IMG/VR virus record: IMGVR_UViG_3300010338_000470
Strand: one strand, 5' to 3'
Length of the DNA stretch: 64,000 bases
Source of the DNA: a virus
Lineage: Duplodnaviria > Caudoviricetes
The notes below the pieces were generated by a model. The model was not told the DNA's origin. It saw only the letters and a program-made list of their open reading frames with translations, and did not search any database. Numbering within the stretch: the stretch's first letter is position 1; each line of letters begins with the position of its first letter. This document shows positions 1-64,000 of this stretch, in pieces. The translations under genes and the position numbers were made by a program.

Positions 1-90
1 TCTTGGTTTTCGGGCCTTACGGGGGTTTTGGGTCTTGGTTTTCGGGCCTTACGGGGGTTTTGGGTCTTGGTTTTCGGGCCTTGGTTTTCG
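1..90. repeat. 32-bp tandem repeat (TCTTGGTTTTCGGGCCTTACGGGGGTTTTGGG), about 2.5 copies plus a partial sub-unit; cut by the window edge
   Basis: Identical units at 1-32 and 33-64, a partial unit from 65, and CTTGGTTTTCG again at about 80-90. Confidence 0.9.
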
Positions 91-223
91 AGTCTCACGT
101 ATCCCTCCAATATGTAGAAGACCTAGAAGGTTGAGATCCTCTCGTTTGCCTGCTGGAATCCCTTCCCCTCCCCCCTAACCCCCCTCCGGGGGGAACGAAG
201 AACACCCTGCTACCCTCAAACAC

Positions 224-412
224 GTGAACAACATGACTGTCGGGGAAGTAAGAGCGCTCCTTGAACAAGATCGTCTTGAAATCCTTTCCTCTGAAGGAAC
301 CTGGCATCGCGTCAACCCCCTCTCCCCTTTCGCTGTCGACCTGTGCAAACATCAACGCACAACACTCTTTCGACACATAGCCCCCACCTACACCATCAGA
401 GAAACCACATGA
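224..412 (+). CDS. hypothetical protein (leaderless)
   Basis: TGCTACCCT lies 7 nt before the GTG; ATGA overlap with the next gene. Confidence 0.6.
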   Translation: MNNMTVGEVRALLEQDRLEILSSEGTWHRVNPLSPFAVDLCKHQRTTLFRHIAPTYTIRETT

Positions 413-678
413 GACAAGAAGAAATCCTTGTGGATTCCATGCTCAACATGTTCGTAGCTTTGGAACTCGCCACGATACGCATTGGAGACAACCCACAGGT
501 AGCCCCCGCCCTGTACGAAAAAATCTCACTAGCCTCAATGAAACTCCAAGAAGCCCTCACGCTTCTACACTCAACACCCCTACGCGACCCCTACGCCATG
601 CAACTCGACTGGATCATCTGGAAAGCTCAACAACTCCAGGACACCTATCATCTCCCCGATGAAAGCTTCCAACTATGA
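409..678 (+). CDS. hypothetical protein
   Basis: ORF MRQEEILV...; coupled to its neighbours by ATGA overlaps. Confidence 0.6.
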   Translation: MRQEEILVDSMLNMFVALELATIRIGDNPQVAPALYEKISLASMKLQEALTLLHSTPLRDPYAMQLDWIIWKAQQLQDTYHLPDESFQL

Positions 679-813
679 CCCCTCTGCAAGCAGCGCATAT
701 CCTCGACAATCTCGTCACCATCATCGACAGAAACGAAACCCCACCCAAAAGCCTAACCCCAATCCTGTTAGGGATACGAGAACTGCTACTCGAAATCAAC
801 AAGGAGCAAACCA

Positions 814-1155
814 GTGATTGAAACAACACGTGAACAACTAGAAGAACTCCTAGACCCCCTGTGGTCAGAACACCCGGTGTGGCGTTCCATCGACACAGGC
901 GACGGGTGGAACGACCTCATCCGAGACCTCGCAACAGAACTCTCCGCCCTCCCCATCTCCTGGGAGATCGTGCAAATCAAAGAGAAGTTCGGGGGGCTCC
1001 GCTTCTACATCAACTCCGACGACTGGGAAATCACCAACCCCATCCTTCGCAAATACGAGATGCTTTCCTTTCAAACCTGCGAAGTGTGCGGAGAACCAGG
1101 AACCCCCACCGACACCTACTGGATCAGAACCCTCTGCCCCGCCCACACCAGCTAA
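814..1155 (+). CDS. conserved phage hypothetical protein (QIKEKFGGLRFY motif, C-terminal CxxC)
   Basis: Motifs DGW...QIKEKFGGLRFY...TCEVCG...TLC; AAGGAG RBS. Confidence 0.8.
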   Translation: MIETTREQLEELLDPLWSEHPVWRSIDTGDGWNDLIRDLATELSALPISWEIVQIKEKFGGLRFYINSDDWEITNPILRKYEMLSFQTCEVCGEPGTPTDTYWIRTLCPAHTS

Positions 1156-1164
1156 CCTGCCACC

Positions 1165-1359
1165 ATGAGCAAACGTGTCTACGGTAAAAACCAAAAGGGT
1201 CTACCAGTCGAATACGTCATCCAGGAATCCTGGGTGGTGAGAAAAACGATCCCCCTCGACTCCACAACCCCACCGATGATCTTCCGCTCCGAAGAAGAAG
1301 CAATCCTCATGGCTTCCCTAGGCTTGAGTGACGTGGAAGTACACGACTTTGACGAATGA
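1165..1359 (+). CDS. hypothetical protein (leaderless)
   Basis: TAACCT-6 nt-ATG. Confidence 0.6.
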   Translation: MSKRVYGKNQKGLPVEYVIQESWVVRKTIPLDSTTPPMIFRSEEEAILMASLGLSDVEVHDFDE

Positions 1360-1633
1360 CCTGGCCGACGCCCTCGCTGAACTCCTCGCCCCCACATTCC
1401 ACTGGGGGGCTGAACGTCTAGAAACCTGGGCGACAGACCTGCAATCCCTACAAGAAGGGAAAGTAAGGGAACTAGTGTTGGATTCCCCTCCCGGAAACCT
1501 GTTCCGACTAAAACTCGACCCCCCCGTCGTTCTCTACAGGCCCTTCACAGTCTCCTGTTTGGAAGCCAACGAACAGTTGGCAGCGGAACTCACAGCTGCT
1601 GTTGTTGAAATCTTCGCCACCTCTGAGTGTTAA
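1328..1633 (+). CDS. hypothetical protein
   Basis: ORF track; codon bias matches neighbours; start uncertain. Confidence 0.5.
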   Translation: MTWKYTTLTNDLADALAELLAPTFHWGAERLETWATDLQSLQEGKVRELVLDSPPGNLFRLKLDPPVVLYRPFTVSCLEANEQLAAELTAAVVEIFATSEC

Positions 1634-2041
1634 GCCAGCTTTCCAATAAACCTTAGGTTGAGTTGGGGGTTGTCAACTTTTGTATATACAGGTATTTGTG
1701 TTGTGTAAAGGGGGGGTTTCTGGGTTGTATTAGCTGAAAGGGGTCTCCGTGGCCCCCATTTCCTCCCTCTTCCTGAGGATTTTCTCAGTTCCTAGCCTTC
1801 GATCTGACGTAATGCTGGGGAGGGGTGCCCTCCCCTTCGGGTCGTAATACATGAGCTTTGGGGCGTATTACGCCAATCTGGAGCCTTCTTGGGTCGCTCC
1901 CCATGCACCAAACTACACCACAACCCCCCAGGAGCCCCCAGGAGACGAGCTAACAGCCCTCAGGTACACATGGGGCGCCCCCCTCAAGTTGAAGGCTTAC
2001 ACGCAAACCTACGAGGAGCACTCATCGTGTACACTTCCGAC

Positions 2042-2473
2042 ATGGCCGTCACCGACAACATGATGAAAAGATGCCCCCTCAGCAGATGGGCAGGCGACAC
2101 CAGTCGATGCAGATGGTGCAACAAAGAACTCACCGGAAGGCAACGACGTTGGTGTTCCGTGTTCTGCGGAGACGAAGCCTTCACAGAACACAACTTCAGT
2201 TGGGCGAAGATACGGGTACTCTCCAGAGACTCCAAGACGTGTGTGAAGTGTTCACGCAAAGAAGGCAAGAGTCTCAGCGGCCCCCCCGTGAAGATCGAAG
2301 TCAACCACAAGAAAGCCGCACTCGGAACGCACAACAAAGCTTCCTGCGCCCACCACACAAGCAACCTGGAATGCCTCTGTAGGGAATGCCACCTAGAAGT
2401 GACGGCAGCACAGAGGAAGGCTGGGCTTTTCGATCGCAAATTCAAAGGTGGCAAGCTTCGCCCCCTGAGCTAA
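2042..2473 (+). CDS. HNH endonuclease with N-terminal Zn finger
   Basis: CRWC..WCSVFC, CVKC, IEVNH...NLECLCRECH; TACACT-6 nt-ATG at 2042. Confidence 0.8.
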   Translation: MAVTDNMMKRCPLSRWAGDTSRCRWCNKELTGRQRRWCSVFCGDEAFTEHNFSWAKIRVLSRDSKTCVKCSRKEGKSLSGPPVKIEVNHKKAALGTHNKASCAHHTSNLECLCRECHLEVTAAQRKAGLFDRKFKGGKLRPLS

Positions 2474-2482
2474 CATTCAACC

Positions 2483-2911
2483 GTGAAGAACCTCAAGCAT
2501 CAAGTTCACCAACTGACAGCCATCGGAGTCATCCTCTTTGAGTTCATAGAAGGAACAGAGGGGCGGGCTGCCGACACCTGCAATCAGTTGACGCTGGTAA
2601 CCGAAAGCATCTCCGAGGTCATCAAGGCCATCGTCACCAATGCCTTCCTCTCCGACGGAACCATCATCCCCGTGCCGCGACTAGAGCTTGACTCCTCCTA
2701 CAATCCCGACACCGAACTGGAAGACCTTCGGAAGCTCGAAGAAGCTGCTGCTAGCGTGGCATACCAGCTACCGTGGCCATTCAGTGAGCAGGTAGAACAA
2801 ATCGCCCTCGACTTGAGCTGGGCGCGAATCTCACTGATGGAATGGTACAGGCCCACTATTCAAGAACCTGGAGAGAAGCTTTCCCCATGGCAACTACTGG
2901 AACCTCAGTGA
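2483..2911 (+). CDS. hypothetical protein
   Basis: TAACAT-6 nt-GTG; 142-aa ORF. Confidence 0.65.
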   Translation: MKNLKHQVHQLTAIGVILFEFIEGTEGRAADTCNQLTLVTESISEVIKAIVTNAFLSDGTIIPVPRLELDSSYNPDTELEDLRKLEEAAASVAYQLPWPFSEQVEQIALDLSWARISLMEWYRPTIQEPGEKLSPWQLLEPQ

Positions 2912-3375
2912 CTCAACCCGTCGAACAGCGTCTACTGTTGCAAACGCTGTTCGCTGGAGAAGTAGGCTCCAAGGCCTACTCCGAGCTGGGAAACCTGCTC
3001 GGCTTTGGGGCCGAAGACCTCAAGTCGAACCTCTCTCAACTAGTCGACCTCGTTTGTGCAGACATCGCCATCTCCATGTACGAGAAGACGCGTCAAATCG
3101 CCACGAAGTCCGAACTTCTAGAGGAAGTGGAATTGCCCACCACCCTAGACCTCTCCACCATGAGCGACGTACTCATCTACATGGAATCCTATGTAGATGA
3201 CGTCAAGAAGGCAGCTGTGCTGGATCCTTTGACCGACAAGGCCTCAGTCGTTGAAATAGGCAGGCGAGCACAGCACATTGTTGACCACTTGCGATACATT
3301 GAATCCTTCCTGGTGCTTGAACTGTCTGGATTCAGACAATTCCAGGCTCCTGCCCCCCTCAAGGAGCGAAGATGA
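2908..3375 (+). CDS. hypothetical protein
   Basis: GTGA overlap with the upstream gene. Confidence 0.6.
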   Translation: MTQPVEQRLLLQTLFAGEVGSKAYSELGNLLGFGAEDLKSNLSQLVDLVCADIAISMYEKTRQIATKSELLEEVELPTTLDLSTMSDVLIYMESYVDDVKKAAVLDPLTDKASVVEIGRRAQHIVDHLRYIESFLVLELSGFRQFQAPAPLKERR

Positions 3376-3602
3376 GGAACCCCCAACCCGCTGGCCAACA
3401 CGCTCTCAGTATCTCTGAAGAAGAGGATCGCAACCTCACCCCACAGCAAGTGTTGCGAAAGCTTCGACTAGATGACGGGTGCTGCACCAAAGGTGACAGA
3501 AACAGGATTCTGAACGGCCCCCTGGATGATCTGATGAAGGTCGCTGCTGAAGCCGCAGCCCTTCAGGCCTTCTCTGAGCCAAGAGAAAGTTCGACAGACT
3601 AA
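3372..3602 (+). CDS. hypothetical protein
   Basis: AAGGAG RBS; ATGA overlap. Confidence 0.6.
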   Translation: MRNPQPAGQHALSISEEEDRNLTPQQVLRKLRLDDGCCTKGDRNRILNGPLDDLMKVAAEAAALQAFSEPRESSTD

Positions 3603-3611
3603 ACTGTTCAA

Positions 3612-3887
3612 GTGCCTTCTCTTGACATCATCCTAACAATCCAAGCTGTGTTGATCTGGATGATCGTGCTCGCGGCAACAGCCCCCATCCCTAAGCTCAA
3701 CAACACTTGGGGGTGGATCATTGGAATCGGTGCCTTCGTTGCTGGGATCCTCGAAGTCGGAGTCTTTGAACACGCTGGGTTCCTTTTGACGGCAGCTATA
3801 GCTGGTTACGCTATGGGCTGCGTGTTGTACAATCACTCAAGGAAGAGGATTGCCCGACGAGAACAAAGGATCCTAAGTGGAAAGTGA
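3612..3887 (+). CDS. small membrane protein (about 3 TM)
   Basis: Hydrophobic segments and basic C-tail; TAAACT-6 nt-GTG. Confidence 0.65.
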   Translation: MPSLDIILTIQAVLIWMIVLAATAPIPKLNNTWGWIIGIGAFVAGILEVGVFEHAGFLLTAAIAGYAMGCVLYNHSRKRIARREQRILSGK

Positions 3888-4188
3888 TCCACTCCACACA
3901 CAAGAAGCTATAGAGAAAGCCATACGCAAAGCCCTTGAGAGAAACACTCGGAGCAGCGTTATGTACCTGTTCAGGGAACGCCTGATAAGGGAAGTCATTG
4001 AGACCGCTGCACCCCTGCTCCTCGACCCGTACATTCAGAGGATCAACGAACTAGAGGATCAACTTGCTGAGGCTAAGGGGGCCATCCCGCCAGCTCACAT
4101 TCCTCCCCCCGCTAATCGCAAACTCGACAACCTCAAAGGTGCTTTGGGTGGAGTGATCGAAGCGATAGACGAAGACCCGCTGGCCTGA
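3877..4188 (+). CDS. hypothetical protein
   Basis: ORF overlapping the upstream stop. Confidence 0.55.
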   Translation: MESDPLHTQEAIEKAIRKALERNTRSSVMYLFRERLIREVIETAAPLLLDPYIQRINELEDQLAEAKGAIPPAHIPPPANRKLDNLKGALGGVIEAIDEDPLA

Positions 4189-4190
4189 AG

Positions 4191-4364
4191 CTACCTTCTG
4201 CGGTTGGCCCGCCTAGAAGCCTTCGCTGTCTTCCTGGCCTTCTTGGCCTTCTTGGCAATCCTCTCCTCACGGGAACGGAAACTGTTGAGATCGCGACGTA
4301 AACGCTCATTGGGTGTCTCGGCAACGGGCGTCACTCTCGTTGAGGTGTAGATAGGTTCTTCCAT
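4191..4364 (-). CDS. small basic protein (MEEPIYTS...KKAKKARKTAKASRRANRRR)
   Basis: 57-aa ORF read manually; below the ORF-track cutoff. Confidence 0.55.
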   Translation of the reverse strand: MEEPIYTSTRVTPVAETPNERLRRDLNSFRSREERIAKKAKKARKTAKASRRANRRR

Positions 4365-4366
4365 CG

Positions 4367-4693
4367 TTAGTTGAAGGCTTCTGGAGTCAGCTCTGCTGCC
4401 TTGATGCCAAAAAGCCCGCCCTCGTGAGTCGCACGAGCCAACTCTCCTGTTTCAAGGTTGATGCACAGCCAAGGGGAAACATTCGACCCCCCACTGAGAG
4501 CGTTTGTGGAGGCCATCAATTCCTTCCAGATCAGAGAAGGAACATCCACATCCCCATCTCTACGGAAGGCAGCCACAGCGATAGCCTTCATGATGTGAAG
4601 AGCCAGGATGTCTGCTGCGGTCAGCGTCGAGGGATCAGTGGAATCACCTTCGCCAACTCCACTGTAGAAGCCTCTTGGATCAATGACAGACAT
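4367..4693 (-). CDS. hypothetical protein
   Basis: ORF track frame; start uncertain. Confidence 0.5.
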   Translation of the reverse strand: MSVIDPRGFYSGVGEGDSTDPSTLTAADILALHIMKAIAVAAFRRDGDVDVPSLIWKELMASTNALSGGSNVSPWLCINLETGELARATHEGGLFGIKAAELTPEAFN

Positions 4694-4950
4694 GCGTTGA
4701 TTGCTTTCTGGTTGGGGAGCTGCTGTTTCCTTCGCAGTTCCCGGTCGTAGTTGCGAACGATGGCCACACATCGTCTACAGAAAACCTCTGGAACCCCGAT
4801 AGATTCAACAACTCTTGTTCCACAGAAGGCTACATCACTCACTCTTCGCGCTGTCTCTGGAGCCCAATCATCAATGATGTGAGAGACATCCCCATTCTTT
4901 GAAAATCCGACCCTAGCCTTGGTGGTTGTGTCGTTTTCCAGTAGAGCCAT
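4621..4950 (-). CDS. hypothetical protein
   Basis: TATGAT-6 nt-ATG. Confidence 0.6.
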   Translation of the reverse strand: MALLENDTTTKARVGFSKNGDVSHIIDDWAPETARRVSDVAFCGTRVVESIGVPEVFCRRCVAIVRNYDRELRRKQQLPNQKAINACLSLIQEASTVELAKVIPLIPRR

Positions 4951-4957
4951 GATGACA

Positions 4958-5497
4958 TCATACCCCCGGCCGAGACACCGATTCCTCGTAGGCTAGAACA
5001 GCAATTTCAAGCTGATCCAACCCATCCTGCCATTCGTCAACATCGCAGTCGTGGGGGAGCCCCATCAACTCCATAGCGCATGTCACGACCCCCATTGCTA
5101 GCTCCAAGTTGCCTCCCCCTTTGGTGGGATCTTCAGCTACTTGCTCCTGGCACATGCGCTTGACTGCCAGAAGTCTGGCGTTGACGTGCTTTCGGAAAAC
5201 GCTGACACGAGACTTCCACAAATTGTGAGAATCCTGAATGCCCTGAAGGCTGGATTGATCGTCTGCCTCCATGGCCTCTTTGAGAGCATACCTGAACTCT
5301 TGTTCGTTCTCATCTCTCTGAGAGTCAACATTGTCAACAACAGCTTGCAGCGCATCCCTCCAAGCGAAGACGTTTGAACTCAAACGAGCGCACTCGTCGG
5401 GGGTGGCCTCGCCTCTGACCTCAGCGACAGAGATGTCGTACAAATCCTGATCTACCATTGGGTTCCTTTGGTTTAATGTCAGGAGTATTGTACCCAA
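4958..5497 (-). CDS. hypothetical helical protein
   Basis: 179-aa ORF; real start may be the downstream MVDQ. Confidence 0.65.
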   Translation of the reverse strand: MGTILLTLNQRNPMVDQDLYDISVAEVRGEATPDECARLSSNVFAWRDALQAVVDNVDSQRDENEQEFRYALKEAMEADDQSSLQGIQDSHNLWKSRVSVFRKHVNARLLAVKRMCQEQVAEDPTKGGGNLELAMGVVTCAMELMGLPHDCDVDEWQDGLDQLEIAVLAYEESVSRPGV

Positions 5498-5932
5498 CAG
5501 GGGGAGGTTAGACGTTCGCCCTACGCAACTTCGAGCTAGTCGAATTGAGAGCCTTCCTAGCCGCCCAAGCTGAAGAGTTGTCCCCGTATGCGGCTATGGC
5601 CTTTAGGGCGTCTCTGCATTCCTCTAGTGCCAGTTCTACTTGGCGGGAACGTGGATCGTCGGAGGTCTTGCGCTTAGCCATAGCTGCTCCTTGTTGTGGC
5701 CCATCGGGGCTGGGATTCCCCTATTCTGCCACGCTAGCCTTGAGGGCTGCAGACCCAAATTTCTGTCTCCGGGTACTCCATTTTGTGGCATCCAACGTGC
5801 CGGTTCCGAAACACGCATTGGGCGTTCGGATCCCAATCTCTGCCATCTAGGATGAATCGACATCTTGGCCAAGAACCGAACGCTACCGTGGTGCTGGAAG
5901 GCTGGAAGCACTTAGGGCAGAGATCGTTCAAT

Positions 5933-6325
5933 TCACTTCCTATCCTTGCAGCAACAGCAGTCGCATTGGCATGGCTTGCCTCGTTCGGCTTCCTTAGCTC
6001 TTTCCAGCTGCCATTCCCGCATGGCGTTTGAGTATTCCCGCATCTCTTGACGGTGTTTGGCTGCAGCCTGACCATACAGCCTCTTGCCTGCCTCAGCGGG
6101 CGTTTCCTTGCGTCTAGTTGAGACCATCCCGTAGAATTTGACATCTTCGACGTCAACCCCTTGACTTTTGGCGAACTCAGAAACTAGGCCCTCAAGGCTC
6201 CTGAAATAAAGCCCTCGATATCCGATACCTTCAGTGATCTCCAGGGTGAGCTTCCTTGCCTTGACGGCCTTCTCGTCGCACTGTTTACGAGTCAGCCTAA
6301 CTGGCTTCTTGGGCTTCGTGGTCAT
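5933..6325 (-). CDS. hypothetical basic protein with Cys-rich C-terminus
   Basis: ORF directly downstream of thyX; ends CQCDCCCCK. Confidence 0.65.
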   Translation of the reverse strand: MTTKPKKPVRLTRKQCDEKAVKARKLTLEITEGIGYRGLYFRSLEGLVSEFAKSQGVDVEDVKFYGMVSTRRKETPAEAGKRLYGQAAAKHRQEMREYSNAMREWQLERAKEAERGKPCQCDCCCCKDRK

Positions 6326-6327
6326 CG

Positions 6328-7728
6328 CTATCGCTCCGTTGACAGACGAGAATTGTTGAAAGCATGGCGCAACTGAAGATACTTGAGGAAGTTCCCGATA
6401 ACAGGAACCTCCACCCGATCCACCGATCCGTCACCCCTCTCGCTGGTGTAGACAGCGAAGTTCTCAGGGTAAGGGGTGGCTACGTGCTCCATGGGGCTGT
6501 GATGGGGAGGGTTGGCTCCCGCCAGCCTCTCGAAGAGATTCAAATCCTCATTGAGATCCCTAACCCCCTCTTGCGTGAGGTAGGAAACCCTGGCGCATCT
6601 GGCAGCAGAAACCTTCTTGCGTACCTCTAGGTCGAGTGTCTCTTCGTCTGGCTGGATGTACGGAGTGTGCCACTCTCCTTCATGTAGCTCCATTGGGGTG
6701 GAGCTTTCTCGGGCTTCCCGAATGAGTTCTGCTACCACTCTGATCTCTGGCTGAGCGAGGGGGGAGCACCTTTGGGAGAAGAAGTTGTTCCACTCCGTTG
6801 AGGAGATGATGACAGTGTGCCACATCCAAGGTTCAAGAATTCTGTTGGCCACCTGCTTGTGAACCCCCAATTCCTCTGAGAGCCGCCTAGATTCCTCCAC
6901 AGCGGCATCCTTGACCTTGATCCAAGCGTACCTGGCCGCTGCCAACTCCTGTCCACTCAGGGCCTCTGAGGCCTGCATGCCGGGCTTGTTGACACCGAAC
7001 TCAACTGGCATAGCTGTATCCGTTTGAACCCTAGCGAGCTGCTTCTTGACGGGGATAGCTCTAGAGCTAGCGGAATTGCGTGAATTGTGCACCACGAACC
7101 CGTTCGCTACAAAGTTGGGGTAGTCGCCCTCCACCGAAAGGTCAAACGTATGCTCTAGCCCGTGAGCCTCGATGGAGTCGATCGATTTGAAGTCGTAGTC
7201 GACAAACCTGTTTAGCTCCGGGTTTCCTCGGAGCGCCACGACCACCTTACTTCCAGCCGTCAGATCGCCAAGTCGTCGCCACCCGTCAGGGGTAAGGAAC
7301 AAGTGATCGATGGATGTTCGAATCGACCTACTTCCCACCTTGACGGTGAAGGTTTCCTTTTCCCCAGAGTAGATCACGTCTGTGATGCGCGTCAGGGATG
7401 GTTCTAGGTCTTCTTCTGAGACCTGTCGAATGGCGATGGATGCCAATCTGTCTCGCATTGATTGATGATTGGCCGTCGGAGCCAGGCTCTCGGCCCAGAC
7501 TGCTCCGTTGTGCCACTTGTCGTAGAGGTACGACAGCTGATACTTTCTGGAAGTGCCATTAGGTGCTTCGGCCCACACCTCAGACTCCCCAGACAAACAG
7601 AAAACTCTGTGGGTGTTCAATTCCGCCAAGACAAATCGATGCATAGTGGCTTGAACCGTTGTCAAGCGAACCCCTGTGGTGGGGTCGATGCTATCCCTGA
7701 CGACGTGAGCTTCGGGTGTTGTCTTCAA
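6328..7728 (-). CDS. thyX: flavin-dependent thymidylate synthase ThyX/Thy1 with intein
   Basis: ELNTHRVF|SRNSASSRAIP, HKQVANRILEP, SAARCARVSY, HHSPMEH. Confidence 0.92.
   Translation of the reverse strand: MKTTPEAHVVRDSIDPTTGVRLTTVQATMHRFVLAELNTHRVFCLSGESEVWAEAPNGTSRKYQLSYLYDKWHNGAVWAESLAPTANHQSMRDRLASIAIRQVSEEDLEPSLTRITDVIYSGEKETFTVKVGSRSIRTSIDHLFLTPDGWRRLGDLTAGSKVVVALRGNPELNRFVDYDFKSIDSIEAHGLEHTFDLSVEGDYPNFVANGFVVHNSRNSASSRAIPVKKQLARVQTDTAMPVEFGVNKPGMQASEALSGQELAAARYAWIKVKDAAVEESRRLSEELGVHKQVANRILEPWMWHTVIISSTEWNNFFSQRCSPLAQPEIRVVAELIREARESSTPMELHEGEWHTPYIQPDEETLDLEVRKKVSAARCARVSYLTQEGVRDLNEDLNLFERLAGANPPHHSPMEHVATPYPENFAVYTSERGDGSVDRVEVPVIGNFLKYLQLRHAFNNSRLSTER
7084..7599 (-). mobile_element. 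mini-intein in ThyX (172 aa, no homing endonuclease)
   Basis: CLSGES...TSIDHLFLTPDGW...TFDLSV...FVVHN|S. Confidence 0.92.
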
Positions 7729-7737
7729 TTTGTTCTC

Positions 7738-9717
7738 CTAAAGGTAAAGGCCTATTGATTGTGACTTCGACGTCAAGCTGCCTGAAAACTCCTCCCCCAT
7801 GGCGAAGAGTTCCGCCAGCATCTTTTCCTCTCTGACTGGGTAGCCCAACCACTCAGAAGCTTCACTCGCTGGAAACGGAGAAAACTCCACATCTGCCAAA
7901 CATCTTCCAGGTCGCTGCAATGCCGGATGAAGCTCCTTGATGGGTTCATTGGTGGTTATGAGCACCATCACCTTGAGCCCCTGACCCAGAAGACCATCCG
8001 TCACGTTCAGCAGTCGACCGAAAGCCTGACCAGACTTGGCGTCAGCGTCAGAGCGAACAAATCGAGTCGCATCCTCCACGACGATGAGCCTCCATCGTTC
8101 CGCTGCCTCCTCTAGAGCATCCTCCACGGCCACCTTGGAGTCCATCGGATCCAGGGCGCTCAATTCATTGAAGTTCACTGAATGAGGAACGTAGGTCAAG
8201 GTTTGAATCAGGTAGTTTGGGTCACCAAAAAAGTTCTCAGGATCTACGATGTAATCAACATCGCACCACGGCTCCCACTCCTTCAATAGCGCCTGGATCG
8301 CATTGGTGTTGTGAGTCACGACATAGTCATCAATCACGAAAAGTTCATCAGGGGCATCCACTTTAATGCATCGAGTCTCCCCATGGCCAACTTCTTCTAT
8401 TGAACTAATGGCACGAAACGGTGCCCTCGTTAACGTTCCAAGAGAACGGCCTCTCTCCGAGAAGTAAGGGTTGAAAGCAAGTTCAATAACCACCCCGTAG
8501 GCAGTAGGGGTGGGCTCCTGATTCACCTCAACGACAAGTGAGGCCACCCCCCCTAAAGATCTAACCAAAGAGATGACATCCTCAGCCACCTCCAAGGAAC
8601 TTGTCTCAAAGAGAGGCAGCCCTTCATCTGTCTTAGCTGGGCGACCATCGAGCAACCCCGCCAGGAGAGCCTTTCTTTGGGCCTCATCCGAAATCAAAAG
8701 GTGCTCAAAGGATGAGTTTTCGGTGAACTGCAAACCAACCTGATATGGAATCTCCCGAAGAGGGACCCCCCCGTATTGAACTGGGAATGGAAGTGGCACA
8801 AACCAACGGAACTCCCCGTCTTCAACTAATGACCCGCTAGCATCTGCGCCTGAAGCCAACTCCTCTGTCGACATGACGCTAAGGTTCTCCGTTGTCGCTA
8901 CGGGGTCAGCTTCCCGAACACCCCATAGGTGATCCCCATCACAGATTGTTTCAGCCCCATCGCTGAACACGACTCGATAAAGGGGCTGGATCCCCCTGTC
9001 GAAAATCTCGGTTACTTCAACCGGGTCGCCATCACTTCCGACAACAAAGTCTCCAACTTCAAGCTCGCCCATGGTACGCCAACCATCGGGAGTGCAAATT
9101 CTTGCTTCCAAGGGCAATCCCTTACCCCCTCCTGGAGGCCCATGCCACAGGATCAGCTTCCCACCAGAATCTGGGGCTGAACGCCCCATCAGGTCCTCCA
9201 GGGATCCCCTAATGGATTTCGGGTAGTTCATGGAGATGTCATCCCAAGTGTTGAACTCCACTTCGCGGCTAGTCGGAATCGGTCCGTAGCTCCCGGCTGT
9301 CCAAAACCTTACCAGAACCTTATCTTCCTCGATCGTTTCCTTCCCTTCTTCTGGGAAGATTTCCGCCAAACGGGGAAGCACCCTAGCCTGAATGTCTTCC
9401 ATCTCTCCGCTAACCCAGAACTGGAAGTTCGTAGAATTGGTTAGTCTGACAGCAAAGACTCCAACAACAGCCTGAACACCATCATTTGATGGCATCTTGA
9501 AGACTCCACCGAATCCATGCCCCTTCTCTGAAGCTGCCATCGTAGGGTTCATCTCCATAATGGCCCTTGTGGCTTCAGTGTGAGAGAGAGTCGACTGATA
9601 GCTGACCCTGAGAAAATCCCTGGAGAACTCCTCCAGAGATGACGTCATGAACTCGTGAGAGACGAGACTCACTGGCGTCATCTGGTCGACAGAAAATGGA
9701 ACTTCGGAGACCTGCAT
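7738..9717 (-). CDS. AAA-family ATPase with intein in the Walker A motif
   Basis: LILWHGPPGGGK|T, LIVVED, LLNVTDGLLGQG, ITTN, ALQRPGRC. Confidence 0.88.
   Translation of the reverse strand: MQVSEVPFSVDQMTPVSLVSHEFMTSSLEEFSRDFLRVSYQSTLSHTEATRAIMEMNPTMAASEKGHGFGGVFKMPSNDGVQAVVGVFAVRLTNSTNFQFWVSGEMEDIQARVLPRLAEIFPEEGKETIEEDKVLVRFWTAGSYGPIPTSREVEFNTWDDISMNYPKSIRGSLEDLMGRSAPDSGGKLILWHGPPGGGKGLPLEARICTPDGWRTMGELEVGDFVVGSDGDPVEVTEIFDRGIQPLYRVVFSDGAETICDGDHLWGVREADPVATTENLSVMSTEELASGADASGSLVEDGEFRWFVPLPFPVQYGGVPLREIPYQVGLQFTENSSFEHLLISDEAQRKALLAGLLDGRPAKTDEGLPLFETSSLEVAEDVISLVRSLGGVASLVVEVNQEPTPTAYGVVIELAFNPYFSERGRSLGTLTRAPFRAISSIEEVGHGETRCIKVDAPDELFVIDDYVVTHNTNAIQALLKEWEPWCDVDYIVDPENFFGDPNYLIQTLTYVPHSVNFNELSALDPMDSKVAVEDALEEAAERWRLIVVEDATRFVRSDADAKSGQAFGRLLNVTDGLLGQGLKVMVLITTNEPIKELHPALQRPGRCLADVEFSPFPASEASEWLGYPVREEKMLAELFAMGEEFSGSLTSKSQSIGLYL
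8308..9120 (-). mobile_element. intein (271 aa) starting with Gly; class 3-type W/C/T signature; degenerate LAGLIDADG
   Basis: GLPLEARIC...CDGDHLW...LLAGLLDG...TRCIKV...VVTHN|T. Confidence 0.85.
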
Positions 9718-9742
9718 GACAGAAACTATATCGGGCTCTTCT

Positions 9743-9985
9743 TCAGCTGAGAGAAATCAAAGCTTCCTCTATGAGCTTCAAAGCCTCAGCGGCAGCCATC
9801 TCAGACTCCGAACGCTCAAGCTCCTCACGTTGAGACTCGAAGGCCACCCAAGCATCCATCAACAACCGAATCTTGCTACTCACATCAACGCCAGATTTGG
9901 CGCAAGCAGCGCGCCAAGAAGCCAGCTGGTCTGGCTGCACCCGAATAGACATGTGGGGGGTGCTGCTCACAACTCTGGCCTCCAC
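9743..9985 (-). CDS. small ribbon-helix-helix-like protein
   Basis: MSIRVQPDQLASWRAAC..DVSSKIRLLM pattern. Confidence 0.5.
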   Translation of the reverse strand: MEARVVSSTPHMSIRVQPDQLASWRAACAKSGVDVSSKIRLLMDAWVAFESQREELERSESEMAAAEALKLIEEALISLS

Positions 9986-10650
9986 TTCACATCCGGCTGT
10001 TCCTCATCATAATCGTCAACGAAAGCAGGGGCCTCGGCCATCGAAATCTCAAGAGGAGACTGAATGTCATCACCATCATCAACGACCTCAGCATCCACGA
10101 TGTCGTCCAGGTTCGCCACCTCGCGAAGCCTAGTGAAGATCTGATCGTCAATGATGCCAGACTCATGGAAAATCTTGAGCAACTCCCTTGCCTCGATTTC
10201 GGGGGTACGCTCAGCGACGGTTTCATCATCAGGATTGACGGGAGGAGCCCCCTGACCCCCACGGCCACCAGTGTTGACCTCGGCTTCATCCATCTTCAGG
10301 AGCTTGTGCTTCTTGTCCATGATGGCAAGACAAACCTTGGCAGCGTCCGGTGAAGGGGGGATCACGAGATCCTCTCCCCCATCAGGATTTTCCAACTTCT
10401 GGGGCCTAGTGTATGGAGAGTATGAATCCCAGAGGGCCTCTAGTCGCTGATAGTCGGTGACTAGTTCCGCAGCGTAATCAATCGCCAGGTGACGCATCAT
10501 CCTGTCGACGTGACGCTTGTACCCCTTGTAGGCTGCGCTTTCGCTAACCCCCAAGGCTTTCCCGATGACTCGGAAGTTTTTGCCAGCCTTCTTCAGTTCG
10601 AAGATGGTGGCGTCACGTTCAATGATTACAGCTTCAGGAAGACGTGCCAT
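9967..10650 (-). CDS. HTH DNA-binding protein, possibly terminase small subunit-like
   Basis: N-terminal HTH (GKNFRVIGKALGVSESAAY); acidic C-terminus with IVDAEVV. Confidence 0.6.
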   Translation of the reverse strand: MARLPEAVIIERDATIFELKKAGKNFRVIGKALGVSESAAYKGYKRHVDRMMRHLAIDYAAELVTDYQRLEALWDSYSPYTRPQKLENPDGGEDLVIPPSPDAAKVCLAIMDKKHKLLKMDEAEVNTGGRGGQGAPPVNPDDETVAERTPEIEARELLKIFHESGIIDDQIFTRLREVANLDDIVDAEVVDDGDDIQSPLEISMAEAPAFVDDYDEEQPDVKWRPEL

Positions 10651-10675
10651 GTATATACACTACACGTCAAGCCAA

Positions 10676-11005
10676 CTACAGCTCCCCCATGATGGAGATC
10701 TTCGAACTCTGATACTCTGGATCGTTTATTGGAGTAACCCACACTTGAGCAAACTCGTCATCCAAATCACTGTCCCCAGGAACCCCAATCCAAGCAATCT
10801 CCACAGGCCCCTGAATTCGTGACTGCCCAATATTGCACTCTGGCCCAAAGATGCCAACGAAACGTTGGACCACGCAAAAGTTCCTACGTCTATTGCAAAA
10901 AGCAGAAGAGCCCGTCATGGGGCAATCAACGTGAGAAATAGAAATTTCATCACCGTCGATTTCAAAGTTCAGCTTGTGGCCATCCTCGGTCCACTCATAG
11001 CTCAT
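10676..11005 (-). CDS. hypothetical protein
   Basis: ORF track; fits the operon. Confidence 0.6.
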   Translation of the reverse strand: MSYEWTEDGHKLNFEIDGDEISISHVDCPMTGSSAFCNRRRNFCVVQRFVGIFGPECNIGQSRIQGPVEIAWIGVPGDSDLDDEFAQVWVTPINDPEYQSSKISIMGEL

Positions 11006-11636
11006 CAGGATTCTCCAAGCCTAGGAACTCTGAAGCCAGCCGGAACCCCTCCAGAGTCATCGTGCCATGCTTGAGGCTCTGGCTCGAAAGATTAGCCTTC
11101 CACCAATCGAGGAGGGCAGCCTTATCCTCCTCAGGGAGACCCCCCAGGGCTTCATGAATCAGCTTATGTTGGACTGGAGAAGCCTTCTCAGCAAGAGCGT
11201 TCAGCTCCGCTTCGATTGCCTCCTCCGAACGGGCCAAACTCAGCCCCACCCCAAAAGCCTGAACAGCCTTCTTGAAAGCGTCAGAGGAAGCACCCTTGAA
11301 CTCATCGCCCAGATCTAACGGTGCTCCATCACCCTTTGACAGCTTGATCTTCTGACCACCCCATCCAATCCTGGGTACCCAGCAATCCCGGTCATGGGAA
11401 AAAATCTCCACCACAACCTTGGCGATAACCCAATCAGGGTTGGAGGAATCGATCCAGGCATCTGAAGACGAAATGCGCCATCCGTCAACACCCAAAGCGC
11501 CATTCATCCTGGCAATTACCTCGCTTACTGGGATATAGGTGAGTCTAGCCCCACCCTTCTTGACCTCCCTCAGATTCTCCTCAGGGAAGTCATAACCCAA
11601 AGCCTTGAAATGATCCTTAGATGAAGTCGTCGTCAT
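10995..11636 (-). CDS. Rad52/Sak-like single-strand annealing protein
   Basis: LTYIPVSEVIARMN..LGVDGW; FKGASSDAFKKAVQAFGVGLSL. Confidence 0.85.
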   Translation of the reverse strand: MTTTSSKDHFKALGYDFPEENLREVKKGGARLTYIPVSEVIARMNGALGVDGWRISSSDAWIDSSNPDWVIAKVVVEIFSHDRDCWVPRIGWGGQKIKLSKGDGAPLDLGDEFKGASSDAFKKAVQAFGVGLSLARSEEAIEAELNALAEKASPVQHKLIHEALGGLPEEDKAALLDWWKANLSSQSLKHGTMTLEGFRLASEFLGLENPDEL

Positions 11637-12171
11637 TGTCTTCCTTTTCCTCAGTCTTCACGGCACCAACAGAAGTGATCTTGAAGCTAACCTTACCCGG
11701 CTTCTTAGTAGAGAAGCTATCAGGATTCAAGCCAAGCGCCCTTAGTTCAGTCAACTTCCAAGACAAGCTTGTCGTCTCCAAGGCTTCCTCTATCAGCACA
11801 ACAGGAGAACAGTCTAGGGTTCCAGTCTTCGAATCTAGATGTCGATCAACGAGCCTCTCAGCGGCAGCTGACCGGAGAGCCTGATGGTTCCACTGCACCC
11901 TACTAGAACCCGTCCTGCGTTCGATCGCCACCCCGGAGTTGGGAACCTCCAGAATTTCCCCATCAGCCATAAGGATAGCCAGAAGCTTCTCGATCTCGGA
12001 GGAACCCAAAGAAAGTGCCCCCGTGAGATCACGCAAGGCGAGAAGAACCTCGGCCACCTCAGACATGAGCTGATCCTTATCCATGACGTACTCAAGAATC
12101 GAGTTCACCAAGGAATCGACATCCGTAGTGACCTCTGAAATCTTGGACAGGAGAGTGTTCTTATCTGCCAC
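11617..12171 (-). CDS. phage hypothetical protein next to the recombinase
   Basis: 184-aa ORF overlapping its neighbours. Confidence 0.65.
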   Translation of the reverse strand: MADKNTLLSKISEVTTDVDSLVNSILEYVMDKDQLMSEVAEVLLALRDLTGALSLGSSEIEKLLAILMADGEILEVPNSGVAIERRTGSSRVQWNHQALRSAAAERLVDRHLDSKTGTLDCSPVVLIEEALETTSLSWKLTELRALGLNPDSFSTKKPGKVSFKITSVGAVKTEEKEDNDDDFI

Positions 12172-12610
12172 GCTTGGCCTCCTCGTACTTTTTAGTGCAC
12201 ATCATGCAGTACCTTGCACGCCCATCCGTGGAAGCCCTGCGACGATGGAACTTCTCCCGATCCACCCAGGCCAAACACTTTCCACACCTCTTGTTGGCCC
12301 TCATGAAGTCCTCAGCGGCATCCAACAACGACTCAGGAAGGAGCGGGATATCACTCCACTCTGGCCAAATGGCAGAAGGATGCTCCCCCAGTTTGTAAGC
12401 TACCTTGTCGGCCTCGTCAACAGAAAGGCCTTCCCGTTGAAACCTTTTGATCAAGTCTGGAGAAACCCCCAAGATGGAGCAGATTTCCTTCATCTTCGAT
12501 GCATTGATAGTACCCTCCACGGCTTCAAAGGGGAACTTCTGAGACGCCTGAGCCAGAAGTGTCTCCACTGCCTCCTCAACCATCAGCGGATGTGACTCTA
12601 GCAAGCTCAC
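12161..12610 (-). CDS. HTH plus C-terminal Zn-ribbon protein
   Basis: HTH-like ICSILGVS; CGKC...FHRRRASTDG..YCMMC. Confidence 0.65.
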   Translation of the reverse strand: MSLLESHPLMVEEAVETLLAQASQKFPFEAVEGTINASKMKEICSILGVSPDLIKRFQREGLSVDEADKVAYKLGEHPSAIWPEWSDIPLLPESLLDAAEDFMRANKRCGKCLAWVDREKFHRRRASTDGRARYCMMCTKKYEEAKRGR

Positions 12611-12809
12611 CCTGAAACCAATCCCTTCTTCTCTCAGCTGAAGCTAACCTTGCCCTCGTCAATTGAAGGTCATCCAGTAGCTTCTCCTGAACTGCCCCGA
12701 CCTTTTCTTCGAGAAACCCCCAAAGTTCTTCCGTGAAGACCTCAGCTTCCTCGGGTTTCAACTCGGAATGACTCTCGACCCATTCCTGCAACTCTGACCT
12801 AAGATCCAT
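12576..12809 (-). CDS. hypothetical protein
   Basis: ORF track. Confidence 0.55.
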   Translation of the reverse strand: MDLRSELQEWVESHSELKPEEAEVFTEELWGFLEEKVGAVQEKLLDDLQLTRARLASAERRRDWFQGELARVTSADG

Positions 12810-13230
12810 CTGGATTCAAAGTCTCTCTCATCATCAGGAAGTTCTGGAATCCAGCCCTCCCGGCCATCTTCTCAACCTCTGTCAAAGGGGGAGCCACCTC
12901 CAGCGTCTCTCCGCCCTCAGCAGGGGGCCTCTCGGTTACCACAAGAGAGCCTTGACTTCCGATCACTCCAAAGTTACCGCAGTCATCACATCCCTCGCCC
13001 CCGCAAGAAGAACACACCAGGAGAACGGAGTCGTCAACGGCTCCAGTGGCACGCAAGCAGGAGCGTGTCTTGCCATCGTAGGCAAACGCTGGGATCCAAT
13101 GAACATTTCCACCGCCCATTGAAACAACTTCTGAATCCATAGATCCAACTTCCAGAGGAATGCCAACCCCGCAATCCTTACAGAAAGTGCCCTCGGATGT
13201 CAGCTCAACAACATGCACGTAGTCAGTCAA
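12799..13230 (-). CDS. hypothetical Zn-binding protein
   Basis: CKDC, CSSCGGEGCDDC. Confidence 0.6.
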   Translation of the reverse strand: MTDYVHVVELTSEGTFCKDCGVGIPLEVGSMDSEVVSMGGGNVHWIPAFAYDGKTRSCLRATGAVDDSVLLVCSSCGGEGCDDCGNFGVIGSQGSLVVTERPPAEGGETLEVAPPLTEVEKMAGRAGFQNFLMMRETLNPDGS

Positions 13231-13456
13231 GGCTATCTCCCGTCGGTGTTATGACATTCAACGAAACCCAAGGTTTCTGATTGTCGAACTCGTAAACAGT
13301 GGAGCTTCCGACTTGGTAGTAATTGGCCCACTCAGGGAAGCCCAACCTCAACCTTGAAGGTGGAGGAATGCAAACTCTAAGAGTTTCTCCATCTCTCGGC
13401 CCGCCACGCAGATCGATGTCTACAGCATTGGGGGCCTTCTCGTTCTTCTTTGCCAT
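13223..13456 (-). CDS. hypothetical protein
   Basis: LRGGPRDG motif; TGATG coupling. Confidence 0.6.
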   Translation of the reverse strand: MAKKNEKAPNAVDIDLRGGPRDGETLRVCIPPPSRLRLGFPEWANYYQVGSSTVYEFDNQKPWVSLNVITPTGDSLD

Positions 13457-14049
13457 CAGAAATCCTTAACTTTGATCTTGGCGACAGGCTCATCGAAAAA
13501 CCACCACACTACCCCTTCGATGTTTACGGATTTGTTTACCTGTGAACGTTGACCTGGCAGCCAGTCCGCCAATTCATCAAAGGAAAGAGGAGCGTTTTCG
13601 ATTACAGGAGGAAGCGGAATGGTGGACGACAAGGTCTCTCTCCATGGAAGCAACGAGAAGAGGAAGACAACGTGCTCCTTCAGCCCGAGAGGATTACCTT
13701 GAATCTTAGGGCCAACAGCCTCCCCCGACCACTCACCATCAGGAACGCCCATCAGGGGTGTGTTCCGGGCAGCATTCCAGAGCCAATAGTCCGAGTTTCG
13801 CTGCTCTTCCGGCTGAGCGTCACGGTACCAGGGGTGGACGATCCCGTCTTCCTTCTGGATACGCGTCGGGTTGCGACGTGCTTCCAGACGCACGAGCTGA
13901 CCAGACCTTACCGTCAAGCGAACATTCGCCCCATCCAGTTTCTCCGTGGCCAGCCATTCGACGGATGGCGGGGTGACATGATCCGACAATATGTCGGTCA
14001 CTCGACCATTTTTAGCACGGGTGAACAGGGTGGAAATCTTCTCCATCAA
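13456..14049 (-). CDS. RNA ligase-like nucleotidyltransferase
   Basis: Motif I ATEKLDG, GEAVGPKIQGNP, motif IV IEGVVW, motif V AKIKVKDF. Confidence 0.75.
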   Translation of the reverse strand: MMEKISTLFTRAKNGRVTDILSDHVTPPSVEWLATEKLDGANVRLTVRSGQLVRLEARRNPTRIQKEDGIVHPWYRDAQPEEQRNSDYWLWNAARNTPLMGVPDGEWSGEAVGPKIQGNPLGLKEHVVFLFSLLPWRETLSSTIPLPPVIENAPLSFDELADWLPGQRSQVNKSVNIEGVVWWFFDEPVAKIKVKDF

Positions 14050-14813
14050 ACATCCTTGAAGTCTCTAGTATCCATGATGGTCCAGCTGAATCCATCGCCA
14101 GAAAGGTTGCAGTCCAAGCCGCGGAAGATAGTACCATCCACGATCTCCTTGTAGTCAACGTGGTAGTGTCCATGCACCATGACGTCAGGACGAACCGCTA
14201 AGCGAATCTCCTCCAAGGCCCGACGGTTAGCGTCGGCCTCAGGGATCAACTTATAGCTTCTTCCCTTCATGAGTAAAAGCTTCTCAAGGATGGGGGCTAC
14301 GGAACTGACGTCGTGAGTGACCATGACATCGACCTTCCCCACAGCCTTACCGTAGGCAACATCGTCATCAGACAACGACTCCTCTGGGAACCAGTCCTGC
14401 CCCATCGTACGAGAGGGCTTGTCAACGCTGTACGCCCCTCCCATCGCCATAAACGAAACCCCATCCCAGGTCCATGAATGCCCGCGGGGGACGTACAGGA
14501 GGTTGGAGTTGTCATGGTGGTCGTAATAGGGGACCTTGGTGGGGATGAAGGCACCCCTAACGCCCCTTGTTAGGTTGCCCAAAGCCCAATGGTCTTCGTG
14601 GTTTCCGTCAATCCAGTAAAGGGGGATCCCAGAGTCCTCAGTAAGCTTCACTGCCCCCTTCAGGAACCTCTGCCCTCCTGCATTCCTTGGCCAATACCCA
14701 AAATCCCCAAGGGCGAACAGGACATCAACGTCAAATCGCTTGGCCACACGGAACAGATACTCCAGGTGGCTGCGATCAGCGTGGATGTCTCCAGCGAATA
14801 GGATTCTAGTCAT
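14046..14813 (-). CDS. calcineurin-like metallophosphoesterase
   Basis: GDIH, LGDFG, DGNHED, VTHD, HGHYH. Confidence 0.9.
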   Translation of the reverse strand: MTRILFAGDIHADRSHLEYLFRVAKRFDVDVLFALGDFGYWPRNAGGQRFLKGAVKLTEDSGIPLYWIDGNHEDHWALGNLTRGVRGAFIPTKVPYYDHHDNSNLLYVPRGHSWTWDGVSFMAMGGAYSVDKPSRTMGQDWFPEESLSDDDVAYGKAVGKVDVMVTHDVSSVAPILEKLLLMKGRSYKLIPEADANRRALEEIRLAVRPDVMVHGHYHVDYKEIVDGTIFRGLDCNLSGDGFSWTIMDTRDFKDV

Positions 14814-14859
14814 AGCAGCACTCGATTGCTCGAAGGAAAGAGAACCCTACCACCTGAAT

Positions 14860-15174
14860 CTACACAGGTTCGAGTTCTTGCTCTTGTAGGTACGTGTTGG
14901 AGGTCCAACTGGAACGTTGCGAATACTGAAGGCTGCGGGGATGATTGTGCCCAGGCCCCCTGTTCACGCGGGGGGCATTAAAGGCATCGTCGCGCTGCCT
15001 CTGACGCAGCGGTGGGGTCCCTGAACAGGTAAGGAACAGGGCCGAGGAAGGCCCATCCCCACCGTAAACTCTCTTAGCCACAATCTTCCCATTGTCTGAA
15101 ATCGCTAGAGCCTCGGAAGTATCGCAGCTCCCGGTCAACAAAACGAAACCCTTGGTCATCTTAAGTGTAGGCAC
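14860..15174 (-). CDS. hypothetical, probably virion-associated protein
   Basis: C-terminal PPLRQRQRDD...NTY motif; GGAGG upstream. Confidence 0.5.
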   Translation of the reverse strand: MPTLKMTKGFVLLTGSCDTSEALAISDNGKIVAKRVYGGDGPSSALFLTCSGTPPLRQRQRDDAFNAPRVNRGPGHNHPRSLQYSQRSSWTSNTYLQEQELEPV

Positions 15175-15179
15175 GATAC

Positions 15180-15950
15180 CTAACTACCTCCCCCTGTTTC
15201 CAACACCACAGAAGAACCATCACAATCTATCCCAATGTCAACGATGAAGTCGGGGCCAAGATCCGTAGTGCTGTCTATGAGAATTCCATCCGGTGACCAC
15301 AACGACAATTCTTGTTCGGCCACACTAAGCCATTCTAGAGTCCAAAAGGATCCATCCTTGGCGGCAACAGTCTTAGGGTTCCTTTCGGAGAAAGACACGC
15401 TCTCTCCTGTCCAGGGGACAACAAAATCCACATCAGAAAAATCTGATTCAACCAACACAATGGCCCCCTTGCCTAGAAACTCGCCTGAATCCAAATCCCA
15501 CCTGTAGGCGTAAAGGTTAGCTAAATACTTGTATGAAGTATTGAGACAGTGGAGGAAGTCAAACCCCCAGCTATCCATCCCCGACAGGGCATCGACTAGA
15601 TTGATGCTTTGGAGGGTGCCGCTATCGTTCACGTGCGTCAAGTAGAATCCGGTCACTGCCGTGTCCGGGTCCCTGGAGTTTCCCAACACGAAACCCCCGC
15701 TCGTCCTATTCAAGGTAAAGTTCCTGGTAAACCAGTAATCCGCAGCGTCGGGAATGGTATCCATGGGGTCGAAAAGGCTGACATCGCCCGACCCGTCGCT
15801 CGAAGCAACGTCAGGATCAACCCTATGGATACCATAGGACATGGTGTCGTAGACCCCAGCCCAATAGAACATTTCGGACGATCCAGACCCAATAGCAACC
15901 TGTGAGTCATCTAGATTCTCCCTGTTCCAAGAAGTGACATCCCAGCACAT
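15180..15950 (-). CDS. hypothetical protein in tail region
   Basis: 256-aa ORF; TGATG coupling. Confidence 0.65.
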   Translation of the reverse strand: MCWDVTSWNRENLDDSQVAIGSGSSEMFYWAGVYDTMSYGIHRVDPDVASSDGSGDVSLFDPMDTIPDAADYWFTRNFTLNRTSGGFVLGNSRDPDTAVTGFYLTHVNDSGTLQSINLVDALSGMDSWGFDFLHCLNTSYKYLANLYAYRWDLDSGEFLGKGAIVLVESDFSDVDFVVPWTGESVSFSERNPKTVAAKDGSFWTLEWLSVAEQELSLWSPDGILIDSTTDLGPDFIVDIGIDCDGSSVVLETGGGS

Positions 15951-16291
15951 CAGATGTCTCCGCTCCTTACCGACAGATGAACAGACCCTTTAGGTCCACT
16001 CAAAGTGAGGTGCCTGGTCCCGACGGGAACAAATAGACTCATGCCAGCTTGAAGTATAACAGGCGAAGCTCCATCAAAGAACCAAGTCTTTGACCCCGTT
16101 AACTGAACTGCAAACAAATCGTACCCGTCGGCATGCAGCTCGCATCTAACACCTGGCGGTGAAATGTACAGGTTCGAATGTGGGTTAGGGTAAAACCTCC
16201 TAGCTCCATCCAAGCTAGGAGGTTTCAGCAAATGGAAATTGCGCACCCTAATCGTACCGTTGGGAAGTCGGCCAAAGCAAACCTTCACCAT
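15950..16291 (-). CDS. minimal JmjC/cupin 2OG-Fe(II) oxygenase
   Basis: NLYISPPG...HADGYDLFAVQLTGSKTW...FVPVGTRH...SVHLSV. Confidence 0.75.
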   Translation of the reverse strand: MVKVCFGRLPNGTIRVRNFHLLKPPSLDGARRFYPNPHSNLYISPPGVRCELHADGYDLFAVQLTGSKTWFFDGASPVILQAGMSLFVPVGTRHLTLSGPKGSVHLSVRSGDI

Positions 16292-19230
16292 CAGTCAGGC
16301 CCAAAGTCAGCAGGAGTACGTTGCGGCTCAGCGCGAATCTCCATAGGGTTGGCGATGGCGTCAGTGGACGCAAAGTTGAACCCAGCGTCTGGTCCAGGGT
16401 AGAGACGCCCTGAAATGGCACATGTCTGAGTTACCCAGAAGGCAACATAAATCCAAGGTGGTTCAGAAGACCAGAAGTTCCAACTGCTTGAATCGACCAT
16501 ACGTCCCGTGGCGGGGTCACCATCACTCTGAGCCCCAGGGAAGTACCCGGCCATCTGATCAGCGTCACCCCAAGAGATCATCAACCCCAAATCCTCAGGG
16601 AAGTTCTTCCAGAAATCTTCATCCATTGGGGAGCCAAGCGACTGCAACTTGTTGGCCGTGATGTGGCGATCAAACATGGCCACAGAGTAGGTGGAAGCCG
16701 GAGCAAAGGACTGGAATTCAGTCTTCACCACCGTCCCAAGTTCCCCTACGGGAATCTTGATGACATTCCAGAGGCCACCTGGGCTCACGAAATAAGGGAT
16801 ATAACCGGCCTTCGATTCACAGTCGAAGACAACACTGTCGTTCACCTGCTTGGAGGAGTTATTGGAGGGCCTTGTGGGCTGTAAAGCCCAGTCTCCGATT
16901 GTTCTATCCCTCTCGATCATAGCGGTCACAGACATCAAGTCTCGCGCCTTCGAGTCCACCGTGAGCGTAACGGACAACCCAACCATGTCGATATCAGCTC
17001 CAGCGATATGAAGCATCAGGTCTTCGCCCCTGTAGTTCCTCAAGAGAAGGTTGTCACCAGCCTTGATCCTGAATCTTGAACCTTCCTCCGGGTCAATACT
17101 AAGGGTGACTGTTCCCGCCCACCCTGGGGTGACGTTTCTCTTTGCTTCATTTTGGGCCGCAATGGTGGCCTCCCTCAACGAAGAATGCTCCCCGTGCGAA
17201 GCGAAAGACTCGATCCGCATGATACTTCGGTCAAAGCTAGGGTTGTCTCCAATGGAGGCTCCGTTTGCGTTGTAGATGAAGGGCTCAACCCTGGGATCAA
17301 TGGCCAGTGGGGCTATGTAGGCAGAGGAGAGGTCCCCGCCAGAAGACCCTGGCTGGAAAGTGGCTGTCCACGTCTGAGGGCCGATGACCCCATCCACGAG
17401 GATTCCAGCCAAGGACTGGAACCACTTGCAAATGTTGCGATCGTAGACATCAAAATATCCATCGACCGTGATGGGCCAACCGCAATCCTTCATCCTCTGC
17501 TGCCAAACGCTGACTCCAGGAGCGTTAGCGTTCGTCGTCGTTGACATGTAGTATCCGGGCCAGAGAGGAGGTGGGCTTCCGGGGTTAAAGTTTGGGTACT
17601 TGGTGTTTCTCCACTTGCAGTTTCCTGTATCAGTACCCTCTCCATAGAACGTGTTGGGATTCTGAGTAGCATCACGGTTCAAGCTGAAAGCCACACCGGG
17701 CTGTCCAGTGGAAACCGTCCAATCCGCTGTCCAGGTGTCCTTGGTTCTCACGACAGGTCTGCGGCCATCGATCTTCATCAACGTGTACTGATTGACCTTG
17801 CCTCCCGATGAAGGATCCAGTGAGAATTCAGCAGTTCCGTAGTAGGTGGCGTCACCGTAAGTGTTGATCTTTCCATCTGAGCGAACAAGAACATAACCCT
17901 CCCCAGACTCAGTCATGCTCATATCCCTATACCCATAGTGGGTGTAGTCAATAGGACCAGGCTGACCGCGATGAACAGCGTCCCCTTGCGTGAAGATTCG
18001 CCCAGCGGCATCTAGGACATAGATACCATTTCCGGTAGGTGAGGTTTCGATAGCGAGCATGGGGGTGTCGATGATCTGCACATTCGCAAAGGAGGTAGCG
18101 TCACCAAACGCATGGATCTCTCCTCCCCACGAAAGCAACCAGTACCCGTTGCCTGACGGAGTACGAGCCATGTCAATATAGATGTCATTGAGACTGTAAG
18201 GGGTGGCAGAGTAGTGCTTAACGCTGAGCGCAGGCCCATCACCGTAGTGTGTGGCAGCCCCATAACACTTGACTTGGCCGAAGATGTTCATGATCCGATA
18301 GCCAGTCATCCCGTCAAGGCCGTGGATAGCGTGGTAGTTCAACTCTGGGTGGTTGGCGGCATCCCCAAACCACGGGTCCCACCCTGGTTCATCTGTCTTG
18401 TTCTTGGTTCTACGCCCAACATGCCCGCCCTTGGAGAGATAGTAGATCTCCTTGCGGGTCTTGTCGTACCACATGTCCGTGACGCGCAAGCCTTCATCCT
18501 TGAAAAGGTGAATGAAGATGGCATTCCACCAAGTTGCAGAACCATAGTTGGGGAACCTTTCCCCGAATGAAGAGAACGTGGCGTGGTCGCCCAGGGCCAC
18601 GTACCCACCATTTCCAGCAGCCACAGCCACAGCTGTTTCATCATCCCTGAAGTAAGCCGGAGAGTAAGCCTGGCTAAGCAATTCCTGAATCCACCCCGTC
18701 AACAGAGGATTCCAGGAGCCGCGATTGCGATGAGGGACAGACATCCACGTCAACCAGTTCATCTGCTTCGTTCTGAGGCCGTAATAGCGAGCCCTTAGAT
18801 TCATTTCCGTAGCGATGGAAATTCCAGCATCCTCGACTGGGAACCCAAAACTGGGGGCCTTGAGGAACAAGTCTGCCTGGTACAGCGCCCCAACACACCC
18901 AATGGTAAGCGAATTGTTCGAGCCGTCCATTACGTCATCTAGGGACCCAATGAACCCCTCCCACAGAGCCTTGCCAACCTTCTGGTTGTTCTTGTCGACC
19001 TGATAGATGTCGACATTATCGAACTCTTTGAAAGGTAAATCCTCAACGCTTTCATAGGAAGTGATGCCAGGGAACTCTAGAGTGCAGGCCTTGTCGTCAA
19101 ATGGCTCAGCGGAGCCCCACCCGTGGACAATTGTTGGTTGCCCACGATAGAAGGAAAGGTCCTGGTTGCCAATGACAACCTGAAGTCTTCCCCAGTCTTC
19201 AGTTACGACACTGGAAGCTTCCCAAGTCAT
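16291..19230 (-). CDS. minor tail protein with beta-propeller repeats and a peptidoglycan-binding domain
   Basis: Repeats of the TPSGNGYWLLSWGGEIHAFGDA type; WFQSLAGILVDGVIGPQTW PG-binding motif. Confidence 0.75.
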   Translation of the reverse strand: MTWEASSVVTEDWGRLQVVIGNQDLSFYRGQPTIVHGWGSAEPFDDKACTLEFPGITSYESVEDLPFKEFDNVDIYQVDKNNQKVGKALWEGFIGSLDDVMDGSNNSLTIGCVGALYQADLFLKAPSFGFPVEDAGISIATEMNLRARYYGLRTKQMNWLTWMSVPHRNRGSWNPLLTGWIQELLSQAYSPAYFRDDETAVAVAAGNGGYVALGDHATFSSFGERFPNYGSATWWNAIFIHLFKDEGLRVTDMWYDKTRKEIYYLSKGGHVGRRTKNKTDEPGWDPWFGDAANHPELNYHAIHGLDGMTGYRIMNIFGQVKCYGAATHYGDGPALSVKHYSATPYSLNDIYIDMARTPSGNGYWLLSWGGEIHAFGDATSFANVQIIDTPMLAIETSPTGNGIYVLDAAGRIFTQGDAVHRGQPGPIDYTHYGYRDMSMTESGEGYVLVRSDGKINTYGDATYYGTAEFSLDPSSGGKVNQYTLMKIDGRRPVVRTKDTWTADWTVSTGQPGVAFSLNRDATQNPNTFYGEGTDTGNCKWRNTKYPNFNPGSPPPLWPGYYMSTTTNANAPGVSVWQQRMKDCGWPITVDGYFDVYDRNICKWFQSLAGILVDGVIGPQTWTATFQPGSSGGDLSSAYIAPLAIDPRVEPFIYNANGASIGDNPSFDRSIMRIESFASHGEHSSLREATIAAQNEAKRNVTPGWAGTVTLSIDPEEGSRFRIKAGDNLLLRNYRGEDLMLHIAGADIDMVGLSVTLTVDSKARDLMSVTAMIERDRTIGDWALQPTRPSNNSSKQVNDSVVFDCESKAGYIPYFVSPGGLWNVIKIPVGELGTVVKTEFQSFAPASTYSVAMFDRHITANKLQSLGSPMDEDFWKNFPEDLGLMISWGDADQMAGYFPGAQSDGDPATGRMVDSSSWNFWSSEPPWIYVAFWVTQTCAISGRLYPGPDAGFNFASTDAIANPMEIRAEPQRTPADFGPD

Positions 19231-19580
19231 TCTGGTTTTCCATTTTCGTTTATGATTGGGTCAGTCATCACCGGACTGACACGCTTAAGCATAACAAATC
19301 GACTGGCAGGGTCAACAGGTTCAACGGCAACATCAAGGTACCCGGTAAAGAAGAGCTTGAAGCGAACTGGGCGATCCGTTTCCTCGACGGGCGTGCGCAT
19401 GGCTGCATCAGACTGAGTTAGATCCACCCAGCCTTCCCGCGTGCCCAGACTGAAGGAGGCGGCACCACTTAGGGAAAGGGGAGTGAGGGTGATCCATTCG
19501 CCACTCCTGACATCAAGACGAGTGAACCTTCGGGGAGCCCTGCGCTTTCTTACGTTGGAGTTGGATTGCACATAGGGCAT
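19227..19580 (-). CDS. hypothetical virion-region protein
   Basis: GGAGG RBS; ATGA overlap. Confidence 0.6.
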   Translation of the reverse strand: MPYVQSNSNVRKRRAPRRFTRLDVRSGEWITLTPLSLSGAASFSLGTREGWVDLTQSDAAMRTPVEETDRPVRFKLFFTGYLDVAVEPVDPASRFVMLKRVSPVMTDPIINENGKPE

Positions 19581-19592
19581 AAACCCTCCAAC

Positions 19593-20036
19593 TCACTCAG
19601 CAAATTGCATTGAAGCGAAAGCATTGAGGCCCACCTGCGATTCCACCTTAACGGCCAAACGGCCACTCTCGGGAATAACAGGCTCTTCCCCTGGGGCAAA
19701 CGAGATGGAGAACGCTGACCCGCTAGGGGTAGCAAACCAGGAGAAGAGAATGTCCCCATCCGTGGGCTCGACTGTGTAGAGACGCCTGCAAGTCGTGCCT
19801 GCCGCTGGGGCATCCATGTCTAGCGGGGTGGCCGTATCCGTCGTGGCTGTACCCGCAGTAGTCTGGCGCAAAAGATGAACCTTCGCGGGGGTAGCAGAGG
19901 CCGCCCCATCGAAGCTTACACTCAAAAACTGTAGCCTAACCCTCTTGTCGGACGGGGCCTCCAGCTGGAGAAGAGTTTGGGGAGTAGCTATGGCTACTGC
20001 TGTTGAGGTTGTAGTTATCGAATAGACGTCAGCCAT
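19593..20036 (-). CDS. putative virion structural protein
   Basis: Thr/Ala-rich beta-type ORF in the tail module. Confidence 0.6.
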   Translation of the reverse strand: MADVYSITTTSTAVAIATPQTLLQLEAPSDKRVRLQFLSVSFDGAASATPAKVHLLRQTTAGTATTDTATPLDMDAPAAGTTCRRLYTVEPTDGDILFSWFATPSGSAFSISFAPGEEPVIPESGRLAVKVESQVGLNAFASMQFAE

Positions 20037-20046
20037 GATTTGATCC

Positions 20047-20457
20047 TTAGTCGCAAGTTATGTTGAGTGATCCTGGTGCAAAGTAGGGGGCGTTGCCAAC
20101 TACTGGCGACACAGGAAAGGACAACTCTCCCCATAGTAGCAGATTACCTCCCGTGTCCGAGTCGTATATCCCAACATAGGATACAGCCCCCCAGGCAGCT
20201 GTAGCTGTGGCAAACTGAATAGGAGCTGCGTTCTGCTTCGTGGAAGAAACGGCATCCGGCCAATGGTCCGTGTCGTTGAGTACAAGCACCCTGGCATACC
20301 CCGTGCCGGAAGTGGAGACCTCAACCCCCCCGGAGGCGTCGCTAGGAGAGGAGGTCAGGAGACCCACCCAAACAGAAGAAGGAACATTAGCGCCACAGTT
20401 GTCCCCTAGGATGGAGTCCAGAACTATGTTTTCGAAGTAGTCGGTTGCTGAGCCCAT
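20047..20457 (-). CDS. phage tail/minor structural protein
   Basis: DYFEN..LD...GVEVS..GTGYAR...F.TATAAWG...GIYD...GGNLL pattern. Confidence 0.75.
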   Translation of the reverse strand: MGSATDYFENIVLDSILGDNCGANVPSSVWVGLLTSSPSDASGGVEVSTSGTGYARVLVLNDTDHWPDAVSSTKQNAAPIQFATATAAWGAVSYVGIYDSDTGGNLLLWGELSFPVSPVVGNAPYFAPGSLNITCD

Positions 20458-20506
20458 AGATTTCCTTTTCGTTGAGTTCTATTCTAGCGGAGTGCCGAGC
20501 TTGGCT

Positions 20507-21001
20507 TCAGATGGAAAGAACAACCGAGAGGCAGTATTCCACAGGGTAATAATAGTTTTGGTTACCAGCCATAACTGTAACTCCAACATCACCACCGCCA
20601 ATAACTTCCTCCCCTGAGCCAAAGGTCCACCGAAGACTATCAACATTCTTCATGTTTGGAGCAAACACTGAGCTGTCGACAATTGGAGCCGGTGCATCAT
20701 CGAGGGTGAGGATCTCTAGAGCAAAAATGGGCGGTACTGGAGCACTCGGATCAAGAGGTTCTGGTCTCCAAGGATGGGCAGAGATCATCCCGGAAGCGTC
20801 GAATCTCCAAATGATACAATCGACATCCTGAGGGTCGCCAACTTCACGGGATTCAGGGTCAAAGGCTCCATGGAACCCGAGATGAACATCAACAATCCTG
20901 AATCTTCTGAAGCCAGACATGCCGGAAGGGGAGATCAACAACAGTCCAGCGGTGTCATCAGGGAGGACTATCCCGGAGATGGTGTAAGTGTACAGGTCCA
21001 C
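20507..21001 (-). CDS. hypothetical protein, possibly a paralogue of 19593-20036
   Basis: ORF track; similar layout (MxxYxI...FDG/FHG...GEExVI). Confidence 0.55.
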   Translation of the reverse strand: MDLYTYTISGIVLPDDTAGLLLISPSGMSGFRRFRIVDVHLGFHGAFDPESREVGDPQDVDCIIWRFDASGMISAHPWRPEPLDPSAPVPPIFALEILTLDDAPAPIVDSSVFAPNMKNVDSLRWTFGSGEEVIGGGDVGVTVMAGNQNYYYPVEYCLSVVLSI

Positions 21002-21002
21002 G

Positions 21003-21497
21003 TCAAATCATCTCCAAGTAGGGCTTCCACTCTGGACGCGATTCTACATTAGACATCAGCCAAATATTCGTAGTCGGAACGTGAGGTTGCTTAAGGGGCT
21101 CCCACCCGATCTCCTCAAGGGTGTTGTCAGCCTTCCTGAGGTTGCACCTCGGGCAGCAGGCAAGGACATTGGTCCACTCGTGCTTACCTCCACGGGAGCG
21201 CGGAAAAACGTGATCTATGGTCGAAGCCTTGCGGCCACAACCGTACTGACAGATGCCCCCATCCCTAGCCATAAGTGAACGACGATTTAGGGCCACGCGA
21301 GCCTGAAATGGGACAGTCACGAAGTAGTTCAACTTCACCACCGAAGGCCTAGGGAAGTCCTCTGAGGCAGAGGAAATCACCCCATCGGCAGCTTCAAGCA
21401 TGTCAGCCTTGCCTTGGAGCAAGAGAACCATGGCGCGCTTCATCGGGATCGTTCTCAACGGTGCAAATGAAGCATTAAGCAGTAGGACGCTTTCCAC
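21003..21497 (-). CDS. HNH endonuclease (McrA-like, actinobacterial VLLLNAS type)
   Basis: VLLLNASFAPL...RDGGICQYGC...TIDHVFPRSRGGKHEWTNVLACCPRCNLRK. Confidence 0.9.
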   Translation of the reverse strand: MESVLLLNASFAPLRTIPMKRAMVLLLQGKADMLEAADGVISSASEDFPRPSVVKLNYFVTVPFQARVALNRRSLMARDGGICQYGCGRKASTIDHVFPRSRGGKHEWTNVLACCPRCNLRKADNTLEEIGWEPLKQPHVPTTNIWLMSNVESRPEWKPYLEMI

Positions 21498-21540
21498 GGT
21501 TGGCCTTAAGTTTGAGTTGAATGGATTCTACCCCCGAAGT

Positions 21541-22320
21541 CTACACCTCCTCAGGCAAAGAGAACCCCATCTGGGTGAGGACCTCGTAAAGAGGTCCGCC
21601 CCTGAATCGGGTCTGCCTGAATCCTGGCGGCAGTGCTCCACAGTTCGACAAGAAGACCCTCTGGATGGAATTCCTGGTCGTCAGCCTCGATCCACCGAAC
21701 TTCGTGAAGTAGAGTCGATCTGTGGCGTACTCCCAGCCCATCCGGACATTGAACTCTCTCGCCCTCCCGGAATCCACCACCTCAGTCAGGCACTCCAAGT
21801 AACGTGCAGCGAGACAATTCAAGAGCCAACGACGATCAGCACGAGCCTTGACCGCAGCAGGTGAGCCCCAGCAGGGCGAGTACTCCGACCAGCCTCGCTC
21901 GTGAGTGACGTGGAAGAACAGGTGCCCTGCTGCGTGCCTTCCGGCCACGTTGTCAGGGAAAAGCTTGTAGACTTCCGTCGCCAAGTTCTCGTTGGGGACG
22001 TTCTCCAGGTGTCGGCTTCCGTAGCGGAAGACGCATCCAAGATTGTCGTGACGACGGTCCCACATGGCCTCCTTGATCTCCTCCTTGTAACGAAGATCGG
22101 AGCGAGCCATCTTGGCGTACCCGTAGTTCTCTGCATCGAAATCAGAGTCCGGGTTCAAGGCCTCATCCTTGAACTCCTCCCGATGGGAGGACAAAGCAGC
22201 CTTAACCGTGTGTCGGTTGCGTCGATTCGCGTCGGCCTTAGCGAACTTGGCGTAGGACTGACGCGGGGAGGCAAGGGAGTCGCGAGCGATGTTTCGTCGC
22301 TTGTTAACCGCGTAAGTCAT
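21541..22320 (-). CDS. hypothetical basic protein
   Basis: AAAGGAG RBS before MTYAV. Confidence 0.65.
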   Translation of the reverse strand: MTYAVNKRRNIARDSLASPRQSYAKFAKADANRRNRHTVKAALSSHREEFKDEALNPDSDFDAENYGYAKMARSDLRYKEEIKEAMWDRRHDNLGCVFRYGSRHLENVPNENLATEVYKLFPDNVAGRHAAGHLFFHVTHERGWSEYSPCWGSPAAVKARADRRWLLNCLAARYLECLTEVVDSGRAREFNVRMGWEYATDRLYFTKFGGSRLTTRNSIQRVFLSNCGALPPGFRQTRFRGGPLYEVLTQMGFSLPEEV

Positions 22321-22419
22321 GTTATCTCCTTTCATAAGTGAACCTAACATTCACTATGACTAGTAGTTAACATGACCCTCCTTTCGGTTCGACTGACAAG
22401 CAGCCTACAGTGTCGATCT

Positions 22420-23607
22420 TCAGATCAGGTATCTTATCACCAAGAGACCTGAGCCCCCGCTGGCCCCGACAGCAGTTCCGCCATATCCACCGTGGCCTCC
22501 TCCACCCCCACCACCAGTGTTGGCGGTTCCAGCTACAGCAGCTCCACTGACACCCTGACCTCTACCTCCGCCCCCAACACCCCCAGAAGTATTGGCCCAT
22601 CCGTTGGCGGAGCCTCCACCCCCGCCACCTCCGACAGGAAATCCCCAAATGGTGGTTCCATCTCCTCCGTTGCCTCCAATTAGAGGCCCACCGTCGGCTC
22701 CGGCAGTCAGAAAGCCTCCACCTCCACCGCATCCGATGGCTCCACCTAGTTGAGTGCAAGCTCCTCCGTGGTTACCGAACCCACTGATACCTTGCTTGCC
22801 GGACTGAACAACTCCAGCCCCCGCTCCTCCACCGCTTCCACCAACGAGCCCCAGGTCTCCGAACCAGGAGCCCCCACCGCCCCCACCGGGGGCACCAATA
22901 GTTCCCGTGTCTTCTCCCGTTAGGGTGGTGAACCCCCCGCTTGGGCCAACACTACTGCCAGCTACGCCACCAGCTCCAATGGTGATCTTAAGGTCCTCAT
23001 AAGCTGGCATGATGGAGACAACGGCTATACCTCCAGCTCCTCCACCTCCACCAGCGTCACGGCCCCCGGCTCCCCCGCCACCAACGAGAAGGACCTCAAG
23101 AGTCGGGCTGTTGTCGCCATCCACAAAGGTAAGAGTTCCGCTTGAAGTGAAAACGTGATAGTGGTATCCTCCATCGTGGTATTCGCTGTTGCCACCCTCT
23201 GCGCTGTAGGAGGGTTTAGGGCAGGGTGTCCCCCCTCCGCCCGTGTTGTTTACTTCGGTGGCGTCACCGGAAAAGAACTCTACGGTGTATTGCGTGTTGC
23301 TGGCTGAGATGAGCTTAACGACAGCGCTATCTTCAACGTACTTTCTGATGTAGTTGAAGGATCCGGTTTCTGCTGCTACAGCCTGTCCGTGACTTCCAAT
23401 AACAGGGTTGGTTCCGTCCACGGTAAACCAGATTGGGGCTTTTCCATCAAGGTTAACGACCCGAATGGCTGCCCCTCGGTTGTGAATAACCTTGTATGCT
23501 GTGTCCCCAAAGTAGTTCGTGTAGGGCACCTGCACGTCAGCGGGAAGATCAATAGTGACGGATGCCACAGTGTTTGGGGTTAGGGTTCCAGAAACTTCGG
23601 TAGCCAT
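22420..23607 (-). CDS. glycine-rich virion/tail-fibre protein
   Basis: YHVFTSSGTL...VLLVGGGGAGG...GGSGLLVIRY; TAGCAT-6 nt-ATG. Confidence 0.8.
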   Translation of the reverse strand: MATEVSGTLTPNTVASVTIDLPADVQVPYTNYFGDTAYKVIHNRGAAIRVVNLDGKAPIWFTVDGTNPVIGSHGQAVAAETGSFNYIRKYVEDSAVVKLISASNTQYTVEFFSGDATEVNNTGGGGTPCPKPSYSAEGGNSEYHDGGYHYHVFTSSGTLTFVDGDNSPTLEVLLVGGGGAGGRDAGGGGGAGGIAVVSIMPAYEDLKITIGAGGVAGSSVGPSGGFTTLTGEDTGTIGAPGGGGGGSWFGDLGLVGGSGGGAGAGVVQSGKQGISGFGNHGGACTQLGGAIGCGGGGGFLTAGADGGPLIGGNGGDGTTIWGFPVGGGGGGGSANGWANTSGGVGGGGRGQGVSGAAVAGTANTGGGGGGGHGGYGGTAVGASGGSGLLVIRYLI

Positions 23608-23634
23608 GACTCAATGCTACCAGAAGGACAAGCA

Positions 23635-24327
23635 CTAGCCGTGCAGGAGCCCCCAGCGCTTGATGTCCCGCTCCTTAGCGCTATGCGTCCAGTCGTTCGA
23701 CCCATTGCTAGCTGTGGCCTCATTCAAGTGATCCACGGGCCACCCAAGGAGACGGTACTGGGACCCGCCCTGCTCCCTAACGTCCCAAGCCAGCTGATCG
23801 TCCCCAAACCACCACTCAAACCCATCATCCACCATAGGAAAGCCTTCTCTGGCGATCTCGCCGCGAATCATAAACATGTGGCCACACATTCCGCCATCCT
23901 TCTTGGTTCCATAAGTAGGGCGAACCCCCAAGGATTCATCCACCCCCATTGAGGTGTGCCGGTCGTAATTAGGGTAGGTGATCCAGGCATCCCCAATGGC
24001 TCTCAATGTGGTAGACAGGGCGGCAAGTGTGCCACGACAAAAATCTATGTCGTTGTTCAGGAAAGCTATGTCGAACTCTCCAGACTCCTTGTCGAGGGCG
24101 GTGGACCACCCATGGTTCCACATCTCATAAATGGACATGGTGGGGGCCGAGAGGACCCTTGCGTTATCCATCTCGGATGTCCTCTTCCTGATGATCGACA
24201 TTGTTTCCTCAGTGGAATCGTTGTCGTAAAGGAGAACGGAATCTACCTCCTCAAACGCTAGAAGGTCGAGAACCTTAAGAGTCAACCCTGGTTCATCCCG
24301 AAAAGGCATAACTGCATAGATGGGCAC
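23635..24327 (-). CDS. GT-A (GT2-like) glycosyltransferase
   Basis: LYDNDSTE, FLNNDI, FEWWFGDDQL. Confidence 0.8.
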   Translation of the reverse strand: MPIYAVMPFRDEPGLTLKVLDLLAFEEVDSVLLYDNDSTEETMSIIRKRTSEMDNARVLSAPTMSIYEMWNHGWSTALDKESGEFDIAFLNNDIDFCRGTLAALSTTLRAIGDAWITYPNYDRHTSMGVDESLGVRPTYGTKKDGGMCGHMFMIRGEIAREGFPMVDDGFEWWFGDDQLAWDVREQGGSQYRLLGWPVDHLNEATASNGSNDWTHSAKERDIKRWGLLHG

Positions 24328-25068
24328 TTAGCTCTCCTTCAACAAGAGGGGTTCTACGTCTGAAGGGAAGCGATAGTGCTCCTTCCAGTACCTCAAGGCT
24401 GACTGAACGTGCTCCTTCTTCATGTGATCCTCTTCAGAGGTAACCAGATGAGAAGACGGGACATCAAGTTCCTCTAACGTCATCGTAGACCCAACAACAT
24501 CAGGGAACCTTCTCCATCTAGCACCAGGCATCAACCCTGCATCACCTATCAACATGGTATGAACGACATGCTCGAAAGCATTGTGGAAATGGGTGTCCAT
24601 CAGCCCAACCTCAAAGATAGCCTTTCTGCTGTAATAGCAGAAGGCTCCAACGCACTCGTAATGATACGAGAAGAAAGACCCCTCTTCCACCATGGAATTC
24701 CTGGAACCGTGATGGGCAAACATCGTGTGATTCATGCCATACCGCTCGCAGCCCTCAATGGGTCGCACGAAGGCATCAGGATGAAGAACCCTAATGTCGT
24801 CCTCTATGACAAAGAGGTGGTCCACTCCATCGTCCATCATGGCTTGCAAGAGCCTGTTCTTGGAAGTGGCGATATTGGAGTGCTCACCCCTAAAGAGCTT
24901 CACCCCCAAGGGCTCCAAGGCGCTGAAACTGTCCCCGTAATCAAGATCGGAACCGTCATCGCTGACATAAAGATAGGCCGAATCAGGGGCATTTTCAAGA
25001 ACACTTTCAAGGCATTGACCGAAAGCGATAGGCCTGTTGAATGTAGCTATCCCAATGCCAACCTTCAA
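24328..25068 (-). CDS. GT2 glycosyltransferase
   Basis: IATFNRP, VSDDGS, FVIEDDI, GLMD. Confidence 0.85.
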   Translation of the reverse strand: MKVGIGIATFNRPIAFGQCLESVLENAPDSAYLYVSDDGSDLDYGDSFSALEPLGVKLFRGEHSNIATSKNRLLQAMMDDGVDHLFVIEDDIRVLHPDAFVRPIEGCERYGMNHTMFAHHGSRNSMVEEGSFFSYHYECVGAFCYYSRKAIFEVGLMDTHFHNAFEHVVHTMLIGDAGLMPGARWRRFPDVVGSTMTLEELDVPSSHLVTSEEDHMKKEHVQSALRYWKEHYRFPSDVEPLLLKES

Positions 25069-25811
25069 CCCACTACCCCTTGAGTTGAAAGATCATGCCC
25101 CCGCTTCTCCAGGGGAACAAGAGGCTTGTGGACCCCCTGTAGGTCTTTGCGAACCCTGCATTCGAGGCCAAAAAGCTGCCTGACGTCATCAGCGTAAGTG
25201 GGGTCATCTGTCATCCCGGCACCGCGGGGGTGAATGTCTGCCCGCCATTGGATGCGTTGGAAAATGTGTCTATCGACCATCAGAAATCCAGCAGTATTCC
25301 AATGCTCCTGAACTGGGAAAGTTGGATACTCGTTATCAAGACGCTTCCCAGCAAGACAATAAGCAGGGACATCACCGCCAGTGAACGGGTAGCCAAGTTC
25401 TGACAGCTTAGAAATAGACTCCGGTGGTACCGTTAGATCTGAATCCAGAAAAAGGATCTTATCGACGTCCTCGTCCCTCAAAGCGTAGTCGATGATGAGG
25501 TTCCTGCCTGTACATATACGCAGAAGTCTGTTCCACCCATCAATGACGGCAGCTCCGTCAGAGATGGAGAAACCCCAGTATTCACCTCTCGCCCCAGGCA
25601 GAGCATCTACCTCCCCCAGGAGATTGGTAAGCTTGTCAAAGGGTCCAATTCCTCTAGTGTCATGCTCTATGGCCGCAAAGAACTTGACCTCATCATACCC
25701 GTAATCGAGTGCATCAGTGACCATGCCTCTGGCGTGAGACAGCCACATTCTGTCCTCCCCGGACAAGGCCTTGAAAGTGGGGAGAGTAGTCCCGACCACA
25801 ACCTTAGCCAT
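25065..25811 (-). CDS. GT-A glycosyltransferase
   Basis: GRNLIIDYAL...ILFLDSD...AGFLMVDR. Confidence 0.75.
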   Translation of the reverse strand: MAKVVVGTTLPTFKALSGEDRMWLSHARGMVTDALDYGYDEVKFFAAIEHDTRGIGPFDKLTNLLGEVDALPGARGEYWGFSISDGAAVIDGWNRLLRICTGRNLIIDYALRDEDVDKILFLDSDLTVPPESISKLSELGYPFTGGDVPAYCLAGKRLDNEYPTFPVQEHWNTAGFLMVDRHIFQRIQWRADIHPRGAGMTDDPTYADDVRQLFGLECRVRKDLQGVHKPLVPLEKRGHDLSTQGVVG

Positions 25812-26778
25812 GAGTGCGCCTGACTTGCTCTAGGACCCATTCGTAGGTTCTCTCCATGCCTGACCGGAGATCGGAGGATGGAGCCCACCCAAGAGTCTCC
25901 TTGATGAGAGTGTTATCAGAATTTCTACCTCTCACCCCCACGGGGGCTTCAAGGTCGTAGATGTGATTCAACTCCACCCCAGCGATGTCCTCCACCATGA
26001 GCGCCAAGCCCTCGATGGAAATGGATTCATCTGACCCCAGATTCAGGGGTCCACCATAGTCGGACTCCATGATTCTCCTGGTCCCCTCAACGCACTCGTC
26101 AACGTACAAGAAGGACCTAGTCTGTTGCCCGTCCCCACCGATGACAATGGAGTCGCCTCCGAGAACAACAGCTTCCGCTACCTTCCTACAAATAGCAGCC
26201 GGGGCCTTCTCTCGGCCTCCAGTCCAAGTCCCGTGAGGCCCAAATACGTTATGAAGCCTGGCGACTCTTGTCTCAAGGCCAGACTCCAAATGAGCCCACT
26301 TGCAGTATTCCTCCCCGTACAACTTGTCCAGGCCGTAGCAAGGCTCAGGATTAGCTGGCCAAGCGTCGTCCTCCCTCAAGGAAACCTCAGTCTCCTGCTG
26401 GAGGTCATCACGGTAAACGCATGCGCTTGAGTTGTAAAGGAGCCTTTCGAGCCCCCCTGCTTCCCTGAAGATGTTGCCAGTAATGAGGACACTGTTCAGT
26501 GTGTCCACACGGTGGGTCCCGAGAAAGAACATCCCGCCCATATCTGCTGCCAAATGGTAGCAATCCTTGGCTCCGTCTAGAAGCTCAGCGCAGTTTTCCC
26601 TGACCGATAGGTCTGATCTCTCAACATTGACTGCATCGGGATGAATCTGATGCCACTCCTCGAACGGCTTGATGTCAGAGGTCCTTACACTGAACCCTTC
26701 ATCAAGAAGCCTCCGAATCAGGTGCCCAGCGATAAACCCGCCACCACCAGAAACAGCCACCATTCTAGACATGGACAA
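25804..26778 (-). CDS. NAD-dependent epimerase, GDP-mannose 3',5'-epimerase-like
   Basis: GGGGFIAGH, HLAADMGGM, SSACVY, YGLDK, GGREKAPAAICRK, GVRGRNSDN. Confidence 0.85.
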   Translation of the reverse strand: MSMSRMVAVSGGGGFIAGHLIRRLLDEGFSVRTSDIKPFEEWHQIHPDAVNVERSDLSVRENCAELLDGAKDCYHLAADMGGMFFLGTHRVDTLNSVLITGNIFREAGGLERLLYNSSACVYRDDLQQETEVSLREDDAWPANPEPCYGLDKLYGEEYCKWAHLESGLETRVARLHNVFGPHGTWTGGREKAPAAICRKVAEAVVLGGDSIVIGGDGQQTRSFLYVDECVEGTRRIMESDYGGPLNLGSDESISIEGLALMVEDIAGVELNHIYDLEAPVGVRGRNSDNTLIKETLGWAPSSDLRSGMERTYEWVLEQVRRTHG

Positions 26779-27616
26779 CCCCCCTTAGGACCTCCTCAAT
26801 GCCTTGCCTTAGGGTCATTGTTGGTTGCCAGAACTCCAGAATCGGAGAGCTGGGCTCGTTGCCAAAGTCGCGTTGCACTTCATCCGAAGCCTCCCCCGCA
26901 ATGATATCTCTGACCACGTCAGGACCCATCACGGCCTGGATTTCCTCAGCAATCTCCATAATCGAGACCCATTCAAAGCTGGTGACATCATAGAAGAGGT
27001 CCGACCGCAGACTGTCAACATTTTCCATGAGTGCCTCCAGGGCTCTGGAAGCGTCCAAGGCGTGAAGCATCTGACGCTTCTCTAGCCCGTCCGTCTTCAT
27101 CCTGATCACATAGTCCTTCATGGCGCTGTTGATGAAATCAGTGACAACGTGGAACTTCTCGGGATCAGTTTCATTCCCGAAGACATTCCAGAAACGAACA
27201 TTGTACCCGCCCAAGGCCTGCGTGTAAAACTCCCCCAGCCTCTTGAGGGTCCCATACTGAGACCATGGCATGCTGGACATTTGACTGGATGTAAAGATGA
27301 ACGGAATGGGCCTGCCAGCCTCTGTCGTGGCCCTCTGGTGGGCTTCAGCAAAGTTGGACATGATCCGCACGTTGTTGTCGAGGAACTCAACTGAAGACTG
27401 ATGCTTTTTGAGGTAGGTGGAACCCCCTACGTCGAACGCCAAAAAGAAAGTGAACTCAGCCCACTGCAACAGGAAGCTCAACTTCTCGATGTTCGCAGCA
27501 TCACGAAGATCAAGGTCCATGTCGAAAGCTTCGACGTTGTGTCCGTTGGACAACAAGTGGGAAGTCAAGGCGGAGCCAACCTGCCCCTCAGCTCCAAGGA
27601 TCAGAACGTCCTGCAT
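26765..27616 (-). CDS. NAD-dependent epimerase/reductase (extended SDR)
   Basis: ILGAEGQVG, FLAFDVGGS, SSQMS, YGTLK. Confidence 0.85.
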   Translation of the reverse strand: MQDVLILGAEGQVGSALTSHLLSNGHNVEAFDMDLDLRDAANIEKLSFLLQWAEFTFFLAFDVGGSTYLKKHQSSVEFLDNNVRIMSNFAEAHQRATTEAGRPIPFIFTSSQMSSMPWSQYGTLKRLGEFYTQALGGYNVRFWNVFGNETDPEKFHVVTDFINSAMKDYVIRMKTDGLEKRQMLHALDASRALEALMENVDSLRSDLFYDVTSFEWVSIMEIAEEIQAVMGPDVVRDIIAGEASDEVQRDFGNEPSSPILEFWQPTMTLRQGIEEVLRGVVHV

Positions 27617-28463
27617 CTAAAGCCCTTTCAGTAATCCAGTTAGCAAGCGAGAGATCCCCCCTGGCGAATCTCAGGAAGTTGCCCCCAGAAGGAGCCCTCT
27701 CGCAACGAAGGGCCTCCAGGATACCATCAACAACTTCACCTGCTGTGGCATTGAAGGAAACCCACCGGAACCCCCCTGGATCGAGGCCCATTCCACGAAC
27801 CGCTAAAGAGTTTGTCAGCGGGACACACCCAGAGAAGACAGCATCAAAAAACTTGTCAGTCAATGCCCATGGGGAATTTTCAAAATCTATGACTGTCCTG
27901 TAATTCCTCAGGACCTCCCCCTTGCCTCCTGGCGGTATCTCGCCACGAAGGCGTTCGTCTGTTCCCGTTGTCATCCCCCTCCCGTAAAAGTGGATACCTA
28001 CGTCTGTATCGAGAAGGAGACTAAGAACTTCTCGCCTCAGTCTTTGGTAAGGCGTATAGGTCTTCGTTGAAGCTATAAAGCATGCTTCATAAGGGCGATC
28101 TTCCCACCCACTCAAAAGAGCTACATCTGGGCGGACGGAGGGGACCCCGATGCCAAGGACAGGGTCAAATCGTTCATCTAGCGGGGTGAAGCTGTAGTAC
28201 TGACCCACCTTCGATAAGTCCTTGGTCCTCCAGCCTCCATACATTACGTCCAGGATCTCTTCAGGTTCCAGGACCAAGCCTATTGTTCTCTCTGGCGGGG
28301 TTGTCACCTCATCGAAAGCGAAATTGAAGACGACAGCGAAATCGTAGTCCCCGCCATCCATGAACTCCACCCCGGAGACTATTGGGTCAAAAAGGGAGCG
28401 CCCGAAAATCTCCTCCAGGAGAGTACTAGAGGAGGCCCAATCCGAGAAAAGCCTGACCTTCAA
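27588..28463 (-). CDS. GT-B glycosyltransferase (GT10/fucosyltransferase-like)
   Basis: FYGRG...KGEVLRNYRTVIDFENS..LTDKFFDA..GCVP. Confidence 0.7.
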   Translation of the reverse strand: MKVRLFSDWASSSTLLEEIFGRSLFDPIVSGVEFMDGGDYDFAVVFNFAFDEVTTPPERTIGLVLEPEEILDVMYGGWRTKDLSKVGQYYSFTPLDERFDPVLGIGVPSVRPDVALLSGWEDRPYEACFIASTKTYTPYQRLRREVLSLLLDTDVGIHFYGRGMTTGTDERLRGEIPPGGKGEVLRNYRTVIDFENSPWALTDKFFDAVFSGCVPLTNSLAVRGMGLDPGGFRWVSFNATAGEVVDGILEALRCERAPSGGNFLRFARGDLSLANWITERALDAGRSDPWS

Positions 28464-29107
28464 TTCGGCCTCAGGTAAAGTGCGTCAGCATGAAATAAGG
28501 CTTCGGTCATGCTATCGTCAGGATAGACCCTTACCCAATCTGTTTCCAGGAAAGAATCCAGCTCCGTGAGTCTAGTGCCGCCATGGTAAAACTCAACTGA
28601 GGAATACTCTGTGACTATGGCGTCAAACTGGCCGAGGATAGACTCCATGCTCCGAAGAATGGGAAGCTCGGACCCTTGAGTGTCCAGCACTAGGATGTTT
28701 GCTCCATCTATGACGCCGCGGTCTTCTGCGCTCAAGGAGTTGTAGAAGAATCCCCACGTCACAGTGGAAACCTTGATCGAATGAGTTACTGGAGCATGCG
28801 GGTTCTGCACAGCGTGGTACGCTGGCCTGAACAGAGAGGAAGCGTACTCGTCCTTGGTGACGAAAAACTCTACTTCCTCCCCATCTGAATCGAAGAGGCA
28901 GGCCTCGTGCGCCCTCTGTCCCCCAAGTTCTGGATTGGCCTTCAACTTGGCAGCAAAATCAGGATGAGCCTCAACCCAGGTTACGTTGTCTCCAACGAAC
29001 CCCCTGTAGTGTGATGCCTCTTCCCCGTAGTGCGCCCCAATGTGGAGAATGCCGCGGGGGGAGACACCGTTCTCAAGCAAGAAGCCTAGTCCGAAAAATT
29101 CATTCAT
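28460..29107 (-). CDS. FkbM-family methyltransferase
   Basis: ILHIGAHYGEE, WVEAHP, LDTQGSEL, DALY. Confidence 0.88.
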   Translation of the reverse strand: MNEFFGLGFLLENGVSPRGILHIGAHYGEEASHYRGFVGDNVTWVEAHPDFAAKLKANPELGGQRAHEACLFDSDGEEVEFFVTKDEYASSLFRPAYHAVQNPHAPVTHSIKVSTVTWGFFYNSLSAEDRGVIDGANILVLDTQGSELPILRSMESILGQFDAIVTEYSSVEFYHGGTRLTELDSFLETDWVRVYPDDSMTEALFHADALYLRPN

Positions 29108-29871
29108 TGTGCTGTCCAGGTTAACGGGTGATACCTATCAAACATTACCGATGTATCGATATGCTTAAGGGGTTCACCATACCACCTCTTGGGATAGATC
29201 ACGGTTGGGTCACCATCTAGGCCTCTCATCCATGCCGCCCACCAAGAGAAGGAAGAATTTGACATGATGATGTTGTCGCATAAGGACATGGCGAACAAGT
29301 CAAGGACAGCGTTCTGGTTTCCCAGAGGGCGAGCGTTGGTGAGTAACATGACATCTACTCCCTTCGGTGGCCCCGCCCCAAAGAGGCAATCCTTGAAAAG
29401 TGACTGCTGAGCGCACCACTCAGGGCTGTCGGAGAAGACGATGAATGGGCCACCCGTCCGATCCATGGCTTGTTCGTAGTATTCCAGTGGCATCACAGGG
29501 TGATGGGAAGCATACTGGGGGGTGACGTTGTTGCCTCTTCGGACGTGGACAGCTGTAAACTCAGGAAGCTCAATGTCGTACATAGAGTTCAGGAGATCGC
29601 TGGTGATGGGGCTCGGATTCAGCATCCCTGAGATGTCTTCGGGGACGAAGAGACTCAGGTCCTGAAAGTACTCCTCGCCCATGTCTAGGCAGTCTTCAAA
29701 GTTGGAGTCGAAGAAGCTGTCAGGGAATCTGAAGAATTGCCTATAGAACCAATCATTTGGGAAAACAGGCATGACCCCTTGAGCCTCGGCCTGACCAATG
29801 GTGCCAGCCATCTGCCACAGCTGGTTACCCAGGGCTCCGAAACTCTCTAGCTTCTGAAAGCTGTACCTCAT
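29104..29871 (-). CDS. GT11 alpha-1,2-fucosyltransferase-like protein
   Basis: GALGNQLWQ, AVHVRRG, VFSD, SNSSFSWWAAW. Confidence 0.88.
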   Translation of the reverse strand: MRYSFQKLESFGALGNQLWQMAGTIGQAEAQGVMPVFPNDWFYRQFFRFPDSFFDSNFEDCLDMGEEYFQDLSLFVPEDISGMLNPSPITSDLLNSMYDIELPEFTAVHVRRGNNVTPQYASHHPVMPLEYYEQAMDRTGGPFIVFSDSPEWCAQQSLFKDCLFGAGPPKGVDVMLLTNARPLGNQNAVLDLFAMSLCDNIIMSNSSFSWWAAWMRGLDGDPTVIYPKRWYGEPLKHIDTSVMFDRYHPLTWTAQ

Positions 29872-30602
29872 GCTCTCCTCCTCGACTCAACCAACCGCCT
29901 CATGATCTCAGGGTTGCCTGCTGATTGCTCATATTCTCGGTACATTGCACGATTCCTATCAATGTGTGGCTGCCCCCACGTAGTCCGATCCGTCACCGGG
30001 TGCCAGATATGGATGGCGAACCCGTCCTGAACTCTCTGGTGATCGCCCAACAGGGTGTCGGCCTGGACAGTAAAGGCATTGTCCTCGTAGCCCCACCCTT
30101 CGAACCTCTCGTCAAACCCTCCGATATCAAGAAAGTCCTTAGCCCTCAAAAGAACCTGCCCTGACCAGGCTTTGATCTTATGTTCATAACTTATGTTGTT
30201 GGGGTTGATTGGAAAGTGGGGCGGGAGAGACAGGATCCACTCCGATGAGGCCCGATCAGCGTTGTAGTAATCAGCGTCACCGTAAGGAAGGACCCAGGGA
30301 GCCCCCAGCTCCAGTAGACGCAATCCCTCATGGATCGCCTCAGGGTGGGGAATGGTGTCAGCGTCACCTATAAGGACGTACTCGGTAGTTGTGGACTCAA
30401 CTCCAAGGTTGATGGACATGGAGCGATTGAAGTCGACTCCGGGGTTGCCGGACAGCTTGAAGGGCGAATCAGGAAAAAGCATCTCGTAACGACGCTTAAC
30501 CCAGTTAAGTGTGTTCTTCCGGTAGCGGTTCTTTTCCACCTCCTCAGGGAGGGTTGGAAAAACCTCGCGCCACGGGATGATTACCGTAAGATTGCCCTTC
30601 AC
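29868..30602 (-). CDS. GT2/GT7-like glycosyltransferase
   Basis: FNRS..NLG, GDADTI, GGFDERFEGWGYED, HIWH. Confidence 0.85.
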   Translation of the reverse strand: MKGNLTVIIPWREVFPTLPEEVEKNRYRKNTLNWVKRRYEMLFPDSPFKLSGNPGVDFNRSMSINLGVESTTTEYVLIGDADTIPHPEAIHEGLRLLELGAPWVLPYGDADYYNADRASSEWILSLPPHFPINPNNISYEHKIKAWSGQVLLRAKDFLDIGGFDERFEGWGYEDNAFTVQADTLLGDHQRVQDGFAIHIWHPVTDRTTWGQPHIDRNRAMYREYEQSAGNPEIMRRLVESRRRA

Positions 30603-31156
30603 CTTACCCCCCTGTCCTTAGCGTTCTGTCCTTCCTCACTTCGCCTGTAGGTCCACTTCTTCTGCTGAATGCAGTGAAACCTTGCCCCGGCATCAAGAAG
30701 CTTCAACCATAGCTTCCAGTCTTCGTAAGGTGAGTCACCGAAGCCCTCAACCTCACGGAACTTGCTGGCACGGACAAGCGATGTGACCGGAATGAAGTTG
30801 TTTCCCTTCAGGGCTTCAGCATTGAAGGGAACGTCTGTTGGGTAGTCAAAGTTCTTGCGACACCACGTATATACGACGTCGTTTACGCACAAGTAAGGCA
30901 AGCAAGTCTCAATGAAGTCCTCATCAAGGAGATCATCATCGTCCAGAAAAAGGAACCACTCCGAATCACTACAGGCTTCGGAATCAACAATGGCGTTGCG
31001 TGTGGCCCCAGGGCCATCATGATCAAAATCAAACTTGAACTCATGTGAGTCCACTGGAACGGTTTGAGCCTGAACTGACTGTTGACATTCGAAAAGATGC
31101 CTTGGGTCACGTTCAGGTAGTACCGGAGTAACAACAGTGATTATTGGGACCTTCAA
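30599..31156 (-). CDS. GT2 glycosyltransferase
   Basis: ITVVTP, GATRN, FLDDDD, EDWKLW; TTG start overlaps the upstream stop. Confidence 0.85.
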   Translation of the reverse strand: MKVPIITVVTPVLPERDPRHLFECQQSVQAQTVPVDSHEFKFDFDHDGPGATRNAIVDSEACSDSEWFLFLDDDDLLDEDFIETCLPYLCVNDVVYTWCRKNFDYPTDVPFNAEALKGNNFIPVTSLVRASKFREVEGFGDSPYEDWKLWLKLLDAGARFHCIQQKKWTYRRSEEGQNAKDRGVR

Positions 31157-31506
31157 GGTGCTGACACCTCCGCCAGGAAGGTCTGAGCCCCCGCAATGCC
31201 AAAGGCTGCCACTAGGAAAGTGAGTGGCCCGTCCATCTCTACGACAACGAGCGAGAGACCCGCCAACAGGAAGGACACCCAGACCCCAACGCAAACCTGA
31301 CAACCAAGAAGGTACGACAGGGCGTGCCTCACTCCTGACTCCCTGAAGCCCCCAGAGGGCTTCTGGACAAGCTTGACGATGAGGCTATCCCTGAGGGGCT
31401 CCCACCATTTATCGGTCGCTACAAGCTTCGAGAGACGGTATGAGACAAGCCCCAAGAGGAGGACGAACCAAAGAACTTCATCCGGTCGGGCGATAGAAAG
31501 CTCCAT
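31153..31506 (-). CDS. DUF1360-like membrane protein
   Basis: YRLSKLVATD...PLR...LLGCQVCVGVWVS. Confidence 0.75.
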   Translation of the reverse strand: MELSIARPDEVLWFVLLLGLVSYRLSKLVATDKWWEPLRDSLIVKLVQKPSGGFRESGVRHALSYLLGCQVCVGVWVSFLLAGLSLVVVEMDGPLTFLVAAFGIAGAQTFLAEVSAP

Positions 31507-31912
31507 AGGTGTACAGATTACATGCCTGCTTCTTCGGGTCATCCGACCCAGCCCCGACAGCACCACACAGACAGGACCAATGTCCAGTGCTGTTGAAGAG
31601 GATGGAGGCATGGTTGTGCGCCAACATCTGACCCTGAATGGAAGCGACTCTCTCCTTGAGTTCATCACTGTTTAGGTACTCGGGACCCGTTCGGCTTCCC
31701 TTTCTAGAATTGCAAATGCTGCAAGCTAGCTTTAGGTTGCTGAAATCGCTGGTCCCGCCCCTGGATAAAGGGACATCGTGATCGATGGTCATTCGACGCT
31801 TAGGAAGGCCCTCTTCGAAAAAAACACCACAGAAGGCGCAAACAGGCCCATCTCTATCGAGAAGCTCCTCGTAGAGGTGCCTTCTCTTCCTCCAGGAGGG
31901 GCGCTTAGCCAA
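31478..31912 (-). CDS. HNH endonuclease
   Basis: RDGPVCAFCG...TIDHDVPLSRGG...NLKLACSICNSRKG. Confidence 0.88.
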   Translation of the reverse strand: MAKRPSWRKRRHLYEELLDRDGPVCAFCGVFFEEGLPKRRMTIDHDVPLSRGGTSDFSNLKLACSICNSRKGSRTGPEYLNSDELKERVASIQGQMLAHNHASILFNSTGHWSCLCGAVGAGSDDPKKQACNLYTYGAFYRPTG

Positions 31913-31943
31913 GCCTAGACACTTCCGTGCACACGACTACAGT

Positions 31944-32930
31944 CTAGCTTCTAGCCCTCTCCAAAACAAGCTCCCTGAGTTCAGCTGCAAACTCAGGATT
32001 CTCATCCAAGAATCCAGCAGCATTCCTCTCGCCTTGACCCATCTTCTCCCCGTCCAAAGTGGCATACCACGACCCACTCTTCTGCACAAGCTCTCGACTT
32101 AAGGCCTCTCGGAGAAGAGAAACCGATGGGAGGAATCCCTTACCGAACTCGACATCAACTTCAGCCTGCTTGAACGGTGGGGCCACCTTGTTCTTCACGA
32201 CCTTCACACGCACCTTAGAGCCGAGGACCTCACTGCCATCCTTCACATTCTCGATCCTACGAATATCTATACGAACTGAAGAATAGAACTTTAGAGCCCT
32301 ACCTCCTGGGGTTACCTCTGGGGATCCCCACATTACCCCCACCTTCTCGCGGAGCTGATTCACGAAGAGGACAGTCGTGTTCGTCTCGTGGACGTTGCCG
32401 ACGATCTTCCTCATGGCTTGAGACATCATACGGGCCTGGGCACCGATATGAGAGTCCCCCATCTCCCCCTTCAGCTCGGCCCGCGGGGTGAGCGCTGCCA
32501 CTGAATCGACAACGATCAGAGGAAAATCCCGAGTCGCAGCCAAGGAGTCCACAATCTCCAGACCCTCCTCCCCGGTTGTCGGCTGAGCTATAAAAATCGA
32601 AGCAACGTCAACCCCCAGAGCCTCGGCATATCCGGGGTCCAAGGCGTGTTCAGCATCGATGTAGGCAACTTCCTTGCCCAACTTCTGAGCCTCCGCAACG
32701 GTATGCAGCATCAGGGTGGACTTTCCTGAGGATTCAGGTCCGTACACTTCAGCTACCCGCCCACGCGGGAACCCACCGATCCCTAGAGCCAAATCAATAG
32801 AAATGTTCCCCGTGGACAGGGACTCAATCTCTAGCTCTGGGCGGTCACCCATTCGCATCAAAGAAGTGGACCCAAACTGCTTATGGATCTTGTCAATGGC
32901 ACTTTGACCTTCAGGACTTATCAACTTCAC
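31944..32930 (-). CDS. recA: RecA recombinase
   Basis: YGPESSGKST, IDAEHALD, VDSVAAL, GGRALKFYSSVR, VKNKVAPPF. Confidence 0.97.
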   Translation of the reverse strand: MKLISPEGQSAIDKIHKQFGSTSLMRMGDRPELEIESLSTGNISIDLALGIGGFPRGRVAEVYGPESSGKSTLMLHTVAEAQKLGKEVAYIDAEHALDPGYAEALGVDVASIFIAQPTTGEEGLEIVDSLAATRDFPLIVVDSVAALTPRAELKGEMGDSHIGAQARMMSQAMRKIVGNVHETNTTVLFVNQLREKVGVMWGSPEVTPGGRALKFYSSVRIDIRRIENVKDGSEVLGSKVRVKVVKNKVAPPFKQAEVDVEFGKGFLPSVSLLREALSRELVQKSGSWYATLDGEKMGQGERNAAGFLDENPEFAAELRELVLERARS

Positions 32931-33093
32931 TCTCTTTCAGGTTAGAAAACAACTCCACGAGAAGTGGAGCACAGGAACCACACCCGCGACATGCGGGCAG
33001 CTCCCTCAACAAGGCAACAAGAGAGTCACCACTGGAAGCAGCGGCCTCTTCTACCTCTGATGAGGTGATACCTTGACACGAGCAAACAATCAC
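32911..33093 (-). CDS. BFD-like [2Fe-2S] protein
   Basis: MIVCSC...CGSC. Confidence 0.75.
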   Translation of the reverse strand: MIVCSCQGITSSEVEEAAASSGDSLVALLRELPACRGCGSCAPLLVELFSNLKESEVDKS

Positions 33094-33575
33094 TAGAGCT
33101 TGTGGGCAGTCACCCTACATCCTTCCAGTTCCTCCTGGACGATACGCCTGTAAATCTCCCAGTCGCCCCCGCCCAACCCGCAACCCATCAGGAAAGGGAT
33201 ATGAATATCCCTACCCGCAAGAGGAAAGCTATTGGAGTTTTCGATAACAGAGTTTAGCTTGGAAAAGCCCGATCGAACAGCCCCATACTCCGTCATTCGA
33301 CCATTGCGGCTATACCGATTCTGTCCAAACAGATTGACAACCACGAGTTCAGGGTTATCCTCAATCTGAACAATGTCGATCTTCCCAAGCAGCAAAGAGT
33401 TGCAGTCCTTGCTTCGCTCAACCATGTTCGCATAGCTCTGGAAAACCTCGGGGTAACGGTTCCTCAGTGCCAGAGCGACTCCCCCGCCCATCACTCCCTT
33501 GCAGTTCACCTGATGGACAAGAATTCCAGATTCCACATCCAACAAGTCTCCAAGTCTTACCGTGATATTACTCAA
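33093..33575 (-). CDS. macrodomain protein (ADP-ribose processing)
   Basis: GDLL, HQVNCKGVMGGGVA, NLFGQ, MGCGLGGGDW. Confidence 0.9.
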   Translation of the reverse strand: MSNITVRLGDLLDVESGILVHQVNCKGVMGGGVALALRNRYPEVFQSYANMVERSKDCNSLLLGKIDIVQIEDNPELVVVNLFGQNRYSRNGRMTEYGAVRSGFSKLNSVIENSNSFPLAGRDIHIPFLMGCGLGGGDWEIYRRIVQEELEGCRVTAHKL

Positions 33576-33640
33576 GGGTGTCCAATCTCTAGTCGAAGAA
33601 AGTTCCGATACCGAATCCTACTTCCGAGATCTTCGCGAAG

Positions 33641-36600
33641 TCAGCCAGACAGGTCGATCTCGCATGCCTCAGTATCGCAGAAGCGGCTATCTGAAGCATC
33701 TGCGGTCTTGCCAGAGTCATAGACGGCCTTCAGGTTCACCTTACGGAGTCCCTTGCGTATACGCTCCGCTTCCTCCGCTGACAACACCTCAAACGGAGCC
33801 TGAGCGTACCCACCTTCGTCCTGTGGCGGCAAGAAGGAGATCGTCTTGAACTGTCCAGCCTTTGAACGGAGAAGAGGGTAGATCTGATCTGCCTCATCCT
33901 TACTGAAGGTCACGGTCACGGATACAGCATTGTCTGCCCACCACATCTGCACAAAGGCAGCCAACTCGGCCTTCTCCCAAATCGAAACTTCATGCTCCGA
34001 CCTCATGTCCAAGCCATCCACGGGAAACTCCGCAACGACCGTCCAATTTGGATCATTCAAGTCTGGTTCAACAAGAAACTTGGACTTCTCCAGAATGGAC
34101 ACCAACGGATCATTCCTATGGAACCTCATCCTACGCAAGAAGACTCCTGCATTCGTAGGCCAGTGGACCCCCGGAGAAGTGCCAGCAAGCAAGGATGTGG
34201 AACCAGCAGGCTTAGAGGTTGTCAAGCGAATGGACTGACGCACTCCAAGCCACTCCGAGTACTGAGTGTCCTTTTCCTTCAGGTACTCGTACCCCTCGGA
34301 CAAGTAATTCTTGAGTGTGTCCCAACCTTGCTTCTCAACAAACTCAGCAGTGCCGGTAGTCGAGACGCCAATGCGTCGATTCCTGACAATGACTTCATTC
34401 GTTTCGGCCCAAGGGGTGGGGAGTAGGGTTACCGTCTTGGCGTACAACATGGCCACCTTACATGTAGCCAACCAGTCATCCATGCCTTCAGCATTATTGA
34501 TGTACGTCTCGGCAAGGCACTGATAGGTCAGGGCATTGCCAAAAACGCCCATGTGCTTCACGGGCTCCGTAAAGCAGAATGTGTCTCTCCCCACATCGAC
34601 CAACTCAACGGAAACGACCTTCTGCTTTCGAATCAATGAGATAGGCCTGCCATCAGGGTGAGCGTTGTTTTCCATGGACCCCACGTCGGGACGGTTCTCG
34701 ACAACCTTCAACTTTGTCGGAATCATCGCGCACTCGTGAGCTGGAATACGCAAGGCGTACAGGTCCCTCGTGCGTCTCCCCTTGTTGGTAATGGCTCCCG
34801 CTGGAGCCTCCAAATGTACTGAGGCAGCGTTCACACCGCAACGCCTCAGCAGAATCTGGGCGTCTCGCAACTTCTTCTCGGAACCATGCAAGATGAGGTG
34901 TTGGGACCGTGGGTTCCTGCGAACGGACCCGTCAGCGTCGATCCATCCAGCCATGAAGTCAGCCACAGAGTCAGCATCCCATTGGAACACTTCATCTGGG
35001 AGGCCCTCGCTGGAGTTCCTAAGCCGTCTGCCCTCTTCACTGGAAATGTACTCGGAGACGTTCACCCTCGTGAAGGGATGCGAATAACCCTCTGGGTGCT
35101 GCCACGCTCTCTCTACTCCCGCTAGTGCTGGGAGTAGGACCTCAGACTCTGGCTCCTGCACGAGGGCTAGCGCCTGGTCTCCATCCATGAACCCGTCTCC
35201 AGCGAAGAACCCCCACTGGTAGGCATGCTCGAAATGCTCCCCAATTGACTTGAACTCCAATGCAAAGTTTGGCAGGTCCATTCCCGGCTCAAGTTCAAGT
35301 GTGGACAGTTTCTTGAATGAGCGCTCGGTGGGGCGCTTAGCTGACCACTCATGATTATCGGTCACATCGAGCTGGCTGCCGTCACTGAGCGTGACCCTGT
35401 AGAGAGCCTTGTTGTGGGCTGCCAGGAAGGGCCTCACCTTCGACCAGGATTCACCATTCCAGACCTCGACCTCCTGATCCACAACATCCTCAATGCGGGG
35501 GGCTCCAGTCTTCGTCTGGATTCGAGTCTCGCCCGAGACACAGCACAATTCATGAGATTCCAGGGGGATCTCAGCGCAATTATGCGCCCAGAGACCATTA
35601 GCATCAAAGGCATGGACGCCTTCAACTGTAGCATCGTAAACCTCTTCGGTTCCATCTGGGTCAATAGCAGCGATAACCGATTCAAATGAATCCCTGTGCA
35701 GTGGACGATTGTAGGCAGCGAGCCTATCCCTAAGCTTGGCTGCCTTCACTGGGTTCCTCATTGGGATACGATCAGCGAAAACGGAGAGGTTCTCCCTTGA
35801 TACAATCAGTTCCCAAAGGGGTTGCCTCTGGTAAAGGGCGCTGCCCCCCCGACCATCAGGCAAGAGGACCTCAGAAGTCTCCCTGCGGAAATAGATCGTG
35901 CTGTTGATTCCAAGGCGTCCAAGCATCCTTTGAGCTGCCCCGAGCATATCCCTGTCAATTGATGTCAGGCGAACGGAAACACCCTTAGTTTGCGTCCCCT
36001 GAATTGATCCATCCGTGTCGAACAGGCCAGCCAGCACGCCAGCCGTGAAATCACTGGACCCCTCTTCGATCTTGTCTGTAATCGTCTTGTTGCCCCTGAA
36101 AACTCCGAACTTGTCGGCCAGGTTAGTCAGTCCAGCAGTACCCAAGCGATACTGGTTAGAAGTCTTGACCCAGCCCTTGAAGGTCGGTCCAACCCCAAGA
36201 GCCTCAACGTCCTCAAGGAGAGTGGCCATAACTGCACCAGACCCATTGTCATGATCTGGCCAGCATGCCAGGTACGCTCTGGCGTCATCGAAAGTGCCGT
36301 CACCAATAAGGTGGCCAAGCATGTAGCCCTCCGATTCTGACCCAGGGCCATCCCAAGAATAAGACCCGTGACGATGCACCTTGATGGCATCGCCAGCCTC
36401 CAAGTCCGCCAGCTCAACCCACTGGCCATCCGCTCGGAGCAGCTGATGATTGTCCGTCAGCCTGAGTTCGCGACCGTCCGTGAACACGACCTTGAACACA
36501 TCCTTTTCACCAGTTTTCCAGAACCCGGTTGGAGAAGCGTACTCTTGACCATCAACTACCGCTGTAAACGGGGAATCCAGAAGGTCTACTACCTTCCTCG

Positions 36601-38209
36601 CCCCATTACTGGTCAGGACCCATGTATCGCCAGTCACGCAAGGGTTAACCCCAGTGACCCTATAGTCCTTGTTGTCGGGAGGATCAGCCAGCCGCCCACG
36701 GCTCCTGGCAACGTCAAGCCAGACAATTCCAGGCTCACCGTTCACGATGTTGGACTCGATGATGTGGGAAAGATCAGTAGAAACTTCGGCCGCAACAGAG
36801 TTGTTGGAATTCCAGCTCCAACCGTCCGGGCCAGTGCGTTCAGCGTTCTCTGGAAGATTCCAGTTCTTCAGGTTGATGTAATCCTCGTCGTCGGGTGACC
36901 CGAGTGCGAGTTCAGCACTGCGACGCGCTCCTCCTGCAACGACTGCCTTTCCAATCAGGTTCTGAATGTCGACAATGTCACGCGAGGTTAGAGGTTCCCC
37001 CTCGCGATCAGAGAGAAGCCTTCTCACTGATTCGTGCAAGCTCTGGAGAGGGCCTGGTCCTGAGGCCGTACCTCCGAAGGTCTTGAGGGGGGCTCCAGCG
37101 GGCCTCACCAAGGAGTAGTCGAACTCGACTGGCTTCTGCCCTGCCAAGAAAAATGTCACCAGTAGGTGTCCCACGGAGTCGGCCCACCCCTCCCTCGTAT
37201 CTGGGACAACAAAAACTTCAGGCTCGCCACTCGGCTCATGAAGGGTGATGTTGCCAGCGCCCTTCGTATCGAACCCAACCCCAATGCCATTCATGCTCAT
37301 GTCCATGAGCCTCACAAATGGAAGGGTTGCTTCGTACTTGGAGTGCGAAGTGATTTTCTCTGTCGAAATCCAGGCGCAGTTTCCTGTGAGAATGTTGCCC
37401 TCGATTACAAATGCAGCTTCATCCGGGACGGTAGCACAGAAAACTTCCGCCCTCCTGCCCGTGCACTCAACATTGACAACGGTCCAGGATTCCTCCGAAG
37501 TCGAGTTAACTCCTTGCTCGTACACCTCCTGAAGTACATGTGCTGGCCTCAGGTCGCGAGTCGAAACCTCTCTGTAGTCAGCGCTGGAACCACCTGATTC
37601 CTGCTTGCCCTTGACGAACCAACGGTGGTTTTCTGTAGTCAGGAATGAGAGGGTCTCTCCCGCCCCCTTGACCGTAACTTCCCATAGCTCCTCCTCTCCA
37701 AAAGAGGAAACTGGGGCTTCAATCCACTTACCCCCCCTACTCAACAGAGTGGGCGTGGTGCCAGAGAGGCTTCTTAGGGTCTTCCAGCCTCTAGTGGTCA
37801 AAGCCAGGGTTTCCCCATCGAAGCAGTTGTACAGGGGGGCTGAGTTGGAATTTCCAACAGTCATCTCTGTGCCCATGGCCCACATGCCTCGACCGGGAGG
37901 GGTCCACTTGAAGTTGAACATCCGGTCGTAAGCGTCCTGGGCAGCCTTCTGGGCCTTGTGGTCATTCCAGGGTGTCCGCTGACCCCTGCACCAATCCTTT
38001 TGGATTGAGAACATGCCCTCGACTACCCTACGGCAAGTTTCGTGCCAGCGCTCCTTGGTCCCGTCATCCTTGATCCTTGAGTACTTGCTGATGTAGGTCA
38101 GTTCCCCTAGGCTCAGGCCTTCGTGGATGTTAAACCCCCACGGAATGGACTTGTTAGCGTACTGCTCAACAAAGGAATCTGAAAGACGAAAGGAAAGGAA
38201 CTCTGACAC
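33641..38209 (-). CDS. nrdJ: class II (B12-dependent) ribonucleotide reductase with three inteins
   Basis: PPGRG, N|C, NP|CAE, NRRIG, SKPAGS, C-terminal FCDTEAC. Confidence 0.93.
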   Translation of the reverse strand: MSEFLSFRLSDSFVEQYANKSIPWGFNIHEGLSLGELTYISKYSRIKDDGTKERWHETCRRVVEGMFSIQKDWCRGQRTPWNDHKAQKAAQDAYDRMFNFKWTPPGRGMWAMGTEMTVGNSNSAPLYNCFDGETLALTTRGWKTLRSLSGTTPTLLSRGGKWIEAPVSSFGEEELWEVTVKGAGETLSFLTTENHRWFVKGKQESGGSSADYREVSTRDLRPAHVLQEVYEQGVNSTSEESWTVVNVECTGRRAEVFCATVPDEAAFVIEGNILTGNCAWISTEKITSHSKYEATLPFVRLMDMSMNGIGVGFDTKGAGNITLHEPSGEPEVFVVPDTREGWADSVGHLLVTFFLAGQKPVEFDYSLVRPAGAPLKTFGGTASGPGPLQSLHESVRRLLSDREGEPLTSRDIVDIQNLIGKAVVAGGARRSAELALGSPDDEDYINLKNWNLPENAERTGPDGWSWNSNNSVAAEVSTDLSHIIESNIVNGEPGIVWLDVARSRGRLADPPDNKDYRVTGVNPCVTGDTWVLTSNGARKVVDLLDSPFTAVVDGQEYASPTGFWKTGEKDVFKVVFTDGRELRLTDNHQLLRADGQWVELADLEAGDAIKVHRHGSYSWDGPGSESEGYMLGHLIGDGTFDDARAYLACWPDHDNGSGAVMATLLEDVEALGVGPTFKGWVKTSNQYRLGTAGLTNLADKFGVFRGNKTITDKIEEGSSDFTAGVLAGLFDTDGSIQGTQTKGVSVRLTSIDRDMLGAAQRMLGRLGINSTIYFRRETSEVLLPDGRGGSALYQRQPLWELIVSRENLSVFADRIPMRNPVKAAKLRDRLAAYNRPLHRDSFESVIAAIDPDGTEEVYDATVEGVHAFDANGLWAHNCAEIPLESHELCCVSGETRIQTKTGAPRIEDVVDQEVEVWNGESWSKVRPFLAAHNKALYRVTLSDGSQLDVTDNHEWSAKRPTERSFKKLSTLELEPGMDLPNFALEFKSIGEHFEHAYQWGFFAGDGFMDGDQALALVQEPESEVLLPALAGVERAWQHPEGYSHPFTRVNVSEYISSEEGRRLRNSSEGLPDEVFQWDADSVADFMAGWIDADGSVRRNPRSQHLILHGSEKKLRDAQILLRRCGVNAASVHLEAPAGAITNKGRRTRDLYALRIPAHECAMIPTKLKVVENRPDVGSMENNAHPDGRPISLIRKQKVVSVELVDVGRDTFCFTEPVKHMGVFGNALTYQCLAETYINNAEGMDDWLATCKVAMLYAKTVTLLPTPWAETNEVIVRNRRIGVSTTGTAEFVEKQGWDTLKNYLSEGYEYLKEKDTQYSEWLGVRQSIRLTTSKPAGSTSLLAGTSPGVHWPTNAGVFLRRMRFHRNDPLVSILEKSKFLVEPDLNDPNWTVVAEFPVDGLDMRSEHEVSIWEKAELAAFVQMWWADNAVSVTVTFSKDEADQIYPLLRSKAGQFKTISFLPPQDEGGYAQAPFEVLSAEEAERIRKGLRKVNLKAVYDSGKTADASDSRFCDTEACEIDLSG
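34520..35542 (-). mobile_element. intein 3 in NrdJ with LAGLIDADG homing endonuclease and C-terminal Gln (341 aa)
   Basis: CVSGET...VTDNHEW...GFFAGDG...AGWIDADG...ALTYQ|C. Confidence 0.88.
35579..36640 (-). mobile_element. intein 2 in NrdJ with LAGLIDADG homing endonuclease (354 aa)
   Basis: CVTGDT...LTDNHQL...LGHLIGDG...LAGLFDTDG...WAHN|C. Confidence 0.92.
37379..37825 (-). mobile_element. mini-intein 1 in NrdJ (149 aa, ends GN)
   Basis: CFDGET...TTENHRWF...VFCATV...ILTGN|C. Confidence 0.9.
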
Positions 38210-38318
38210 TGAAACCTCAATCTGGTAGGGGGGGGTGGACAGGAATTGACTATAGCATGGAGAGTTCCAGGAATCTGGCTAACCCTCCAATTTCAAGTGG
38301 AGAGATGTTGGCTCTGAG

Positions 38319-38495
38319 CTATCTCTCAGGATGAACACGATCGCTGAGATCGGGAAGGTTCCTCAAAGCGTCGTATTCGTCACGCTTCACAAGTGCTTCT
38401 TCTAGAGTCGAAGCGACAGCGAAGGTCTCGCCATTCTCGTCCTTTACTAGGACATCGCCCTTCGTGGCGGAAAGAATGTAGGCATACCTTGGCAT
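38319..38495 (-). CDS. small hypothetical protein (MPRYAYILS...)
   Basis: 58-aa ORF read manually; TGATG coupling to orn. Confidence 0.5.
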   Translation of the reverse strand: MPRYAYILSATKGDVLVKDENGETFAVASTLEEALVKRDEYDALRNLPDLSDRVHPER

Positions 38496-39070
38496 CACTG
38501 ACCCTCGCTGTATCCGTTGAAGAACTTCTCATAATAGAAGGAGGCTTCTTCAATGGTGGAGGAAACATCATCCAAGGCCCTATGCCTCTTCTCTTTGGAG
38601 CCCACCCATCCATCGTTTGGGTGCCAGACCTTGGAAATCTCCTTGATGGAGGAGACATCAATGTTCCTATAGTGGAAAAAGGACTCCAGGTCAGGCATGT
38701 GGACCTTCAAAAAGGCTCTGTCAAAATGAACAGTGCTTCCCATGAGCGGGAACTTCCCCGGAGGGAGTCCAAAAGACTTGAGCCAATCCAGGGCTCTCGA
38801 TTCCACAACATCAGCTGTTGGGACCTCTTTTCCGCCCTCAAGTAGTTCTGACAGGAGTCCACTCTCCTGATGCATGTATCGAACAACCCTGTCCAGGTTG
38901 TCCAGTGGGCCAGCATCACCCGGCCACACCAAGGATTCAAACGATGCAAGTTCATGTAGTTCCTTGTCGGCCACAGTAATGCCCACCTCTAGAATCCATT
39001 CCGTGTCGGGAGACAGGCCCGTAGTTTCTAGATCCAGGCAAATGAAGGCAACGTCATCAGGGTCTACCAC
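38495..39070 (-). CDS. orn: oligoribonuclease (DEDDh)
   Basis: LDLETTGL, HFDRAFL, FFHYRNIDVSSIKE, HRALDD. Confidence 0.92.
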   Translation of the reverse strand: MVDPDDVAFICLDLETTGLSPDTEWILEVGITVADKELHELASFESLVWPGDAGPLDNLDRVVRYMHQESGLLSELLEGGKEVPTADVVESRALDWLKSFGLPPGKFPLMGSTVHFDRAFLKVHMPDLESFFHYRNIDVSSIKEISKVWHPNDGWVGSKEKRHRALDDVSSTIEEASFYYEKFFNGYSEGQ

Positions 39071-40134
39071 TTTTCCTTCTTTCGGTCCATAGTGAGGATG
39101 GGGGCATTGCATACAATGGCATTCGTCGGGGTCGTTACCCAGAAGGCCTGCTGTGGGGGCTCAAACTCGAAGCCATTCAAGTAAGCGTACTCATCGTACC
39201 CCTTGTTCGCTCCGTTGACAATGATCGACTTGTAATGGGTAAGCTGATGGAAGTGCCCCATAACAAGCACATCGTAATGTCGTCCGGTGTCCATTGAAAG
39301 CTTGCGCTTGCGGGCATCTCCCCTCACCATCGCTGTTGCGATACCGGCAATCCCGTTCCCGCCCCTGAACTGATCACCATGAGTCAACCTGTAGGTTGTG
39401 TTGTAGATCGGAACCATGCAGTCTGCTGACTCAGGGATCTGGAAGGTCACTCGATCATCGGAGCGGAACTCACGTTCGAGGAGCTTGTAGATGAGCCAAT
39501 CTACGTTGTCCCTAACTCGCCCCTTGGTTCTTGGCTTCAAGGTCAGGCGACCATGATTGCCCACCACGCCAGAAACATGAACCTTCCCGAATCTTTCAAC
39601 CATCATCTCAATTCCAGCAGACAGCTCCTCTGACCAGAACAGTACAGTTTCAGGAAGGTGAGCTTCATTGGTTTCTGCTAGGTCGTGAAGGGTTCCGGTG
39701 ACCATGTCTCCGCCCAGGAACAGGTTTAGCCCTTCGTAATCGAATCCGGTGAAGTACCGATCCGTCATCATGATCGTCTTCTCGAATGACCTCTTGAGGC
39801 GCTGCTGGGCAATCTCACGATTGTAAGCATTGAGCCCTTCGATCTCGTCAGGGTTGACCACCTCGTCAAAGTGACAGTCGGAAATCATCAAAGTGGCAAT
39901 AGCTTTGGAGTGATTCTTGTTTGCCTTCGGCAGGGTCCACTTCGGAACTTCCAGCTCAGCCTCATCTATAGTGACCAGCTGGTCAACAAATTCCTCTAGG
40001 TCGGCAATCTGCTTCTCCAGGCGACCCGTTCGGGTCTTCAAGTTCCTGTTTTCCAGTTTGACCTTTTCAAATTTCTCGACTGGCACTTCGCCAAGGCCAG
40101 CTGTGGCCTGGTCTAGGTCTTCACTGAGACTCAT
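39064..40134 (-). CDS. metallophosphoesterase-fold protein with N-terminal coiled coil
   Basis: ISDCHF, GGDMV, GNHGR, THGD, MGHFH. Confidence 0.8.
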   Translation of the reverse strand: MSLSEDLDQATAGLGEVPVEKFEKVKLENRNLKTRTGRLEKQIADLEEFVDQLVTIDEAELEVPKWTLPKANKNHSKAIATLMISDCHFDEVVNPDEIEGLNAYNREIAQQRLKRSFEKTIMMTDRYFTGFDYEGLNLFLGGDMVTGTLHDLAETNEAHLPETVLFWSEELSAGIEMMVERFGKVHVSGVVGNHGRLTLKPRTKGRVRDNVDWLIYKLLEREFRSDDRVTFQIPESADCMVPIYNTTYRLTHGDQFRGGNGIAGIATAMVRGDARKRKLSMDTGRHYDVLVMGHFHQLTHYKSIIVNGANKGYDEYAYLNGFEFEPPQQAFWVTTPTNAIVCNAPILTMDRKKEKW

Positions 40135-40405
40135 GACTCTCCTCGAATCGTAGTTCTGGTGGTATCCAGGCCTCTGCATTGACGAAGCGCCTGACTTGAT
40201 CGTAAGAAACGCTATACCCGTTCTTCTGAAGGACTCGGAAAATGACCTTGGCTGGAATCTTCGGATCGTACAGCGCCCGGAGCAGGGAGGACCGTTCAGG
40301 TTCATCCATCTCCAGCAGGAGGGCCACCAAGCCGTTCACGTTGTGTGTCCCAGAGCGGCCTGCTTCAAGGCTGGACTCTTTGTAGAAGTCTATGCTTTCA
40401 GGCAT
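40121..40405 (-). CDS. small hypothetical (HTH-like) protein
   Basis: GAGG RBS; overlaps the downstream gene. Confidence 0.6.
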   Translation of the reverse strand: MPESIDFYKESSLEAGRSGTHNVNGLVALLLEMDEPERSSLLRALYDPKIPAKVIFRVLQKNGYSVSYDQVRRFVNAEAWIPPELRFEESHESQ

Positions 40406-40450
40406 GCTTACCTCTCGTCTAGTCGATGCTATCACGAACGCCTAGTGTAG

Positions 40451-41785
40451 CTACTCGCCACGCGCCAGTGTTGCGAATCTCATCTGATTTGGGAGCCAAC
40501 CAAGCTTGAGGGTTCCCATGGAGCCCTGCCTATGCTTGCTGATAATCAGCTCAGCAAAACCCTTGTCTTCCGAATCTTCGTTGTAGTAATCGTCACGATA
40601 CAGGAAGGAAACTACGTCAGCATCCTGTTCGATGGCCCCAGACTCTCTCAGGTCTGAGAGCATGGGGCGTTTGTTCTGCCTGCCTTCAAGACCTCTAGAA
40701 AGCTGAGAAAGAGCCAGCACTGGGCAATTCAGGTCTTTGGCTACCGTCTTCAGCTTTCTGGAAATCTCGGAAACCTCAAGCTGCCTCGATTCGCGTTGAC
40801 CCGAGGATCGCATGAGCTGCAAGTAGTCCACCACAATCAATCCTAGCTGTCCATACTTCGCCTGAACCTTCTTCGCCCTAGACATGACATCAAGAACAGT
40901 TGGTTCAGACGAATCATCAAACAGCAATGGGGCCGCTGCTACCTTCTGGGCAGCCTCATTCAAGTCAATCCAATCCTTTGAGGAAAGAACGAGTTTCCGT
41001 CCATCCCTGGAAGAAAAATTGACGTGAGAGATGCTGGTCAAAAGCCTACTGAGGATTTCTTCGTTCTGCATCTCGATACTGAAATACAGAACGGGAAGGT
41101 TCAAGTCTATGGCAACGTGAGAAGCAATGTTCAAAGCTAGGGCAGATTTACCCATGCCTGGCCTGGCACCAAGAACAACCAAGGCCCCCCTTCTGAGGCC
41201 ACTCAATTTATAGTCAATGTCCTTGTAGCCCGTAGGAACACCTACAACTCCACCGGGAGACAACCAGGAATCAGCGACGTTATCGAAAGTGGAGGCTAGA
41301 ACATCCCCGGCTTCCTCCAGCGAGGAGGTCTGCACTCTGGCTGAAGCCTCGAAAACTAGACTCTCGGCATCCTGCACGAGGTCATCAATGAGGGAGGGAC
41401 TCAAGAGGCACCGTTCCTGAATCTCCCGACTCGCCTCCAGTAGCCTCCTAAGGACGGCCTTGTTGCGGACGATCTTGGCATAGGATGAAGCCTGAGAAAG
41501 GACAGGAGCGGCCGTCTGGAGGCCCACAAGCTCCTTTGGCCAGTCTGGCCCACCACCACCATCCGAAGCGTCAGCGAACTTCAAAGCGTCGTGAACTGTA
41601 ATGGGATTGACGTCCCCGCTGGCCTTGTAGATATCCAGCATGCACGAATAGAGCTTCTTGTTGGAAGGGATGTAGAAGTCATCGACTTCCACCAAATCCG
41701 CTACCTCCGGTAGGGTGCTATCAGAAACGAGGATAGCTCCCAGGACAGCCCTCTCCGCATCCTTATCGTGGGGGGCTGAGGCCAT
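40451..41785 (-). CDS. dnaB: replicative DNA helicase DnaB
   Basis: GARPGMGKS, FSIEM, VDYLQLM, LSQLSR, DLRESGAIEQDAD. Confidence 0.96.
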   Translation of the reverse strand: MASAPHDKDAERAVLGAILVSDSTLPEVADLVEVDDFYIPSNKKLYSCMLDIYKASGDVNPITVHDALKFADASDGGGGPDWPKELVGLQTAAPVLSQASSYAKIVRNKAVLRRLLEASREIQERCLLSPSLIDDLVQDAESLVFEASARVQTSSLEEAGDVLASTFDNVADSWLSPGGVVGVPTGYKDIDYKLSGLRRGALVVLGARPGMGKSALALNIASHVAIDLNLPVLYFSIEMQNEEILSRLLTSISHVNFSSRDGRKLVLSSKDWIDLNEAAQKVAAAPLLFDDSSEPTVLDVMSRAKKVQAKYGQLGLIVVDYLQLMRSSGQRESRQLEVSEISRKLKTVAKDLNCPVLALSQLSRGLEGRQNKRPMLSDLRESGAIEQDADVVSFLYRDDYYNEDSEDKGFAELIISKHRQGSMGTLKLGWLPNQMRFATLARGE

Positions 41786-42336
41786 CAGAGCAACCCGAGA
41801 TAGTAGTCGACTTGCTCAAACAGAACCTCTATGGTGCTGTCGTTAAGGAGGACAGCGTCAAATGTAGCAGCATCCAAGGCAACCTCACTTGGATGCTGGT
41901 TAGCTGCCTCTATGCCTGGGCGGACAACCCTCCAAACGGAGCCACCAGCAGCCTTAACTGCCTCAAACTCGTTCGGAAATCTGCAATCAGTAAGCACCCA
42001 GGACGTTCCACTTGGTGCCTCCTGAATTCTCTTCATGGTTGCCTCCACCCAAATGTTCTGACCCAACAGGTTGCGCCCCACTTCGGTCCCCATTCGCTGC
42101 AAAAGCTCACGGAACTCAGGGTAGATCTCCTTGCCTGCCTCATATCCAACAAGTCCAAGGATGTCCCTGTACCTAAGAAACCCCTCGTCGCTTGAAGTGA
42201 TAATCGGGTTTAGTGCCTCCAGAGAAGCCCTCAAGGTCTGAGCAAAGGCTGCCCGATGCCACCCTAGGGACTCAAGATGGTCAGCGATAGTATCCTTACC
42301 GCTGCGGGCGTAGCCTGAAAGAGCGATGATTGCCAT
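41785..42336 (-). CDS. deoxynucleoside monophosphate kinase
   Basis: SGYARSGKDT, RELLQRMGTE, TDCRFPNE, HPSE. Confidence 0.9.
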   Translation of the reverse strand: MAIIALSGYARSGKDTIADHLESLGWHRAAFAQTLRASLEALNPIITSSDEGFLRYRDILGLVGYEAGKEIYPEFRELLQRMGTEVGRNLLGQNIWVEATMKRIQEAPSGTSWVLTDCRFPNEFEAVKAAGGSVWRVVRPGIEAANQHPSEVALDAATFDAVLLNDSTIEVLFEQVDYYLGLL

Positions 42337-42378
42337 GAGGGAAAGAGTACAAGCTCATTCTTCAAGAAGCGGCCTGGT

Positions 42379-42687
42379 TCAGTTCAAGGAATGCCAAACC
42401 CGTTGTAGCTCAAGCTTCCTCAAATGGTCAGCGTACCTTCTCTGAAACTCAGGAAAGTTGGACTCTACTGTATCCTTGATAGCCCTAGCTCTAGCTAGCT
42501 TCATCAGGTCACCCCTGTCCATTGGAGGTGGTTCAACAGGGGGGAGAACGGCCCTCTCTGGCCGTGCGTTCTTCTGTGACCGACAATCTTTGCAGGCGCT
42601 CCTGCGCCCATCGGGACGATTAGAATCCCTGTGAAAGCTGAGCAGGTCCTTCTCTATCCCGCAAGCTGAACACTGCTTCGTTTCCAT
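42379..42687 (-). CDS. Zn-ribbon protein
   Basis: CSACGIEK...FHRDSNRPDGRRSACKDC; TAAAAT-6 nt-ATG. Confidence 0.7.
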   Translation of the reverse strand: METKQCSACGIEKDLLSFHRDSNRPDGRRSACKDCRSQKNARPERAVLPPVEPPPMDRGDLMKLARARAIKDTVESNFPEFQRRYADHLRKLELQRVWHSLN

Positions 42688-42726
42688 TTGAACATTTTAC
42701 AAGAATACGCTCAGAAATGGAATAAT

Positions 42727-43068
42727 TCACACTCTGAAGGCTGCCACTTCAACGCCATAGGTTTCGTCATACGAAATGTCAGCAAACCCGAGCTGATTCA
42801 TGAACCTTTCAGCATTAATGGGTCCGATGAATCGACCTCCACCCGGCTCAATGACAACCTGAAGATCGGGATCGAAACTAGCAGCCCCCGCAGGCTCTGC
42901 CGTCATCGTATCCGTCACGGTAACCGTAACTGAAGCTGAAGCGCCAGCACAAGCCACATGGAGGAAAGTGCGTGCATCGGGAGCAACCTTATCTCCAGAT
43001 GCGGAAGCTGCCAGGTAAATGGGACTCAGTCCGGTTCCAGAAATCTGTTGAGTGACAAGTGTGGCCAT
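42727..43068 (-). CDS. hypothetical, probably small virion protein
   Basis: Ala/Thr/Ser-rich beta-type ORF. Confidence 0.6.
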   Translation of the reverse strand: MATLVTQQISGTGLSPIYLAASASGDKVAPDARTFLHVACAGASASVTVTVTDTMTAEPAGAASFDPDLQVVIEPGGGRFIGPINAERFMNQLGFADISYDETYGVEVAAFRV

Positions 43069-43074
43069 GTAAAT

Positions 43075-43117
43075 AGTTTAGGGGATGGGCCACCCAAGTG
43101 AACCCACCCCCTAAACT
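43075..43117 (-). terminator. hairpin downstream of ssb
   Basis: AGTTTAGGGG...CCCCTAAACT inverted repeat. Confidence 0.55.
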
Positions 43118-43143
43118 CGCACCCCGCCACCACTAACTTCTAC

Positions 43144-43602
43144 TCAGAAGGGTTCCTCGTCGTCGTACTCCTCCTGGCGACGAGAGCCACGCTTGGTTCC
43201 CCTGCTGCCACTGTCGCTCTTGGACCGCTTGGGGGCAGGGGAGCCCTCCTGCTCGATCTTGGTGACCTCGGCAACAGCGAATCGGAGATCAGGACCGATC
43301 GAATCGATCTCGACGGCAAGCTTGGATCGACGCTCGCCCCCCTCTGTCTCCCAGTTCTGCTGCTCGACGCGACCGCAAGCGATGACTCGCGCACCCTGGG
43401 TCAGAGACTCAGCGATGTTCTCAGCGATATCGCCCCAGGCAGTGCAGTCGAAGAAGGATGTCTTCTTCTCCCAGTCGTCGCCCTTCTTGTACGAGAAGTT
43501 GTCAGCAATGGAGAACTTGGCGTAAGCCTTCCCCGCTGACGTGAACCTGACGTCAGGATCCCCCGTAAGGTTTCCAACTAGGGTGATGAGATTCCCGTTC
43601 AT
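43144..43602 (-). CDS. ssb: single-stranded DNA-binding protein
   Basis: ITLVGNLTGDPDVRFT...IGPDLRFA...acidic EEPF tail; GGAGG RBS. Confidence 0.95.
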   Translation of the reverse strand: MNGNLITLVGNLTGDPDVRFTSAGKAYAKFSIADNFSYKKGDDWEKKTSFFDCTAWGDIAENIAESLTQGARVIACGRVEQQNWETEGGERRSKLAVEIDSIGPDLRFAVAEVTKIEQEGSPAPKRSKSDSGSRGTKRGSRRQEEYDDEEPF

Positions 43603-43659
43603 ATCTACCTCCGCAATAGTCATGTGTAAGTTGGGAAGACCACAGTGTAGCACCCCGAT

Positions 43660-43959
43660 CTACGAGATTGAATCAGGGGATGGGATGCCCCACCTCCCCA
43701 CCTTCTCTGCCAGCATGATCTGGAAACAGTTGGCGCAGGTAACATCGTACTTCTGAATTTCCCTGTTGACCTGCACCCAGGGTTCTTGAGCCGCTATCAT
43801 TTCGTAGACTTTGGAACCCCCAGCAAAGACTAGAAGCCTGACGTCCGTCTCTCCACACAGACTACACGGGGAAGCCTCAAAGATGCTTGTCAGCTTCCGG
43901 TGGATCATGGACAGGTAGGCCCTATCCTTAAGTTGGGCGCACGTCAAACAGGCTTGCAC
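43660..43959 (-). CDS. HNH-like protein lacking the catalytic His residues
   Basis: CSLCGETDVRLLVF...EIQKYDVTCANCF. Confidence 0.55.
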   Translation of the reverse strand: MQACLTCAQLKDRAYLSMIHRKLTSIFEASPCSLCGETDVRLLVFAGGSKVYEMIAAQEPWVQVNREIQKYDVTCANCFQIMLAEKVGRWGIPSPDSIS

Positions 43960-44278
43960 GAAGAAATTCCCTAACGCTTGCGGGTGGTTCTGAGTCTAGC
44001 TTAAGGAGAACAGATTCTGAAACGGCAGAGGGACTGCCTTCTCCTTCGTCCCGGCAAATGGGCCTCCCGTTCTCATCTACCACAAACAGATTCAACTCAA
44101 GCTCACGATTACTCTTGAGAATTAGGCTGAAACACCTAGAGCTTGCATCACTAACCACATCAAGCCATTCAACGAACTCTGCCCTCCCAGCGATGGGAGC
44201 CAGGGGGGCTGTCAATTCATACCCCCAAATCGACGGCATCCACTTCCTCCCACTTCCCACTGTCGTTCCTCGTCTCAA
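43928..44278 (-). CDS. hypothetical protein (start uncertain)
   Basis: ORF track. Confidence 0.45.
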   Translation of the reverse strand: MRRGTTVGSGRKWMPSIWGYELTAPLAPIAGRAEFVEWLDVVSDASSRCFSLILKSNRELELNLFVVDENGRPICRDEGEGSPSAVSESVLLKLDSEPPASVREFLRASLFDVRPT

Positions 44279-44585
44279 TCTTGAGGTTCTCGGGCCTCAA
44301 GGACTTTTCCACCATCTCTTCAGGTGTGGGAATCCCCGTCAGCTTCTGTGCAGTTATCTTCAACCACAACTTAAAGGTAGGGTCCGACGTGATGCGCTGG
44401 AAGGCTTTTCGCTGATTGAGGAACTGTGATCTTTCCTCCGTGGCCTCAGCCTTAGCTCCAGACGGTCGATGGAAAACCCTGATGCCTGTAGCGACCTTGT
44501 TTCGATGCTGTCCGCCAGGCCCTCCGGACCTGATGGCTTTCCACTCGAAATCGTCCTTCGTTAATGACAGGATCTTTTCCTTCAT
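44217..44585 (-). CDS. stand-alone GGQ peptidyl-tRNA hydrolase (RF-1 domain; ArfB/PrfH-like)
   Basis: RSGGPGGQHRNKVATGIRVFHRPSG...ERSQFLN. Confidence 0.88.
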   Translation of the reverse strand: MKEKILSLTKDDFEWKAIRSGGPGGQHRNKVATGIRVFHRPSGAKAEATEERSQFLNQRKAFQRITSDPTFKLWLKITAQKLTGIPTPEEMVEKSLRPENLKIETRNDSGKWEEVDAVDLGV

Positions 44586-44600
44586 TGGTAGGCTCTCCTT

Positions 44601-44792
44601 ATGTCAAAGAAAATGCGAGTAGCTCAACTGTTGGTGTTGCCAATCGTGTACCTTGACGACGGAGAAAACCTCATCCCTGTCGACGTAGATCAGATGGCTG
44701 TCCCTGGCGACATGGTAGCCGAGTTTGTCAACGGGGGACTAGCGAAGGCTCTAGAGTCGCTCAGGGAGCAGTTCGAGAACCTAGAAGACTAG
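44601..44792 (+). CDS. small hypothetical protein
   Basis: TAGGCT-6 nt-ATG. Confidence 0.6.
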   Translation: MSKKMRVAQLLVLPIVYLDDGENLIPVDVDQMAVPGDMVAEFVNGGLAKALESLREQFENLED

Positions 44793-45069
44793 TGTCCACA
44801 GTAGAACCCTTGAAGGGGTTGCCCACCGGATAGAAACCATTGTTTAGGGCCGAAAGAATGGACTCGAAGCATTCCGGGTATCCAGCAAAGTAAACCAGGG
44901 CTCCATTCAGGTTCCTCAACCTGTCAATATCCACTGTCCTGGCCACCACCACAGCCTTCTTTATCCTTTGCGGAGTCCACTGCCAATCATCCTTCATGAT
45001 GATCCGAGCTACATGATAATCATCGGAGATGACTACCTCAAGAGTGTCTTTTTCTACCACGACGGCCAT
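44761..45069 (-). CDS. hypothetical protein
   Basis: TAATG coupling. Confidence 0.55.
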   Translation of the reverse strand: MAVVVEKDTLEVVISDDYHVARIIMKDDWQWTPQRIKKAVVVARTVDIDRLRNLNGALVYFAGYPECFESILSALNNGFYPVGNPFKGSTVDTSLLGSRTAP

Positions 45070-45584
45070 TATACAGTGGGGGGAACGTAGTCGAGATTGT
45101 AGGCAGGCGAACTCCTCCGAGAAGCCACAGAATCAATCTTGATGCGTGCCTCCGTGGCCTTCCTGTCTCGGGGGGAAGGGGCAGCCGGAAGTCCAACGCA
45201 ACGACGTAGGAAATTCTCTGCCAGATCCTTCGTTACCCGACGCTTCCTCTTATCGTAGAGCAGCGAGGACAGGTGGTCCAAGGAAAGCCCCCCTCTGTCT
45301 GCCAAGGTAGCGAGACTCCAACCCTTCTTGGATTTAAGCTCAAACAAAGCCCTCCTGAAGGTCTGAATGTCGATCGTGTCAAGGTCATCCCATCTACTTA
45401 CCCTGTGCCCGCGAATGAACTTGGCCGGTCTGTAGTCGCTCTTGAGGTTCACAAACTCCAGACACCCGCAGGCACAAAGAGGTAGCTCTCCGGACTCAAG
45501 CATCTGGACCCTGCGCGCTTCAACAAACTTGCTAGCTGGCATACTCCCTCTCCTGAATCCTCTGCCTTCTTCTCTCTGCAACAT
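45069..45584 (-). CDS. CxCGC-motif plus XRE-HTH protein
   Basis: LCACGC...FIRGH; GWSLATLADRGGLS. Confidence 0.65.
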   Translation of the reverse strand: MLQREEGRGFRRGSMPASKFVEARRVQMLESGELPLCACGCLEFVNLKSDYRPAKFIRGHRVSRWDDLDTIDIQTFRRALFELKSKKGWSLATLADRGGLSLDHLSSLLYDKRKRRVTKDLAENFLRRCVGLPAAPSPRDRKATEARIKIDSVASRRSSPAYNLDYVPPTV

Positions 45585-46944
45585 CCGAGACCCCGTAGAG
45601 AACGTCGATCTCGCTGTAAGCCTTGTTTCGGTGTAGCTCCTTACGAGCGGCCCATTCCTTTAGAGGGGTTATCATCTTGTCGTAGGAGGACTTCCTGATT
45701 GTCGACCCACGACGGGTCAAATGTCCCCTGAGCGTGGCATCATTGATACCCATGATGTCAGCCACCTCCTTGGTCGTCCCGATTGAGAAGTTGCGTTTGA
45801 ACGTTTCGACAAACCGAATGAAATCTTCTCGGGGAATGTTGTCCAAGGTGCTCGGCTTGTTGAATTCCGAGGAGAACAGCTCTCTCTTTCGTTCAGTGGA
45901 AAGGGACTGGATGAGCCCAATTTGCTTAGTGAAGAAGTTGTATCGCTCAATGGAAACCATCTTCTTCCGCTCATCGAAGAAATCTTGCAGGATCCTTCTA
46001 TCCATGTTCATGAACTTGGCAAGCTTCGGCCAAGAGGTGTCCAGTTCTTCCTTCAGGTCGAAGATTCTTTGGCGTAGTGGAGCTAGCTCCACATACTCAT
46101 CCCCCTTGTGTCTTGTCCAATGTCCATCCCCCGCATTGGCTCCTGTGCTCTTTGGGGGGAAGGTTGCCCCACTCAGGCCCTCTAGGAACAAGAAGGGTCG
46201 AAGTAAGTCAAGAATCATCTCCTCGCTTGACTGGGAATGATCCTTGTATTGGAACACCAGAGAGGAGAAGCGGTTGTCGCTAATTCCCATGATCTCCGCC
46301 ATCTGCCCCCACGTCAACCCTAGGTGAGAACGCAAGTTATGGACAACCTCAACGAAATCCTTTCTGAAGATCATGCCTGGATCAGGAACGGGCTTGCGGT
46401 GCCCCTTAAGGGTACTGGAGACCCTCAGCCCGGTGTGGACTCTAACCTCTTGGCCGCAGCCACACTCACACAAGGGCACGGGTCCTATCGTCTTGATGTA
46501 CCTCGCCCTTTGGGCCGAGTATTGAGCTTCCCTCTCTGCTTGACTTCTGCCTCCGGGCTCCTTCTTCTTCTCGGGCTCCTTTGGGGCGGGAGAGCTGTTC
46601 TTTCCTTCAGTCAAGCAATCCAAGCAAATTCGACTTATCCTGCGTCCAGTTTTCTGGTAGTGTTTGGCGTCGTCAGGCTTCTCGATTCCACACAGGGTGC
46701 ACTTCTTGGGGTCTGCCGGGAGAGCAGCTACCCTTCCGGACCTCAGGGGCTTTGAAGGCTCAGACACTGAAGCCTTCTTGTGCTTATACGTGTGGGACCG
46801 CCTGCGCTCATTGGCGCAAAGCCTACACTCCCCCTTCAGCCCATCATGACTGTCCTTCTGGAAGTGGAAGAATTCTCCAGTGCGAGGGAGAAACTCTCCG
46901 CACCGAGAACAAGACTTGTAGTTGTTGATATCCATCAACATCAA
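45532..46944 (-). CDS. multi-Zn-finger, multi-HTH DNA-binding protein
   Basis: Two CxxC..CxxC ribbons, CECGCG..KGH, three HTH-like repeats. Confidence 0.7.
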   Translation of the reverse strand: MMLMDINNYKSCSRCGEFLPRTGEFFHFQKDSHDGLKGECRLCANERRRSHTYKHKKASVSEPSKPLRSGRVAALPADPKKCTLCGIEKPDDAKHYQKTGRRISRICLDCLTEGKNSSPAPKEPEKKKEPGGRSQAEREAQYSAQRARYIKTIGPVPLCECGCGQEVRVHTGLRVSSTLKGHRKPVPDPGMIFRKDFVEVVHNLRSHLGLTWGQMAEIMGISDNRFSSLVFQYKDHSQSSEEMILDLLRPFLFLEGLSGATFPPKSTGANAGDGHWTRHKGDEYVELAPLRQRIFDLKEELDTSWPKLAKFMNMDRRILQDFFDERKKMVSIERYNFFTKQIGLIQSLSTERKRELFSSEFNKPSTLDNIPREDFIRFVETFKRNFSIGTTKEVADIMGINDATLRGHLTRRGSTIRKSSYDKMITPLKEWAARKELHRNKAYSEIDVLYGVSDVAERRRQRIQEREYAS

Positions 46945-46974
46945 GGGTAGACCTTCAATCTACAAGACTTGGAG

Positions 46975-47045
46975 TGGTTCCGGAAGGAATCGAACCTTCG
47001 TGCCTGGCTTATGAAACCAGTGTTCTCCCATTGAACTACGGAACC
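46975..47045 (-). tRNA. tRNA-CAT (elongator Met or Ile2)
   Basis: Cloverleaf; CTGGT-TTCATAA-GCCAG. Confidence 0.85.
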
Positions 47046-47049
47046 CCGT

Positions 47050-47625
47050 TCAGAATAGATCGTACACCAATTCTACGATTTGGCCAAACTGAACCCACCC
47101 GTCAACACGCGTGGCCGCAGTGACATGCTCGTTGTATGAGTGGGACATCAAGACGCACTCTATTCCTTGATCCTGGGCAGCTTTCCAGTTCTTCTCGTAG
47201 TCATCGAGAAGAAGGTCGACCCCCACGAGAGTCTTGTCTTCGGAAAAGGTTATGGAATCGAACTCTAGGCCAGACTTCTGGAGCCAGTCCATCGTGTTAT
47301 GCACACCCCTGCCCTCAAAGGTACGGTGGGTGATGATGTGGATGGTGTGACCCTTCAGGCGAAGGCCTCGGATGACTTCAATAGCCTCAGGGTAAGGTTG
47401 GCCATTGCGGTAAAGCTGACGTTTGCTGATTCCGAAGTTGAGCCACCTCCCAAACTCCTCAGGCTTCATCTTCAACTCTCTGAAGAACCCATAGACTGGG
47501 GGGTCCCACCCGTTTCCAGGATCATCTACATCCTTCGCCTCAAAGTAGGACTCTGATCGAAGGACCCCAAGAAAATCGTCCACGAAGTTGTAGATGCATC
47601 CGTCCAGATCGAGCCCTAGTCTCAT
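47050..47625 (-). CDS. HAD 5'(3')-deoxyribonucleotidase
   Basis: LDLDGC, IITHR, DLLLDD. Confidence 0.85.
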   Translation of the reverse strand: MRLGLDLDGCIYNFVDDFLGVLRSESYFEAKDVDDPGNGWDPPVYGFFRELKMKPEEFGRWLNFGISKRQLYRNGQPYPEAIEVIRGLRLKGHTIHIITHRTFEGRGVHNTMDWLQKSGLEFDSITFSEDKTLVGVDLLLDDYEKNWKAAQDQGIECVLMSHSYNEHVTAATRVDGWVQFGQIVELVYDLF

Positions 47626-47660
47626 GAGACTAGCTTACCTTCAGAATCTACAGGAAGTAG

Positions 47661-48086
47661 TTAGAGATTCCACGGACTAGTGCCAGCCTCCCGGTAGAGG
47701 TCAAGGGCAACTAAAGTGTTCACGTCGGGATTAGCCCACTGGGTGGGGCTGAATCCCAGCTTATGGAACCTCCCTGAATGTGTCCCCAGTAGAAGCTGCC
47801 AGCAGCCGCGTGCCGAGCTTCCCTTGTTGGCGGCACTGGGGCTGTTGCGCGACTCGCGCCAGACGATCCCCCTAGCCCAAGAACGAGAGGCAGCAGGCCA
47901 GTGCCTGTCAATGGCCTCATAGCAATCCCGGCTTGAGCCTGGACGCGACTGGATGTGCGTCACCACCGCATCTTGCTGGTGGGGCGCTAGCGTTTGGAAA
48001 AGCTGGACCTCGTGAGGCGTGCAGGCCGACCCAAGTGCGACAGTTAGGAAGATGAACAACGTCAAAATGGCTGTTTTGATACTCAT
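47661..48086 (-). CDS. lipoprotein with lytic transglycosylase (SLT/Rpf-like) domain
   Basis: Signal peptide and LGSAC lipobox; RES...SSARGCWQL...PW. Confidence 0.8.
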   Translation of the reverse strand: MSIKTAILTLFIFLTVALGSACTPHEVQLFQTLAPHQQDAVVTHIQSRPGSSRDCYEAIDRHWPAASRSWARGIVWRESRNSPSAANKGSSARGCWQLLLGTHSGRFHKLGFSPTQWANPDVNTLVALDLYREAGTSPWNL

Positions 48087-48133
48087 GAAGAGTATTGTAA
48101 CAGCTCTGTCTTCGTTTTGAAACGAAACTGTAA

Positions 48134-49219
48134 CTATCTAGCGGATCTCTTGAGGGCGTCAGCCAAAAGGGCGAGCCAAGTGTTGTACCCGGCCACCCCA
48201 TCCGCCCCCAGATTCCTGGACCTCTGGTAGTTCTTGAGGGTTGCTTCAGTCCCCCTACCGAAAACCCCATCAACCCCTGTCCTGAACCCGTTATCGGTCA
48301 AATGTTGCTGCAAATCAGCAACAGCAGGACCACGGTCGCCACGTCGCAGAGTCTGCTTGCCTCTAGCGGAGGCCGCTAGACTCTCTAGAAGAGCTTTGAA
48401 GCCAGCTTGGGGGTCTGCTGGGGGGGCTGGGGTCTGCTTGTCGTAGAGGAGGCTCCAGACAGCACTATCGGCCACCCCGGTGACAGGTAGTCCAACGAAC
48501 TTTTGAAGATCTCTCACGGCTTGAGCTGTAGCGGGACCGAAATCACCGTCCACAACGAGCCCCCTGCCAGAAAGATTGTTGATTCCGGCTTGCAGCCACT
48601 TCACTGCATCGCCCTTGTCGCCCTCCCTTAGGGTGTGGGTACGTGCTTCCTTGATGGCATTGGCAATAGCTACAAGGTCCACAGGGGGGGCCACTGGTCC
48701 ACCGCCCCCAAGGTACTTCTTCATGCGCTCCCGCTCAACGTTGCCATCGACAGCGAAACGATCAGGCTTCCTTCTAGGTGCCCACTCCTTATGTTCGCAG
48801 TTCATCTCAATGTTAGGCATCAACGCGGCGCAAACTCTAGCGGTTGTTTCAAGTTGATCCTCTCGCCAGGGTTCACTTCCGGTCCCGGTGTTTTCCACCT
48901 CAATGCCGTAGACACTGGAGTTCCCGCTGAGACCCCTCCAGGAGCCCGCTCCTGCGTGGTTCGCCCGCCCCGCTGCTACAACATAGATGGTGTTGTCTCT
49001 GGCCTGGAAAACGTTACAGAGCGGCCCTGGAAGCCCGGAGCGGCCATAGATGCAGATGTTCAAAGAAGGGGCATTTCCTGCGGCAGGTCCAGCAGTATGG
49101 TGCCTGACAAACCCTCTAGGGTTGAAGGAAGCTGAACCTCTGGTCTGCCACCCAGCCACTTCTACGACGTTGAGGCCAGCTGCTCTCAGCTTGCTGGCTA
49201 TGCTCTGGTCCCACCCCAT
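48134..49219 (-). CDS. endolysin: N-acetylmuramoyl-L-alanine amidase plus two PG-binding domains
   Basis: HHTAG, GRANHAG, GIEVEN, HKEW; LREGDKG..VDGDFG; LRRGDRG..VDGVFG. Confidence 0.92.
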   Translation of the reverse strand: MGWDQSIASKLRAAGLNVVEVAGWQTRGSASFNPRGFVRHHTAGPAAGNAPSLNICIYGRSGLPGPLCNVFQARDNTIYVVAAGRANHAGAGSWRGLSGNSSVYGIEVENTGTGSEPWREDQLETTARVCAALMPNIEMNCEHKEWAPRRKPDRFAVDGNVERERMKKYLGGGGPVAPPVDLVAIANAIKEARTHTLREGDKGDAVKWLQAGINNLSGRGLVVDGDFGPATAQAVRDLQKFVGLPVTGVADSAVWSLLYDKQTPAPPADPQAGFKALLESLAASARGKQTLRRGDRGPAVADLQQHLTDNGFRTGVDGVFGRGTEATLKNYQRSRNLGADGVAGYNTWLALLADALKRSAR

Positions 49220-49395
49220 CAGAGTGCCCCTACAGCGCTCAGGGCTTCATATTCAGCTACCCTGGCCTGAACGGCTTCAGGGTCTAGGAAGTTGACATCA
49301 GCAAACAGGACCAAGGCTGTCAAGTCATCGTCGGAGGAAATCTGAGAAGGATCACAGAAATCCAGGTCGCATCCGCAAAGTTCATCATCATCCAT
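49219..49395 (-). CDS. small acidic protein coupled to endolysin
   Basis: 58-aa ORF MDDDELCGC...; TATCCT-6 nt-ATG; TGATG overlap. Confidence 0.6.
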   Translation of the reverse strand: MDDDELCGCDLDFCDPSQISSDDDLTALVLFADVNFLDPEAVQARVAEYEALSAVGAL

Positions 49396-49415
49396 GAGTC
49401 AAGGATACCACTAGG

Positions 49416-49949
49416 TCACGGGGAAACATTCACAACCAAGGGCTCAATCTCCCAATACTTGATGGCTCCCCTGTTCCCACTACCATCAATGGGAGTGTCC
49501 GAACCCTTGATCTGCCAAACCACAGTCCGCCCCGTTTCCTTCTCCAGCTCCTTGGTTCTCTCAACCACCTCGTCTGGCACGTCAAGGGAATAAGACAAGT
49601 CGTGGCATCCGGGTTCCCTCGTCAAGGGAGAATCCAGGGCCGTCACAATATTCGTGCCGCGAGGAGTGACGGTCCCCCAGTGGGCGTTAATCAAAACCTG
49701 GACAGGCTCATCTGAATTCAGACAACGCGTCCAGGACATTCTGACATCCTCGTCCGCATTCACTTCAGGGAAACCAGAGACCCCCACGGCATTGTGGATC
49801 TCTCCGTTCGTGTATTTCCCCAAAGGATTGAAAGTCTCGCTGCGGATCTCCCAAAACAACAGAAGGCTTTGGCTTACGAAGACGAAAAGGGCACCCAGGA
49901 TAAGGACCCAAGAAATGAGCGAACCCTTGCATCTGTTCCGAACTCGCAT
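49416..49949 (-). CDS. membrane-anchored hypothetical protein
   Basis: N-terminal TM helix. Confidence 0.65.
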   Translation of the reverse strand: MRVRNRCKGSLISWVLILGALFVFVSQSLLLFWEIRSETFNPLGKYTNGEIHNAVGVSGFPEVNADEDVRMSWTRCLNSDEPVQVLINAHWGTVTPRGTNIVTALDSPLTREPGCHDLSYSLDVPDEVVERTKELEKETGRTVVWQIKGSDTPIDGSGNRGAIKYWEIEPLVVNVSP

Positions 49950-49961
49950 ACTAAAAGTATG

Positions 49962-49997
49962 CGACTCAGCCCACCCGAAACTGGGTGGGCTGAGTCG
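49962..49997. terminator. perfect 15-bp stem hairpin
   Basis: CGACTCAGCCCACCC-GAAACT-GGGTGGGCTGAGTCG. Confidence 0.6.
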
Positions 49998-50018
49998 AAC
50001 GACTGGACGCTATGGGAG

Positions 50019-50348
50019 TCAGAAGCACTTGCCATTGAGCATGGTGTAAGCCTCGTCCGAAGAAATGCTGTAGTCAACGGCCTTGCTCAGCTCCCTCGAC
50101 GTCAGTTCGGGATAGCTGTTGAAGGTCGAGCAAACAGCGACCTGCTCATCAATGCTCAGCTCATCCCAGGTGATATCAAAGGCCACCCTGGCGATATCAG
50201 CATCAGAAACGGAAGTCTCTGGCTCCAAAACTTCCGTCCTTGTCCCCCTGTCCTCGGAGGTTCGCTCAGCCTCGTCAGCACAAGAGGCTGCAAGCAGAAG
50301 GAGAGTGACGGAAAGGATTACAGTGAATGACTTCTTGAGGTTCATCAT
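50019..50348 (-). CDS. lipoprotein
   Basis: Signal peptide with LAASC lipobox. Confidence 0.7.
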   Translation of the reverse strand: MMNLKKSFTVILSVTLLLLAASCADEAERTSEDRGTRTEVLEPETSVSDADIARVAFDITWDELSIDEQVAVCSTFNSYPELTSRELSKAVDYSISSDEAYTMLNGKCF

Positions 50349-50376
50349 GCCTGTAAGGTAACACCTGCTTCTTCAA

Positions 50377-51030
50377 CTAGCCAACACGTGGAACGGAGGC
50401 ATAGCGGTCGAGAATGGCTTGCGCCCACTCAACCAGATCTTCGACCCGCTGGCCCCGCTGGTGCGACGTGCACCACAGCTCCAGATTCTCAAGTCGATTG
50501 TCATCTCGAAGTCCATTCTTGTGATGGACGTCTTCTTCAGGCAAAAGGCACCGACCAAGGTGGCGGGCCATCACGTAGCGGTGCTCGAATACCAAGTTGT
50601 GAGGCCCTGTTGCCATGTCGATGAATGGGTCGTCCGGAATCAACCTGCGTCGGATGTACCCTTGACTGGTCTTATGGGTGCCACCCTTCCAGTTCCAGCT
50701 CTTTTCACCTTGGTACTTGCCCGCCTCGTATCCGCCTCGTCGTCGCTGGACGCCATGATTCTCCAGGACGTACCAAATTGACTTCGGGTTGGCGTCTAGG
50801 CGCTCACCGATTGAAGCTAGGGTTTCGCCAGCCTCGTAGGCATCGCAAATGTCGAGCTGCTGCGCCAGCGAGGGCTTAAAGGGTGGTCGTGTCACTCTGT
50901 GAGGCGACAGGCCAGGGATTCTCTTGCACGCCTTACAGTAGAACTGAAGCCCATCCTTGGATGCCGCCCTGCGGTGGAACTCTGAACGGGGCTTCGTCTC
51001 CCCACACTTCCTACAGCTCTTGGACTCCAT
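50377..51030 (-). CDS. HNH homing endonuclease with Zn-ribbon and HTH
   Basis: WNWKGG, EHRYVM, VHHKNGLRDDNRLENLEL. Confidence 0.9.
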   Translation of the reverse strand: MESKSCRKCGETKPRSEFHRRAASKDGLQFYCKACKRIPGLSPHRVTRPPFKPSLAQQLDICDAYEAGETLASIGERLDANPKSIWYVLENHGVQRRRGGYEAGKYQGEKSWNWKGGTHKTSQGYIRRRLIPDDPFIDMATGPHNLVFEHRYVMARHLGRCLLPEEDVHHKNGLRDDNRLENLELWCTSHQRGQRVEDLVEWAQAILDRYASVPRVG

Positions 51031-51478
51031 TCTTGGAGTCTAGCACAAGATCGGGCAAGCAGATCCCGCGCAGGTGATCCATCTCGTGCTGGATGATCCT
51101 TGCCTTCCAGCCCGTGGCCCCCTCCTGGTGTCTAACGCCTTCAACGTCAGTATAGGTCCACGCTATCTCCGTAGACCTCTCCACTGAGAACTCCTTGCCT
51201 GGAACAGAAAGACATCCCTCCCCCGCCCTAACAGTCGAGTTGGCAGAATAAAGGATCTCGGGATTCAAGGCAAGAAAGGACTCCCCGGAATCGTGAAGAT
51301 AGAAGGCCCTAATGGGCATCCCAACCTGTGGAGCGGCCACAGCAACGCCACCGAGGACGAGACAGGCAAACCGAAGGTCAAAGGCAAGCTTTTCTACATC
51401 GACAGCCTCAACATCTACTGGACTGGACTTCTCGCTCAGTATCCGATTCGGATACTTGACCACCCTCAGGACCTTCAC
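51011..51478 (-). CDS. def: peptide deformylase
   Basis: GVAVAAPQVG, EGCLS, QHEMDHL. Confidence 0.93.
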   Translation of the reverse strand: MKVLRVVKYPNRILSEKSSPVDVEAVDVEKLAFDLRFACLVLGGVAVAAPQVGMPIRAFYLHDSGESFLALNPEILYSANSTVRAGEGCLSVPGKEFSVERSTEIAWTYTDVEGVRHQEGATGWKARIIQHEMDHLRGICLPDLVLDSKNGVQEL

Positions 51479-51807
51479 GCTTCAGCCATTTCCGGGTGAC
51501 GTTCAATGAACTCGTCGTATCCGTCACGGTACTGTTCCACCGTGTTGGACACAACCCACCCCTTCTTGGTGTTAGAAAGAGACTGCATTCGAATGAAGTA
51601 AACCCTGGGCTTCCCAGGCTTTTCTTCTGTATCATCTTGGAATCGCATAGAGTGCCAGGCCCGACTCGAACGGGCATATCTTGGGTTGCAACCAAGCGCA
51701 TTGAGCCATCTCTGCCACTGGCACAAGTTGAGCCAGTTTTGCCACTTGGCTTAGGTGGCCCCACGGTCAACGACCAGAAAACCGTGAGGACTGGGCTTAT
51801 TCCCAGC

Positions 51808-51882
51808 TGGAGCGACATGGGAGAGTCGAACTCCCTTACCCGACTTGGAAGGACGGTGCATCACCAAAAATGCTTATGTCGC
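51808..51882 (-). tRNA. tRNA-Gly(TCC)
   Basis: Cloverleaf; CCA encoded. Confidence 0.88.
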
Positions 51883-51900
51883 ATGTGTCTAGCTTCTAGG

Positions 51901-52222
51901 TTAGCTTAGTTGAATGGCTACTGAGAAGTTGTGAAGGACAACGCAAAGGTAGACAAGAGAAATGACGAGTAGGCCGAAACCTATGAAGTCCGAATCCAGC
52001 TTGTACCCCGCCCAGACGATCAACCCGACTGCCAGCATCTTGATGCAGATGGCAAGCATCGGGGAGTGAATGAACAGGTCTGCAACGGGGTTGGCCTCAG
52101 ATCCACCGAAGGTAAAGACGAGGTGAGTGCTGAAAACATCCAAGATGTTCAACACTGCCAAAGTGAACCCTCTGGCCAGGATGGATTCCTGTGTTCTAGA
52201 CCTCAAGGCTTCCAACTCTACT
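51901..52222 (-). CDS. small membrane protein (DUF5658-like; start approximate)
   Basis: LNILDVFST...GGSEANP...K motif; 3 TM. Confidence 0.65.
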
Positions 52223-52233
52223 CCTTTGATGAG

Positions 52234-52315
52234 TGCGAGTGGTGGGACTCGAACCCACACATTTTTCAATAGCGGGGTTTAAATCCGCCGCGTCTGCCTA
52301 TTCCGCCACACTCGC
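52234..52315 (-). tRNA. tRNA-Leu(TAA)
   Basis: Leu D-arm GGCGGAATAGGCAGACGC; long variable arm. Confidence 0.88.
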
Positions 52316-52316
52316 T

Positions 52317-52395
52317 TGGCCCCCCCGGTAGGACTCGAACCTACAACGGACGCTGGGTAGAAGCCAGCCGCTCTAATCCATTGAGCTACGGAGGG
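52317..52395 (-). tRNA. tRNA-Arg(TCT)
   Basis: GCTGG-CTTCTAC-CCAGC. Confidence 0.88.
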
Positions 52396-52590
52396 AAGAT
52401 TCAGATTCTTCGACTAACGGCCCATCAGTAATCCCAGGTAACCTGGGGCTATGGACGACGCAACGAAAATCCAGTTCGACCACAAAATCCACTTCAGCTG
52501 CAAGTGGTCGAATGTCTGACGCCATCAAGCATCCACACTCTGGATGTCGCGATTGTTTCCTGAGCACGCAGTGAACCATACCAGCGACAC

Positions 52591-52890
52591 CTACGACTGT
52601 AGAAGATCCAAAACTTCTCCCAGGGGGGCTGCACCCACAATGCGAGCGACCTCTTGCCCTTCCTTGAGAAACAGGAGAGAGGGAACCTTCTGCACCTTGA
52701 ACCTCTTGCAAAGACCTATCTCCATCTCCGCGTTTACCTTGAACAAGGGCGTCCCAGACGTGGCCTCAGCCTCTTCCAGGACAGGATTCATGGCCTTGCA
52801 GGGCGAGCACCACTCGGCCCAGAAGTCAACCAGGACAGCGTCCTGGGTCTTGATGCTTTCATCAAATGAGTCAGAAGTAAGTTCAACCAT
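52591..52890 (-). CDS. trxA: thioredoxin
   Basis: VLVDFWAEWCSPCK. Confidence 0.92.
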   Translation of the reverse strand: MVELTSDSFDESIKTQDAVLVDFWAEWCSPCKAMNPVLEEAEATSGTPLFKVNAEMEIGLCKRFKVQKVPSLLFLKEGQEVARIVGAAPLGEVLDLLQS

Positions 52891-52966
52891 GGTGCTTGAT
52901 GCAGGAATCGAACCTGCGGCCTCTTCCGTGTCGAGGAAGCGCTCTAACCGTCTGAGCTAACCAAGC
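52890..52966 (-). tRNA. tRNA-Val(GAC)
   Basis: CTTCC-TCGACAC-GGAAG. Confidence 0.88.
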
Positions 52967-52971
52967 ATTAG

Positions 52972-53032
52972 TGGAGGAGCAAGGGAATCGAACCCTCGTA
53001 GATCGTCATCATACGTTGCCAAACGCTCCCCA
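52972..53032 (-). ncRNA. about 60-nt mini tRNA/tmRNA-like element (T-arm and acceptor only)
   Basis: TGGGGAGC...ACGAGGGTTCGATTCCCTTGCTCCTCCA. Confidence 0.5.
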
Positions 53033-53033
53033 A

Positions 53034-53397
53034 GGTGGAGGCGGAGGGAATCGAACCCTCGTCTTCCAGAGTGTACCACACGATTGTACAACCATTCCAG
53101 ATAAAGCGTTGGTCGCTTCGCAGCAAGCTGCTACCCGGACTTTCCCGAAAGTCGACGGTCTTTCCCGTTGTCAGCAGTCTTTCCAGCTGTCCTCCCCTAC
53201 TTCTGTTGCCAGGCTGTAGGAAACAGGCCCCGTGCGACCTCGCGGCTCACGTTGACTCTAGCCACTCAACCGTTAGGTCAGGCGGCTAGAGCGAACTGCT
53301 CGTTGGCGGTTCTTGTTGGTTCCCCGTTTAACGAGTCTGAGAAACTCGGGTTGAATCTAAGTGCTACAGATTCCGAAATCGAAACCTTGTCGCCCCC
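53034..53397 (-). ncRNA. ssrA: tmRNA, tag (A)ANEQFALAA
   Basis: 5' GGGGGCGACAAGGTTTCGA; 3' GGTTCGATTCCCTCCGCCTCCACC with G3:U70; tag GCC AAC GAG CAG TTC GCT CTA GCC GCC TGA. Confidence 0.95.
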
Positions 53398-53419
53398 TAG
53401 CTTCCGACAAGCGGAATAG

Positions 53420-53501
53420 TCCCCCAAGAGGGAGTCGAACCCTCACGCCCGAAGGCACCCGGTCCTAAGCCGGGCGCGTCTACCAGTTCCGCCATCGGGG
53501 G
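53420..53501 (-). tRNA. tRNA-Leu(TAG)
   Basis: Cloverleaf with long variable arm. Confidence 0.9.
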
Positions 53502-53504
53502 AAA

Positions 53505-54095
53505 TGAGTGTAGGGGAGCTAGGTTCAGGCTCCCCTGTCGCCACACTTTACCGGCCTGCTTAGACCTCGTGGCTTTGATCACACATCCAGGAACTACCCT
53601 TGGTTGTTATGGGGTTTGTGCGTATCCCCTTAGCCCCTACAGACTTCTTGGCATCAGCCCTGGCCGGGGCCTCATACCAGGGGGAGCGGAAATCTCCCCC
53701 TTCCCTTTACCAACGAACCTTACTCAAGGGTCCGTCCTGGGATATAACCCTACGTCTGTAGGTTAGCTCAGCATTTCCGTTTCACAGTTCAAAATGTGAA
53801 ATTCCCTATGCGTAGCGCTGAGCAGGCAGGGAGCACACCTCCTTGCGAGAGATGAGCTTTGCCACTCCGCTTTACCACCCCGATCACCCTGGCAAGGCTT
53901 TTCGAGGCTCTCTTTTCACATGCAGTGCCAGCCACATGCTCCCCCGGATTCCAGAGATGCTATCCCCGCTAAGGGTCCCTGGCGTCCGGTTCGTGGAGAT
54001 TTGGACCTAACGGCCCCGCAGAATCCTGGGAAGGATCCCGCGTATCGCAGGTTGCCCTGCTATCCGGTACTCCTCAACCGTCTAACTTTTCAAGT
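53505..54095 (-). ncRNA. large (about 590 nt) structured ncRNA, family unknown
   Basis: No credible ORF; many local and long-range helices; own promoter upstream. Confidence 0.65.
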
Positions 54096-54137
54096 GTCGT
54101 CCGTGGCCCCGTGGGGGCAACGGAGATAACTCTACCA
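54087..54137 (-). promoter_or_regulatory. extended -10 promoter (TGGTAGAGT), hairpin and boxA-like CACTTGAAAA
   Basis: Motifs read directly upstream of the ncRNA, tRNA-Leu and tmRNA. Confidence 0.45.
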
Positions 54138-54307
54138 TGTCAGTCTTCAACTTTCAAGCGAAGGCTCCAATGTTAGCTGCATCACCAAGGCTTGCAGCCA
54201 AACGCTCAGGGCATCCAGCATGCCGCCATCAAGTGGCGTTCCGTGCAGAAGTGGATGCACTAGGCTCAGGAGGCCCAAGGCCACCAAAAACAACTTGTAG
54301 GTTCGCA

Positions 54308-54382
54308 TGGAGCCGGTTGCAGGACTCGAACCCGCCCACACTGCTTACAAGGCAGTTGCTCTTCCTGATGAGCTAAACCGGC
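54308..54382 (-). tRNA. tRNA-Thr(TGT)
   Basis: ACTGC-CTTGTAA-GCAGT. Confidence 0.88.
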
Positions 54383-54388
54383 AAAACT

Positions 54389-54480
54389 TCCCAAGATGGG
54401 GAGGACTCGAACCTCCTCCTCCCCCCACCAAAGCTGACATGCAAGGGGGGTGTGCTTCCAATACACCACATATCCTGGGA
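54389..54480 (-). ncRNA. tRNA-like element with 19-nt anticodon loop and extended acceptor stem
   Basis: D and T arms intact; loop CTTGCATGTCAGCTTTGGT. Confidence 0.6.
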
Positions 54481-54694
54481 GCAGGTAAAGGATTTCAGAG
54501 ATGGTTCCACTGGAACATCACAATCCTCCCCCTTCCCTTACATCACAGCTAGTCCTGATTGCCTGTTGGGCCTTTAACCCAACTGGTTTCTTGTGCCTGT
54601 CAGCGTGATACAACCAGTTTTCACTGAGGTTCTTGAAAGGGTTCAGACTGGTATTTGCTCCAGTCTCCCCACCTCCTACTACCCGATACCAAAG

Positions 54695-54766
54695 CACCCT
54701 CGGAAGGACTCGAACCTTCAACTTCCTCGTTCGTAGCGAGACACTCTTCCATTGAGTTACGAGGGT
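54695..54766 (-). tRNA. tRNA-Arg(ACG)
   Basis: CTCG-CTACGAA-CGAG. Confidence 0.88.
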
Positions 54767-54771
54767 TTAAG

Positions 54772-54853
54772 CGGAGCGAGAGGGATTCGAACCCCCAACC
54801 CTTGACGGGCCACCGTTTTCAAGACGGATTGGCACCCCAATGCCGGTCGCTCC
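54772..54853 (-). tRNA. tRNA-Ser(TGA)
   Basis: Long variable arm; G73. Confidence 0.85.
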
Positions 54854-54894
54854 AAACTGGCTGTCGCCAGTCTACCTTGGCGATCTACGGTTAG

Positions 54895-54979
54895 CGGAAC
54901 ACCGAGGACTCGAACCCCACCCCTTGCGGGGCGCATTCCTTAGCAGGGAAGCGCGGCAAGCCTTACCGCTTGATGTTCC
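54895..54979 (-). tRNA. tRNA-Ser(GCT)
   Basis: Long variable arm; G73. Confidence 0.85.
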
Positions 54980-55059
54980 AGAATGAATGCGCTGCCAGCG
55001 CTTTCCGTTGTGCACCGAAGTGCATGCAGGCCGACGGGGCACCACCATAAAATCTAGGC

Positions 55060-55294
55060 TTCGATAGTCGGGGGCGATACCCATCACTGATGGGTCATCC
55101 CACACCAACTTGAAGAAATCTACACAATCATCAACAGAACGTCCCTGAAGGTACATCTCTATACACTTGTGGACGAGAGTCCCAAAGGATGCTGCTGCCG
55201 ATTGAAGTTCTACAACGTCAGGATGCTCTTGTGCCAGCTTGTACTGTAGATTGCACTCTTGAAACTTTTTGAGTAGCGACGGATTGAACTTCAC
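55060..55294 (-). pseudogene. N-terminal fragment of a PD-(D/E)XK RecB/Cas4-like exonuclease
   Basis: FNPSLLKKFQECNLQYKL...AASFGTLVHKCIE; the frame then runs into a tRNA-Ser gene with no nuclease motifs. Confidence 0.65.
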
Positions 55295-55602
55295 CAAAAA
55301 TCCCTCGCTGTGATAACTGATTCCCATCCATCGTATTCAGAAATGAGATAAGGCCCGTCAACCTCTACCACCTCTAAATCATCAGCCCCACCCGTGTGAA
55401 AGTGTTTCAAACCCAAATCAACCATCATCTGGATGATCAGATCATGGTGAGGGCCACTCCTTTGGCATAAATCCTTTGGGTTGCCACCCGACTCAATGAA
55501 GTCAATGATAGGCCGGTACTCAGCGATCTCTTTCCGCTTATCATCTGGTGCCCAGGTCGACCATCCAGCACCATAGCCTGTACTTACTAAAATCTTCGTC
55601 AC
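55291..55602 (-). CDS. conserved phage hypothetical protein (GYGAGWSTW...EYDGWE)
   Basis: Recurrent phage motif. Confidence 0.75.
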   Translation of the reverse strand: MTKILVSTGYGAGWSTWAPDDKRKEIAEYRPIIDFIESGGNPKDLCQRSGPHHDLIIQMMVDLGLKHFHTGGADDLEVVEVDGPYLISEYDGWESVITARDFW

Positions 55603-55901
55603 ATCTTCTCCAAAAGAATCAACAGAAACTGGATCTCAGCATCTGAACACTCCAACACATTCACGAGCCTAGCGAACACGTTCGCTGCCGGGAAGCGAGT
55701 CGGAGTGATCGTGATATCGAAATCACGCATGCTCCCATCCTCTAGAAGGAAGCTCAAGGAAACATCCGTTGGATACGGCTCCTCCGTTCCAGCCCATCTC
55801 TCGTTGATGTACGTCTCGCTGAATCCAAGGAAAGCCTTCTGAATCACCTCGGCAACATCACTACTGAACAGTTCCCCGTCGTGCGATAACTTGTTTCCCA
55901 T
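55599..55901 (-). CDS. hypothetical protein
   Basis: TGCTACGTT-6 nt-ATG. Confidence 0.6.
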   Translation of the reverse strand: MGNKLSHDGELFSSDVAEVIQKAFLGFSETYINERWAGTEEPYPTDVSLSFLLEDGSMRDFDITITPTRFPAANVFARLVNVLECSDAEIQFLLILLEKM

Positions 55902-55983
55902 GCCGCCAACGTAGCACCCACTTCTACGTATAGGGCAGCCCTCCCCATCCTTGAGGTCGAGAGTGGTGCTACAGAACGTTCAG

Positions 55984-56066
55984 CGGTAAGAGGAGTACTC
56001 GAAACCCATGCCTAGCGACACGATCCGTTTTCGAAACGGTCCCCAGGCCTCCTGGGTTCACTTACC
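55984..56066 (-). tRNA. tRNA-Ser(CGA)
   Basis: CCGT-TTCGAAA-ACGG; long variable arm. Confidence 0.8.
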
Positions 56067-56070
56067 GGAG

Positions 56071-56157
56071 CGGAACACCGAGGACTCGAACCCCATGCCA
56101 TTTTTCAGACACCAACTTCTTTCCAGGAAGTGCCGACGCCTAGTCGGTTGATGTTCC
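56071..56157 (-). tRNA. tRNA-Ser(GGA)
   Basis: ACTTC-CTGGAAA-GAAGT; long variable arm. Confidence 0.85.
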
Positions 56158-56231
56158 ATATGTTCGCTTCATCCTGCGCTGATACTCCCGTTGGTACTCA
56201 CGCTCTACTGCTGGATCTGAGAATGGTATGA

Positions 56232-56591
56232 TCAGGCAGCCACCCGACGACTCAAGCCGGTGGTGTCGCCACCTCGCTTGTGACGCTTGGCGTCAGCGAA
56301 GGTCCTGACCGGGTTCCTCTTACGGATAGGGCTACACCCACAGGAATCGAAAAGGCCACGTGTCGTGCCATTGTTGGTCATGACATACAGCTTCTTCCAT
56401 TGACCCTTCTGGCTCTGGCGTGGGGCTGTAAAGTCGCGGCCCATGTTGAGCCCCTGCTTCTGACACTTCAGACAACACATTGTGCCGGTCTGGGTATGCT
56501 CACCATACTGGGAGCGCGGACCTTTCCAGGCGATGCGACAATCGAAACAAGCGTAAACGCTTCGATAGTAGTTGTAACTGTAGCGGCACAT
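56232..56591 (-). CDS. Zn-binding hypothetical protein
   Basis: ACFDCR...CLKC...MGRDFTAPR; TACTGT-6 nt-ATG. Confidence 0.7.
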   Translation of the reverse strand: MCRYSYNYYRSVYACFDCRIAWKGPRSQYGEHTQTGTMCCLKCQKQGLNMGRDFTAPRQSQKGQWKKLYVMTNNGTTRGLFDSCGCSPIRKRNPVRTFADAKRHKRGGDTTGLSRRVAA

Positions 56592-56783
56592 ACCACTACA
56601 GTATCACATTCGGTTTCAGGCGATAGCCTTAACCTCCAAGACCTCCACTTCTGCCAGCTCATAATCTTCAAGCTGGCAAAGAATCCCGTATCTGATGACG
56701 GCTTCGTCAGGAGTCGAAGCCCTGACGACTATCGGCCCATTCGGGCCATCCAAATGCCATTCCATGGCTATTTCCTTTCCGGA

Positions 56784-56859
56784 TGGGGCGACTGAGGAGA
56801 TTCGAACTCCCACTAACAGGGACACAACCTATCGTGCTAGCCATTACACTACAGCCGCC
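56784..56859 (-). tRNA. tRNA-His(GTG)
   Basis: G-1, C73, loop TTGTGTC. Confidence 0.88.
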
Positions 56860-56900
56860 ATGACTGATTTTCAAAATTTGCACCTCGTACAGGTGCATCA

Positions 56901-56974
56901 TGGTCCCCTCGGAAAGAATTGAACTCTCGTAAGCAAGTTTCGAAGACTCGCCACCGGCTCCACCGGCAAGGGGA
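56901..56974 (-). tRNA. non-canonical tRNA-Arg(TCG)
   Basis: No acceptor-D connector, 5-nt D loop, 6-7 bp anticodon stem, CCA end. Confidence 0.7.
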
Positions 56975-57103
56975 TGGCCCACCTTACGCAAGGGTTTGGG
57001 CGGGTACTGGCCTGCGATCCTGAACCCACAACTCGGGTTTGGTCCTTGCGCCAGGATTCTTCAGACTTCACCAGTATCGCTGGCTGTTGAAATCTGAAGT
57101 TCG
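56975..57103 (-). ncRNA. about 130-nt structured ncRNA candidate
   Basis: CTTCAGATTTCA/TGAAGTCTGAAG stem; GCGCAAGG/CCTTGCGT possible pseudoknot. Confidence 0.45.
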
Positions 57104-57177
57104 CTGGAGTGGCAGGTCTCGAACCTGCAAATCCCTGATTCAGAGTCAGGTGGGTCTACCAGTTCCCCTACACTCCA
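57104..57177 (-). tRNA. tRNA-Gln(CTG)
   Basis: CCTGA-CTCTGAA-TCAGG; U1-A72. Confidence 0.88.
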
Positions 57178-57178
57178 A

Positions 57179-57465
57179 TGGCCCCTGCTTGCCTCCGGGG
57201 CGGATGGCCGCAGAAGAAGGTCCTGGGGCCGGTCTCCTAAACCCCAGGACCCTCTCTGCACGATGAGCCTAAGTGGCGATGGCCACTTGGTGCATTTAGC
57301 GCCACAGGCCCAAGCCTGTAGGTCCAAGCCAAGTCATATCTAGCTTCCTTGGCCTATGGGGATACCGCTAGCCCCAAAGGAGCGACAAGCACTCCTCTTA
57401 GCGGAAACCAATCCTAGCTGGTTGGCCAGGGAGTTCCTGGACTTGCTTGGATTCGGTTCCCACGA
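57179..57465 (-). ncRNA. about 290-nt structured ncRNA candidate
   Basis: Nested helices TCCAAGC/GCTTGGA, AAGTC/GACTT, GGTCCTGGGG/CCCCAGGACC, AAGTGGC/GCCACTT. Confidence 0.55.
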
Positions 57466-57467
57466 AC

Positions 57468-58013
57468 TTAACCGGAGATCGCCTCAGCTTGAAGGTTGTC
57501 GACACCGAAGAGTGGCTTCAGCAAGACTCCACAGTCCGCCAGGTTGTCAAAACCTCCCACTTGACGATCGATCACACAAAGAGCGCAATCCACGGCAGCC
57601 CCCAAGTGACGAAGGTCGCCAACTGAGGTAATGATCTGACCGCCTGAAGTTACGACATCCTCGATAACTAGAGTCTGCCTTCCTTCTACATTAAACCCCT
57701 CCACCAAGCGTTCTGTTCCGTAGGCCTTGGCCTCCTTCCGCACGAACGCCACCGGAAGGTCGGTTTCCAAGGATAACCCAACAGCGATAGGAATCCCGCC
57801 CATCTCCAGTCCAGCTAAACACTCGGTCTCATCGGGGATGAGCGAGACTAGGGCAGAACAGATACGTCGCAATAGTTCCGGGTCCGATTCAAATTGATAC
57901 TTGTCGAAGTATCGATCAGACGTGGACCCAGAGCGAAGGGTGAAGGTACCCACCGTTTCGCACCTATTGCTTAGTTGCGATCCAAGATGCTGCAAACTGT
58001 TTGTCGCCATCAA
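57468..58013 (-). CDS. pyrE: orotate phosphoribosyltransferase
   Basis: FTLRSG..YFDKY, FVRKEAKAYG, VIEDVVTSGG. Confidence 0.92.
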   Translation of the reverse strand: MMATNSLQHLGSQLSNRCETVGTFTLRSGSTSDRYFDKYQFESDPELLRRICSALVSLIPDETECLAGLEMGGIPIAVGLSLETDLPVAFVRKEAKAYGTERLVEGFNVEGRQTLVIEDVVTSGGQIITSVGDLRHLGAAVDCALCVIDRQVGGFDNLADCGVLLKPLFGVDNLQAEAISG

Positions 58014-58066
58014 TCTGCTTCTCTGGAGCGGTTACTTCGAGGGCTGATCCAGCGATCAGCCATTAG

Positions 58067-58142
58067 TGGCGGGAGAGGGATTTGAACCCTCGACCTCCTG
58101 CTTATGAGGCAGGCGAGCACATCCAGACTGCTCCACCCCGCT
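58067..58142 (-). tRNA. initiator-like tRNA-fMet(CAT)
   Basis: 1:72 mismatch; GCGGGGTGGAGCAG; T loop TTCAAAT. Confidence 0.85.
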
Positions 58143-58253
58143 ACGCAAACTATAGCACACTGGGGTCTTCACCCGATAATCTTGGCTCATAGACAACCAC
58201 GGAGAGAGGTATCCGCTAGGATTCAAGTGGAACCCATTCAGCGAAGGAAACCC

Positions 58254-59174
58254 ATGCCTTACTTGTCTCCCACCCAAGAAGAAATAGACCTAATGACCTC
58301 TCAGCTAAGCAGTCGTCTGGGAGATGCGGAAGCGAGGCTAGAGGCTCTTGAAATCCAAGTAGCAGATTTGCTGAACTCCAGTCAGCCATCCCCGATTACT
58401 CCAACCGAATGGGGTTACAACCTTACCAGCCCCACCAACCTTGAGTCGGTGGCACTCAACTTGGGTGACCCTCAGGTTGTCAGGCTCTTTTTCTCAGGTT
58501 CTCCCGGTTCAGGGGAACCAACCTGGGCTCTGGGTAAAACCGCTATCGTTAGCTTCAAGTTCAACCCGACTCAGGCCTTCCCGGCAGAGAAGCTGCGAGC
58601 CTTCCTGGCTTCCAAGCCAGCCAACGTGAAGGCCTACGTTTGCACCTATCATGAACCAGAAGGCAACATCAGAGCGTACCAATTCACGGCAGCGCAATAC
58701 CGTGACTTCGTCACAGCAACTACTTCCGTATGCCGGGAGTTCGAGAACTGTATCTCAACCCCCATCCTCATGCAATGGACCCTAGAGTCAGCCTCCGGAC
58801 GGAACGTAAACGACTATCTTGAAGGAGTCGAATACGATGTCCTCGGATGGGACGTTTACCCAAGACTAGGAACCATCAAGGACATCCAGGCTCAGCTAAA
58901 GTCCATTCACGACGAATCCGTCAAGAGGGGTAAGCCTTGGCTTATTGGTGAAGTGGGGGCCGTGAAGTACGTCGAAGGACGCCAGTACCCCCGCCCTTCC
59001 TACACTGAAGCAGATCGGGCTGTTTGGATGCTTAACACGGTAGCCCAGATCAAGGCTCTAGCTGTCCAACCTCTGGCGGTCTGCTGGTTCACTTACCCGA
59101 CCGATGGGCACCTCTACACTCTTGAATCAGCTGAGACGCAAAACGCCATGAAGCAAATTCTTGCCAACGGGTAA
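58254..59174 (+). CDS. glycoside hydrolase-like TIM barrel (clan GH-A/GH26-like) with N-terminal coiled coil
   Basis: TYHEPE (acid/base), DVLGWDVY, GKPWLIGEVG (nucleophile); AAGGA RBS. Confidence 0.75.
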   Translation: MPYLSPTQEEIDLMTSQLSSRLGDAEARLEALEIQVADLLNSSQPSPITPTEWGYNLTSPTNLESVALNLGDPQVVRLFFSGSPGSGEPTWALGKTAIVSFKFNPTQAFPAEKLRAFLASKPANVKAYVCTYHEPEGNIRAYQFTAAQYRDFVTATTSVCREFENCISTPILMQWTLESASGRNVNDYLEGVEYDVLGWDVYPRLGTIKDIQAQLKSIHDESVKRGKPWLIGEVGAVKYVEGRQYPRPSYTEADRAVWMLNTVAQIKALAVQPLAVCWFTYPTDGHLYTLESAETQNAMKQILANG

Positions 59175-59175
59175 G

Positions 59176-59526
59176 GTTGAGAAGCCCTGTAGCCGGAGTT
59201 TTGTCATTTAAGACCATCATCCATCTAGGAAGAAACCATCTCCCTCCCCCTCGCGGGGGTGCACCAACCCGGTCATAATGGGCCTGGCCGACCTAGACCT
59301 ATTTGGCTTACTACAGCTGAAGTTTACTCAGCCAGGAACATTACTGCCCTGCTGGGGGTCTCTTACACCCCCTCTTCCACCTACTGACCTGTGCCCTGAG
59401 GGCCATCGGCCGTCCGTTCGCTATGCACTTGTTGTCCTCTCGCGAGGCCCGGTTTAACCCGGCAGCTTTGCCATATGTAGCTCCGAACTTCCTCTACTTT
59501 CGCAGCGATGGTCCAGGCTTCTCAAC
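59176..59526 (-). ncRNA. rnpB: RNase P RNA
   Basis: P1 GTTGAGAAGCC/GGCTTCTCAAC; GAGGAAGTTCGGAGC and ACAAAACTCCGGCTAC P4 signatures. Confidence 0.92.
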
Positions 59527-59531
59527 ACTAG

Positions 59532-59615
59532 TGTCGGTAGAGGGACTTGAACCCTCACGCCCCTAAGGGCACTAGCCCCTCAAGCTAGCGCGTATACCAA
59601 TTCCGCCATACCGAC
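59532..59615 (-). tRNA. tRNA-Leu(GAG)
   Basis: Cloverleaf with long variable arm. Confidence 0.9.
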
Positions 59616-59620
59616 AAGTA

Positions 59621-59694
59621 TGGTCGAGATGGGGGGAATCGAACCCCCGTCATACGGTCCCAAACCGTAAGTTCTACCATTGAACTACATCTCG
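59621..59694 (-). tRNA. tRNA-Pro(TGG)
   Basis: TACGG-TTTGGGA-CCGTA. Confidence 0.9.
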
Positions 59695-59751
59695 TAAGGA
59701 GGAGACCCCTCAGTCTCACCACTTTGACGTTGCGGGCAGGTGACGCCCGGA

Positions 59752-59827
59752 TGGTGCGGTATGCCGGATTCGAACCGACTGTCTTCTCGTTGGCAACGAG
59801 ACGCATCGCCAGCAATGCTTATACCGC
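59752..59827 (-). tRNA. tRNA-Gly(GCC)
   Basis: TCTCG-TTGCCAA-CGAGA; A73. Confidence 0.85.
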
Positions 59828-59832
59828 CAAGG

Positions 59833-59908
59833 TGGAGCCCGCGAAGGGATTCGAACCCCTACTTTCTCGTTACGACGGAGACGTGCTAGCCATTAACACT
59901 ACGCAGGC
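59833..59908 (-). tRNA. tRNA-Thr(CGT)
   Basis: Loop GTCGTAA; C:C mismatch closing the stem. Confidence 0.8.
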
Positions 59909-59909
59909 A

Positions 59910-59986
59910 TGGAGCCCCCAGGGAGAATCGAACTCACCTCTTGTAGCGTACCATGCTACCGTGCTATCCATTACCACTATGGAGGC
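59910..59986 (-). tRNA. tRNA-Thr(GGT)
   Basis: GTAGC-ATGGTAC-GCTAC. Confidence 0.85.
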
Positions 59987-59989
59987 CTG

Positions 59990-60533
59990 ACAGTGATTGA
60001 GGCTCACTGTGGGCCTGAGAACTCTCCTACCCATGGCCTTGGGTCGCCTGATTTACCTAATATCCGACTTGACGGTACTTCCCCGCCCTTTTTCAGGCAA
60101 GCGCACGGATGGAACGAACACCCGCAGGGCCGAGCACATACGATACTACGTAGCTCCCCTCAATGTCGCTAGAGGTTTCTACCATTGTACCCCACCCGCT
60201 ACGCGATTGTGTAGCAAGCCTGGTAGCAACGCATGTGCCGGGTATCGCACATGTTACCCTAGCCGGTTTTTTGTTTTACCATGGATCAGCTGTATACATG
60301 CTCGGGTTAAGAGCCCTCGCCACTGTCCAAGTTCCGTGTGACCTTCACGTTCACGTAGTTGGCTAACGTTCCATGCCCGTTATTTAATATGCTCGTTCAA
60401 GCATAACCAACTACCGCTCTGAGCCTAAGATCTCTTTGAGGTCGGACTGTCCTCACCCTACAGATGTCTTAGCATCCCTGCACTGAACGGACTGGGAGCA
60501 CAACCCGTTCCTGATTGCCCCGAAGGGCTCTCA
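59990..60533 (-). ncRNA. large (about 540 nt) structured ncRNA, possibly GOLLD-like
   Basis: No credible ORF; many hairpins; lies between tRNA-Gln and tRNA-Thr. Confidence 0.65.
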
Positions 60534-60536
60534 TCG

Positions 60537-60607
60537 TTCTCCGCAGAGGAATCGAACCCCTAGCTTCTGGGCCAAAACCAGACGTGTTTCCGTTACACCA
60601 TCGGAGA
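60537..60607 (-). tRNA. tRNA-Gln(TTG)
   Basis: TCTGG-TTTTGGC-CCAGA. Confidence 0.85.
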
Positions 60608-60611
60608 ATAG

Positions 60612-60683
60612 TGGAGTCGCGGGGAATCGAACCCCGATCTTCTGGTTGCAAACCAGAGGTAATGGCCCTTATACGACGACCCC
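60612..60683 (-). tRNA. tRNA-Ala(TGC)
   Basis: G3:U70; loop TTTGCAA. Confidence 0.9.
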
Positions 60684-60686
60684 AAT

Positions 60687-60760
60687 TGGTGCACCTACGA
60701 GGAATCGAACCTCGGTCAGTCGGATGTAAGCCGACCGCTCTCCCATTAAGCTATAGGTGC
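60687..60760 (-). tRNA. tRNA-Val(TAC)
   Basis: GTCGG-CTTACAT-CCGAC. Confidence 0.9.
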
Positions 60761-60764
60761 TCGG

Positions 60765-60837
60765 TGCGGGCACCAGGGATTGAACCTGGGTCACGCAGAT
60801 ATAAGCTGCGTGGGGGCAACCAGCCCCCCCTACCCGC
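60765..60837 (-). tRNA. tRNA-Ile(TAT)
   Basis: CGCAG-CTTATAT-CTGCG; G-run D stem. Confidence 0.75.
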
Positions 60838-60852
60838 TAGATTCGACCACAG

Positions 60853-60936
60853 TGGGGGCGGTGGGATTCGAACCCACAACGGTCTTTCGACGCCGAGTTA
60901 AAAGCTCGGTCCCTTCAGCCATTCGGTCACACCCCC
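60853..60936 (-). tRNA. tRNA with Lys(TTT) anticodon and long variable arm
   Basis: CCGAG-CTTTTAA-CTCGG; variable arm CGTCGAAAGACCGTT. Confidence 0.8.
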
Positions 60937-61385
60937 AGAAGGCCATAAGATCTGGCCCATTTGCGAACAGCATTATCGCTGACGCCGTACTTGCTAGCAA
61001 TAGCCACCCATGACATTGATGCAATCTCCTGCCTGAGAACTTCAGGAGAAGGTCTTTCAACCTTCCGGCTAGCTATCCTAGCACATCTATCTGAACAATA
61101 CAACTTGTTCTTCGTTGCCGTACCACACCGCATGCAATCAACAGTGGGTGCTGAGTGCTTCTCTTTGTGTTGATCGACACTAAGCACTTCTAAGTTGTCC
61201 AGAGCATTGTTTGTGCGATCTTCGTCAATGTGGTGGACATGTTCATCTTCAAGAAGTGGTCGACCGAGTGCTTGCTCCATCAGATATCGAGGATACGACT
61301 GGCTCGTATAAACCCCATCATCACTGATGAGCACGACGATTAGTCGTCCTTCTTTGCCGTTGGAATACGGACCGTAGACCCTCAT
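60927..61385 (-). CDS. HNH homing endonuclease with C-terminal HTH, inside the tRNA array
   Basis: HVHHIDEDRTNNALDNLEVL; CMRC..YCS..C; IASKYGVSDNAVRKW. Confidence 0.88.
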   Translation of the reverse strand: MRVYGPYSNGKEGRLIVVLISDDGVYTSQSYPRYLMEQALGRPLLEDEHVHHIDEDRTNNALDNLEVLSVDQHKEKHSAPTVDCMRCGTATKNKLYCSDRCARIASRKVERPSPEVLRQEIASMSWVAIASKYGVSDNAVRKWARSYGLLGV

Positions 61386-61627
61386 GGTGAAACCTTCTTG
61401 CTGACTGGACGAATCCAGAGCGGAAGAGGAATCCAGATCCTCTCGTGGCCCTTGCCCTTGCCGAAGTCATGTTCGATCTGCACCTTATGTCTGCCCATGC
61501 AGGCGAACTTAGAACGACGTACGTTCCAATAGTGTTTTGCATTCAGAACCTTCTTGTGTTGACCTACCTTCTTATTGGCGGAAGGTACGGCGATGACTGA
61601 GAGCCATCCGGTTCTTTGGATGCGCAT
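61382..61627 (-). CDS. small basic hypothetical protein
   Basis: GAAAGG RBS; ATGA overlap. Confidence 0.55.
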   Translation of the reverse strand: MRIQRTGWLSVIAVPSANKKVGQHKKVLNAKHYWNVRRSKFACMGRHKVQIEHDFGKGKGHERIWIPLPLWIRPVSKKVSP

Positions 61628-61642
61628 GGTACCTTTCTACGA

Positions 61643-61719
61643 TGGCACGGGGGGAAGGAATCGAACCCTCGCTACACTTGGGTCAGAACCAAGCTGGCAA
61701 ACCAGCATGCCACCCCCGT
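61643..61719 (-). tRNA. tRNA-Gln(CTG), atypical D arm
   Basis: CTTGG-TTCTGAC-CCAAG; 1-nt connector. Confidence 0.75.
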
Positions 61720-61720
61720 A

Positions 61721-61834
61721 TGGTGGTTCCGGCCGGAATCGAACCGGCAACCCCCGTCGGGGCGACATCCATGTATCTGACTACAGAAATCGGGTGCTAG
61801 GGCGGGCTTTCCCCCGCAATCCTTTCGGACCACC
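61721..61834 (-). ncRNA. about 110-nt tRNA-like RNA (T arm and ACCA end, non-cloverleaf interior)
   Basis: GCCGGTTCGATTCCGGC-CGGAACCACCA; interior hairpins GCGGG/CCCGC, TCTG/CAGA, CCCC/GGGG. Confidence 0.6.
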
Positions 61835-61839
61835 CGTAG

Positions 61840-61913
61840 TGGGCATACTCGGATTCGAACCGAGAATCCTGGAAGTTTGAGTTCCGGTGCTTTGCCAGTT
61901 AGCACATATGCCC
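61840..61913 (-). tRNA. tRNA with CAA (Leu) anticodon on a short-variable-loop body
   Basis: GGAA-CTCAAAC-TTCC; 5-nt variable loop. Confidence 0.75.
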
Positions 61914-61964
61914 TAAGTTTCTCTTGCTATTCTTCCAAGTAGGCGTTTGAGCGTGACATGCGCT

Positions 61965-62008
61965 GTCTGGGTGGAAGCCAGGTGCTCTGCCAATTGGGCT
62001 AGACAGAC
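61965..62008 (-). pseudogene. 5' half of tRNA-Gly(TCC), T arm missing
   Basis: GTCTGTCTAGCCCAATTGGCAGAGCACCTGGCTTCCACCCAG followed by unrelated sequence. Confidence 0.65.
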
Positions 62009-62009
62009 A

Positions 62010-62096
62010 TGGTGCCGGAGGAGGGATTCGAACCCCCTAAGCTCAAAAGCAACTGATTTACAGTCAGCCCCAACTCACCGTCGTTGGCGCTCCGGC
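62010..62096 (-). tRNA. tRNA-Tyr(GTA)
   Basis: GCTGA-CTGTAAA-TCAGT; long variable arm; CCA. Confidence 0.9.
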
Positions 62097-62107
62097 GTGG
62101 AGCGATA

Positions 62108-62410
62108 GGTACGATGGTGTGCCACATCCATGGTTCGATGTAGCGGTTAGCCCACTGCTTGTGCAGACCCAAAGGCTTGCCCTTGTCGTCAAGCGGGCCG
62201 AGCTGTGATAGCTCTCGCACACCCTCAACGCAGGCATCCCTCATGCGCAGGATGATCTCCTCAGCCTTGGCACGATCCTCGTCGGTCATGGGCGTTACCG
62301 CCTGCATGCCCGGTTGGTTATACCTATAGTCCACCGGCAAGGCTGGATCATCTTCGATCCTGCTTAGCTGCTTCCACGTTGGGATGGCTCGACTAGATGC
62401 CGAGTTTCGA
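62108..62410 (-). pseudogene. internal fragment of a second, divergent thyX
   Basis: RNSASSRAIP...NQPGMQA...LGLHKQWANRYIEPWMWHTIV aligns with the C-extein of thyX at 6328-7083. Confidence 0.88.
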
Positions 62411-62441
62411 AGCCACTCTGACCAGACTGAGTTACACCCCC
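62409..62441 (-). pseudogene. tRNA 5' half fused to the thyX fragment
   Basis: GGGGGTGTAACTCAGTCTGGTCAGAGTGGCTTC: acceptor 5' strand, D arm and first anticodon strand. Confidence 0.75.
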
Positions 62442-62442
62442 G

Positions 62443-62517
62443 TGGCGCTCTATCCGGGACTCGAACCCGATTCTCAAGCTTGACAAGCTTGGGTGGTAAC
62501 CCATACACCAATAGAGC
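62443..62517 (-). tRNA. tRNA-Asp(GTC)
   Basis: CAAGC-TTGTCAA-GCTTG; G73; CCA. Confidence 0.9.
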
Positions 62518-62519
62518 AG

Positions 62520-62768
62520 GTGCCCCCTCTCCCCTTGCTAGCAGGAGATGACTTAGGAGGACTTTTAGGTCAGTCTGGTTTCCGGTACCCTGACGAGTAT
62601 CAGTCGACAAGGCTGCCTTGCAGCGCTACAGGGACAGGCGCGTTACCTGCCATCACCGGCACACCCCTGACTTTTGGGTGCTTCGCTCTTGTAGAAGTGG
62701 ACGGGTTGGACGTTGGCGTCTCAGCCACAAGAGTACGTCGCCCCATTACCGCTGAGTCGACCCGTCAT
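62520..62768 (-). ncRNA. about 250-nt structured ncRNA candidate
   Basis: GACGGGT/ACCCGTC, CTCAGC/GCTGAG, CTCTTGT/ACAAGAG pseudoknot, GCTGC-AAG-GCAGC, TCTCC/GGAGA. Confidence 0.55.
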
Positions 62769-62780
62769 AGATCTATCAAT

Positions 62781-63146
62781 CTAGCCTTTCCACAAGAAGT
62801 CGGGGAAGGGCTTGAAGGTCTTGTCTTCTAAGCTATCTAGACTCCAGATCCCTTGTGGTGGGGTTAGACCCGTTCGATTGAGGCGCTCATTGACTGCCTC
62901 ATTGAATGCCTCCTTGTTCCAGTAGACACCGCTGTCGCCAGAGTACGAAAACTCTGACAGACGTATGTGTTGACCGGGGTGAGGAACAGCTTCTTCAAGG
63001 GAAGCCCTCTGGTCGAACTTGAACTTGAGTTCAATTGTCCCGGAGAGATCCACGGCTGTCACAGCTTGAGTCCCATCCTCCAAAGTTTCAACCTTCGTCA
63101 CCCAGAGGGTGCCGGGAGCGTATACCATCGTAGACATGGGGGGCAT
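62781..63146 (-). CDS. hypothetical protein
   Basis: ORF MPPMSTMVYAPG... downstream of tRNA-Asn. Confidence 0.6.
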   Translation of the reverse strand: MPPMSTMVYAPGTLWVTKVETLEDGTQAVTAVDLSGTIELKFKFDQRASLEEAVPHPGQHIRLSEFSYSGDSGVYWNKEAFNEAVNERLNRTGLTPPQGIWSLDSLEDKTFKPFPDFLWKG

Positions 63147-63169
63147 CTTAACACCCCTAACTACAGAAG

Positions 63170-63242
63170 CTCTGGGACCAGGATTCGAACCCGGAACTTT
63201 CGGGTAACAACCGAACGCGTTCGCCATTTACGCCATCCCAGA
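63170..63242 (-). tRNA. tRNA-Asn(GTT)
   Basis: TTCGG-TTGTTAC-CCGAA. Confidence 0.88.
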
Positions 63243-63293
63243 ATGGTTCCGGTCTCTCCCGGATGTCAAACCACTCACGCAGGTTTCGCCTCG

Positions 63294-63367
63294 TGGTTCC
63301 TCTCAGATTCGAACTGAAGCCTCTGGGTCTTCACGCCAGCGTGCCATTCCAACTACACCAAAGAACC
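63294..63367 (-). tRNA. tRNA-Phe(GAA)
   Basis: Loop GTGAAGA; C:C closing mismatch. Confidence 0.75.
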
Positions 63368-63368
63368 A

Positions 63369-63453
63369 TGGTACTCCTGGGGGGAGTCGAACCCCCACAC
63401 CCGAAGGCAACTGAGTTTGAATCAGCCGCGTCTGCCAATTCCGCCACAGGAGC
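63369..63453 (-). tRNA. tRNA-Leu(CAA), canonical
   Basis: Leu D arm, long variable arm, CCA. Confidence 0.92.
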
Positions 63454-63463
63454 ATGACTGAAG

Positions 63464-63532
63464 CGCCCTTGCCCAGAGTCGAACTGGGTCAACTTGCTTA
63501 GGAGGCAAATGTCGGTATCCCACCGCAAGGGC
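63464..63532 (-). tRNA. non-canonical compact tRNA-Arg(CCT)
   Basis: GCCCTTG directly followed by D stem CGGT-GGGAT-ACCG; loop CTCCTAA. Confidence 0.7.
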
Positions 63533-63542
63533 AGTTGTTTAG

Positions 63543-63614
63543 CACCCCCACGGGGATTCGAACCCCGTTCTCGGACTTGAAAGGACCACGTCTTAACCCA
63601 TAGACCATGGGGGC
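63543..63614 (-). tRNA. tRNA-Glu(TTC)
   Basis: Loop CTTTCAA; G73. Confidence 0.85.
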
Positions 63615-63649
63615 AAGTTTGTGTGGTCCGGTTTTCAGAGCCACACTAG

Positions 63650-63722
63650 TGGGTGTGAGAGGATTTGAACCTCCACCAATCGGGTAAGAGCCGATCATGC
63701 TAGCCGTTAACACCACACACCC
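63650..63722 (-). tRNA. tRNA-Lys(CTT)
   Basis: ATCGG-CTCTTAC-CCGAT. Confidence 0.88.
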
Positions 63723-63881
63723 ATGAGTTGACCGCATAAAGTGCACTTGCGGCCAACTTATCATCGCGTAGGGCATTTGAGCCCCCCACTCGGCTCCGGC
63801 TGTCTATTCGCTGTTCCTCGGCAGCTAGCCGCCCTAACCCCTAGGAGGATGAATCCTGTGGGAGGGGAGGATTTTCTTGCG

Positions 63882-63954
63882 TCGGCATGGAGAGAGTTGA
63901 ACTCCCATTTCGACCTTATCAGAGTCGCGTCTTAAACCGTTGGACCACATGCCG
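63882..63954 (-). tRNA. tRNA-Ile(GAT)
   Basis: CGACT-CTGATAA-GGTCG. Confidence 0.85.
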
Positions 63955-64000
63955 TAGTGTCGGATTGGGATGACTTTCCCTCAAGAAGTCCGACAGCTCC

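What the first reader, a model, noticed from the sequence alone, without database searches (positions are those of the whole stretch)
51800..64000. Phage RNA island: tRNA-punctuated operon with tmRNA, its own RNase P RNA and about seven unexplained structured ncRNAs
Seen: about 40 tRNA or tRNA-like genes, tmRNA and RNase P RNA, all on the - strand. Between them are ORF-less, helix-rich spacers at 53505-54095, 54475-54690, 56975-57103, 57179-57465, 59990-60533, 62520-62768 and 63723-63880, nearly all bounded by tRNAs. Known: phage tRNA arrays can host the large ornate RNAs GOLLD and ROOL, and RNase P cleavage at tRNA 5' ends releases flanking RNA. Inference: a self-processing operon in which the phage ribozyme cuts out a set of structured RNAs. 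This is the best candidate for an undescribed system.
Basis: partly seen in the sequence, partly recalled or inferred. Interest (0 to 1): 0.88.

Follow-up and report, generated by a model that had tools for sequence, protein, structure and literature searches.

The report
Phage tRNA island with new RNAs
A large uncultured phage carries about 37 tRNA genes, a tmRNA, its own RNase P ribozyme gene and at least four conserved structured RNAs of unknown function, the largest of which (627 nt) matches no described RNA family.

Summary
On the minus strand of 51650-63954 there are 34 ARAGORN tRNAs, 2 tRNAs found only by Rfam and 1-2 tRNA-like folds. There is also a tmRNA (53033-53397) and a full-length type A RNase P RNA (59174-59524, 145 bits).

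I found five more phages of the same clade (about 165-185 kb, metagenomic). All of them carry RNase P RNA and tmRNA in the same kind of island.

- **53502-54128:** a real 627-nt structured RNA, conserved in six phages. It has 161 predicted pairs, 53 of them with compensatory changes (0/500 shuffles). It has its own conserved extended -10 promoter and always sits upstream of tRNA-Leu genes and the tmRNA. Rfam 15 gives no hit, including GOLLD and ROOL.
- **62518-62695:** well supported by covariation in four phages.
- **59987-60535 and 63723-63880:** moderate support, from two phages each.
- **54476-54693, 56994-57102 and 57178-57467:** only a thermodynamic signal, with no homologues found.

The "single self-processing operon" reading is only partly right. 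The island holds protein genes, a convergent plus-strand gene and at least two internal phage promoters. Release of the RNAs by RNase P fits the anatomy but is untested, and I obtained no expression data.

The first-stage scan had already noted these elements on this same genome, but not on other DNA.

The parts
51650..63954 (-). tRNA island: 34 ARAGORN tRNAs, 2 Rfam-only tRNAs (54393-54475, 62013-62096) and tRNA-like folds at 63454-63541 and 61720-61838. It runs on past the window's end.
53033..53397 (-). tmRNA, tag peptide ANEQFALAA
   Evidence: 99.8 bits. Homologous tmRNAs with similar tags occur in the relatives.
59174..59524 (-). Phage-encoded bacterial type A RNase P RNA
   Evidence: 145.4 bits, full model. 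Homologues score 137-160 bits in five relatives. The six-sequence alignment has 100 pairs, 30 of them compensatory, including in P4.
53502..54128 (-). Large (about 627 nt) conserved structured RNA of unknown class, ending directly at the 5' end of tRNA-Leu(tag)
   Evidence: Alignment A5 of six phages has 161 pairs, 53 compensatory and 92.6% paired. None of 500 shuffles reached this, and slid controls gave 4-14. No Rfam hit at E<=10. No gene is called in any homologue.
54129..54157 (-). Promoter of the large RNA: TTGAAA, 17 nt, TG-n-TAGAGT (extended -10)
   Evidence: The TGNTA(G/T)AGT motif is invariant in all six phages. It is strand-specific in the relatives.
59987..60535 (-). Structured RNA between tRNA-Gln(ttg) and tRNA-Thr(ggt). 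A core of about 240 nt is shared with L174:19341-19563. The window copy also has an insert of about 310 nt (roughly 60129-60437) in the top of a long hairpin.
   Evidence: 55 pairs, 11 compensatory, 0 broken. z = -3.3 to -4.2.
62518..62695 (-). Small conserved three-way-junction RNA (paired core about 105 nt), directly upstream of tRNA-Asp
   Evidence: Alignment A8 of four phages, always between tRNA-Asn and tRNA-Asp. It has 29 pairs, 11 compensatory and 97.4% paired. None of 500 shuffles reached the observed values, except further pair types (14/500). Slid controls gave 1-2.
63723..63880 (-). Candidate structured RNA between tRNA-Ile(gat) and tRNA-Lys(ctt)
   Evidence: Homologue at L010:11698-11837, also upstream of tRNA-Lys(ctt). 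29 pairs, 9 of them compensatory, from two sequences.
54476..54693 (-). Spacer with no ORF that folds as one long imperfect hairpin. Lineage-specific.
   Evidence: z = -3.0 to -3.6. No homologue in the relatives.
56994..57102 (-). Two-hairpin spacer downstream of tRNA-Gln(ctg). Lineage-specific.
   Evidence: z = -2.5 to -3.3. No homologue.
57178..57467 (-). Hairpin-rich 290-nt stretch between the pyrE stop codon and tRNA-Gln. It may be a 3' UTR or terminator region that arrived with pyrE.
   Evidence: z = -5.5 to -6.0, but the plus strand also gives -5.1. No homologue.
58149..58157 (-). Second internal phage promoter -10 element (TGCTATAGT), 7 nt upstream of tRNA-Met
58254..59174 (+). Conserved plus-strand protein gene (306 aa, no known family) that converges on the 3' end of RNase P RNA and interrupts the island
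   Evidence: ATG preceded by a ribosome-binding site. Homologues at 55-68% identity in the relatives. No Pfam or PHROG match.
57468..58013 (-). Orotate phosphoribosyltransferase (PyrE) gene, probably acquired from an actinobacterial host
   Evidence: about 60% identity to PyrE of Acidimicrobiia and other Actinomycetota.
60927..61385 (-). HNH homing-type endonuclease gene inside the island

Best explanation
Overall picture. This is the translation and RNA-processing module of a large (about 165-185 kb) uncultured phage whose host is probably an actinobacterium. It is not a single operon. It consists of several minus-strand transcription units driven by a phage-specific promoter motif, (C)GTAG-N10-TGNTA(G/T)AGT in the relatives.

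Contents. The units encode 36-38 tRNAs, a tmRNA and a complete type A RNase P RNA. They also encode at least four non-tRNA structured RNAs that are conserved in related phages.

The large RNA. The largest of these (53502-54128, 627 nt, about 30 helices) is a new class of large 'ornate' phage RNA. By size and by its tRNA-island context it is comparable to GOLLD and ROOL, but it matches neither. It starts at its own promoter and is the first gene of a unit that continues into the tRNA-Leu genes and the tmRNA.

Shown: the genes, their conservation, the covarying structures and the promoter motif.

Inferred:
- The transcripts are polycistronic precursors.
- RNase P, made of the phage RNA and presumably the host RnpA protein, cuts at each tRNA 5' end.
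- That cut creates the 3' ends of the structured RNAs lying directly upstream.
- The released RNAs are stable and act in trans during infection, for example in takeover of translation or in protection against host tRNA-targeting defences.

The three lineage-specific hairpin-rich spacers may be only processing or terminator structures.
For: RNA genes.

Related phages. They share synteny in the order UvrD, island, RtcB, plus-strand gene, peptide deformylase. All carry RNase P RNA (137-160 bits), and all whose fetched sequence reaches that region carry tmRNA.

RNase P. 30 of 100 pairs covary, including P4.

Large RNA:
- Homologues in six phages, always between a protein gene or tRNA and the tRNA-Leu/tmRNA block.
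- 53 of 161 pairs are compensatory and 92.6% of cells are paired. None of 500 shuffles reached this, and slid controls gave 4-14.
- Many invariant G-U pairs fit the minus strand only.
- Frequent 1-2 nt indels and the absence of called genes argue against coding.
- The extended -10 is invariant.
- No Rfam family matches at E<=10.

Smaller RNAs.

Internal promoters and the plus-strand gene.

tRNA context. tRNAs encode CCA and are often only 1-5 nt apart, and every candidate RNA abuts a tRNA 5' end.

Literature context for GOLLD and ROOL near phage tRNA islands: PMC12286853, PMC5737381.
Against:
- Only six phages carry the large RNA, and four of them are fairly close to each other. Covariation events are therefore fewer than cell counts suggest.
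- Two of the smaller RNAs rest on alignments of only two sequences.
- Three spacers have no homologues. One of them (57178-57467) folds about equally well on both strands, as a plain hairpin or terminator region would.
- Nothing shows that the phage P RNA, rather than the host enzyme, does the processing. No rnpA gene was looked for systematically.
- The function of the large RNA is unknown.
Confidence: 0.72

Rival explanations
1. The 627-nt RNA is a highly divergent member of GOLLD or ROOL rather than a new class.
For: It shares their context (a phage tRNA island), has a similar size to ROOL (mean 581 nt; PMC5737381) and has a multi-junction architecture. An earlier first-stage note called it ROOL-like.
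Against: Rfam 15 cmscan gave no GOLLD or ROOL match at gathering, at E<=1 or at E<=10 with permissive filters on an 841-nt slice. There was no blastn hit in 50,697 GenBank phage records or in PLSDB plasmids.
Confidence: 0.15
2. Most spacers are non-functional leftovers, or are merely cis-acting processing, terminator or attenuator hairpins. The leftovers would be decayed tRNAs, fragments of homing-endonuclease genes, or 3' UTRs brought in with acquired genes. On this reading they are not stable trans-acting RNAs.
For: The island is clearly a recombination hotspot. It holds an HNH gene, a thyX fragment fused near a tRNA-like gene, a host-derived pyrE and a 310-nt insertion in one element. Three spacers lack homologues. 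57178-57467 folds equally well on both strands. 62518-62780 as a whole shows no excess stability.
Against: The large RNA and the 62518-62695 element keep their pairing through many compensatory changes across phages whose proteins are only 55-80% identical. That requires selection on RNA structure. The large RNA also has a conserved promoter.
Confidence: 0.3
3. The RNase P RNA gene is a passively acquired or decaying host gene copy with no role in the phage.
For: Its P4 sequence departs from the usual bacterial consensus (GAGGAAGUUCGG instead of GAGGAAAGUCCGG). No phage rnpA was seen among the precomputed Pfam hits of neighbouring genes in the relatives.
Against: It matches the full length of the model above the gathering score in six to seven phages. 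It has 30 covarying pairs, and the P4 changes are compensated. RNase P-like genes also sit inside dense tRNA arrays of unrelated very large IMG/VR contigs, which suggests repeated selection for them.
Confidence: 0.08

Closest known systems
ROOL RNA (Rfam RF03087) and GOLLD RNA (RF01998)
   Same: They are large, many-helix RNAs encoded by phages and prophages, often next to tRNA islands and probably co-transcribed with tRNAs. No protein partner or function is known (PMC5737381, PMC12286853). The RNA at 53502-54128 shares the size range (627 nt against about 581 for ROOL), the context and the ornate multi-junction fold.
   Different: The RNA matches neither covariance model, even at E<=10. It is found here only in one clade of uncultured phages that probably infect actinobacteria. 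It has its own extended -10 promoter and a fixed position upstream of tRNA-Leu genes and the tmRNA. Whether it forms oligomers or cages is unknown.
Phage T4 tRNA gene cluster with stable RNAs C and D (species 1 and 2)
   Same: From established knowledge: T4 co-transcribes eight tRNAs with two small stable RNAs of unknown function, and RNase P and other host RNases cut them out of the precursor. The small elements at 62518-62695 and 63723-63880, and the tRNA-bounded layout, follow the same logic.
   Different: T4 relies on the host's RNase P, whereas this phage clade carries its own P RNA gene. The island here is about ten times larger. It also holds a tmRNA, a 627-nt RNA and interspersed protein genes.
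tRNA/tmRNA islands of cultured actinobacteriophages (Mycobacterium cluster C, Streptomyces cluster BE)
   Same: They have 30-45 tRNAs and one tmRNA in genomes of 130-155 kb (for example PMC13191466, PMC13097058).
   Different: Those genome reports describe no RNase P RNA. Blastn with the window's P RNA, large RNA and 59987-60535 spacer finds nothing similar in 50,697 GenBank phage records.
Bacterial type A RNase P RNA (RF00010)
   Same: It gives a full-length match to the model, and helices P1-P4 and the others are kept by covariation.
   Different: It is encoded by a phage, inside a tRNA array. The P4 strands carry compensated substitutions relative to the common bacterial sequence.

Membership tests
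Bacterial RNase P RNA, type A (RF00010) | Covariance-model score above the curated gathering threshold over the full model | tested here: met
   145.4 bits against 100, positions 1-367 of 367. Relatives score 137-160 bits.
Bacterial RNase P RNA, type A (RF00010) | Core helices (P1, P2, P4 and others) maintained by compensatory change among homologues | tested here: met
   100 pairs, 30 of them compensatory. The P4 pairs at columns 42-49 with 391-397 are kept, with G-C to A-U changes.
Bacterial RNase P RNA, type A (RF00010) | Catalyses 5' maturation of pre-tRNA together with the RnpA protein | not testable with these tools
   This needs an in vitro assay. No PF00825 appears among the precomputed Pfam hits for neighbouring genes in the relatives, but whole genomes were not scanned.
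tmRNA (RF00023) | Covariance-model match plus a tag reading frame ending in ...ALAA followed by a stop | tested here: met
   99.8 bits against 47. The ARAGORN tag is ANEQFALAA*.
ROOL RNA (RF03087) | Match to the ROOL covariance model | tested here: not met
   No hit at gathering, E<=1 or E<=10.
ROOL RNA (RF03087) | [quoted passage not shown] | tested here: inconclusive
   The RNA is 627 nt with about 30 helices and several junctions. Pseudoknots were not searched for, and the architectures were not compared helix by helix.
ROOL/GOLLD kind (large phage RNAs near tRNA islands) | Encoded in a phage or prophage next to tRNA genes, with no ORF and extensive covarying structure | tested here: met
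GOLLD RNA (RF01998) | Match to the GOLLD covariance model (conserved 3' domain), usually over 800 nt | tested here: not met
   No hit for 53480-54320 or for 59980-60540. The lengths are 627 and 549 nt.
T4-type tRNA-cluster stable RNAs | Small RNAs co-transcribed with tRNAs and released by RNase P and other RNases | not testable with these tools
   The anatomy fits, since each element abuts a tRNA 5' end. No RNA data were available.

The most novel reading that the evidence does not exclude
The 627-nt RNA would be a third, so far undescribed class of large ornate phage RNA. It might be a self-assembling RNA particle or a ribozyme. It would work with the phage's own RNase P RNA, tmRNA and tRNA set as part of a near-autonomous phage RNA-processing and translation-takeover module. 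The smaller conserved elements would be further new stable RNAs, cut out of tRNA precursors by the phage-encoded ribozyme.
Probability: 0.45. Interest if true: 0.88.

Novelty: new variant of a known kind. Interest (0 to 1): 0.78.

Why it matters
Large, intricately folded bacterial and phage RNAs without a known function are rare. GOLLD, ROOL and OLE recently turned out to form unprecedented RNA-only assemblies. A further class with strong covariation, a defined promoter and a fixed partner set (tRNA-Leu genes and the tmRNA) is a ready target for cryo-EM and for functional work.

I found no report of a phage-encoded RNase P RNA in the searched literature. One that is conserved across a clade, and apparently recurs in tRNA arrays of other very large viral contigs, suggests that big phages bring their own tRNA-processing ribozyme as well as tRNAs. 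That bears on how far phages can replace or bypass host translation machinery and defences aimed at tRNA.

Tried and rejected
- **Megablast and blastn of the island, RNase P RNA and the two large spacers against GenBank phages.** Only tRNA hits came back. The large RNA and RNase P RNA were also searched against plasmids, with no hit for the large RNA and one weak RNase P match.
- **PyrE as a probe.** It is a host-derived gene, so it led to bacteria and to an unrelated IMG/VR contig, L001, which has no tRNAs.
- **Exact-motif scans.** The phage P4 19-mer and two probes from the large RNA gave 0 hits in IMG/VR, and one probe gave 0 hits in the JGI metagenome contigs. A genome-contig scan gave 2 hits, both inside coding sequences, so they are chance.
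- **Profile-based locus searches in IMG/VR and metagenomes.** The UvrD profile returned mostly distant helicases. Only L092 was related, and it lacks the RNAs in the part fetched. The profile of the plus-strand ORF, run against IMG/VR only, found only 25-31% identity hits.
- **More distant relatives.** L176 and L177 (UvrD 48-52% identical) have tRNAs but no RNase P RNA, tmRNA or large RNA in the 10 kb fetched.
- **Readings rejected.** A protein-coding reading of 53502-54128 was rejected: no conserved ORF, many 1-2 nt indels, and covariation. A group I/II intron, rRNA, SRP, 6S or OLE identity was rejected because Rfam gave no hit.


Full report
**1. Observation**

ARAGORN finds 36 genes in the window. 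In 51650-63954 there are 34 tRNAs and one tmRNA (tag ANEQFALAA), all on the minus strand. Rfam at gathering thresholds adds the following:
- a full-length bacterial type A RNase P RNA at 59174-59524 (145.4 bits, gathering score 100, model positions 1-367);
- the tmRNA (99.8 bits);
- one extra tRNA at 54393-54475.

The E-value scan adds another tRNA at 62013-62096. Folding shows a cloverleaf with a CCU anticodon loop at 63454-63541, and a tRNA-like fold with a canonical T-arm at 61720-61838.

A gap map and an ORF list confirm that the seven named spacers exist and lack long minus-strand ORFs. None matches any of the 4227 Rfam families at E<=1. The two large ones match none even at E<=10 on short slices.

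**2. What the genome is**

The window encodes typical phage functions:
- a class II ribonucleotide reductase and a ThyX, each with an intein;
- DnaB, SSB and an exonuclease;
- an amidase/PG_binding_1 endolysin;
- peptide deformylase directly beside the island.

A PyrE gene inside the island (57468-58013) is about 60% identical to PyrE of Acidimicrobiia and other Actinomycetota. This points to an actinobacterial host. No GenBank phage is close.

**3. Relatives**

The plus-strand ORF 58254-59174 has a ribosome-binding site and an ATG. Its homologues are 55-68% identical and lie on long metagenomic contigs. Fetching these and extending them through neighbouring genes and through the UvrD helicase gave five further phages:
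- L008 (ENA, 168 kb)
- L010 (54 kb)
- L011 (71 kb)
- L172 (JGI, 173 kb)
- L174 (186 kb)

A 19-kb fragment, L005, was also recovered. The shared gene order is terminase, UvrD, tRNA island, RtcB (with or without an RNA ligase), plus-strand gene, more tRNAs, peptide deformylase, methylase, amidase, NT5C and SSB.

Every relative whose fetched sequence reaches that region carries an RNase P RNA (137-160 bits) and a tmRNA, with tags ANEQFALAA, ADEQFAVAA, ANTQFALAA, ANKQFALAA or ANEQFAYAA. Each has 19-44 tRNAs in the 19-23 kb fetched.

More distant phages (UvrD 48-53% identical: L176, L177, L092) have tRNAs but none of these RNAs in the 10 kb fetched.

**4. RNase P RNA**

Six phage copies align with 100 predicted pairs, of which 30 show compensatory changes. 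Among them are P1 and the P4 helix, whose unusual strands (GAGGAAGUUCGG... / ...CUCCGGCU) change together. This is a maintained gene, not a decaying copy.

I found no paper in the held library that describes a phage-encoded RNase P RNA. However, a scan of IMG/VR for the canonical P4 17-mer gave 22 contigs. At least seven of these carry RNase P-like sequence inside dense tRNA arrays, and most of those are 100-497 kb long. The feature therefore seems to recur in large phages.

**5. The large RNA (53502-54128)**

- **Distribution.** Blastn and nhmmer find this spacer in all five relatives that reach the region: L008:11035-11663, L010:9304-9931, L011:5572-6207, L172:15688-16322 and L174:15882-16515. 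In every phage it lies in a gap of about 760-800 nt with no called gene. It sits directly upstream of a run of tRNA-Leu genes followed by the tmRNA.
- **Conservation.** The six-sequence alignment (A5, 79% mean column identity) has long invariant blocks, for example a 34-nt block with only two variable positions. It also has visibly covarying hairpins.
- **Structure.** RNAalifold predicts 161 pairs in about 30 helices, and 53 pairs have compensatory changes.
- **Controls.** 92.6% of cells are paired, against 84.1% in shuffles. There are 53 pairs with double changes against 25 +/- 3.5. None of 500 shuffles reached any measure, and sliding the partner by 1-3 columns gave only 4-14 such pairs.
- **Strand and coding.** Invariant G-U pairs fit only the minus strand. 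Frequent 1-2 nt indels exclude a coding reading.
- **Promoter.** A promoter with an extended -10, TGNTA(G/T)AGT, is invariant in all six phages. In the window it reads TTGAAA-17-TAGAGT with TG, at 54157-54129. In the relatives the motif is preceded by CGTAG ten bases upstream, occurs only on the island strand, and also marks the start of the island.
- **Wider searches.** No homologue was found in GenBank phages, PLSDB, IMG/VR or JGI metagenome contigs, by motif or by blastn. A scan of 185,579 species genomes gave two hits, both chance matches inside coding sequences. A covariance model of the best-conserved domain hits only the six clade members in 0.57 Mb of loci.
- **Conclusion.** This is a real, large structured RNA not represented in Rfam 15. 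Its closest analogues are ROOL and GOLLD (PMC5737381, PMC12286853). It shares their kind of context but not their models.

**6. The other spacers**

- **62518-62780.** A core of about 170 nt (62518-62695) is conserved in L172, L011 and L174, always between tRNA-Asn and tRNA-Asp. A three-way-junction fold of 29 pairs has 11 compensatory pairs and is 97.4% paired. None of 500 shuffles reached the observed values, except further pair types (14/500). Slid controls gave 1-2. This element is well supported.
- **59987-60535.** The first 98 nt and the last roughly 140 nt match L174:19341-19563, a 223-nt spacer that also follows a tRNA-Gln. The window copy has an extra stretch of about 310 nt in the top of a long hairpin. 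On the shared core, 55 pairs are predicted: 11 compensatory, 9 changed on one side and none broken. Support is moderate, from two sequences.
- **63723-63880.** It matches L010:11698-11837, and both lie upstream of tRNA-Lys(ctt). 29 pairs are predicted, 9 of them compensatory. Support is moderate, from two sequences.
- **54476-54693, 56994-57102 and 57178-57467.** The z-scores are -3.6, -3.3 and -5.5, but no homologues were found in any relative. The third lies just after the acquired pyrE gene and folds equally well on the opposite strand. It may be only a 3' UTR or terminator region.

**7. Other gaps explained**

- 62097-62442 is a thyX fragment, 48% identical to residues 217-307 of the resident ThyX.
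- 60937-61642 holds an HNH endonuclease gene.
- 52591-52890 is thioredoxin-like.
- About 56612-56771 is a conserved 49-aa ORF found in all the relatives.

**8. How it probably works**

The 'one operon' idea fails. The plus-strand gene converges on the RNase P gene. TGNTAKAGT promoters lie at 54137-54129 and, seven bases before tRNA-Met, at 58157-58149. Two more lie upstream of other minus-strand genes in the window, and all four matches are on the coding strand.

The layout still fits tRNA-punctuated processing. The tRNAs encode CCA and are often 1-5 nt apart. Each candidate RNA ends exactly where a tRNA begins, so a cut by RNase P would create its 3' end. That step, the use of the phage rather than the host P RNA, and the stability and function of the released RNAs are all inferences. 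No expression data could be obtained.

**9. Verdict**

The main result is a conserved 627-nt structured RNA of a new class, plus a clade-wide phage RNase P RNA and at least one (probably three) smaller new structured RNAs. I rate it a new variant of a known kind, namely large ornate phage RNAs in tRNA islands, with interest 0.78.

Noticed in passing
window 61999-62610 (-): This ORF contains a thyX fragment. Its residues 68-167 are 48% identical to residues 217-307 of the resident ThyX, beginning just after the site where the resident gene carries its intein. It lies between tRNA-Asp and a class-II tRNA-like gene (62013-62096) and looks like a recombination or homing remnant.
   Followed up: partly
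IMG/VR loci L183, L184, L188, L190, L193, L199, L200: A scan for the canonical RNase P P4 17-mer hit 22 viral contigs. Several are 100-497 kb long and carry RNase P-like sequence inside dense tRNA arrays, with 10-26 tRNAs in 3-11 kb. Phage-borne RNase P RNA may be a recurrent and under-reported feature of very large phages.
   Followed up: partly
L002 11371-12540; L003 11404-13529 and 714-1127; L006 11251-13068: Related phages carry RtcB (in one case fused to an HNH domain), an RNA ligase and an RF-1-domain (ArfB-like) protein around the island. This suggests tRNA repair and ribosome rescue. The window has no RtcB between the plus-strand gene and RNase P RNA.
   Followed up: no
window 57468-58013 (-): An orotate phosphoribosyltransferase gene, about 60% identical to actinobacterial PyrE, sits inside the tRNA island. 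It is present only in this phage among the relatives examined.
   Followed up: partly
window 54129-54137, 58149-58157, 38249-38257, 12595-12603 (all -); relatives L008, L010, L011, L172, L174: There is a strand-specific phage promoter motif, (C)GTAG-N10-TGNTA(G/T)AGT. The window has 4 matches on the coding strand and 0 on the other. Each relative has 2-4 matches, all on the island strand.
   Followed up: partly
window 58254-59174 (+): A conserved 306-aa protein of no known family (invariant motifs YHEPEDN and EYDV[IL]GW) is always encoded antisense to the island. In this phage it ends exactly at the 3' end of RNase P RNA.
   Followed up: partly
window 63454-63541 (-) and 56901-56993 (-): 63454-63541 folds as a tRNA with a CCU (Arg) anticodon loop, yet both ARAGORN and Rfam missed it. 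Conversely, ARAGORN's tRNA-Ser(gga) at 56901-56993 has no Rfam support and a poor cloverleaf.
   Followed up: partly
L008 11664-11773, L010 9932-10038, L011 6208-6318: In the relatives, one to three GC-rich hairpins with GNRA-type loops (GGTTGGGGGCGGAAGCCCC...) lie between the large RNA and the first tRNA-Leu. They are absent from the window. They may be 3'-end-protecting or processing hairpins.
   Followed up: no

Follow-up and report, generated by a model that had tools for sequence, protein, structure and literature searches.

The 64,000-nucleotide stretch of viral DNA that we analysed, referred to below as the window, holds an ORF-free region between two tRNA genes that, on balance, we take to be the gene for a discrete, stable and highly structured non-coding RNA (ncRNA) of about 550–580 nt. 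It belongs to an uncultivated activated-sludge phage of about 149 kb that probably infects Acidimicrobiia. The gene most likely lies on the minus strand, and our best reading is that it encodes a large phage ncRNA, new and as yet an orphan, which is a member of neither ROOL nor GOLLD. Large, ornate bacterial and phage RNAs are rare. If this reading is true, it would be a third RNA with the genomic habit of ROOL and GOLLD and an unrelated sequence, which would mean that phages invented such RNAs more than once. The RNA comes from a different host phylum, environmental RNA data already show it as a separate piece of high depth, and, being short and easy to transcribe, it would offer a new object for cryo-EM and probing. 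A second reason for interest is the phage itself, which has an RNase P RNA of its own in the same island, together with a tmRNA and about 36 tRNAs. The gene and its surroundings are laid out as follows.

53540..54122, minus strand, proposed full transcript of about 583 nt, with approximate ends suggested by the predicted promoter start and a closing helix ACACUU/AAGUGU
53558..54106, most likely minus strand, RNA core, a 549-nt RNA-library contig with 100% identity to the window
54129..54157, minus strand, candidate sigma-70-like site TTGAAA-17-TAGAGT with extended TG (TG-n-TAGAGT), a consensus match only
54308..54382, minus strand, tRNA-Thr(tgt), upstream of the RNA and followed by a doubtful 53-codon ORF (54150–54308)
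53419..53501, minus strand, tRNA-Leu(tag), directly downstream of the RNA
53033..53397, minus strand, tmRNA with tag ANEQFALAA, next downstream after tRNA-Leu
59174–59524, minus strand, class A RNase P RNA, full length (model positions 1–367), 145 bits

The evidence that this region gives rise to a separate RNA comes from environmental RNA libraries. Six RNA libraries contain part of a 1001-nt query, all of which is contained in the DNA runs. Four RNA runs from four studies, chosen because they contain the RNA stretch, were compared with window positions 52200–55400. Each of them has one contig that is identical (100%) to the window and confined to the ORF-free stretch, although such contigs reveal neither the strand nor the true ends of an RNA.

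53558–54106, strand not given by the contig, run X15, word depth 318.6
53570–54070, strand not given by the contig, run X16, 100% identity
53590–54038, strand not given by the contig, run X19, 100% identity
53794–54083, strand not given by the contig, run X20, 100% identity

In X15 the depth of 318.6 compares with 2.4 and 2.0 for the two adjoining contigs of the query stretch; such depths are single values for whole contigs and measure expression poorly. The remaining contigs across 52200–55400 have depths of 2.5 to 11.6. In X16, X19 and X20 the RNA contig is the sole contig that is at least 99% identical to the phage. Parts to which no contig of the RNA runs maps, most of the tmRNA among them, were left out of the evidence. 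We read these data as pointing to a discrete, stable RNA species with a length of at least 514–549 nt. A first-pass annotation, made by eye from the sequence, had proposed a separate ncRNA gene of roughly this size, and the libraries of four studies, in which the RNA appears as a piece of its own, support it. The limits it had proposed, 53505–54095, are slightly misplaced, as the RNA-library contigs extend to 54106 and end at 53558.

The same annotation had given the RNA its own promoter, and a sigma-70-like site is indeed found just upstream, with a predicted start near 54122. Its position fits the 5′ limit of the RNA contig (54106), which lies 23 nt downstream of the end of the site; we estimate from shuffle counts that a promoter-like match so close by and on the correct strand would turn up by chance in about 1–2% of cases. 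Taken by itself it is a consensus match only, because such sites are not enriched in the region (8 were found and 9.4 are expected from shuffles).

We propose that transcription would begin at this site, near 54122, and head a unit that continues into the tRNA-Leu and the tmRNA, which were correctly recognized at first pass as the next genes downstream. The 3′ end would then be formed by processing. RNase P, for which the phage has its own RNA, would cut at the 5′ end of tRNA-Leu, and exonucleases would trim back towards the body of the RNA, removing a spacer hairpin on the way. The compact multi-helix body may protect the RNA from further decay and so let it accumulate far above its neighbours.

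The region is predicted to fold tightly. A 659-nt stretch has a minimum free energy (MFE) of -267 kcal/mol, with z = -4.1 against dinucleotide shuffles. The 583-nt version has z = -2.8 with a cruder shuffle, for which six coding controls of equal length range from -1.3 to +0.4. The fold also bears on the choice of strand. The minus strand folds at -240 kcal/mol and the plus strand at -205.5 kcal/mol, a gap of 35 kcal/mol; 20 of the 181 predicted pairs are G-U pairs, and these 20 become A-C mismatches on the other strand. That all of the neighbouring RNA genes are on the minus strand counts for the same orientation. The predicted elements, and the sequence motifs associated with them, are as follows.

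54102..54122, minus strand, predicted 5′ hairpin CGU-GCCCC-CAC-GGGGC-ACG, pair probabilities 0.98–1.0, partly inside the RNA contig
53939..54084, minus strand, predicted 5′ domain of five hairpins or arms, with helices that are constant under three end choices and have probabilities of 0.8–1.0
54047–54060, minus strand, GCAA-tetraloop hairpin of the 5′ domain, predicted fold
54017–54042, minus strand, 11-bp hairpin of the 5′ domain, predicted fold
53766..53823, minus strand, predicted hairpin GCUCAGCG/UGCUGAGC around UUUCACA/UGUGAAA, with a less certain outer helix (probability 0.45)
53634..53764, minus strand, predicted multi-helix junction domain closed by CCUACAGAC/GUCUGUAGG and containing four hairpins, of which one has the loop CGGCCA and one the loop UUAUAU
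53512..53536, minus strand, predicted hairpin AGGGGAGC/GCUCCCCU between the RNA and tRNA-Leu, on a separate contig (53381–53534, depth 2.4)
53876–53870, 53711–53705 and 53552–53546, minus strand, three GGUAAAG copies, each just 3′ of a helix

The choice of ends has little effect on much of this fold, with 132 pairs being identical for ends at 54122/53540, 54106/53558 and 54122/53502. The molecule is predicted to be closed by long-range pairings, but these are uncertain (pair probabilities 0.13–0.66). Because no homologue was found, there is no covariation behind any pair and the predicted fold is a thermodynamic one throughout. Several multi-stem junctions are present in the MFE fold, and no pseudoknot of at least 5 pairs was found between its unpaired stretches.

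All of the pairings picked out by eye at first pass are in the sequence. The GCAGG-GCAA-CCTGC hairpin is found at 54060–54047, GCTCAGC/GCTGAGC at about 53823–53816 and 53773–53766, and inside the latter TTTCACA/TGTGAAA at 53801–53795 and 53786–53780 (all on the minus strand). The long-range pairing CCTACAGAC/GTCTGTAGG, around GGGGGAG/CTCCCCC, lies at 53762–53754 and 53644–53636 of the same strand, with its halves 110 nt apart. Two further pairings come with a qualification. GCCTGCT and AGCAGGC are both present (53827–53821 and 53560–53554, minus strand), but the MFE fold does not use their pairing, and the supposedly terminal AGGGGAGC/GCTCCCCT is present at 53536–53529 and 53519–53512 (minus strand) but falls outside the high-depth piece. 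The hairpin at 53536–53512 is probably a precursor or spacer element: since the 3′ limit at 53558 excludes it, it looks like a spacer that is lost when tRNA-Leu is released.

The three GGUAAAG copies are spaced 159–165 nt apart and are three of only four minus-strand copies in the 64-kb window. A search for internal repeats in the RNA found none and does not explain these copies, and no paralogue of the RNA was found among the other spacers of the island. The palindromic loops CGGCCA and UUAUAU of the junction domain could, as a hypothesis drawn from the folding model, make symmetric kissing contacts; palindromic GGCC and UAUA loops account for 2 of the 14 hairpin loops, which is within chance expectation.

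The proteins of the window are those of a phage, and include a DnaB helicase, an exonuclease, an endolysin with Amidase_2 and PG_binding_1 domains, HNH endonucleases and a peptide deformylase. Two genes carry inteins, ThyX (6328–7728, minus strand) and a class II ribonucleotide reductase (33641–38209, minus strand), the latter intein having a LAGLIDADG domain. Exact look-ups place the window proteins on contigs of 114–151 kb, and the runs that contain the stretch come from activated sludge, wastewater and freshwater. The tRNA island extends from 51.6 to 64 kb, with about 36 tRNA genes, the tmRNA and the class A RNase P RNA all on the minus strand, and genes for the peptide deformylase and for an RF-1-domain protein are close to it.

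An actinobacterial host, probably from the Acidimicrobiia, is where three lines of evidence point together: the tmRNA, the RNase P RNA and a piece held in common with a WhiB-carrying phage. The tmRNA tag pattern occurs mainly in metagenome-assembled genomes (MAGs) of Microthrixaceae, Ilumatobacteraceae, Acidimicrobiaceae and other Actinomycetota, and the phage tmRNA is 77–80% identical to the tmRNAs of those MAGs; this sequence likeness suggests an Acidimicrobiia host and RNA genes derived from it. The RNase P RNA resembles those of Acidimicrobiia (72–81% identity over 70–150 nt). By blastn it matched nothing in 50,697 deposited phage genomes, and for a phage to encode an RNase P ribozyme seems unusual. 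Within the island, 630 nt at 55064–55693 (minus strand) are 98.7–98.9% identical to the WhiB-carrying phage (contigs L015–L018, of up to 63 kb). This piece holds a gene of 103 aa and the first part of a PD-(D/E)XK nuclease gene that is complete in the WhiB-carrying phage (279–659 aa), and its sequence suggests that it moved between phages recently, leaving the tRNA island with a truncated gene.

Where else does such an RNA occur? A blastn search with 11-base words against 50,697 phage records gave, at E <= 10, one 25-nt chance match, and when the flanks were included only tRNAs were matched. Nothing close to this phage lineage was found in IMG/VR or the 50,697 deposited phage genomes. In IMG/VR the endolysin led to one locus (63% identity over the C-terminal half) and the DnaB helicase to identities of at most 45%, while the tmRNA-tag pattern had no match. 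A triple GGTAAAG pattern occurs there at 114 or more loci, none of them RNA-like by blastn, and of two 18-mers scanned for in IMG/VR one gave a chance match in a coding region and the other gave none. Among 5.8 billion protein clusters the thioredoxin has no relatives between about 50% (49%) and 100% identity, and a 469-aa protein has no relative at all. For the peptide deformylase three relatives of 46–50% identity were found, all on short contigs, and a single metagenome scan with this protein was overrun by bacterial deformylases. No look-alike stretch was found in the other DNA windows that were compared.

Searches of candidate host genomes gave a similar picture. Against 401 Acidimicrobiia genomes, blastn with the RNA returned chance matches only, in what is a weak search, as the RNase P RNA used as a control was recovered from 11 of 151 genomes. 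We also built a covariance model, R1, from the single sequence of the junction domain (53634–53764; 131 positions, 38 pairs). It had no match in 151 Acidimicrobiia genomes, 151 Actinomycetota genomes and 41 genomes from the family of genome G001, a search that had no positive control. Because both types of search are weak, the RNA is better described as not found in the genomes searched than as absent from them. The lack of homologues reflects an orphan phage lineage and not variation that breaks the helices.

Strains of the phage itself are available, and in ten strain contigs the RNA is identical over 799 nt. These contigs differ elsewhere, with HNH and other insertions or deletions and with tracts of identity down to 99.0%. 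In a comparison of window positions 54930–56608 and 50408–51120 with contigs L003 and L010–L013, the strains differ by the presence or absence of segments in or next to the island, among them an HNH gene (50377–51030) and a block at 54930–56608. The SNPs fall in tracts, with 24–38 per 500 nt in places. The tRNA island is plastic and recombining. Because SNPs are rare and clustered, an identical RNA is weak evidence of selection, and we have not counted it as such.

One true, if distant, relative was reached by walking from the deformylase relatives. This is L414, an 11.3-kb Logan contig that has five genes in common with the window, among them an endolysin gene (59% identical) and a deformylase gene (50% identical), and keeps its order of tRNA-Gly(tcc), tRNA-Cys and deformylase. 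It carries RtcB, 12 tRNAs, the peptide deformylase, an N6/N4 methyltransferase and the endolysin. A DUF5658 gene is present on the sister contigs L019, L413 and L415 and not on L414, and contig L021 is also of this lineage. The island of L414 has no gene-free gap of more than about 280 nt and no match to R1, so the RNA is absent from its readable part. As recovered, this island is smaller, and has neither tmRNA, RNase P RNA nor a large RNA. The phage of the window has an expanded segment in which the RNA, the tmRNA and the RNase P RNA lie, and because the syntenic island, in its recovered part, has no such RNA, the RNA appears to be dispensable for the L414 lineage.

This absence, together with the lack of any known homologue, would fit an alternative in which the RNA is a by-product, that is, a long structured 5′ leader of the tRNA-Leu/tmRNA precursor that is freed by processing, has no function and persists through tight folding. 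Its place directly upstream of tRNA-Leu and the tmRNA, on the same strand and with no terminator in between, is just what such a leader would have. However, a leader needs far less than a length of about 550 nt, over 20 helices and two GCAA loops; the depth is far above that of the adjoining contigs, the RNA has its own promoter-like site, and it is unchanged in strains whose island is otherwise rearranged. We consider a functionless leader unlikely. Small stable RNAs are known to be co-transcribed with phage tRNAs and to be released by RNase P and other processing; the tRNA cluster of T4, for example, yields the stable species 1 and 2 RNAs of about 100–140 nt. Compared with spacers and leaders of that type, the present RNA is four to five times longer and has a promoter-like site of its own.

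If the RNA does have a function, it might act in trans as a decoy or sponge, either as a monomer or within a ribonucleoprotein, that sequesters some host factor; a nuclease, RNA polymerase, ribosomal subunits and a protein of host defence are examples. Its very high word depth in RNA runs and its location in an island of translation-related RNA genes are compatible with this role, as are an 8-nt hairpin loop, UGAGGAGU, with a Shine–Dalgarno-like AGGAG, and the threefold GGUAAAG. There is also a precedent in GOLLD, which is reported to pull down ribosomes (bioRxiv 10.1101/2024.12.08.627333). Against this, the motifs are short and could be due to chance, no partner has been identified and no gene for an RNA-binding protein was seen adjacent to the RNA; a decoy or sponge strikes us as quite unlikely.

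For the large phage ncRNA that we favour, the mechanism that seems to us most likely, put forward with low confidence, is a ROOL/GOLLD-like one: the RNA would form an assembly made of RNA only, or mainly of RNA, and in infected cells this assembly would act on the translation machinery. What favours this role is the island of tRNA, tmRNA and RNase P RNA genes, the nearby genes for a deformylase and an RF-1-domain protein, and the size and apparent abundance of the RNA. A bolder and rather speculative version is that the RNA founds a third class of giant phage RNAs of tRNA islands, unrelated to the other two, and that it has a defined architecture and self-assembles into an RNA-only multimer or cage. 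A multimer of this sort would explain how the RNA can persist in wastewater RNA at a depth far above that of the rest of the phage.

The comparison with ROOL and GOLLD deserves some detail, as a likeness in size and context to these RNAs had been suggested at first pass. Both are encoded by phages and prophages, often close to tRNA islands; they are large, have no known function and form RNA-only cages (bioRxiv 10.1101/2024.12.08.627333; PMC5737381). ROOL RNAs average 581 nt and can equal 16S rRNA in abundance (PMC5737381; bioRxiv 10.1101/2024.12.08.627333), and they have about 10 highly conserved nucleotides (PMC5737381). GOLLD RNAs are mostly longer than 800 nt, rise during lysis and sometimes carry tRNAs in a linker (bioRxiv 10.1101/2024.12.08.627333).

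The suggested likeness holds for size (549–583 nt, where ROOL has 581) and for the setting beside phage tRNAs; family membership does not follow. None of the 4227 Rfam families matches at gathering scores. No match appears at E <= 5 on 18 kb, nor when 831 bases are searched at E <= 10 with the most permissive of the available filter settings. The families without a match include ROOL, GOLLD, OLE, raiA, HEARO, group I and II introns, 6S, SRP and rRNA fragments, so the check proposed at first pass with the ROOL, GOLLD, OLE and intron models came back empty. By this operational test, the RNA is in no described family.

With ROOL (RF03087) the present RNA has in common that it is a large ncRNA of a phage, lies beside tRNA genes and may be abundant; ROOL has many multi-stem junctions, and several are predicted here. 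Its length, 549 nt for the contig and about 583 nt for the proposed transcript, is close to the approximately 580 nt of ROOL, and the phage proteins around it and the 36 tRNA genes nearby make for a similar setting. However, the ROOL covariance model (574 positions, gathering score 99.1 bits) has no match to it at any threshold tried; the same family had no match in any control genome. The structural plan of ROOL, with six multi-stem junctions and three pseudoknots, is backed by covariation, whereas that of the present RNA comes from a predicted single-sequence fold. The host ranges differ too, ROOL being found in rumen and other members of three phyla. Finally, ROOL and GOLLD form homo-oligomeric RNA-only cages (octamers or 14-mers, the ROOL cage being octameric); a multimer of our RNA would be hypothetical. 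GOLLD is likewise a phage or prophage RNA near tRNA islands, sometimes with tRNAs inside or adjoining it, and is expressed in lytic growth. It differs in being mostly longer than 800 nt, where the present RNA has about 550–580 nt, and in a conserved 3′ domain, the covariance model of which gave no match.

Might the RNA nevertheless be a very diverged ROOL, or GOLLD, that the Rfam models miss? The agreement of its length (549–583 nt) with the ROOL average of 581 nt and the similar genomic setting would be accounted for, and with only about 10 highly conserved nucleotides a distant member could slip through sequence-based filters. We regard this as improbable, given that neither the wider scans nor the search at E <= 10 on 831 bases with permissive filters produced a match, and that GOLLD RNAs are mostly above 800 nt.

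OLE is another large (about 600 nt), ornate and abundant bacterial ncRNA. Its gene lies in the chromosomes of anaerobic Firmicutes and is linked with the oap genes. The RNA described here differs from it in its setting, a phage tRNA island, and the OLE covariance model has no match. Nor is there a match to the group I or group II intron models. No ORF lies inside the RNA, and, contrary to the setting of an intron, it sits between complete tRNA genes and not within a gene.

DNA can occur in RNA libraries, and contigs are no proof of transcription. The library contigs could then be an artefact of DNA carry-over, or derive from another abundant element that shares the 549-nt piece. Carry-over would cover the flanks equally, yet in X15 these have depths of 2.0–2.4 and the RNA contig one of 318.6; because this hundred-fold step falls inside one query stretch, DNA carry-over cannot account for the contrast. 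As for another element, no loose ends lead into other sequence at the limits of the RNA contig, DNA contigs run through these limits unchanged, and all DNA data sets that contain the stretch have it with its phage flanks. An artefact is, in our judgement, extremely unlikely.

The first-pass annotation had seen no credible ORF and had named a decayed protein gene as the alternative that would undo its claim. Between tRNA-Thr (54308–54382) and tRNA-Leu (53419–53501) the longest internal minus-strand ORF has 48 codons, from a GTG start, in agreement with the first statement. Gene callers give a 69-aa antisense ORF on two contigs, which we consider spurious, and, just upstream, the doubtful ORF of 53 codons (54150–54308), which they give on 16 contigs, is the sole member of its cluster and matches nothing in Pfam or PHROGs. 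These calls are what a decayed gene or a small-protein mRNA could be built on, and we reject that idea as extremely unlikely, as the minus-strand frames are rich in stops, ORF fragments of the region on either strand have no match in Pfam or PHROGs, and a search of the 69-aa ORF against 1.84 billion representative proteins gave low-complexity matches only.

The island holds some further RNA-like features. A stretch of 549 nt between tRNA-Thr and tRNA-Gln (59987–60535, minus strand) is also poor in ORFs and folds well (z = -3.3 and -3.4 in two tests); it has no Rfam match at E <= 5 and no sequence likeness to the first RNA. Two tRNA-like elements, at 54393–54475 and 62013–62096 (both minus strand), have scores of 32.6 and 37.2 bits against the tRNA model of Rfam and are not called by ARAGORN. 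A spacer of about 210 nt between tRNA-Arg(acg) and an odd tRNA-like element (window 54473–54693, minus strand) has its own 222-nt contig in X15, at a depth of 11.6 where most neighbours have 2–4, and may be another small stable RNA.

Follow-up and report, generated by a model that had tools for sequence, protein, structure and literature searches.

A thyX remnant that begins at an intein insertion site and is fused to part of a tRNA gene in the RNA island of an uncultured phage

How did a piece of a thymidylate synthase gene come to lie among the tRNA genes of a phage, fused to part of one of them, and what is to be made of the fact that it begins almost exactly where the phage's own thyX is interrupted by an intein? 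The locus is in a 64,000-nt stretch of DNA, called the window below (G+C 53.8%), which is part of an uncultured phage genome of about 149 kb; identical or near-identical contigs of 50-149 kb are present in the ENA, JGI and Logan assemblies. The minus strand of the window carries a long RNA island, in which ARAGORN finds 35 tRNAs and a tmRNA between 46974 and 63954. Approximately half of this island is tRNA sequence, and further tRNAs, including Trp and a second Tyr (GTA, L007 8199-8286), lie upstream in loci that extend past the window end. Just past that end there is also an 1814-aa gene (L007 1-4430) with faint or weak Hint, intein-splicing and LAGLIDADG matches, which reads as another intein-bearing gene. 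The AAA ATPase/DUF5925 gene adjoining the resident thyX (7738-9717, minus strand) has an apparent intein of its own after the P-loop. The apparent boundaries are …GGGKGLPLEARI/CTPDGW…VVTHN/T (slashes mark the splice points); Pfam gave only DUF5925 and AAA for this gene.

Read along the minus strand, the locus begins with an intact tRNA-Asp(GTC) at 62443-62517 (ARAGORN; Rfam tRNA, 52.3 bits), which runs from 62517 to 62443 and has a CCA end. It is followed by a single C at 62442, the 5' part of a tRNA, the thyX piece, a 12-nt tail, a single C at 62097 and then an intact tRNA-Tyr(GTA) with a long variable arm (62010-62096, minus strand). The latter was not called by ARAGORN, though at 37.2 bits it is above the Rfam gathering score of 29. 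The thyX remnant occupies 62110-62409 (minus strand) and consists of 100 in-frame codons, RNSASSRAIP...EPWMWHTIV, whose translation is free of stops and frameshifts. They correspond to residues 61-160, approximately, of a ThyX of about 283 aa, so that some 60 N-terminal and 123 C-terminal residues are missing. Compared with thyX relatives, the homology starts exactly at 62409 and stops exactly at 62110.

The 32 nt upstream of the remnant (GGGGGTGTAACTCAGTCTGGTCAGAGTGGCTT, 62410-62441, minus strand) start 1 nt after the CCA of tRNA-Asp. As read from the sequence, they contain an acceptor strand (GGGGGTG), TA with U8, a 4-bp D stem (ACTC/GAGT) and the GG of the D loop (G18 G19), and they end with GGCTT, ie 4-5 nt of an anticodon stem. 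Positions 1-31 are about 90% identical to annotated phage tRNA genes (Phe, Gly, Asn). Both the features and the identity bear out the original description of the locus as a fusion to a tRNA 5' half that ends in the anticodon stem. The anticodon loop, the T arm and a matching 3' acceptor are absent, there is no ARAGORN or Rfam (RF00005) call for a full cloverleaf at this place, and no 3' half matching the 5' half was found in the window or in related loci. The isolated half, at 34 nt too short for the model, gave no match in Rfam.

Downstream of the remnant, the 12-nt tail (CCTATCGCTCCA, 62098-62109, minus strand) resembles the 3' end of the tRNA-Gly(TCC) of the same array (...GTCGCTCCA) and is followed by the spacer C at 62097. 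Judged by these letters, it is plausibly what is left of a second destroyed tRNA, namely its last 12 nt (acceptor 3' strand, discriminator and CCA), since it has the form ...CGC-T-CCA, like the Gly and Thr tRNAs of the array, and stands at the 1-nt spacing typical of the array. Its acceptor, CTATCGC, cannot pair with the GGGGGTG of the tRNA half, and at least two tRNA genes would therefore have been damaged. The initial suggestion that the tail is the 3' end of a different tRNA is thus plausible from its resemblance, spacing and non-pairing acceptor. Reading the 12 nt as frameshifted thyX was also tried, and was rejected as it gave no convincing alignment.

The overlap at either junction is at most 1-2 nt, and there are no homology arms. 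Microhomology between the tRNA side and the codons upstream in thyX (GGCTT, CAGAGTG) was not above that of shuffled sequences (p 0.07-0.98). Such short overlaps fit an end-joined piece of filler DNA and an in-place deletion alike.

The arrangement is widespread and nearly invariant. Across 13 studies that sampled activated sludge, wastewater and freshwater and are dated 2016-2023, 20 public runs contain an 801-nt stretch spanning both junctions. All eight loci that were fetched have an identical tRNA half and tail, and the same arrangement is found in ENA, JGI and Logan contigs of 50-149 kb produced by different assemblers. The 96-aa ORF that is called on the remnant (P0121) has an exact copy on 73 contigs, and the neighbouring ORF (62781-63146) is on 72. 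Neither an insert-free variant of the phage nor an empty-site allele was seen among all the loci and runs examined. Searches in IMG/VR, in JGI and with proteins gave no diverged relative of the locus, and 1.7 kb around it, compared with 50,697 phage records by near and distant DNA searches, gave scattered tRNA matches only. No diverged homologue of the neighbouring ORF was found, and hence no syntenic relative. In run X8, a diverged contig of 15.8 kb has matches to 62010-62037 and 62248-62270 with the same spacing as in the window; the full-length thyX relatives have no tRNA-like stretch that matches.

The piece had been described as homologous to, and divergent from, the resident thyX, and this was confirmed. 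It aligns with 7080-6808 at 48% identity (tblastn, E 3e-28), and a quick maximum-likelihood tree places it in another clade, as sister to P0001 (SH-aLRT 97), with the resident exteins in a different group. P0001 is an intein-less ThyX of 283 aa from Logan contigs and is the nearest relative found, with 89% amino acid and approximately 78-83% nucleotide identity over the 100 codons; some twenty other ThyX proteins are 55-69% identical to the remnant. The remnant matches PHROG 85 (thymidylate synthase) at E 8.7e-8. Alone it has no match in Pfam; P0001 matches PF02511 at E 1.9e-10. The GPLDDKGKP segment, singled out earlier as an extra, is indeed absent from the resident thyX, but it is no oddity: a GP(L/I)D..G.P insert is present in all the close relatives, P0001-P0020. 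Between the remnant and P0001, pN is 0.083 and pS 0.69. Synonymous sites are thus near saturation, so that P0001 is a relative of the source and not the source itself, and the search for a donor, which ended at this protein, identified none. The low pN relative to pS indicates that for most of its history the sequence was a working gene. In the quick tree the branch of the remnant (0.15) is about twice as long as that of P0001 (0.067).

Phage C5 DNA methyltransferases (L001-L003, L015-L017) contain ENVRE..SWGPLDDKGKP, which has residues in common with the ThyX insert VRELSQLGPLDDKGKP. They were the only matches when IMG/VR and JGI were scanned with the remnant. The shared WGPLDDKGKP was considered as a sign of a chimera and rejected; since the whole P0001 clade of ThyX carries the insert, the match is probably due to chance.

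The resident thyX (6328-7728, minus strand) bears its intein between ...NTHRVF and SRNSASS. The intein is 172 aa long (CLSGES...VVHN; 7084-7599, minus strand), and is followed by Ser+1 at 7081-7083 and then by RNSASS. It has a Pfam splicing domain and no endonuclease, ie it is a mini form. The first ThyX codon of the remnant is the Arg right after Ser+1, so the piece does start one codon after the insertion point, as had been noticed from the letters, and the DNA junction lies 3-4 nt from that point. The remnant itself holds no intein sequence. For a random fragment of a gene of about 850 nt, one end or the other would fall within 4 nt of the intein site with a probability of approximately 2%, by our own calculation and for a coincidence that was noticed after the fact.

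Inteins are known from two examples of ThyX-like proteins in cluster C1 mycobacteriophages (Kelley et al. 2016, PMC5050341). Among the ThyX proteins compared here, P0109 has an intein homologous to the resident one at the same VVHN/SRN junction, a site that breaks a conserved ThyX motif. Precisely at a gap in the resident mini-intein, the P0109 intein has some 80 additional residues. In these the H-N-H residues are visible, and against the Pfam HNH model they score 20.8 bits (E 4.2e-4), just under the cut-off of 21.4. The thyX-intein endonuclease on which the sequence-only reading relied may be represented by the HNH-like domain of a homologous intein at the same site, but not by the resident intein, which is now without an endonuclease domain.

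The neighbourhoods of full-length thyX genes in relatives bear on where the lost copy may have been. In the phages of P0001, P0003 and P0009, thyX leads into a tRNA/tmRNA island of the same orientation and precedes its first tRNA by 945 nt (P0001, L006), 55 nt (P0003, L020) and 2.6 kb (P0009, L024). L006 shares several tRNAs with the window and is 72.5% identical over about 530 nt to a spacer of its RNA island; the other genes of the P0001 genome have no detectable match in the window. A different position is seen for P0002 (L019), which groups with the clade of the remnant and whose thyX adjoins a ribonucleotide reductase gene. L019 is collinear with the replication module of the window (approximately 24000-47500) at 40-64% amino acid identity, over NT5C, SSB, DnaB, RNase T, class II RNR and RecA. 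ThyX of the remnant type is thus common in the wider phage group, which makes the label foreign uncertain. The RNR gene of the window is much longer than that of L019 and may carry inserts.

In the P0003 and P0009 phages, a weak match to Ku and a DNA ligase lie a few genes upstream of thyX (L020 1452-2261 and 3436-4167; L024 1468-2277 and 3798-4601). They belong to a block conserved in this clade, of RuvB-like, Ku, ligase, MoxR, VWA and DUF6744 genes, thyX and the tRNA/tmRNA island. No Ku gene was found in the window. None of the relatives found has a full thyX between tRNA-Asp and tRNA-Tyr, or has the ancestral tRNAs intact, and the comparison of relatives that had been proposed for recovering the intact tRNAs was without success. 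A tRNA-like element at 61721-61831 (minus strand) has a perfect T arm, an ACCA end, an interior of about 66 nt and a weak tmRNA-model match (15.6 bits); over 61786-61840 it has 76% identity with a spacer between tRNAs of the P0001 phage (L006 6236-6302).

The array that surrounds the remnant is still changing. A free-standing HNH endonuclease gene lies within it at 60927-61385 (minus strand; Pfam HNH_3, E 1.1e-7; PHROG HNH, E 7e-25), 0.7 kb downstream of the remnant, and is partly deleted in some strains. A 615-nt deletion (61058-61672), present in L009, L010 and the phage of run X8, joins the first 47 nt of a tRNA-Gln(CTG) to the last 43 or so codons of the HNH gene. A 375-nt deletion (61280-61654) is present in run X11, where it coexists with the undeleted form. 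The two deletions are independent, both with endpoints inside the tRNA-Gln and the HNH gene, and other indels and replacements separate strains that are otherwise more than 99% identical. Erosion that fuses parts of tRNAs to gene fragments is therefore going on in this phage population now. Strain-specific replacements and insertions are also seen elsewhere in the tRNA island of L007 (7603-7738, 12122-12951, 13331-13880 and 16704-17010); among them are an additional ORF of 176 aa and duplicates of tRNA-Gln and tRNA-Thr genes. A link between the HNH gene and the thyX scar would be conjecture, and its product resembles the P0109 intein HNH only in the generic motif (30% over 69 aa).

The remnant is most likely a non-functional scar of illegitimate joining. 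An endonuclease is probably involved in one way or another, though this is well short of firm. Of the particular courses of events considered, the one that we tentatively favour, at less than even confidence, is that a second thyX was lost in place. An intein-less thyX of the P0001 clade would once have stood inside the RNA island or at its head, in the orientation of the tRNAs, as in the closest ThyX relatives, in a lineage that also carried the intein-containing thyX now at 6328-7728. An HNH endonuclease of the intein family, targeting ...HR.F/SRNSASS..., may have cut the empty site of the intein-less copy. At about 48% protein identity in this region the two genes have diverged too far for homing, and end joining would for that reason have sealed the break, at the cost of the 5' third of thyX and of the upstream DNA up to the anticodon stem of a tRNA. 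A second deletion would then have taken thyX from the present end of the remnant onwards, and with it all but the last 12 nt of another tRNA.

That the copy eroded in place is at least as likely as that it was captured from elsewhere. What keeps the in-place version alive is the position of thyX at the island head in relatives, the co-orientation of the remnant with the tRNAs and the deletions observed in present-day strains. With no relative that has thyX at exactly this position, it proceeds by analogy. It also takes two deletions, as against a single repair event for capture, the resident intein now has no endonuclease, and the position at which an HNH intein would cleave this site is conjecture.

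A simpler course would do without any endonuclease. Ordinary deletions could have trimmed a second thyX, or else a joint formed by recombination with an RNA-island module of the P0001 kind, and one endpoint would then fall at the intein site by chance. The demonstrable instability of the array fits this well, with its two independent deletions and its indels and replacements between near-identical strains, and as about half of the island is tRNA, endpoints inside tRNAs are expected. The intein coincidence is, moreover, a single observation made post hoc. Nevertheless we consider this course unlikely, given the chance of about 2% for either end to fall so close to a predefined site, a genome rich in inteins and HNH genes, and the homologous intein at the same site with its HNH-like domain.

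Rated as doubtful, and a shade below the endonuclease-free course, is a capture of the kind first proposed for this locus, in which an intein endonuclease cut the thyX of a P0001-like co-infecting phage and a piece of about 300 bp was taken up as filler in a break in the tRNA array, one tRNA losing its 3' part in the repair and the next the greater part of its sequence. It has the merit that a single repair event accounts for both junctions and both tRNA remnants, and it too explains the start at the intein site. The clade of the remnant differs from that of the resident thyX, and the remaining genes of the P0001 genome are unmatched in the window; both would be expected of a piece from another phage. 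End joining may be present in such infections, to go by the weak Ku match and the ligase beside thyX in the P0003 and P0009 phages, and the very short junction overlaps are as expected for it. However, the co-orientation with the tRNAs and the position of thyX at the head of tRNA islands in relatives would both have to be coincidences. No actual donor has been identified, synonymous sites relative to P0001 being near saturation, and no insert-free variant was seen. To our knowledge, the capture of free fragments is also poorly documented in phage genomes. Capture of a free foreign end from another phage was thus not established, the island thyX of the closest relatives and the strain deletions favouring the alternatives. 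A more elaborate version, to which we give a low probability, has both partners of the joint produced by endonuclease cuts during an actinophage infection, one by the intein HNH on an empty-site thyX and the other by an array-borne endonuclease on a tRNA anticodon stem, followed by joining of the Ku/ligase type.

Could the remnant be functional, as a ThyX-derived peptide, a homing-endonuclease decoy or a structured spacer RNA of the island? The frame is open across 100 codons, and all the family-invariant ThyX residues of this stretch are kept with no stop or indel, only W12 and T39 being atypical. The element is fixed in every strain sampled, and the two equally spaced matches in the diverged X8 contig hint that it is retained in a more distant lineage. 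The polymorphisms between strains are three synonymous to two non-synonymous. Against this, the tetrameric active site of ThyX needs both the RHRxxxxxxxS region and the C-terminal half of the protein. The remnant is without HR.FS, the N-terminal part of that motif, and without everything past WHT(I/V)V. It cannot form the ThyX fold and is not a complete Thy1 domain. No ORF start was found at the junction; the only ATG-started ORF (96 aa, from MTDEDR) begins inside the remnant and runs on through tRNA-Tyr. Lacking the upstream half of the endonuclease target, the remnant would be a poor decoy, and nothing supports the earlier idea of a decoy or capture mechanism. The RNA of the insert folds no better than shuffled sequences (z -0.84), and scans for promoters and terminators gave nothing above shuffles. 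The polymorphisms are far too few for selection to be shown; even together with the branch lengths they reveal neither decay nor constraint, and neutral decay is not demonstrated by them. Function of any of these kinds is very improbable. We take the remnant to be a fairly young pseudogene with no present role, which may persist because it is short, is harmlessly transcribed with the array and has become fixed in the population.

Finally, an assembly chimera, ie junctions absent from any real molecule, which came into question only because tRNA repeats can mislead assemblers, is excluded for practical purposes by independent assemblies from at least four studies, whose contigs (34,253, 24,950, 3,715 and 607 nt) bridge both junctions with 0-5 differences over 0.6-1.7 kb.

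If an endonuclease did give rise to the remnant, it would be a rare natural footprint of failed intein homing, in which the target of an intein endonuclease, too diverged for repair from the intein allele, ended up destroyed and attached to unrelated DNA. A cut-site prediction for an uncharacterised family of HNH inteins in ThyX would also follow. Should both partners have been cut, the locus would record an endonuclease conflict between co-infecting or co-resident elements and show that failed homing can create new gene junctions in phage genomes. Otherwise it is an ordinary pseudogene remnant that illustrates the instability of large phage tRNA islands. In either case there is a warning for annotation, as the 96-aa ORF called on 73 contigs is not a gene.

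In its clade insert and invariant residues the remnant is like the actinophage-like ThyX proteins of metagenomes (Thy1, PF02511; PHROG 85), but with only residues 61-160 or so of about 283, and with no start, it is a gene fragment and not a gene. With the ThyX inteins, the resident one and that of P0109, it shares their common insertion point, 3 nt downstream of which it begins; it would be a by-product of failed homing rather than an intein allele. A homing endonuclease that acts in a phage tRNA gene cluster is known in T4, where it is SegB (PMC2330249), and SegB-driven segmental amplification of tRNA-Tyr has been described (PMC13096335). Here, too, a free-standing endonuclease gene lies in a rearranged tRNA array with broken tRNA genes. 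However, SegB is a GIY-YIG enzyme that acts through homologous co-conversion and amplification, whereas the present joints are non-homologous and the connection of the array HNH gene with a break is conjectural. In yeast, HO and I-SceI experiments have shown that filler DNA can be captured by end joining at endonuclease-induced double-strand breaks. The likeness lies in the short foreign piece, the little or no microhomology and the flanking loss, and the difference in that the yeast events are eukaryotic and experimental; we know of no described case of natural filler-DNA capture in a phage. Gene remnants left by illegitimate recombination are ordinary, and endonuclease genes in phage tRNA clusters and inteins in ThyX are already known. 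What is unusual in this single case, with its putative mechanism, is that the start of the remnant lies at an intein homing site and that half a tRNA is fused to it.
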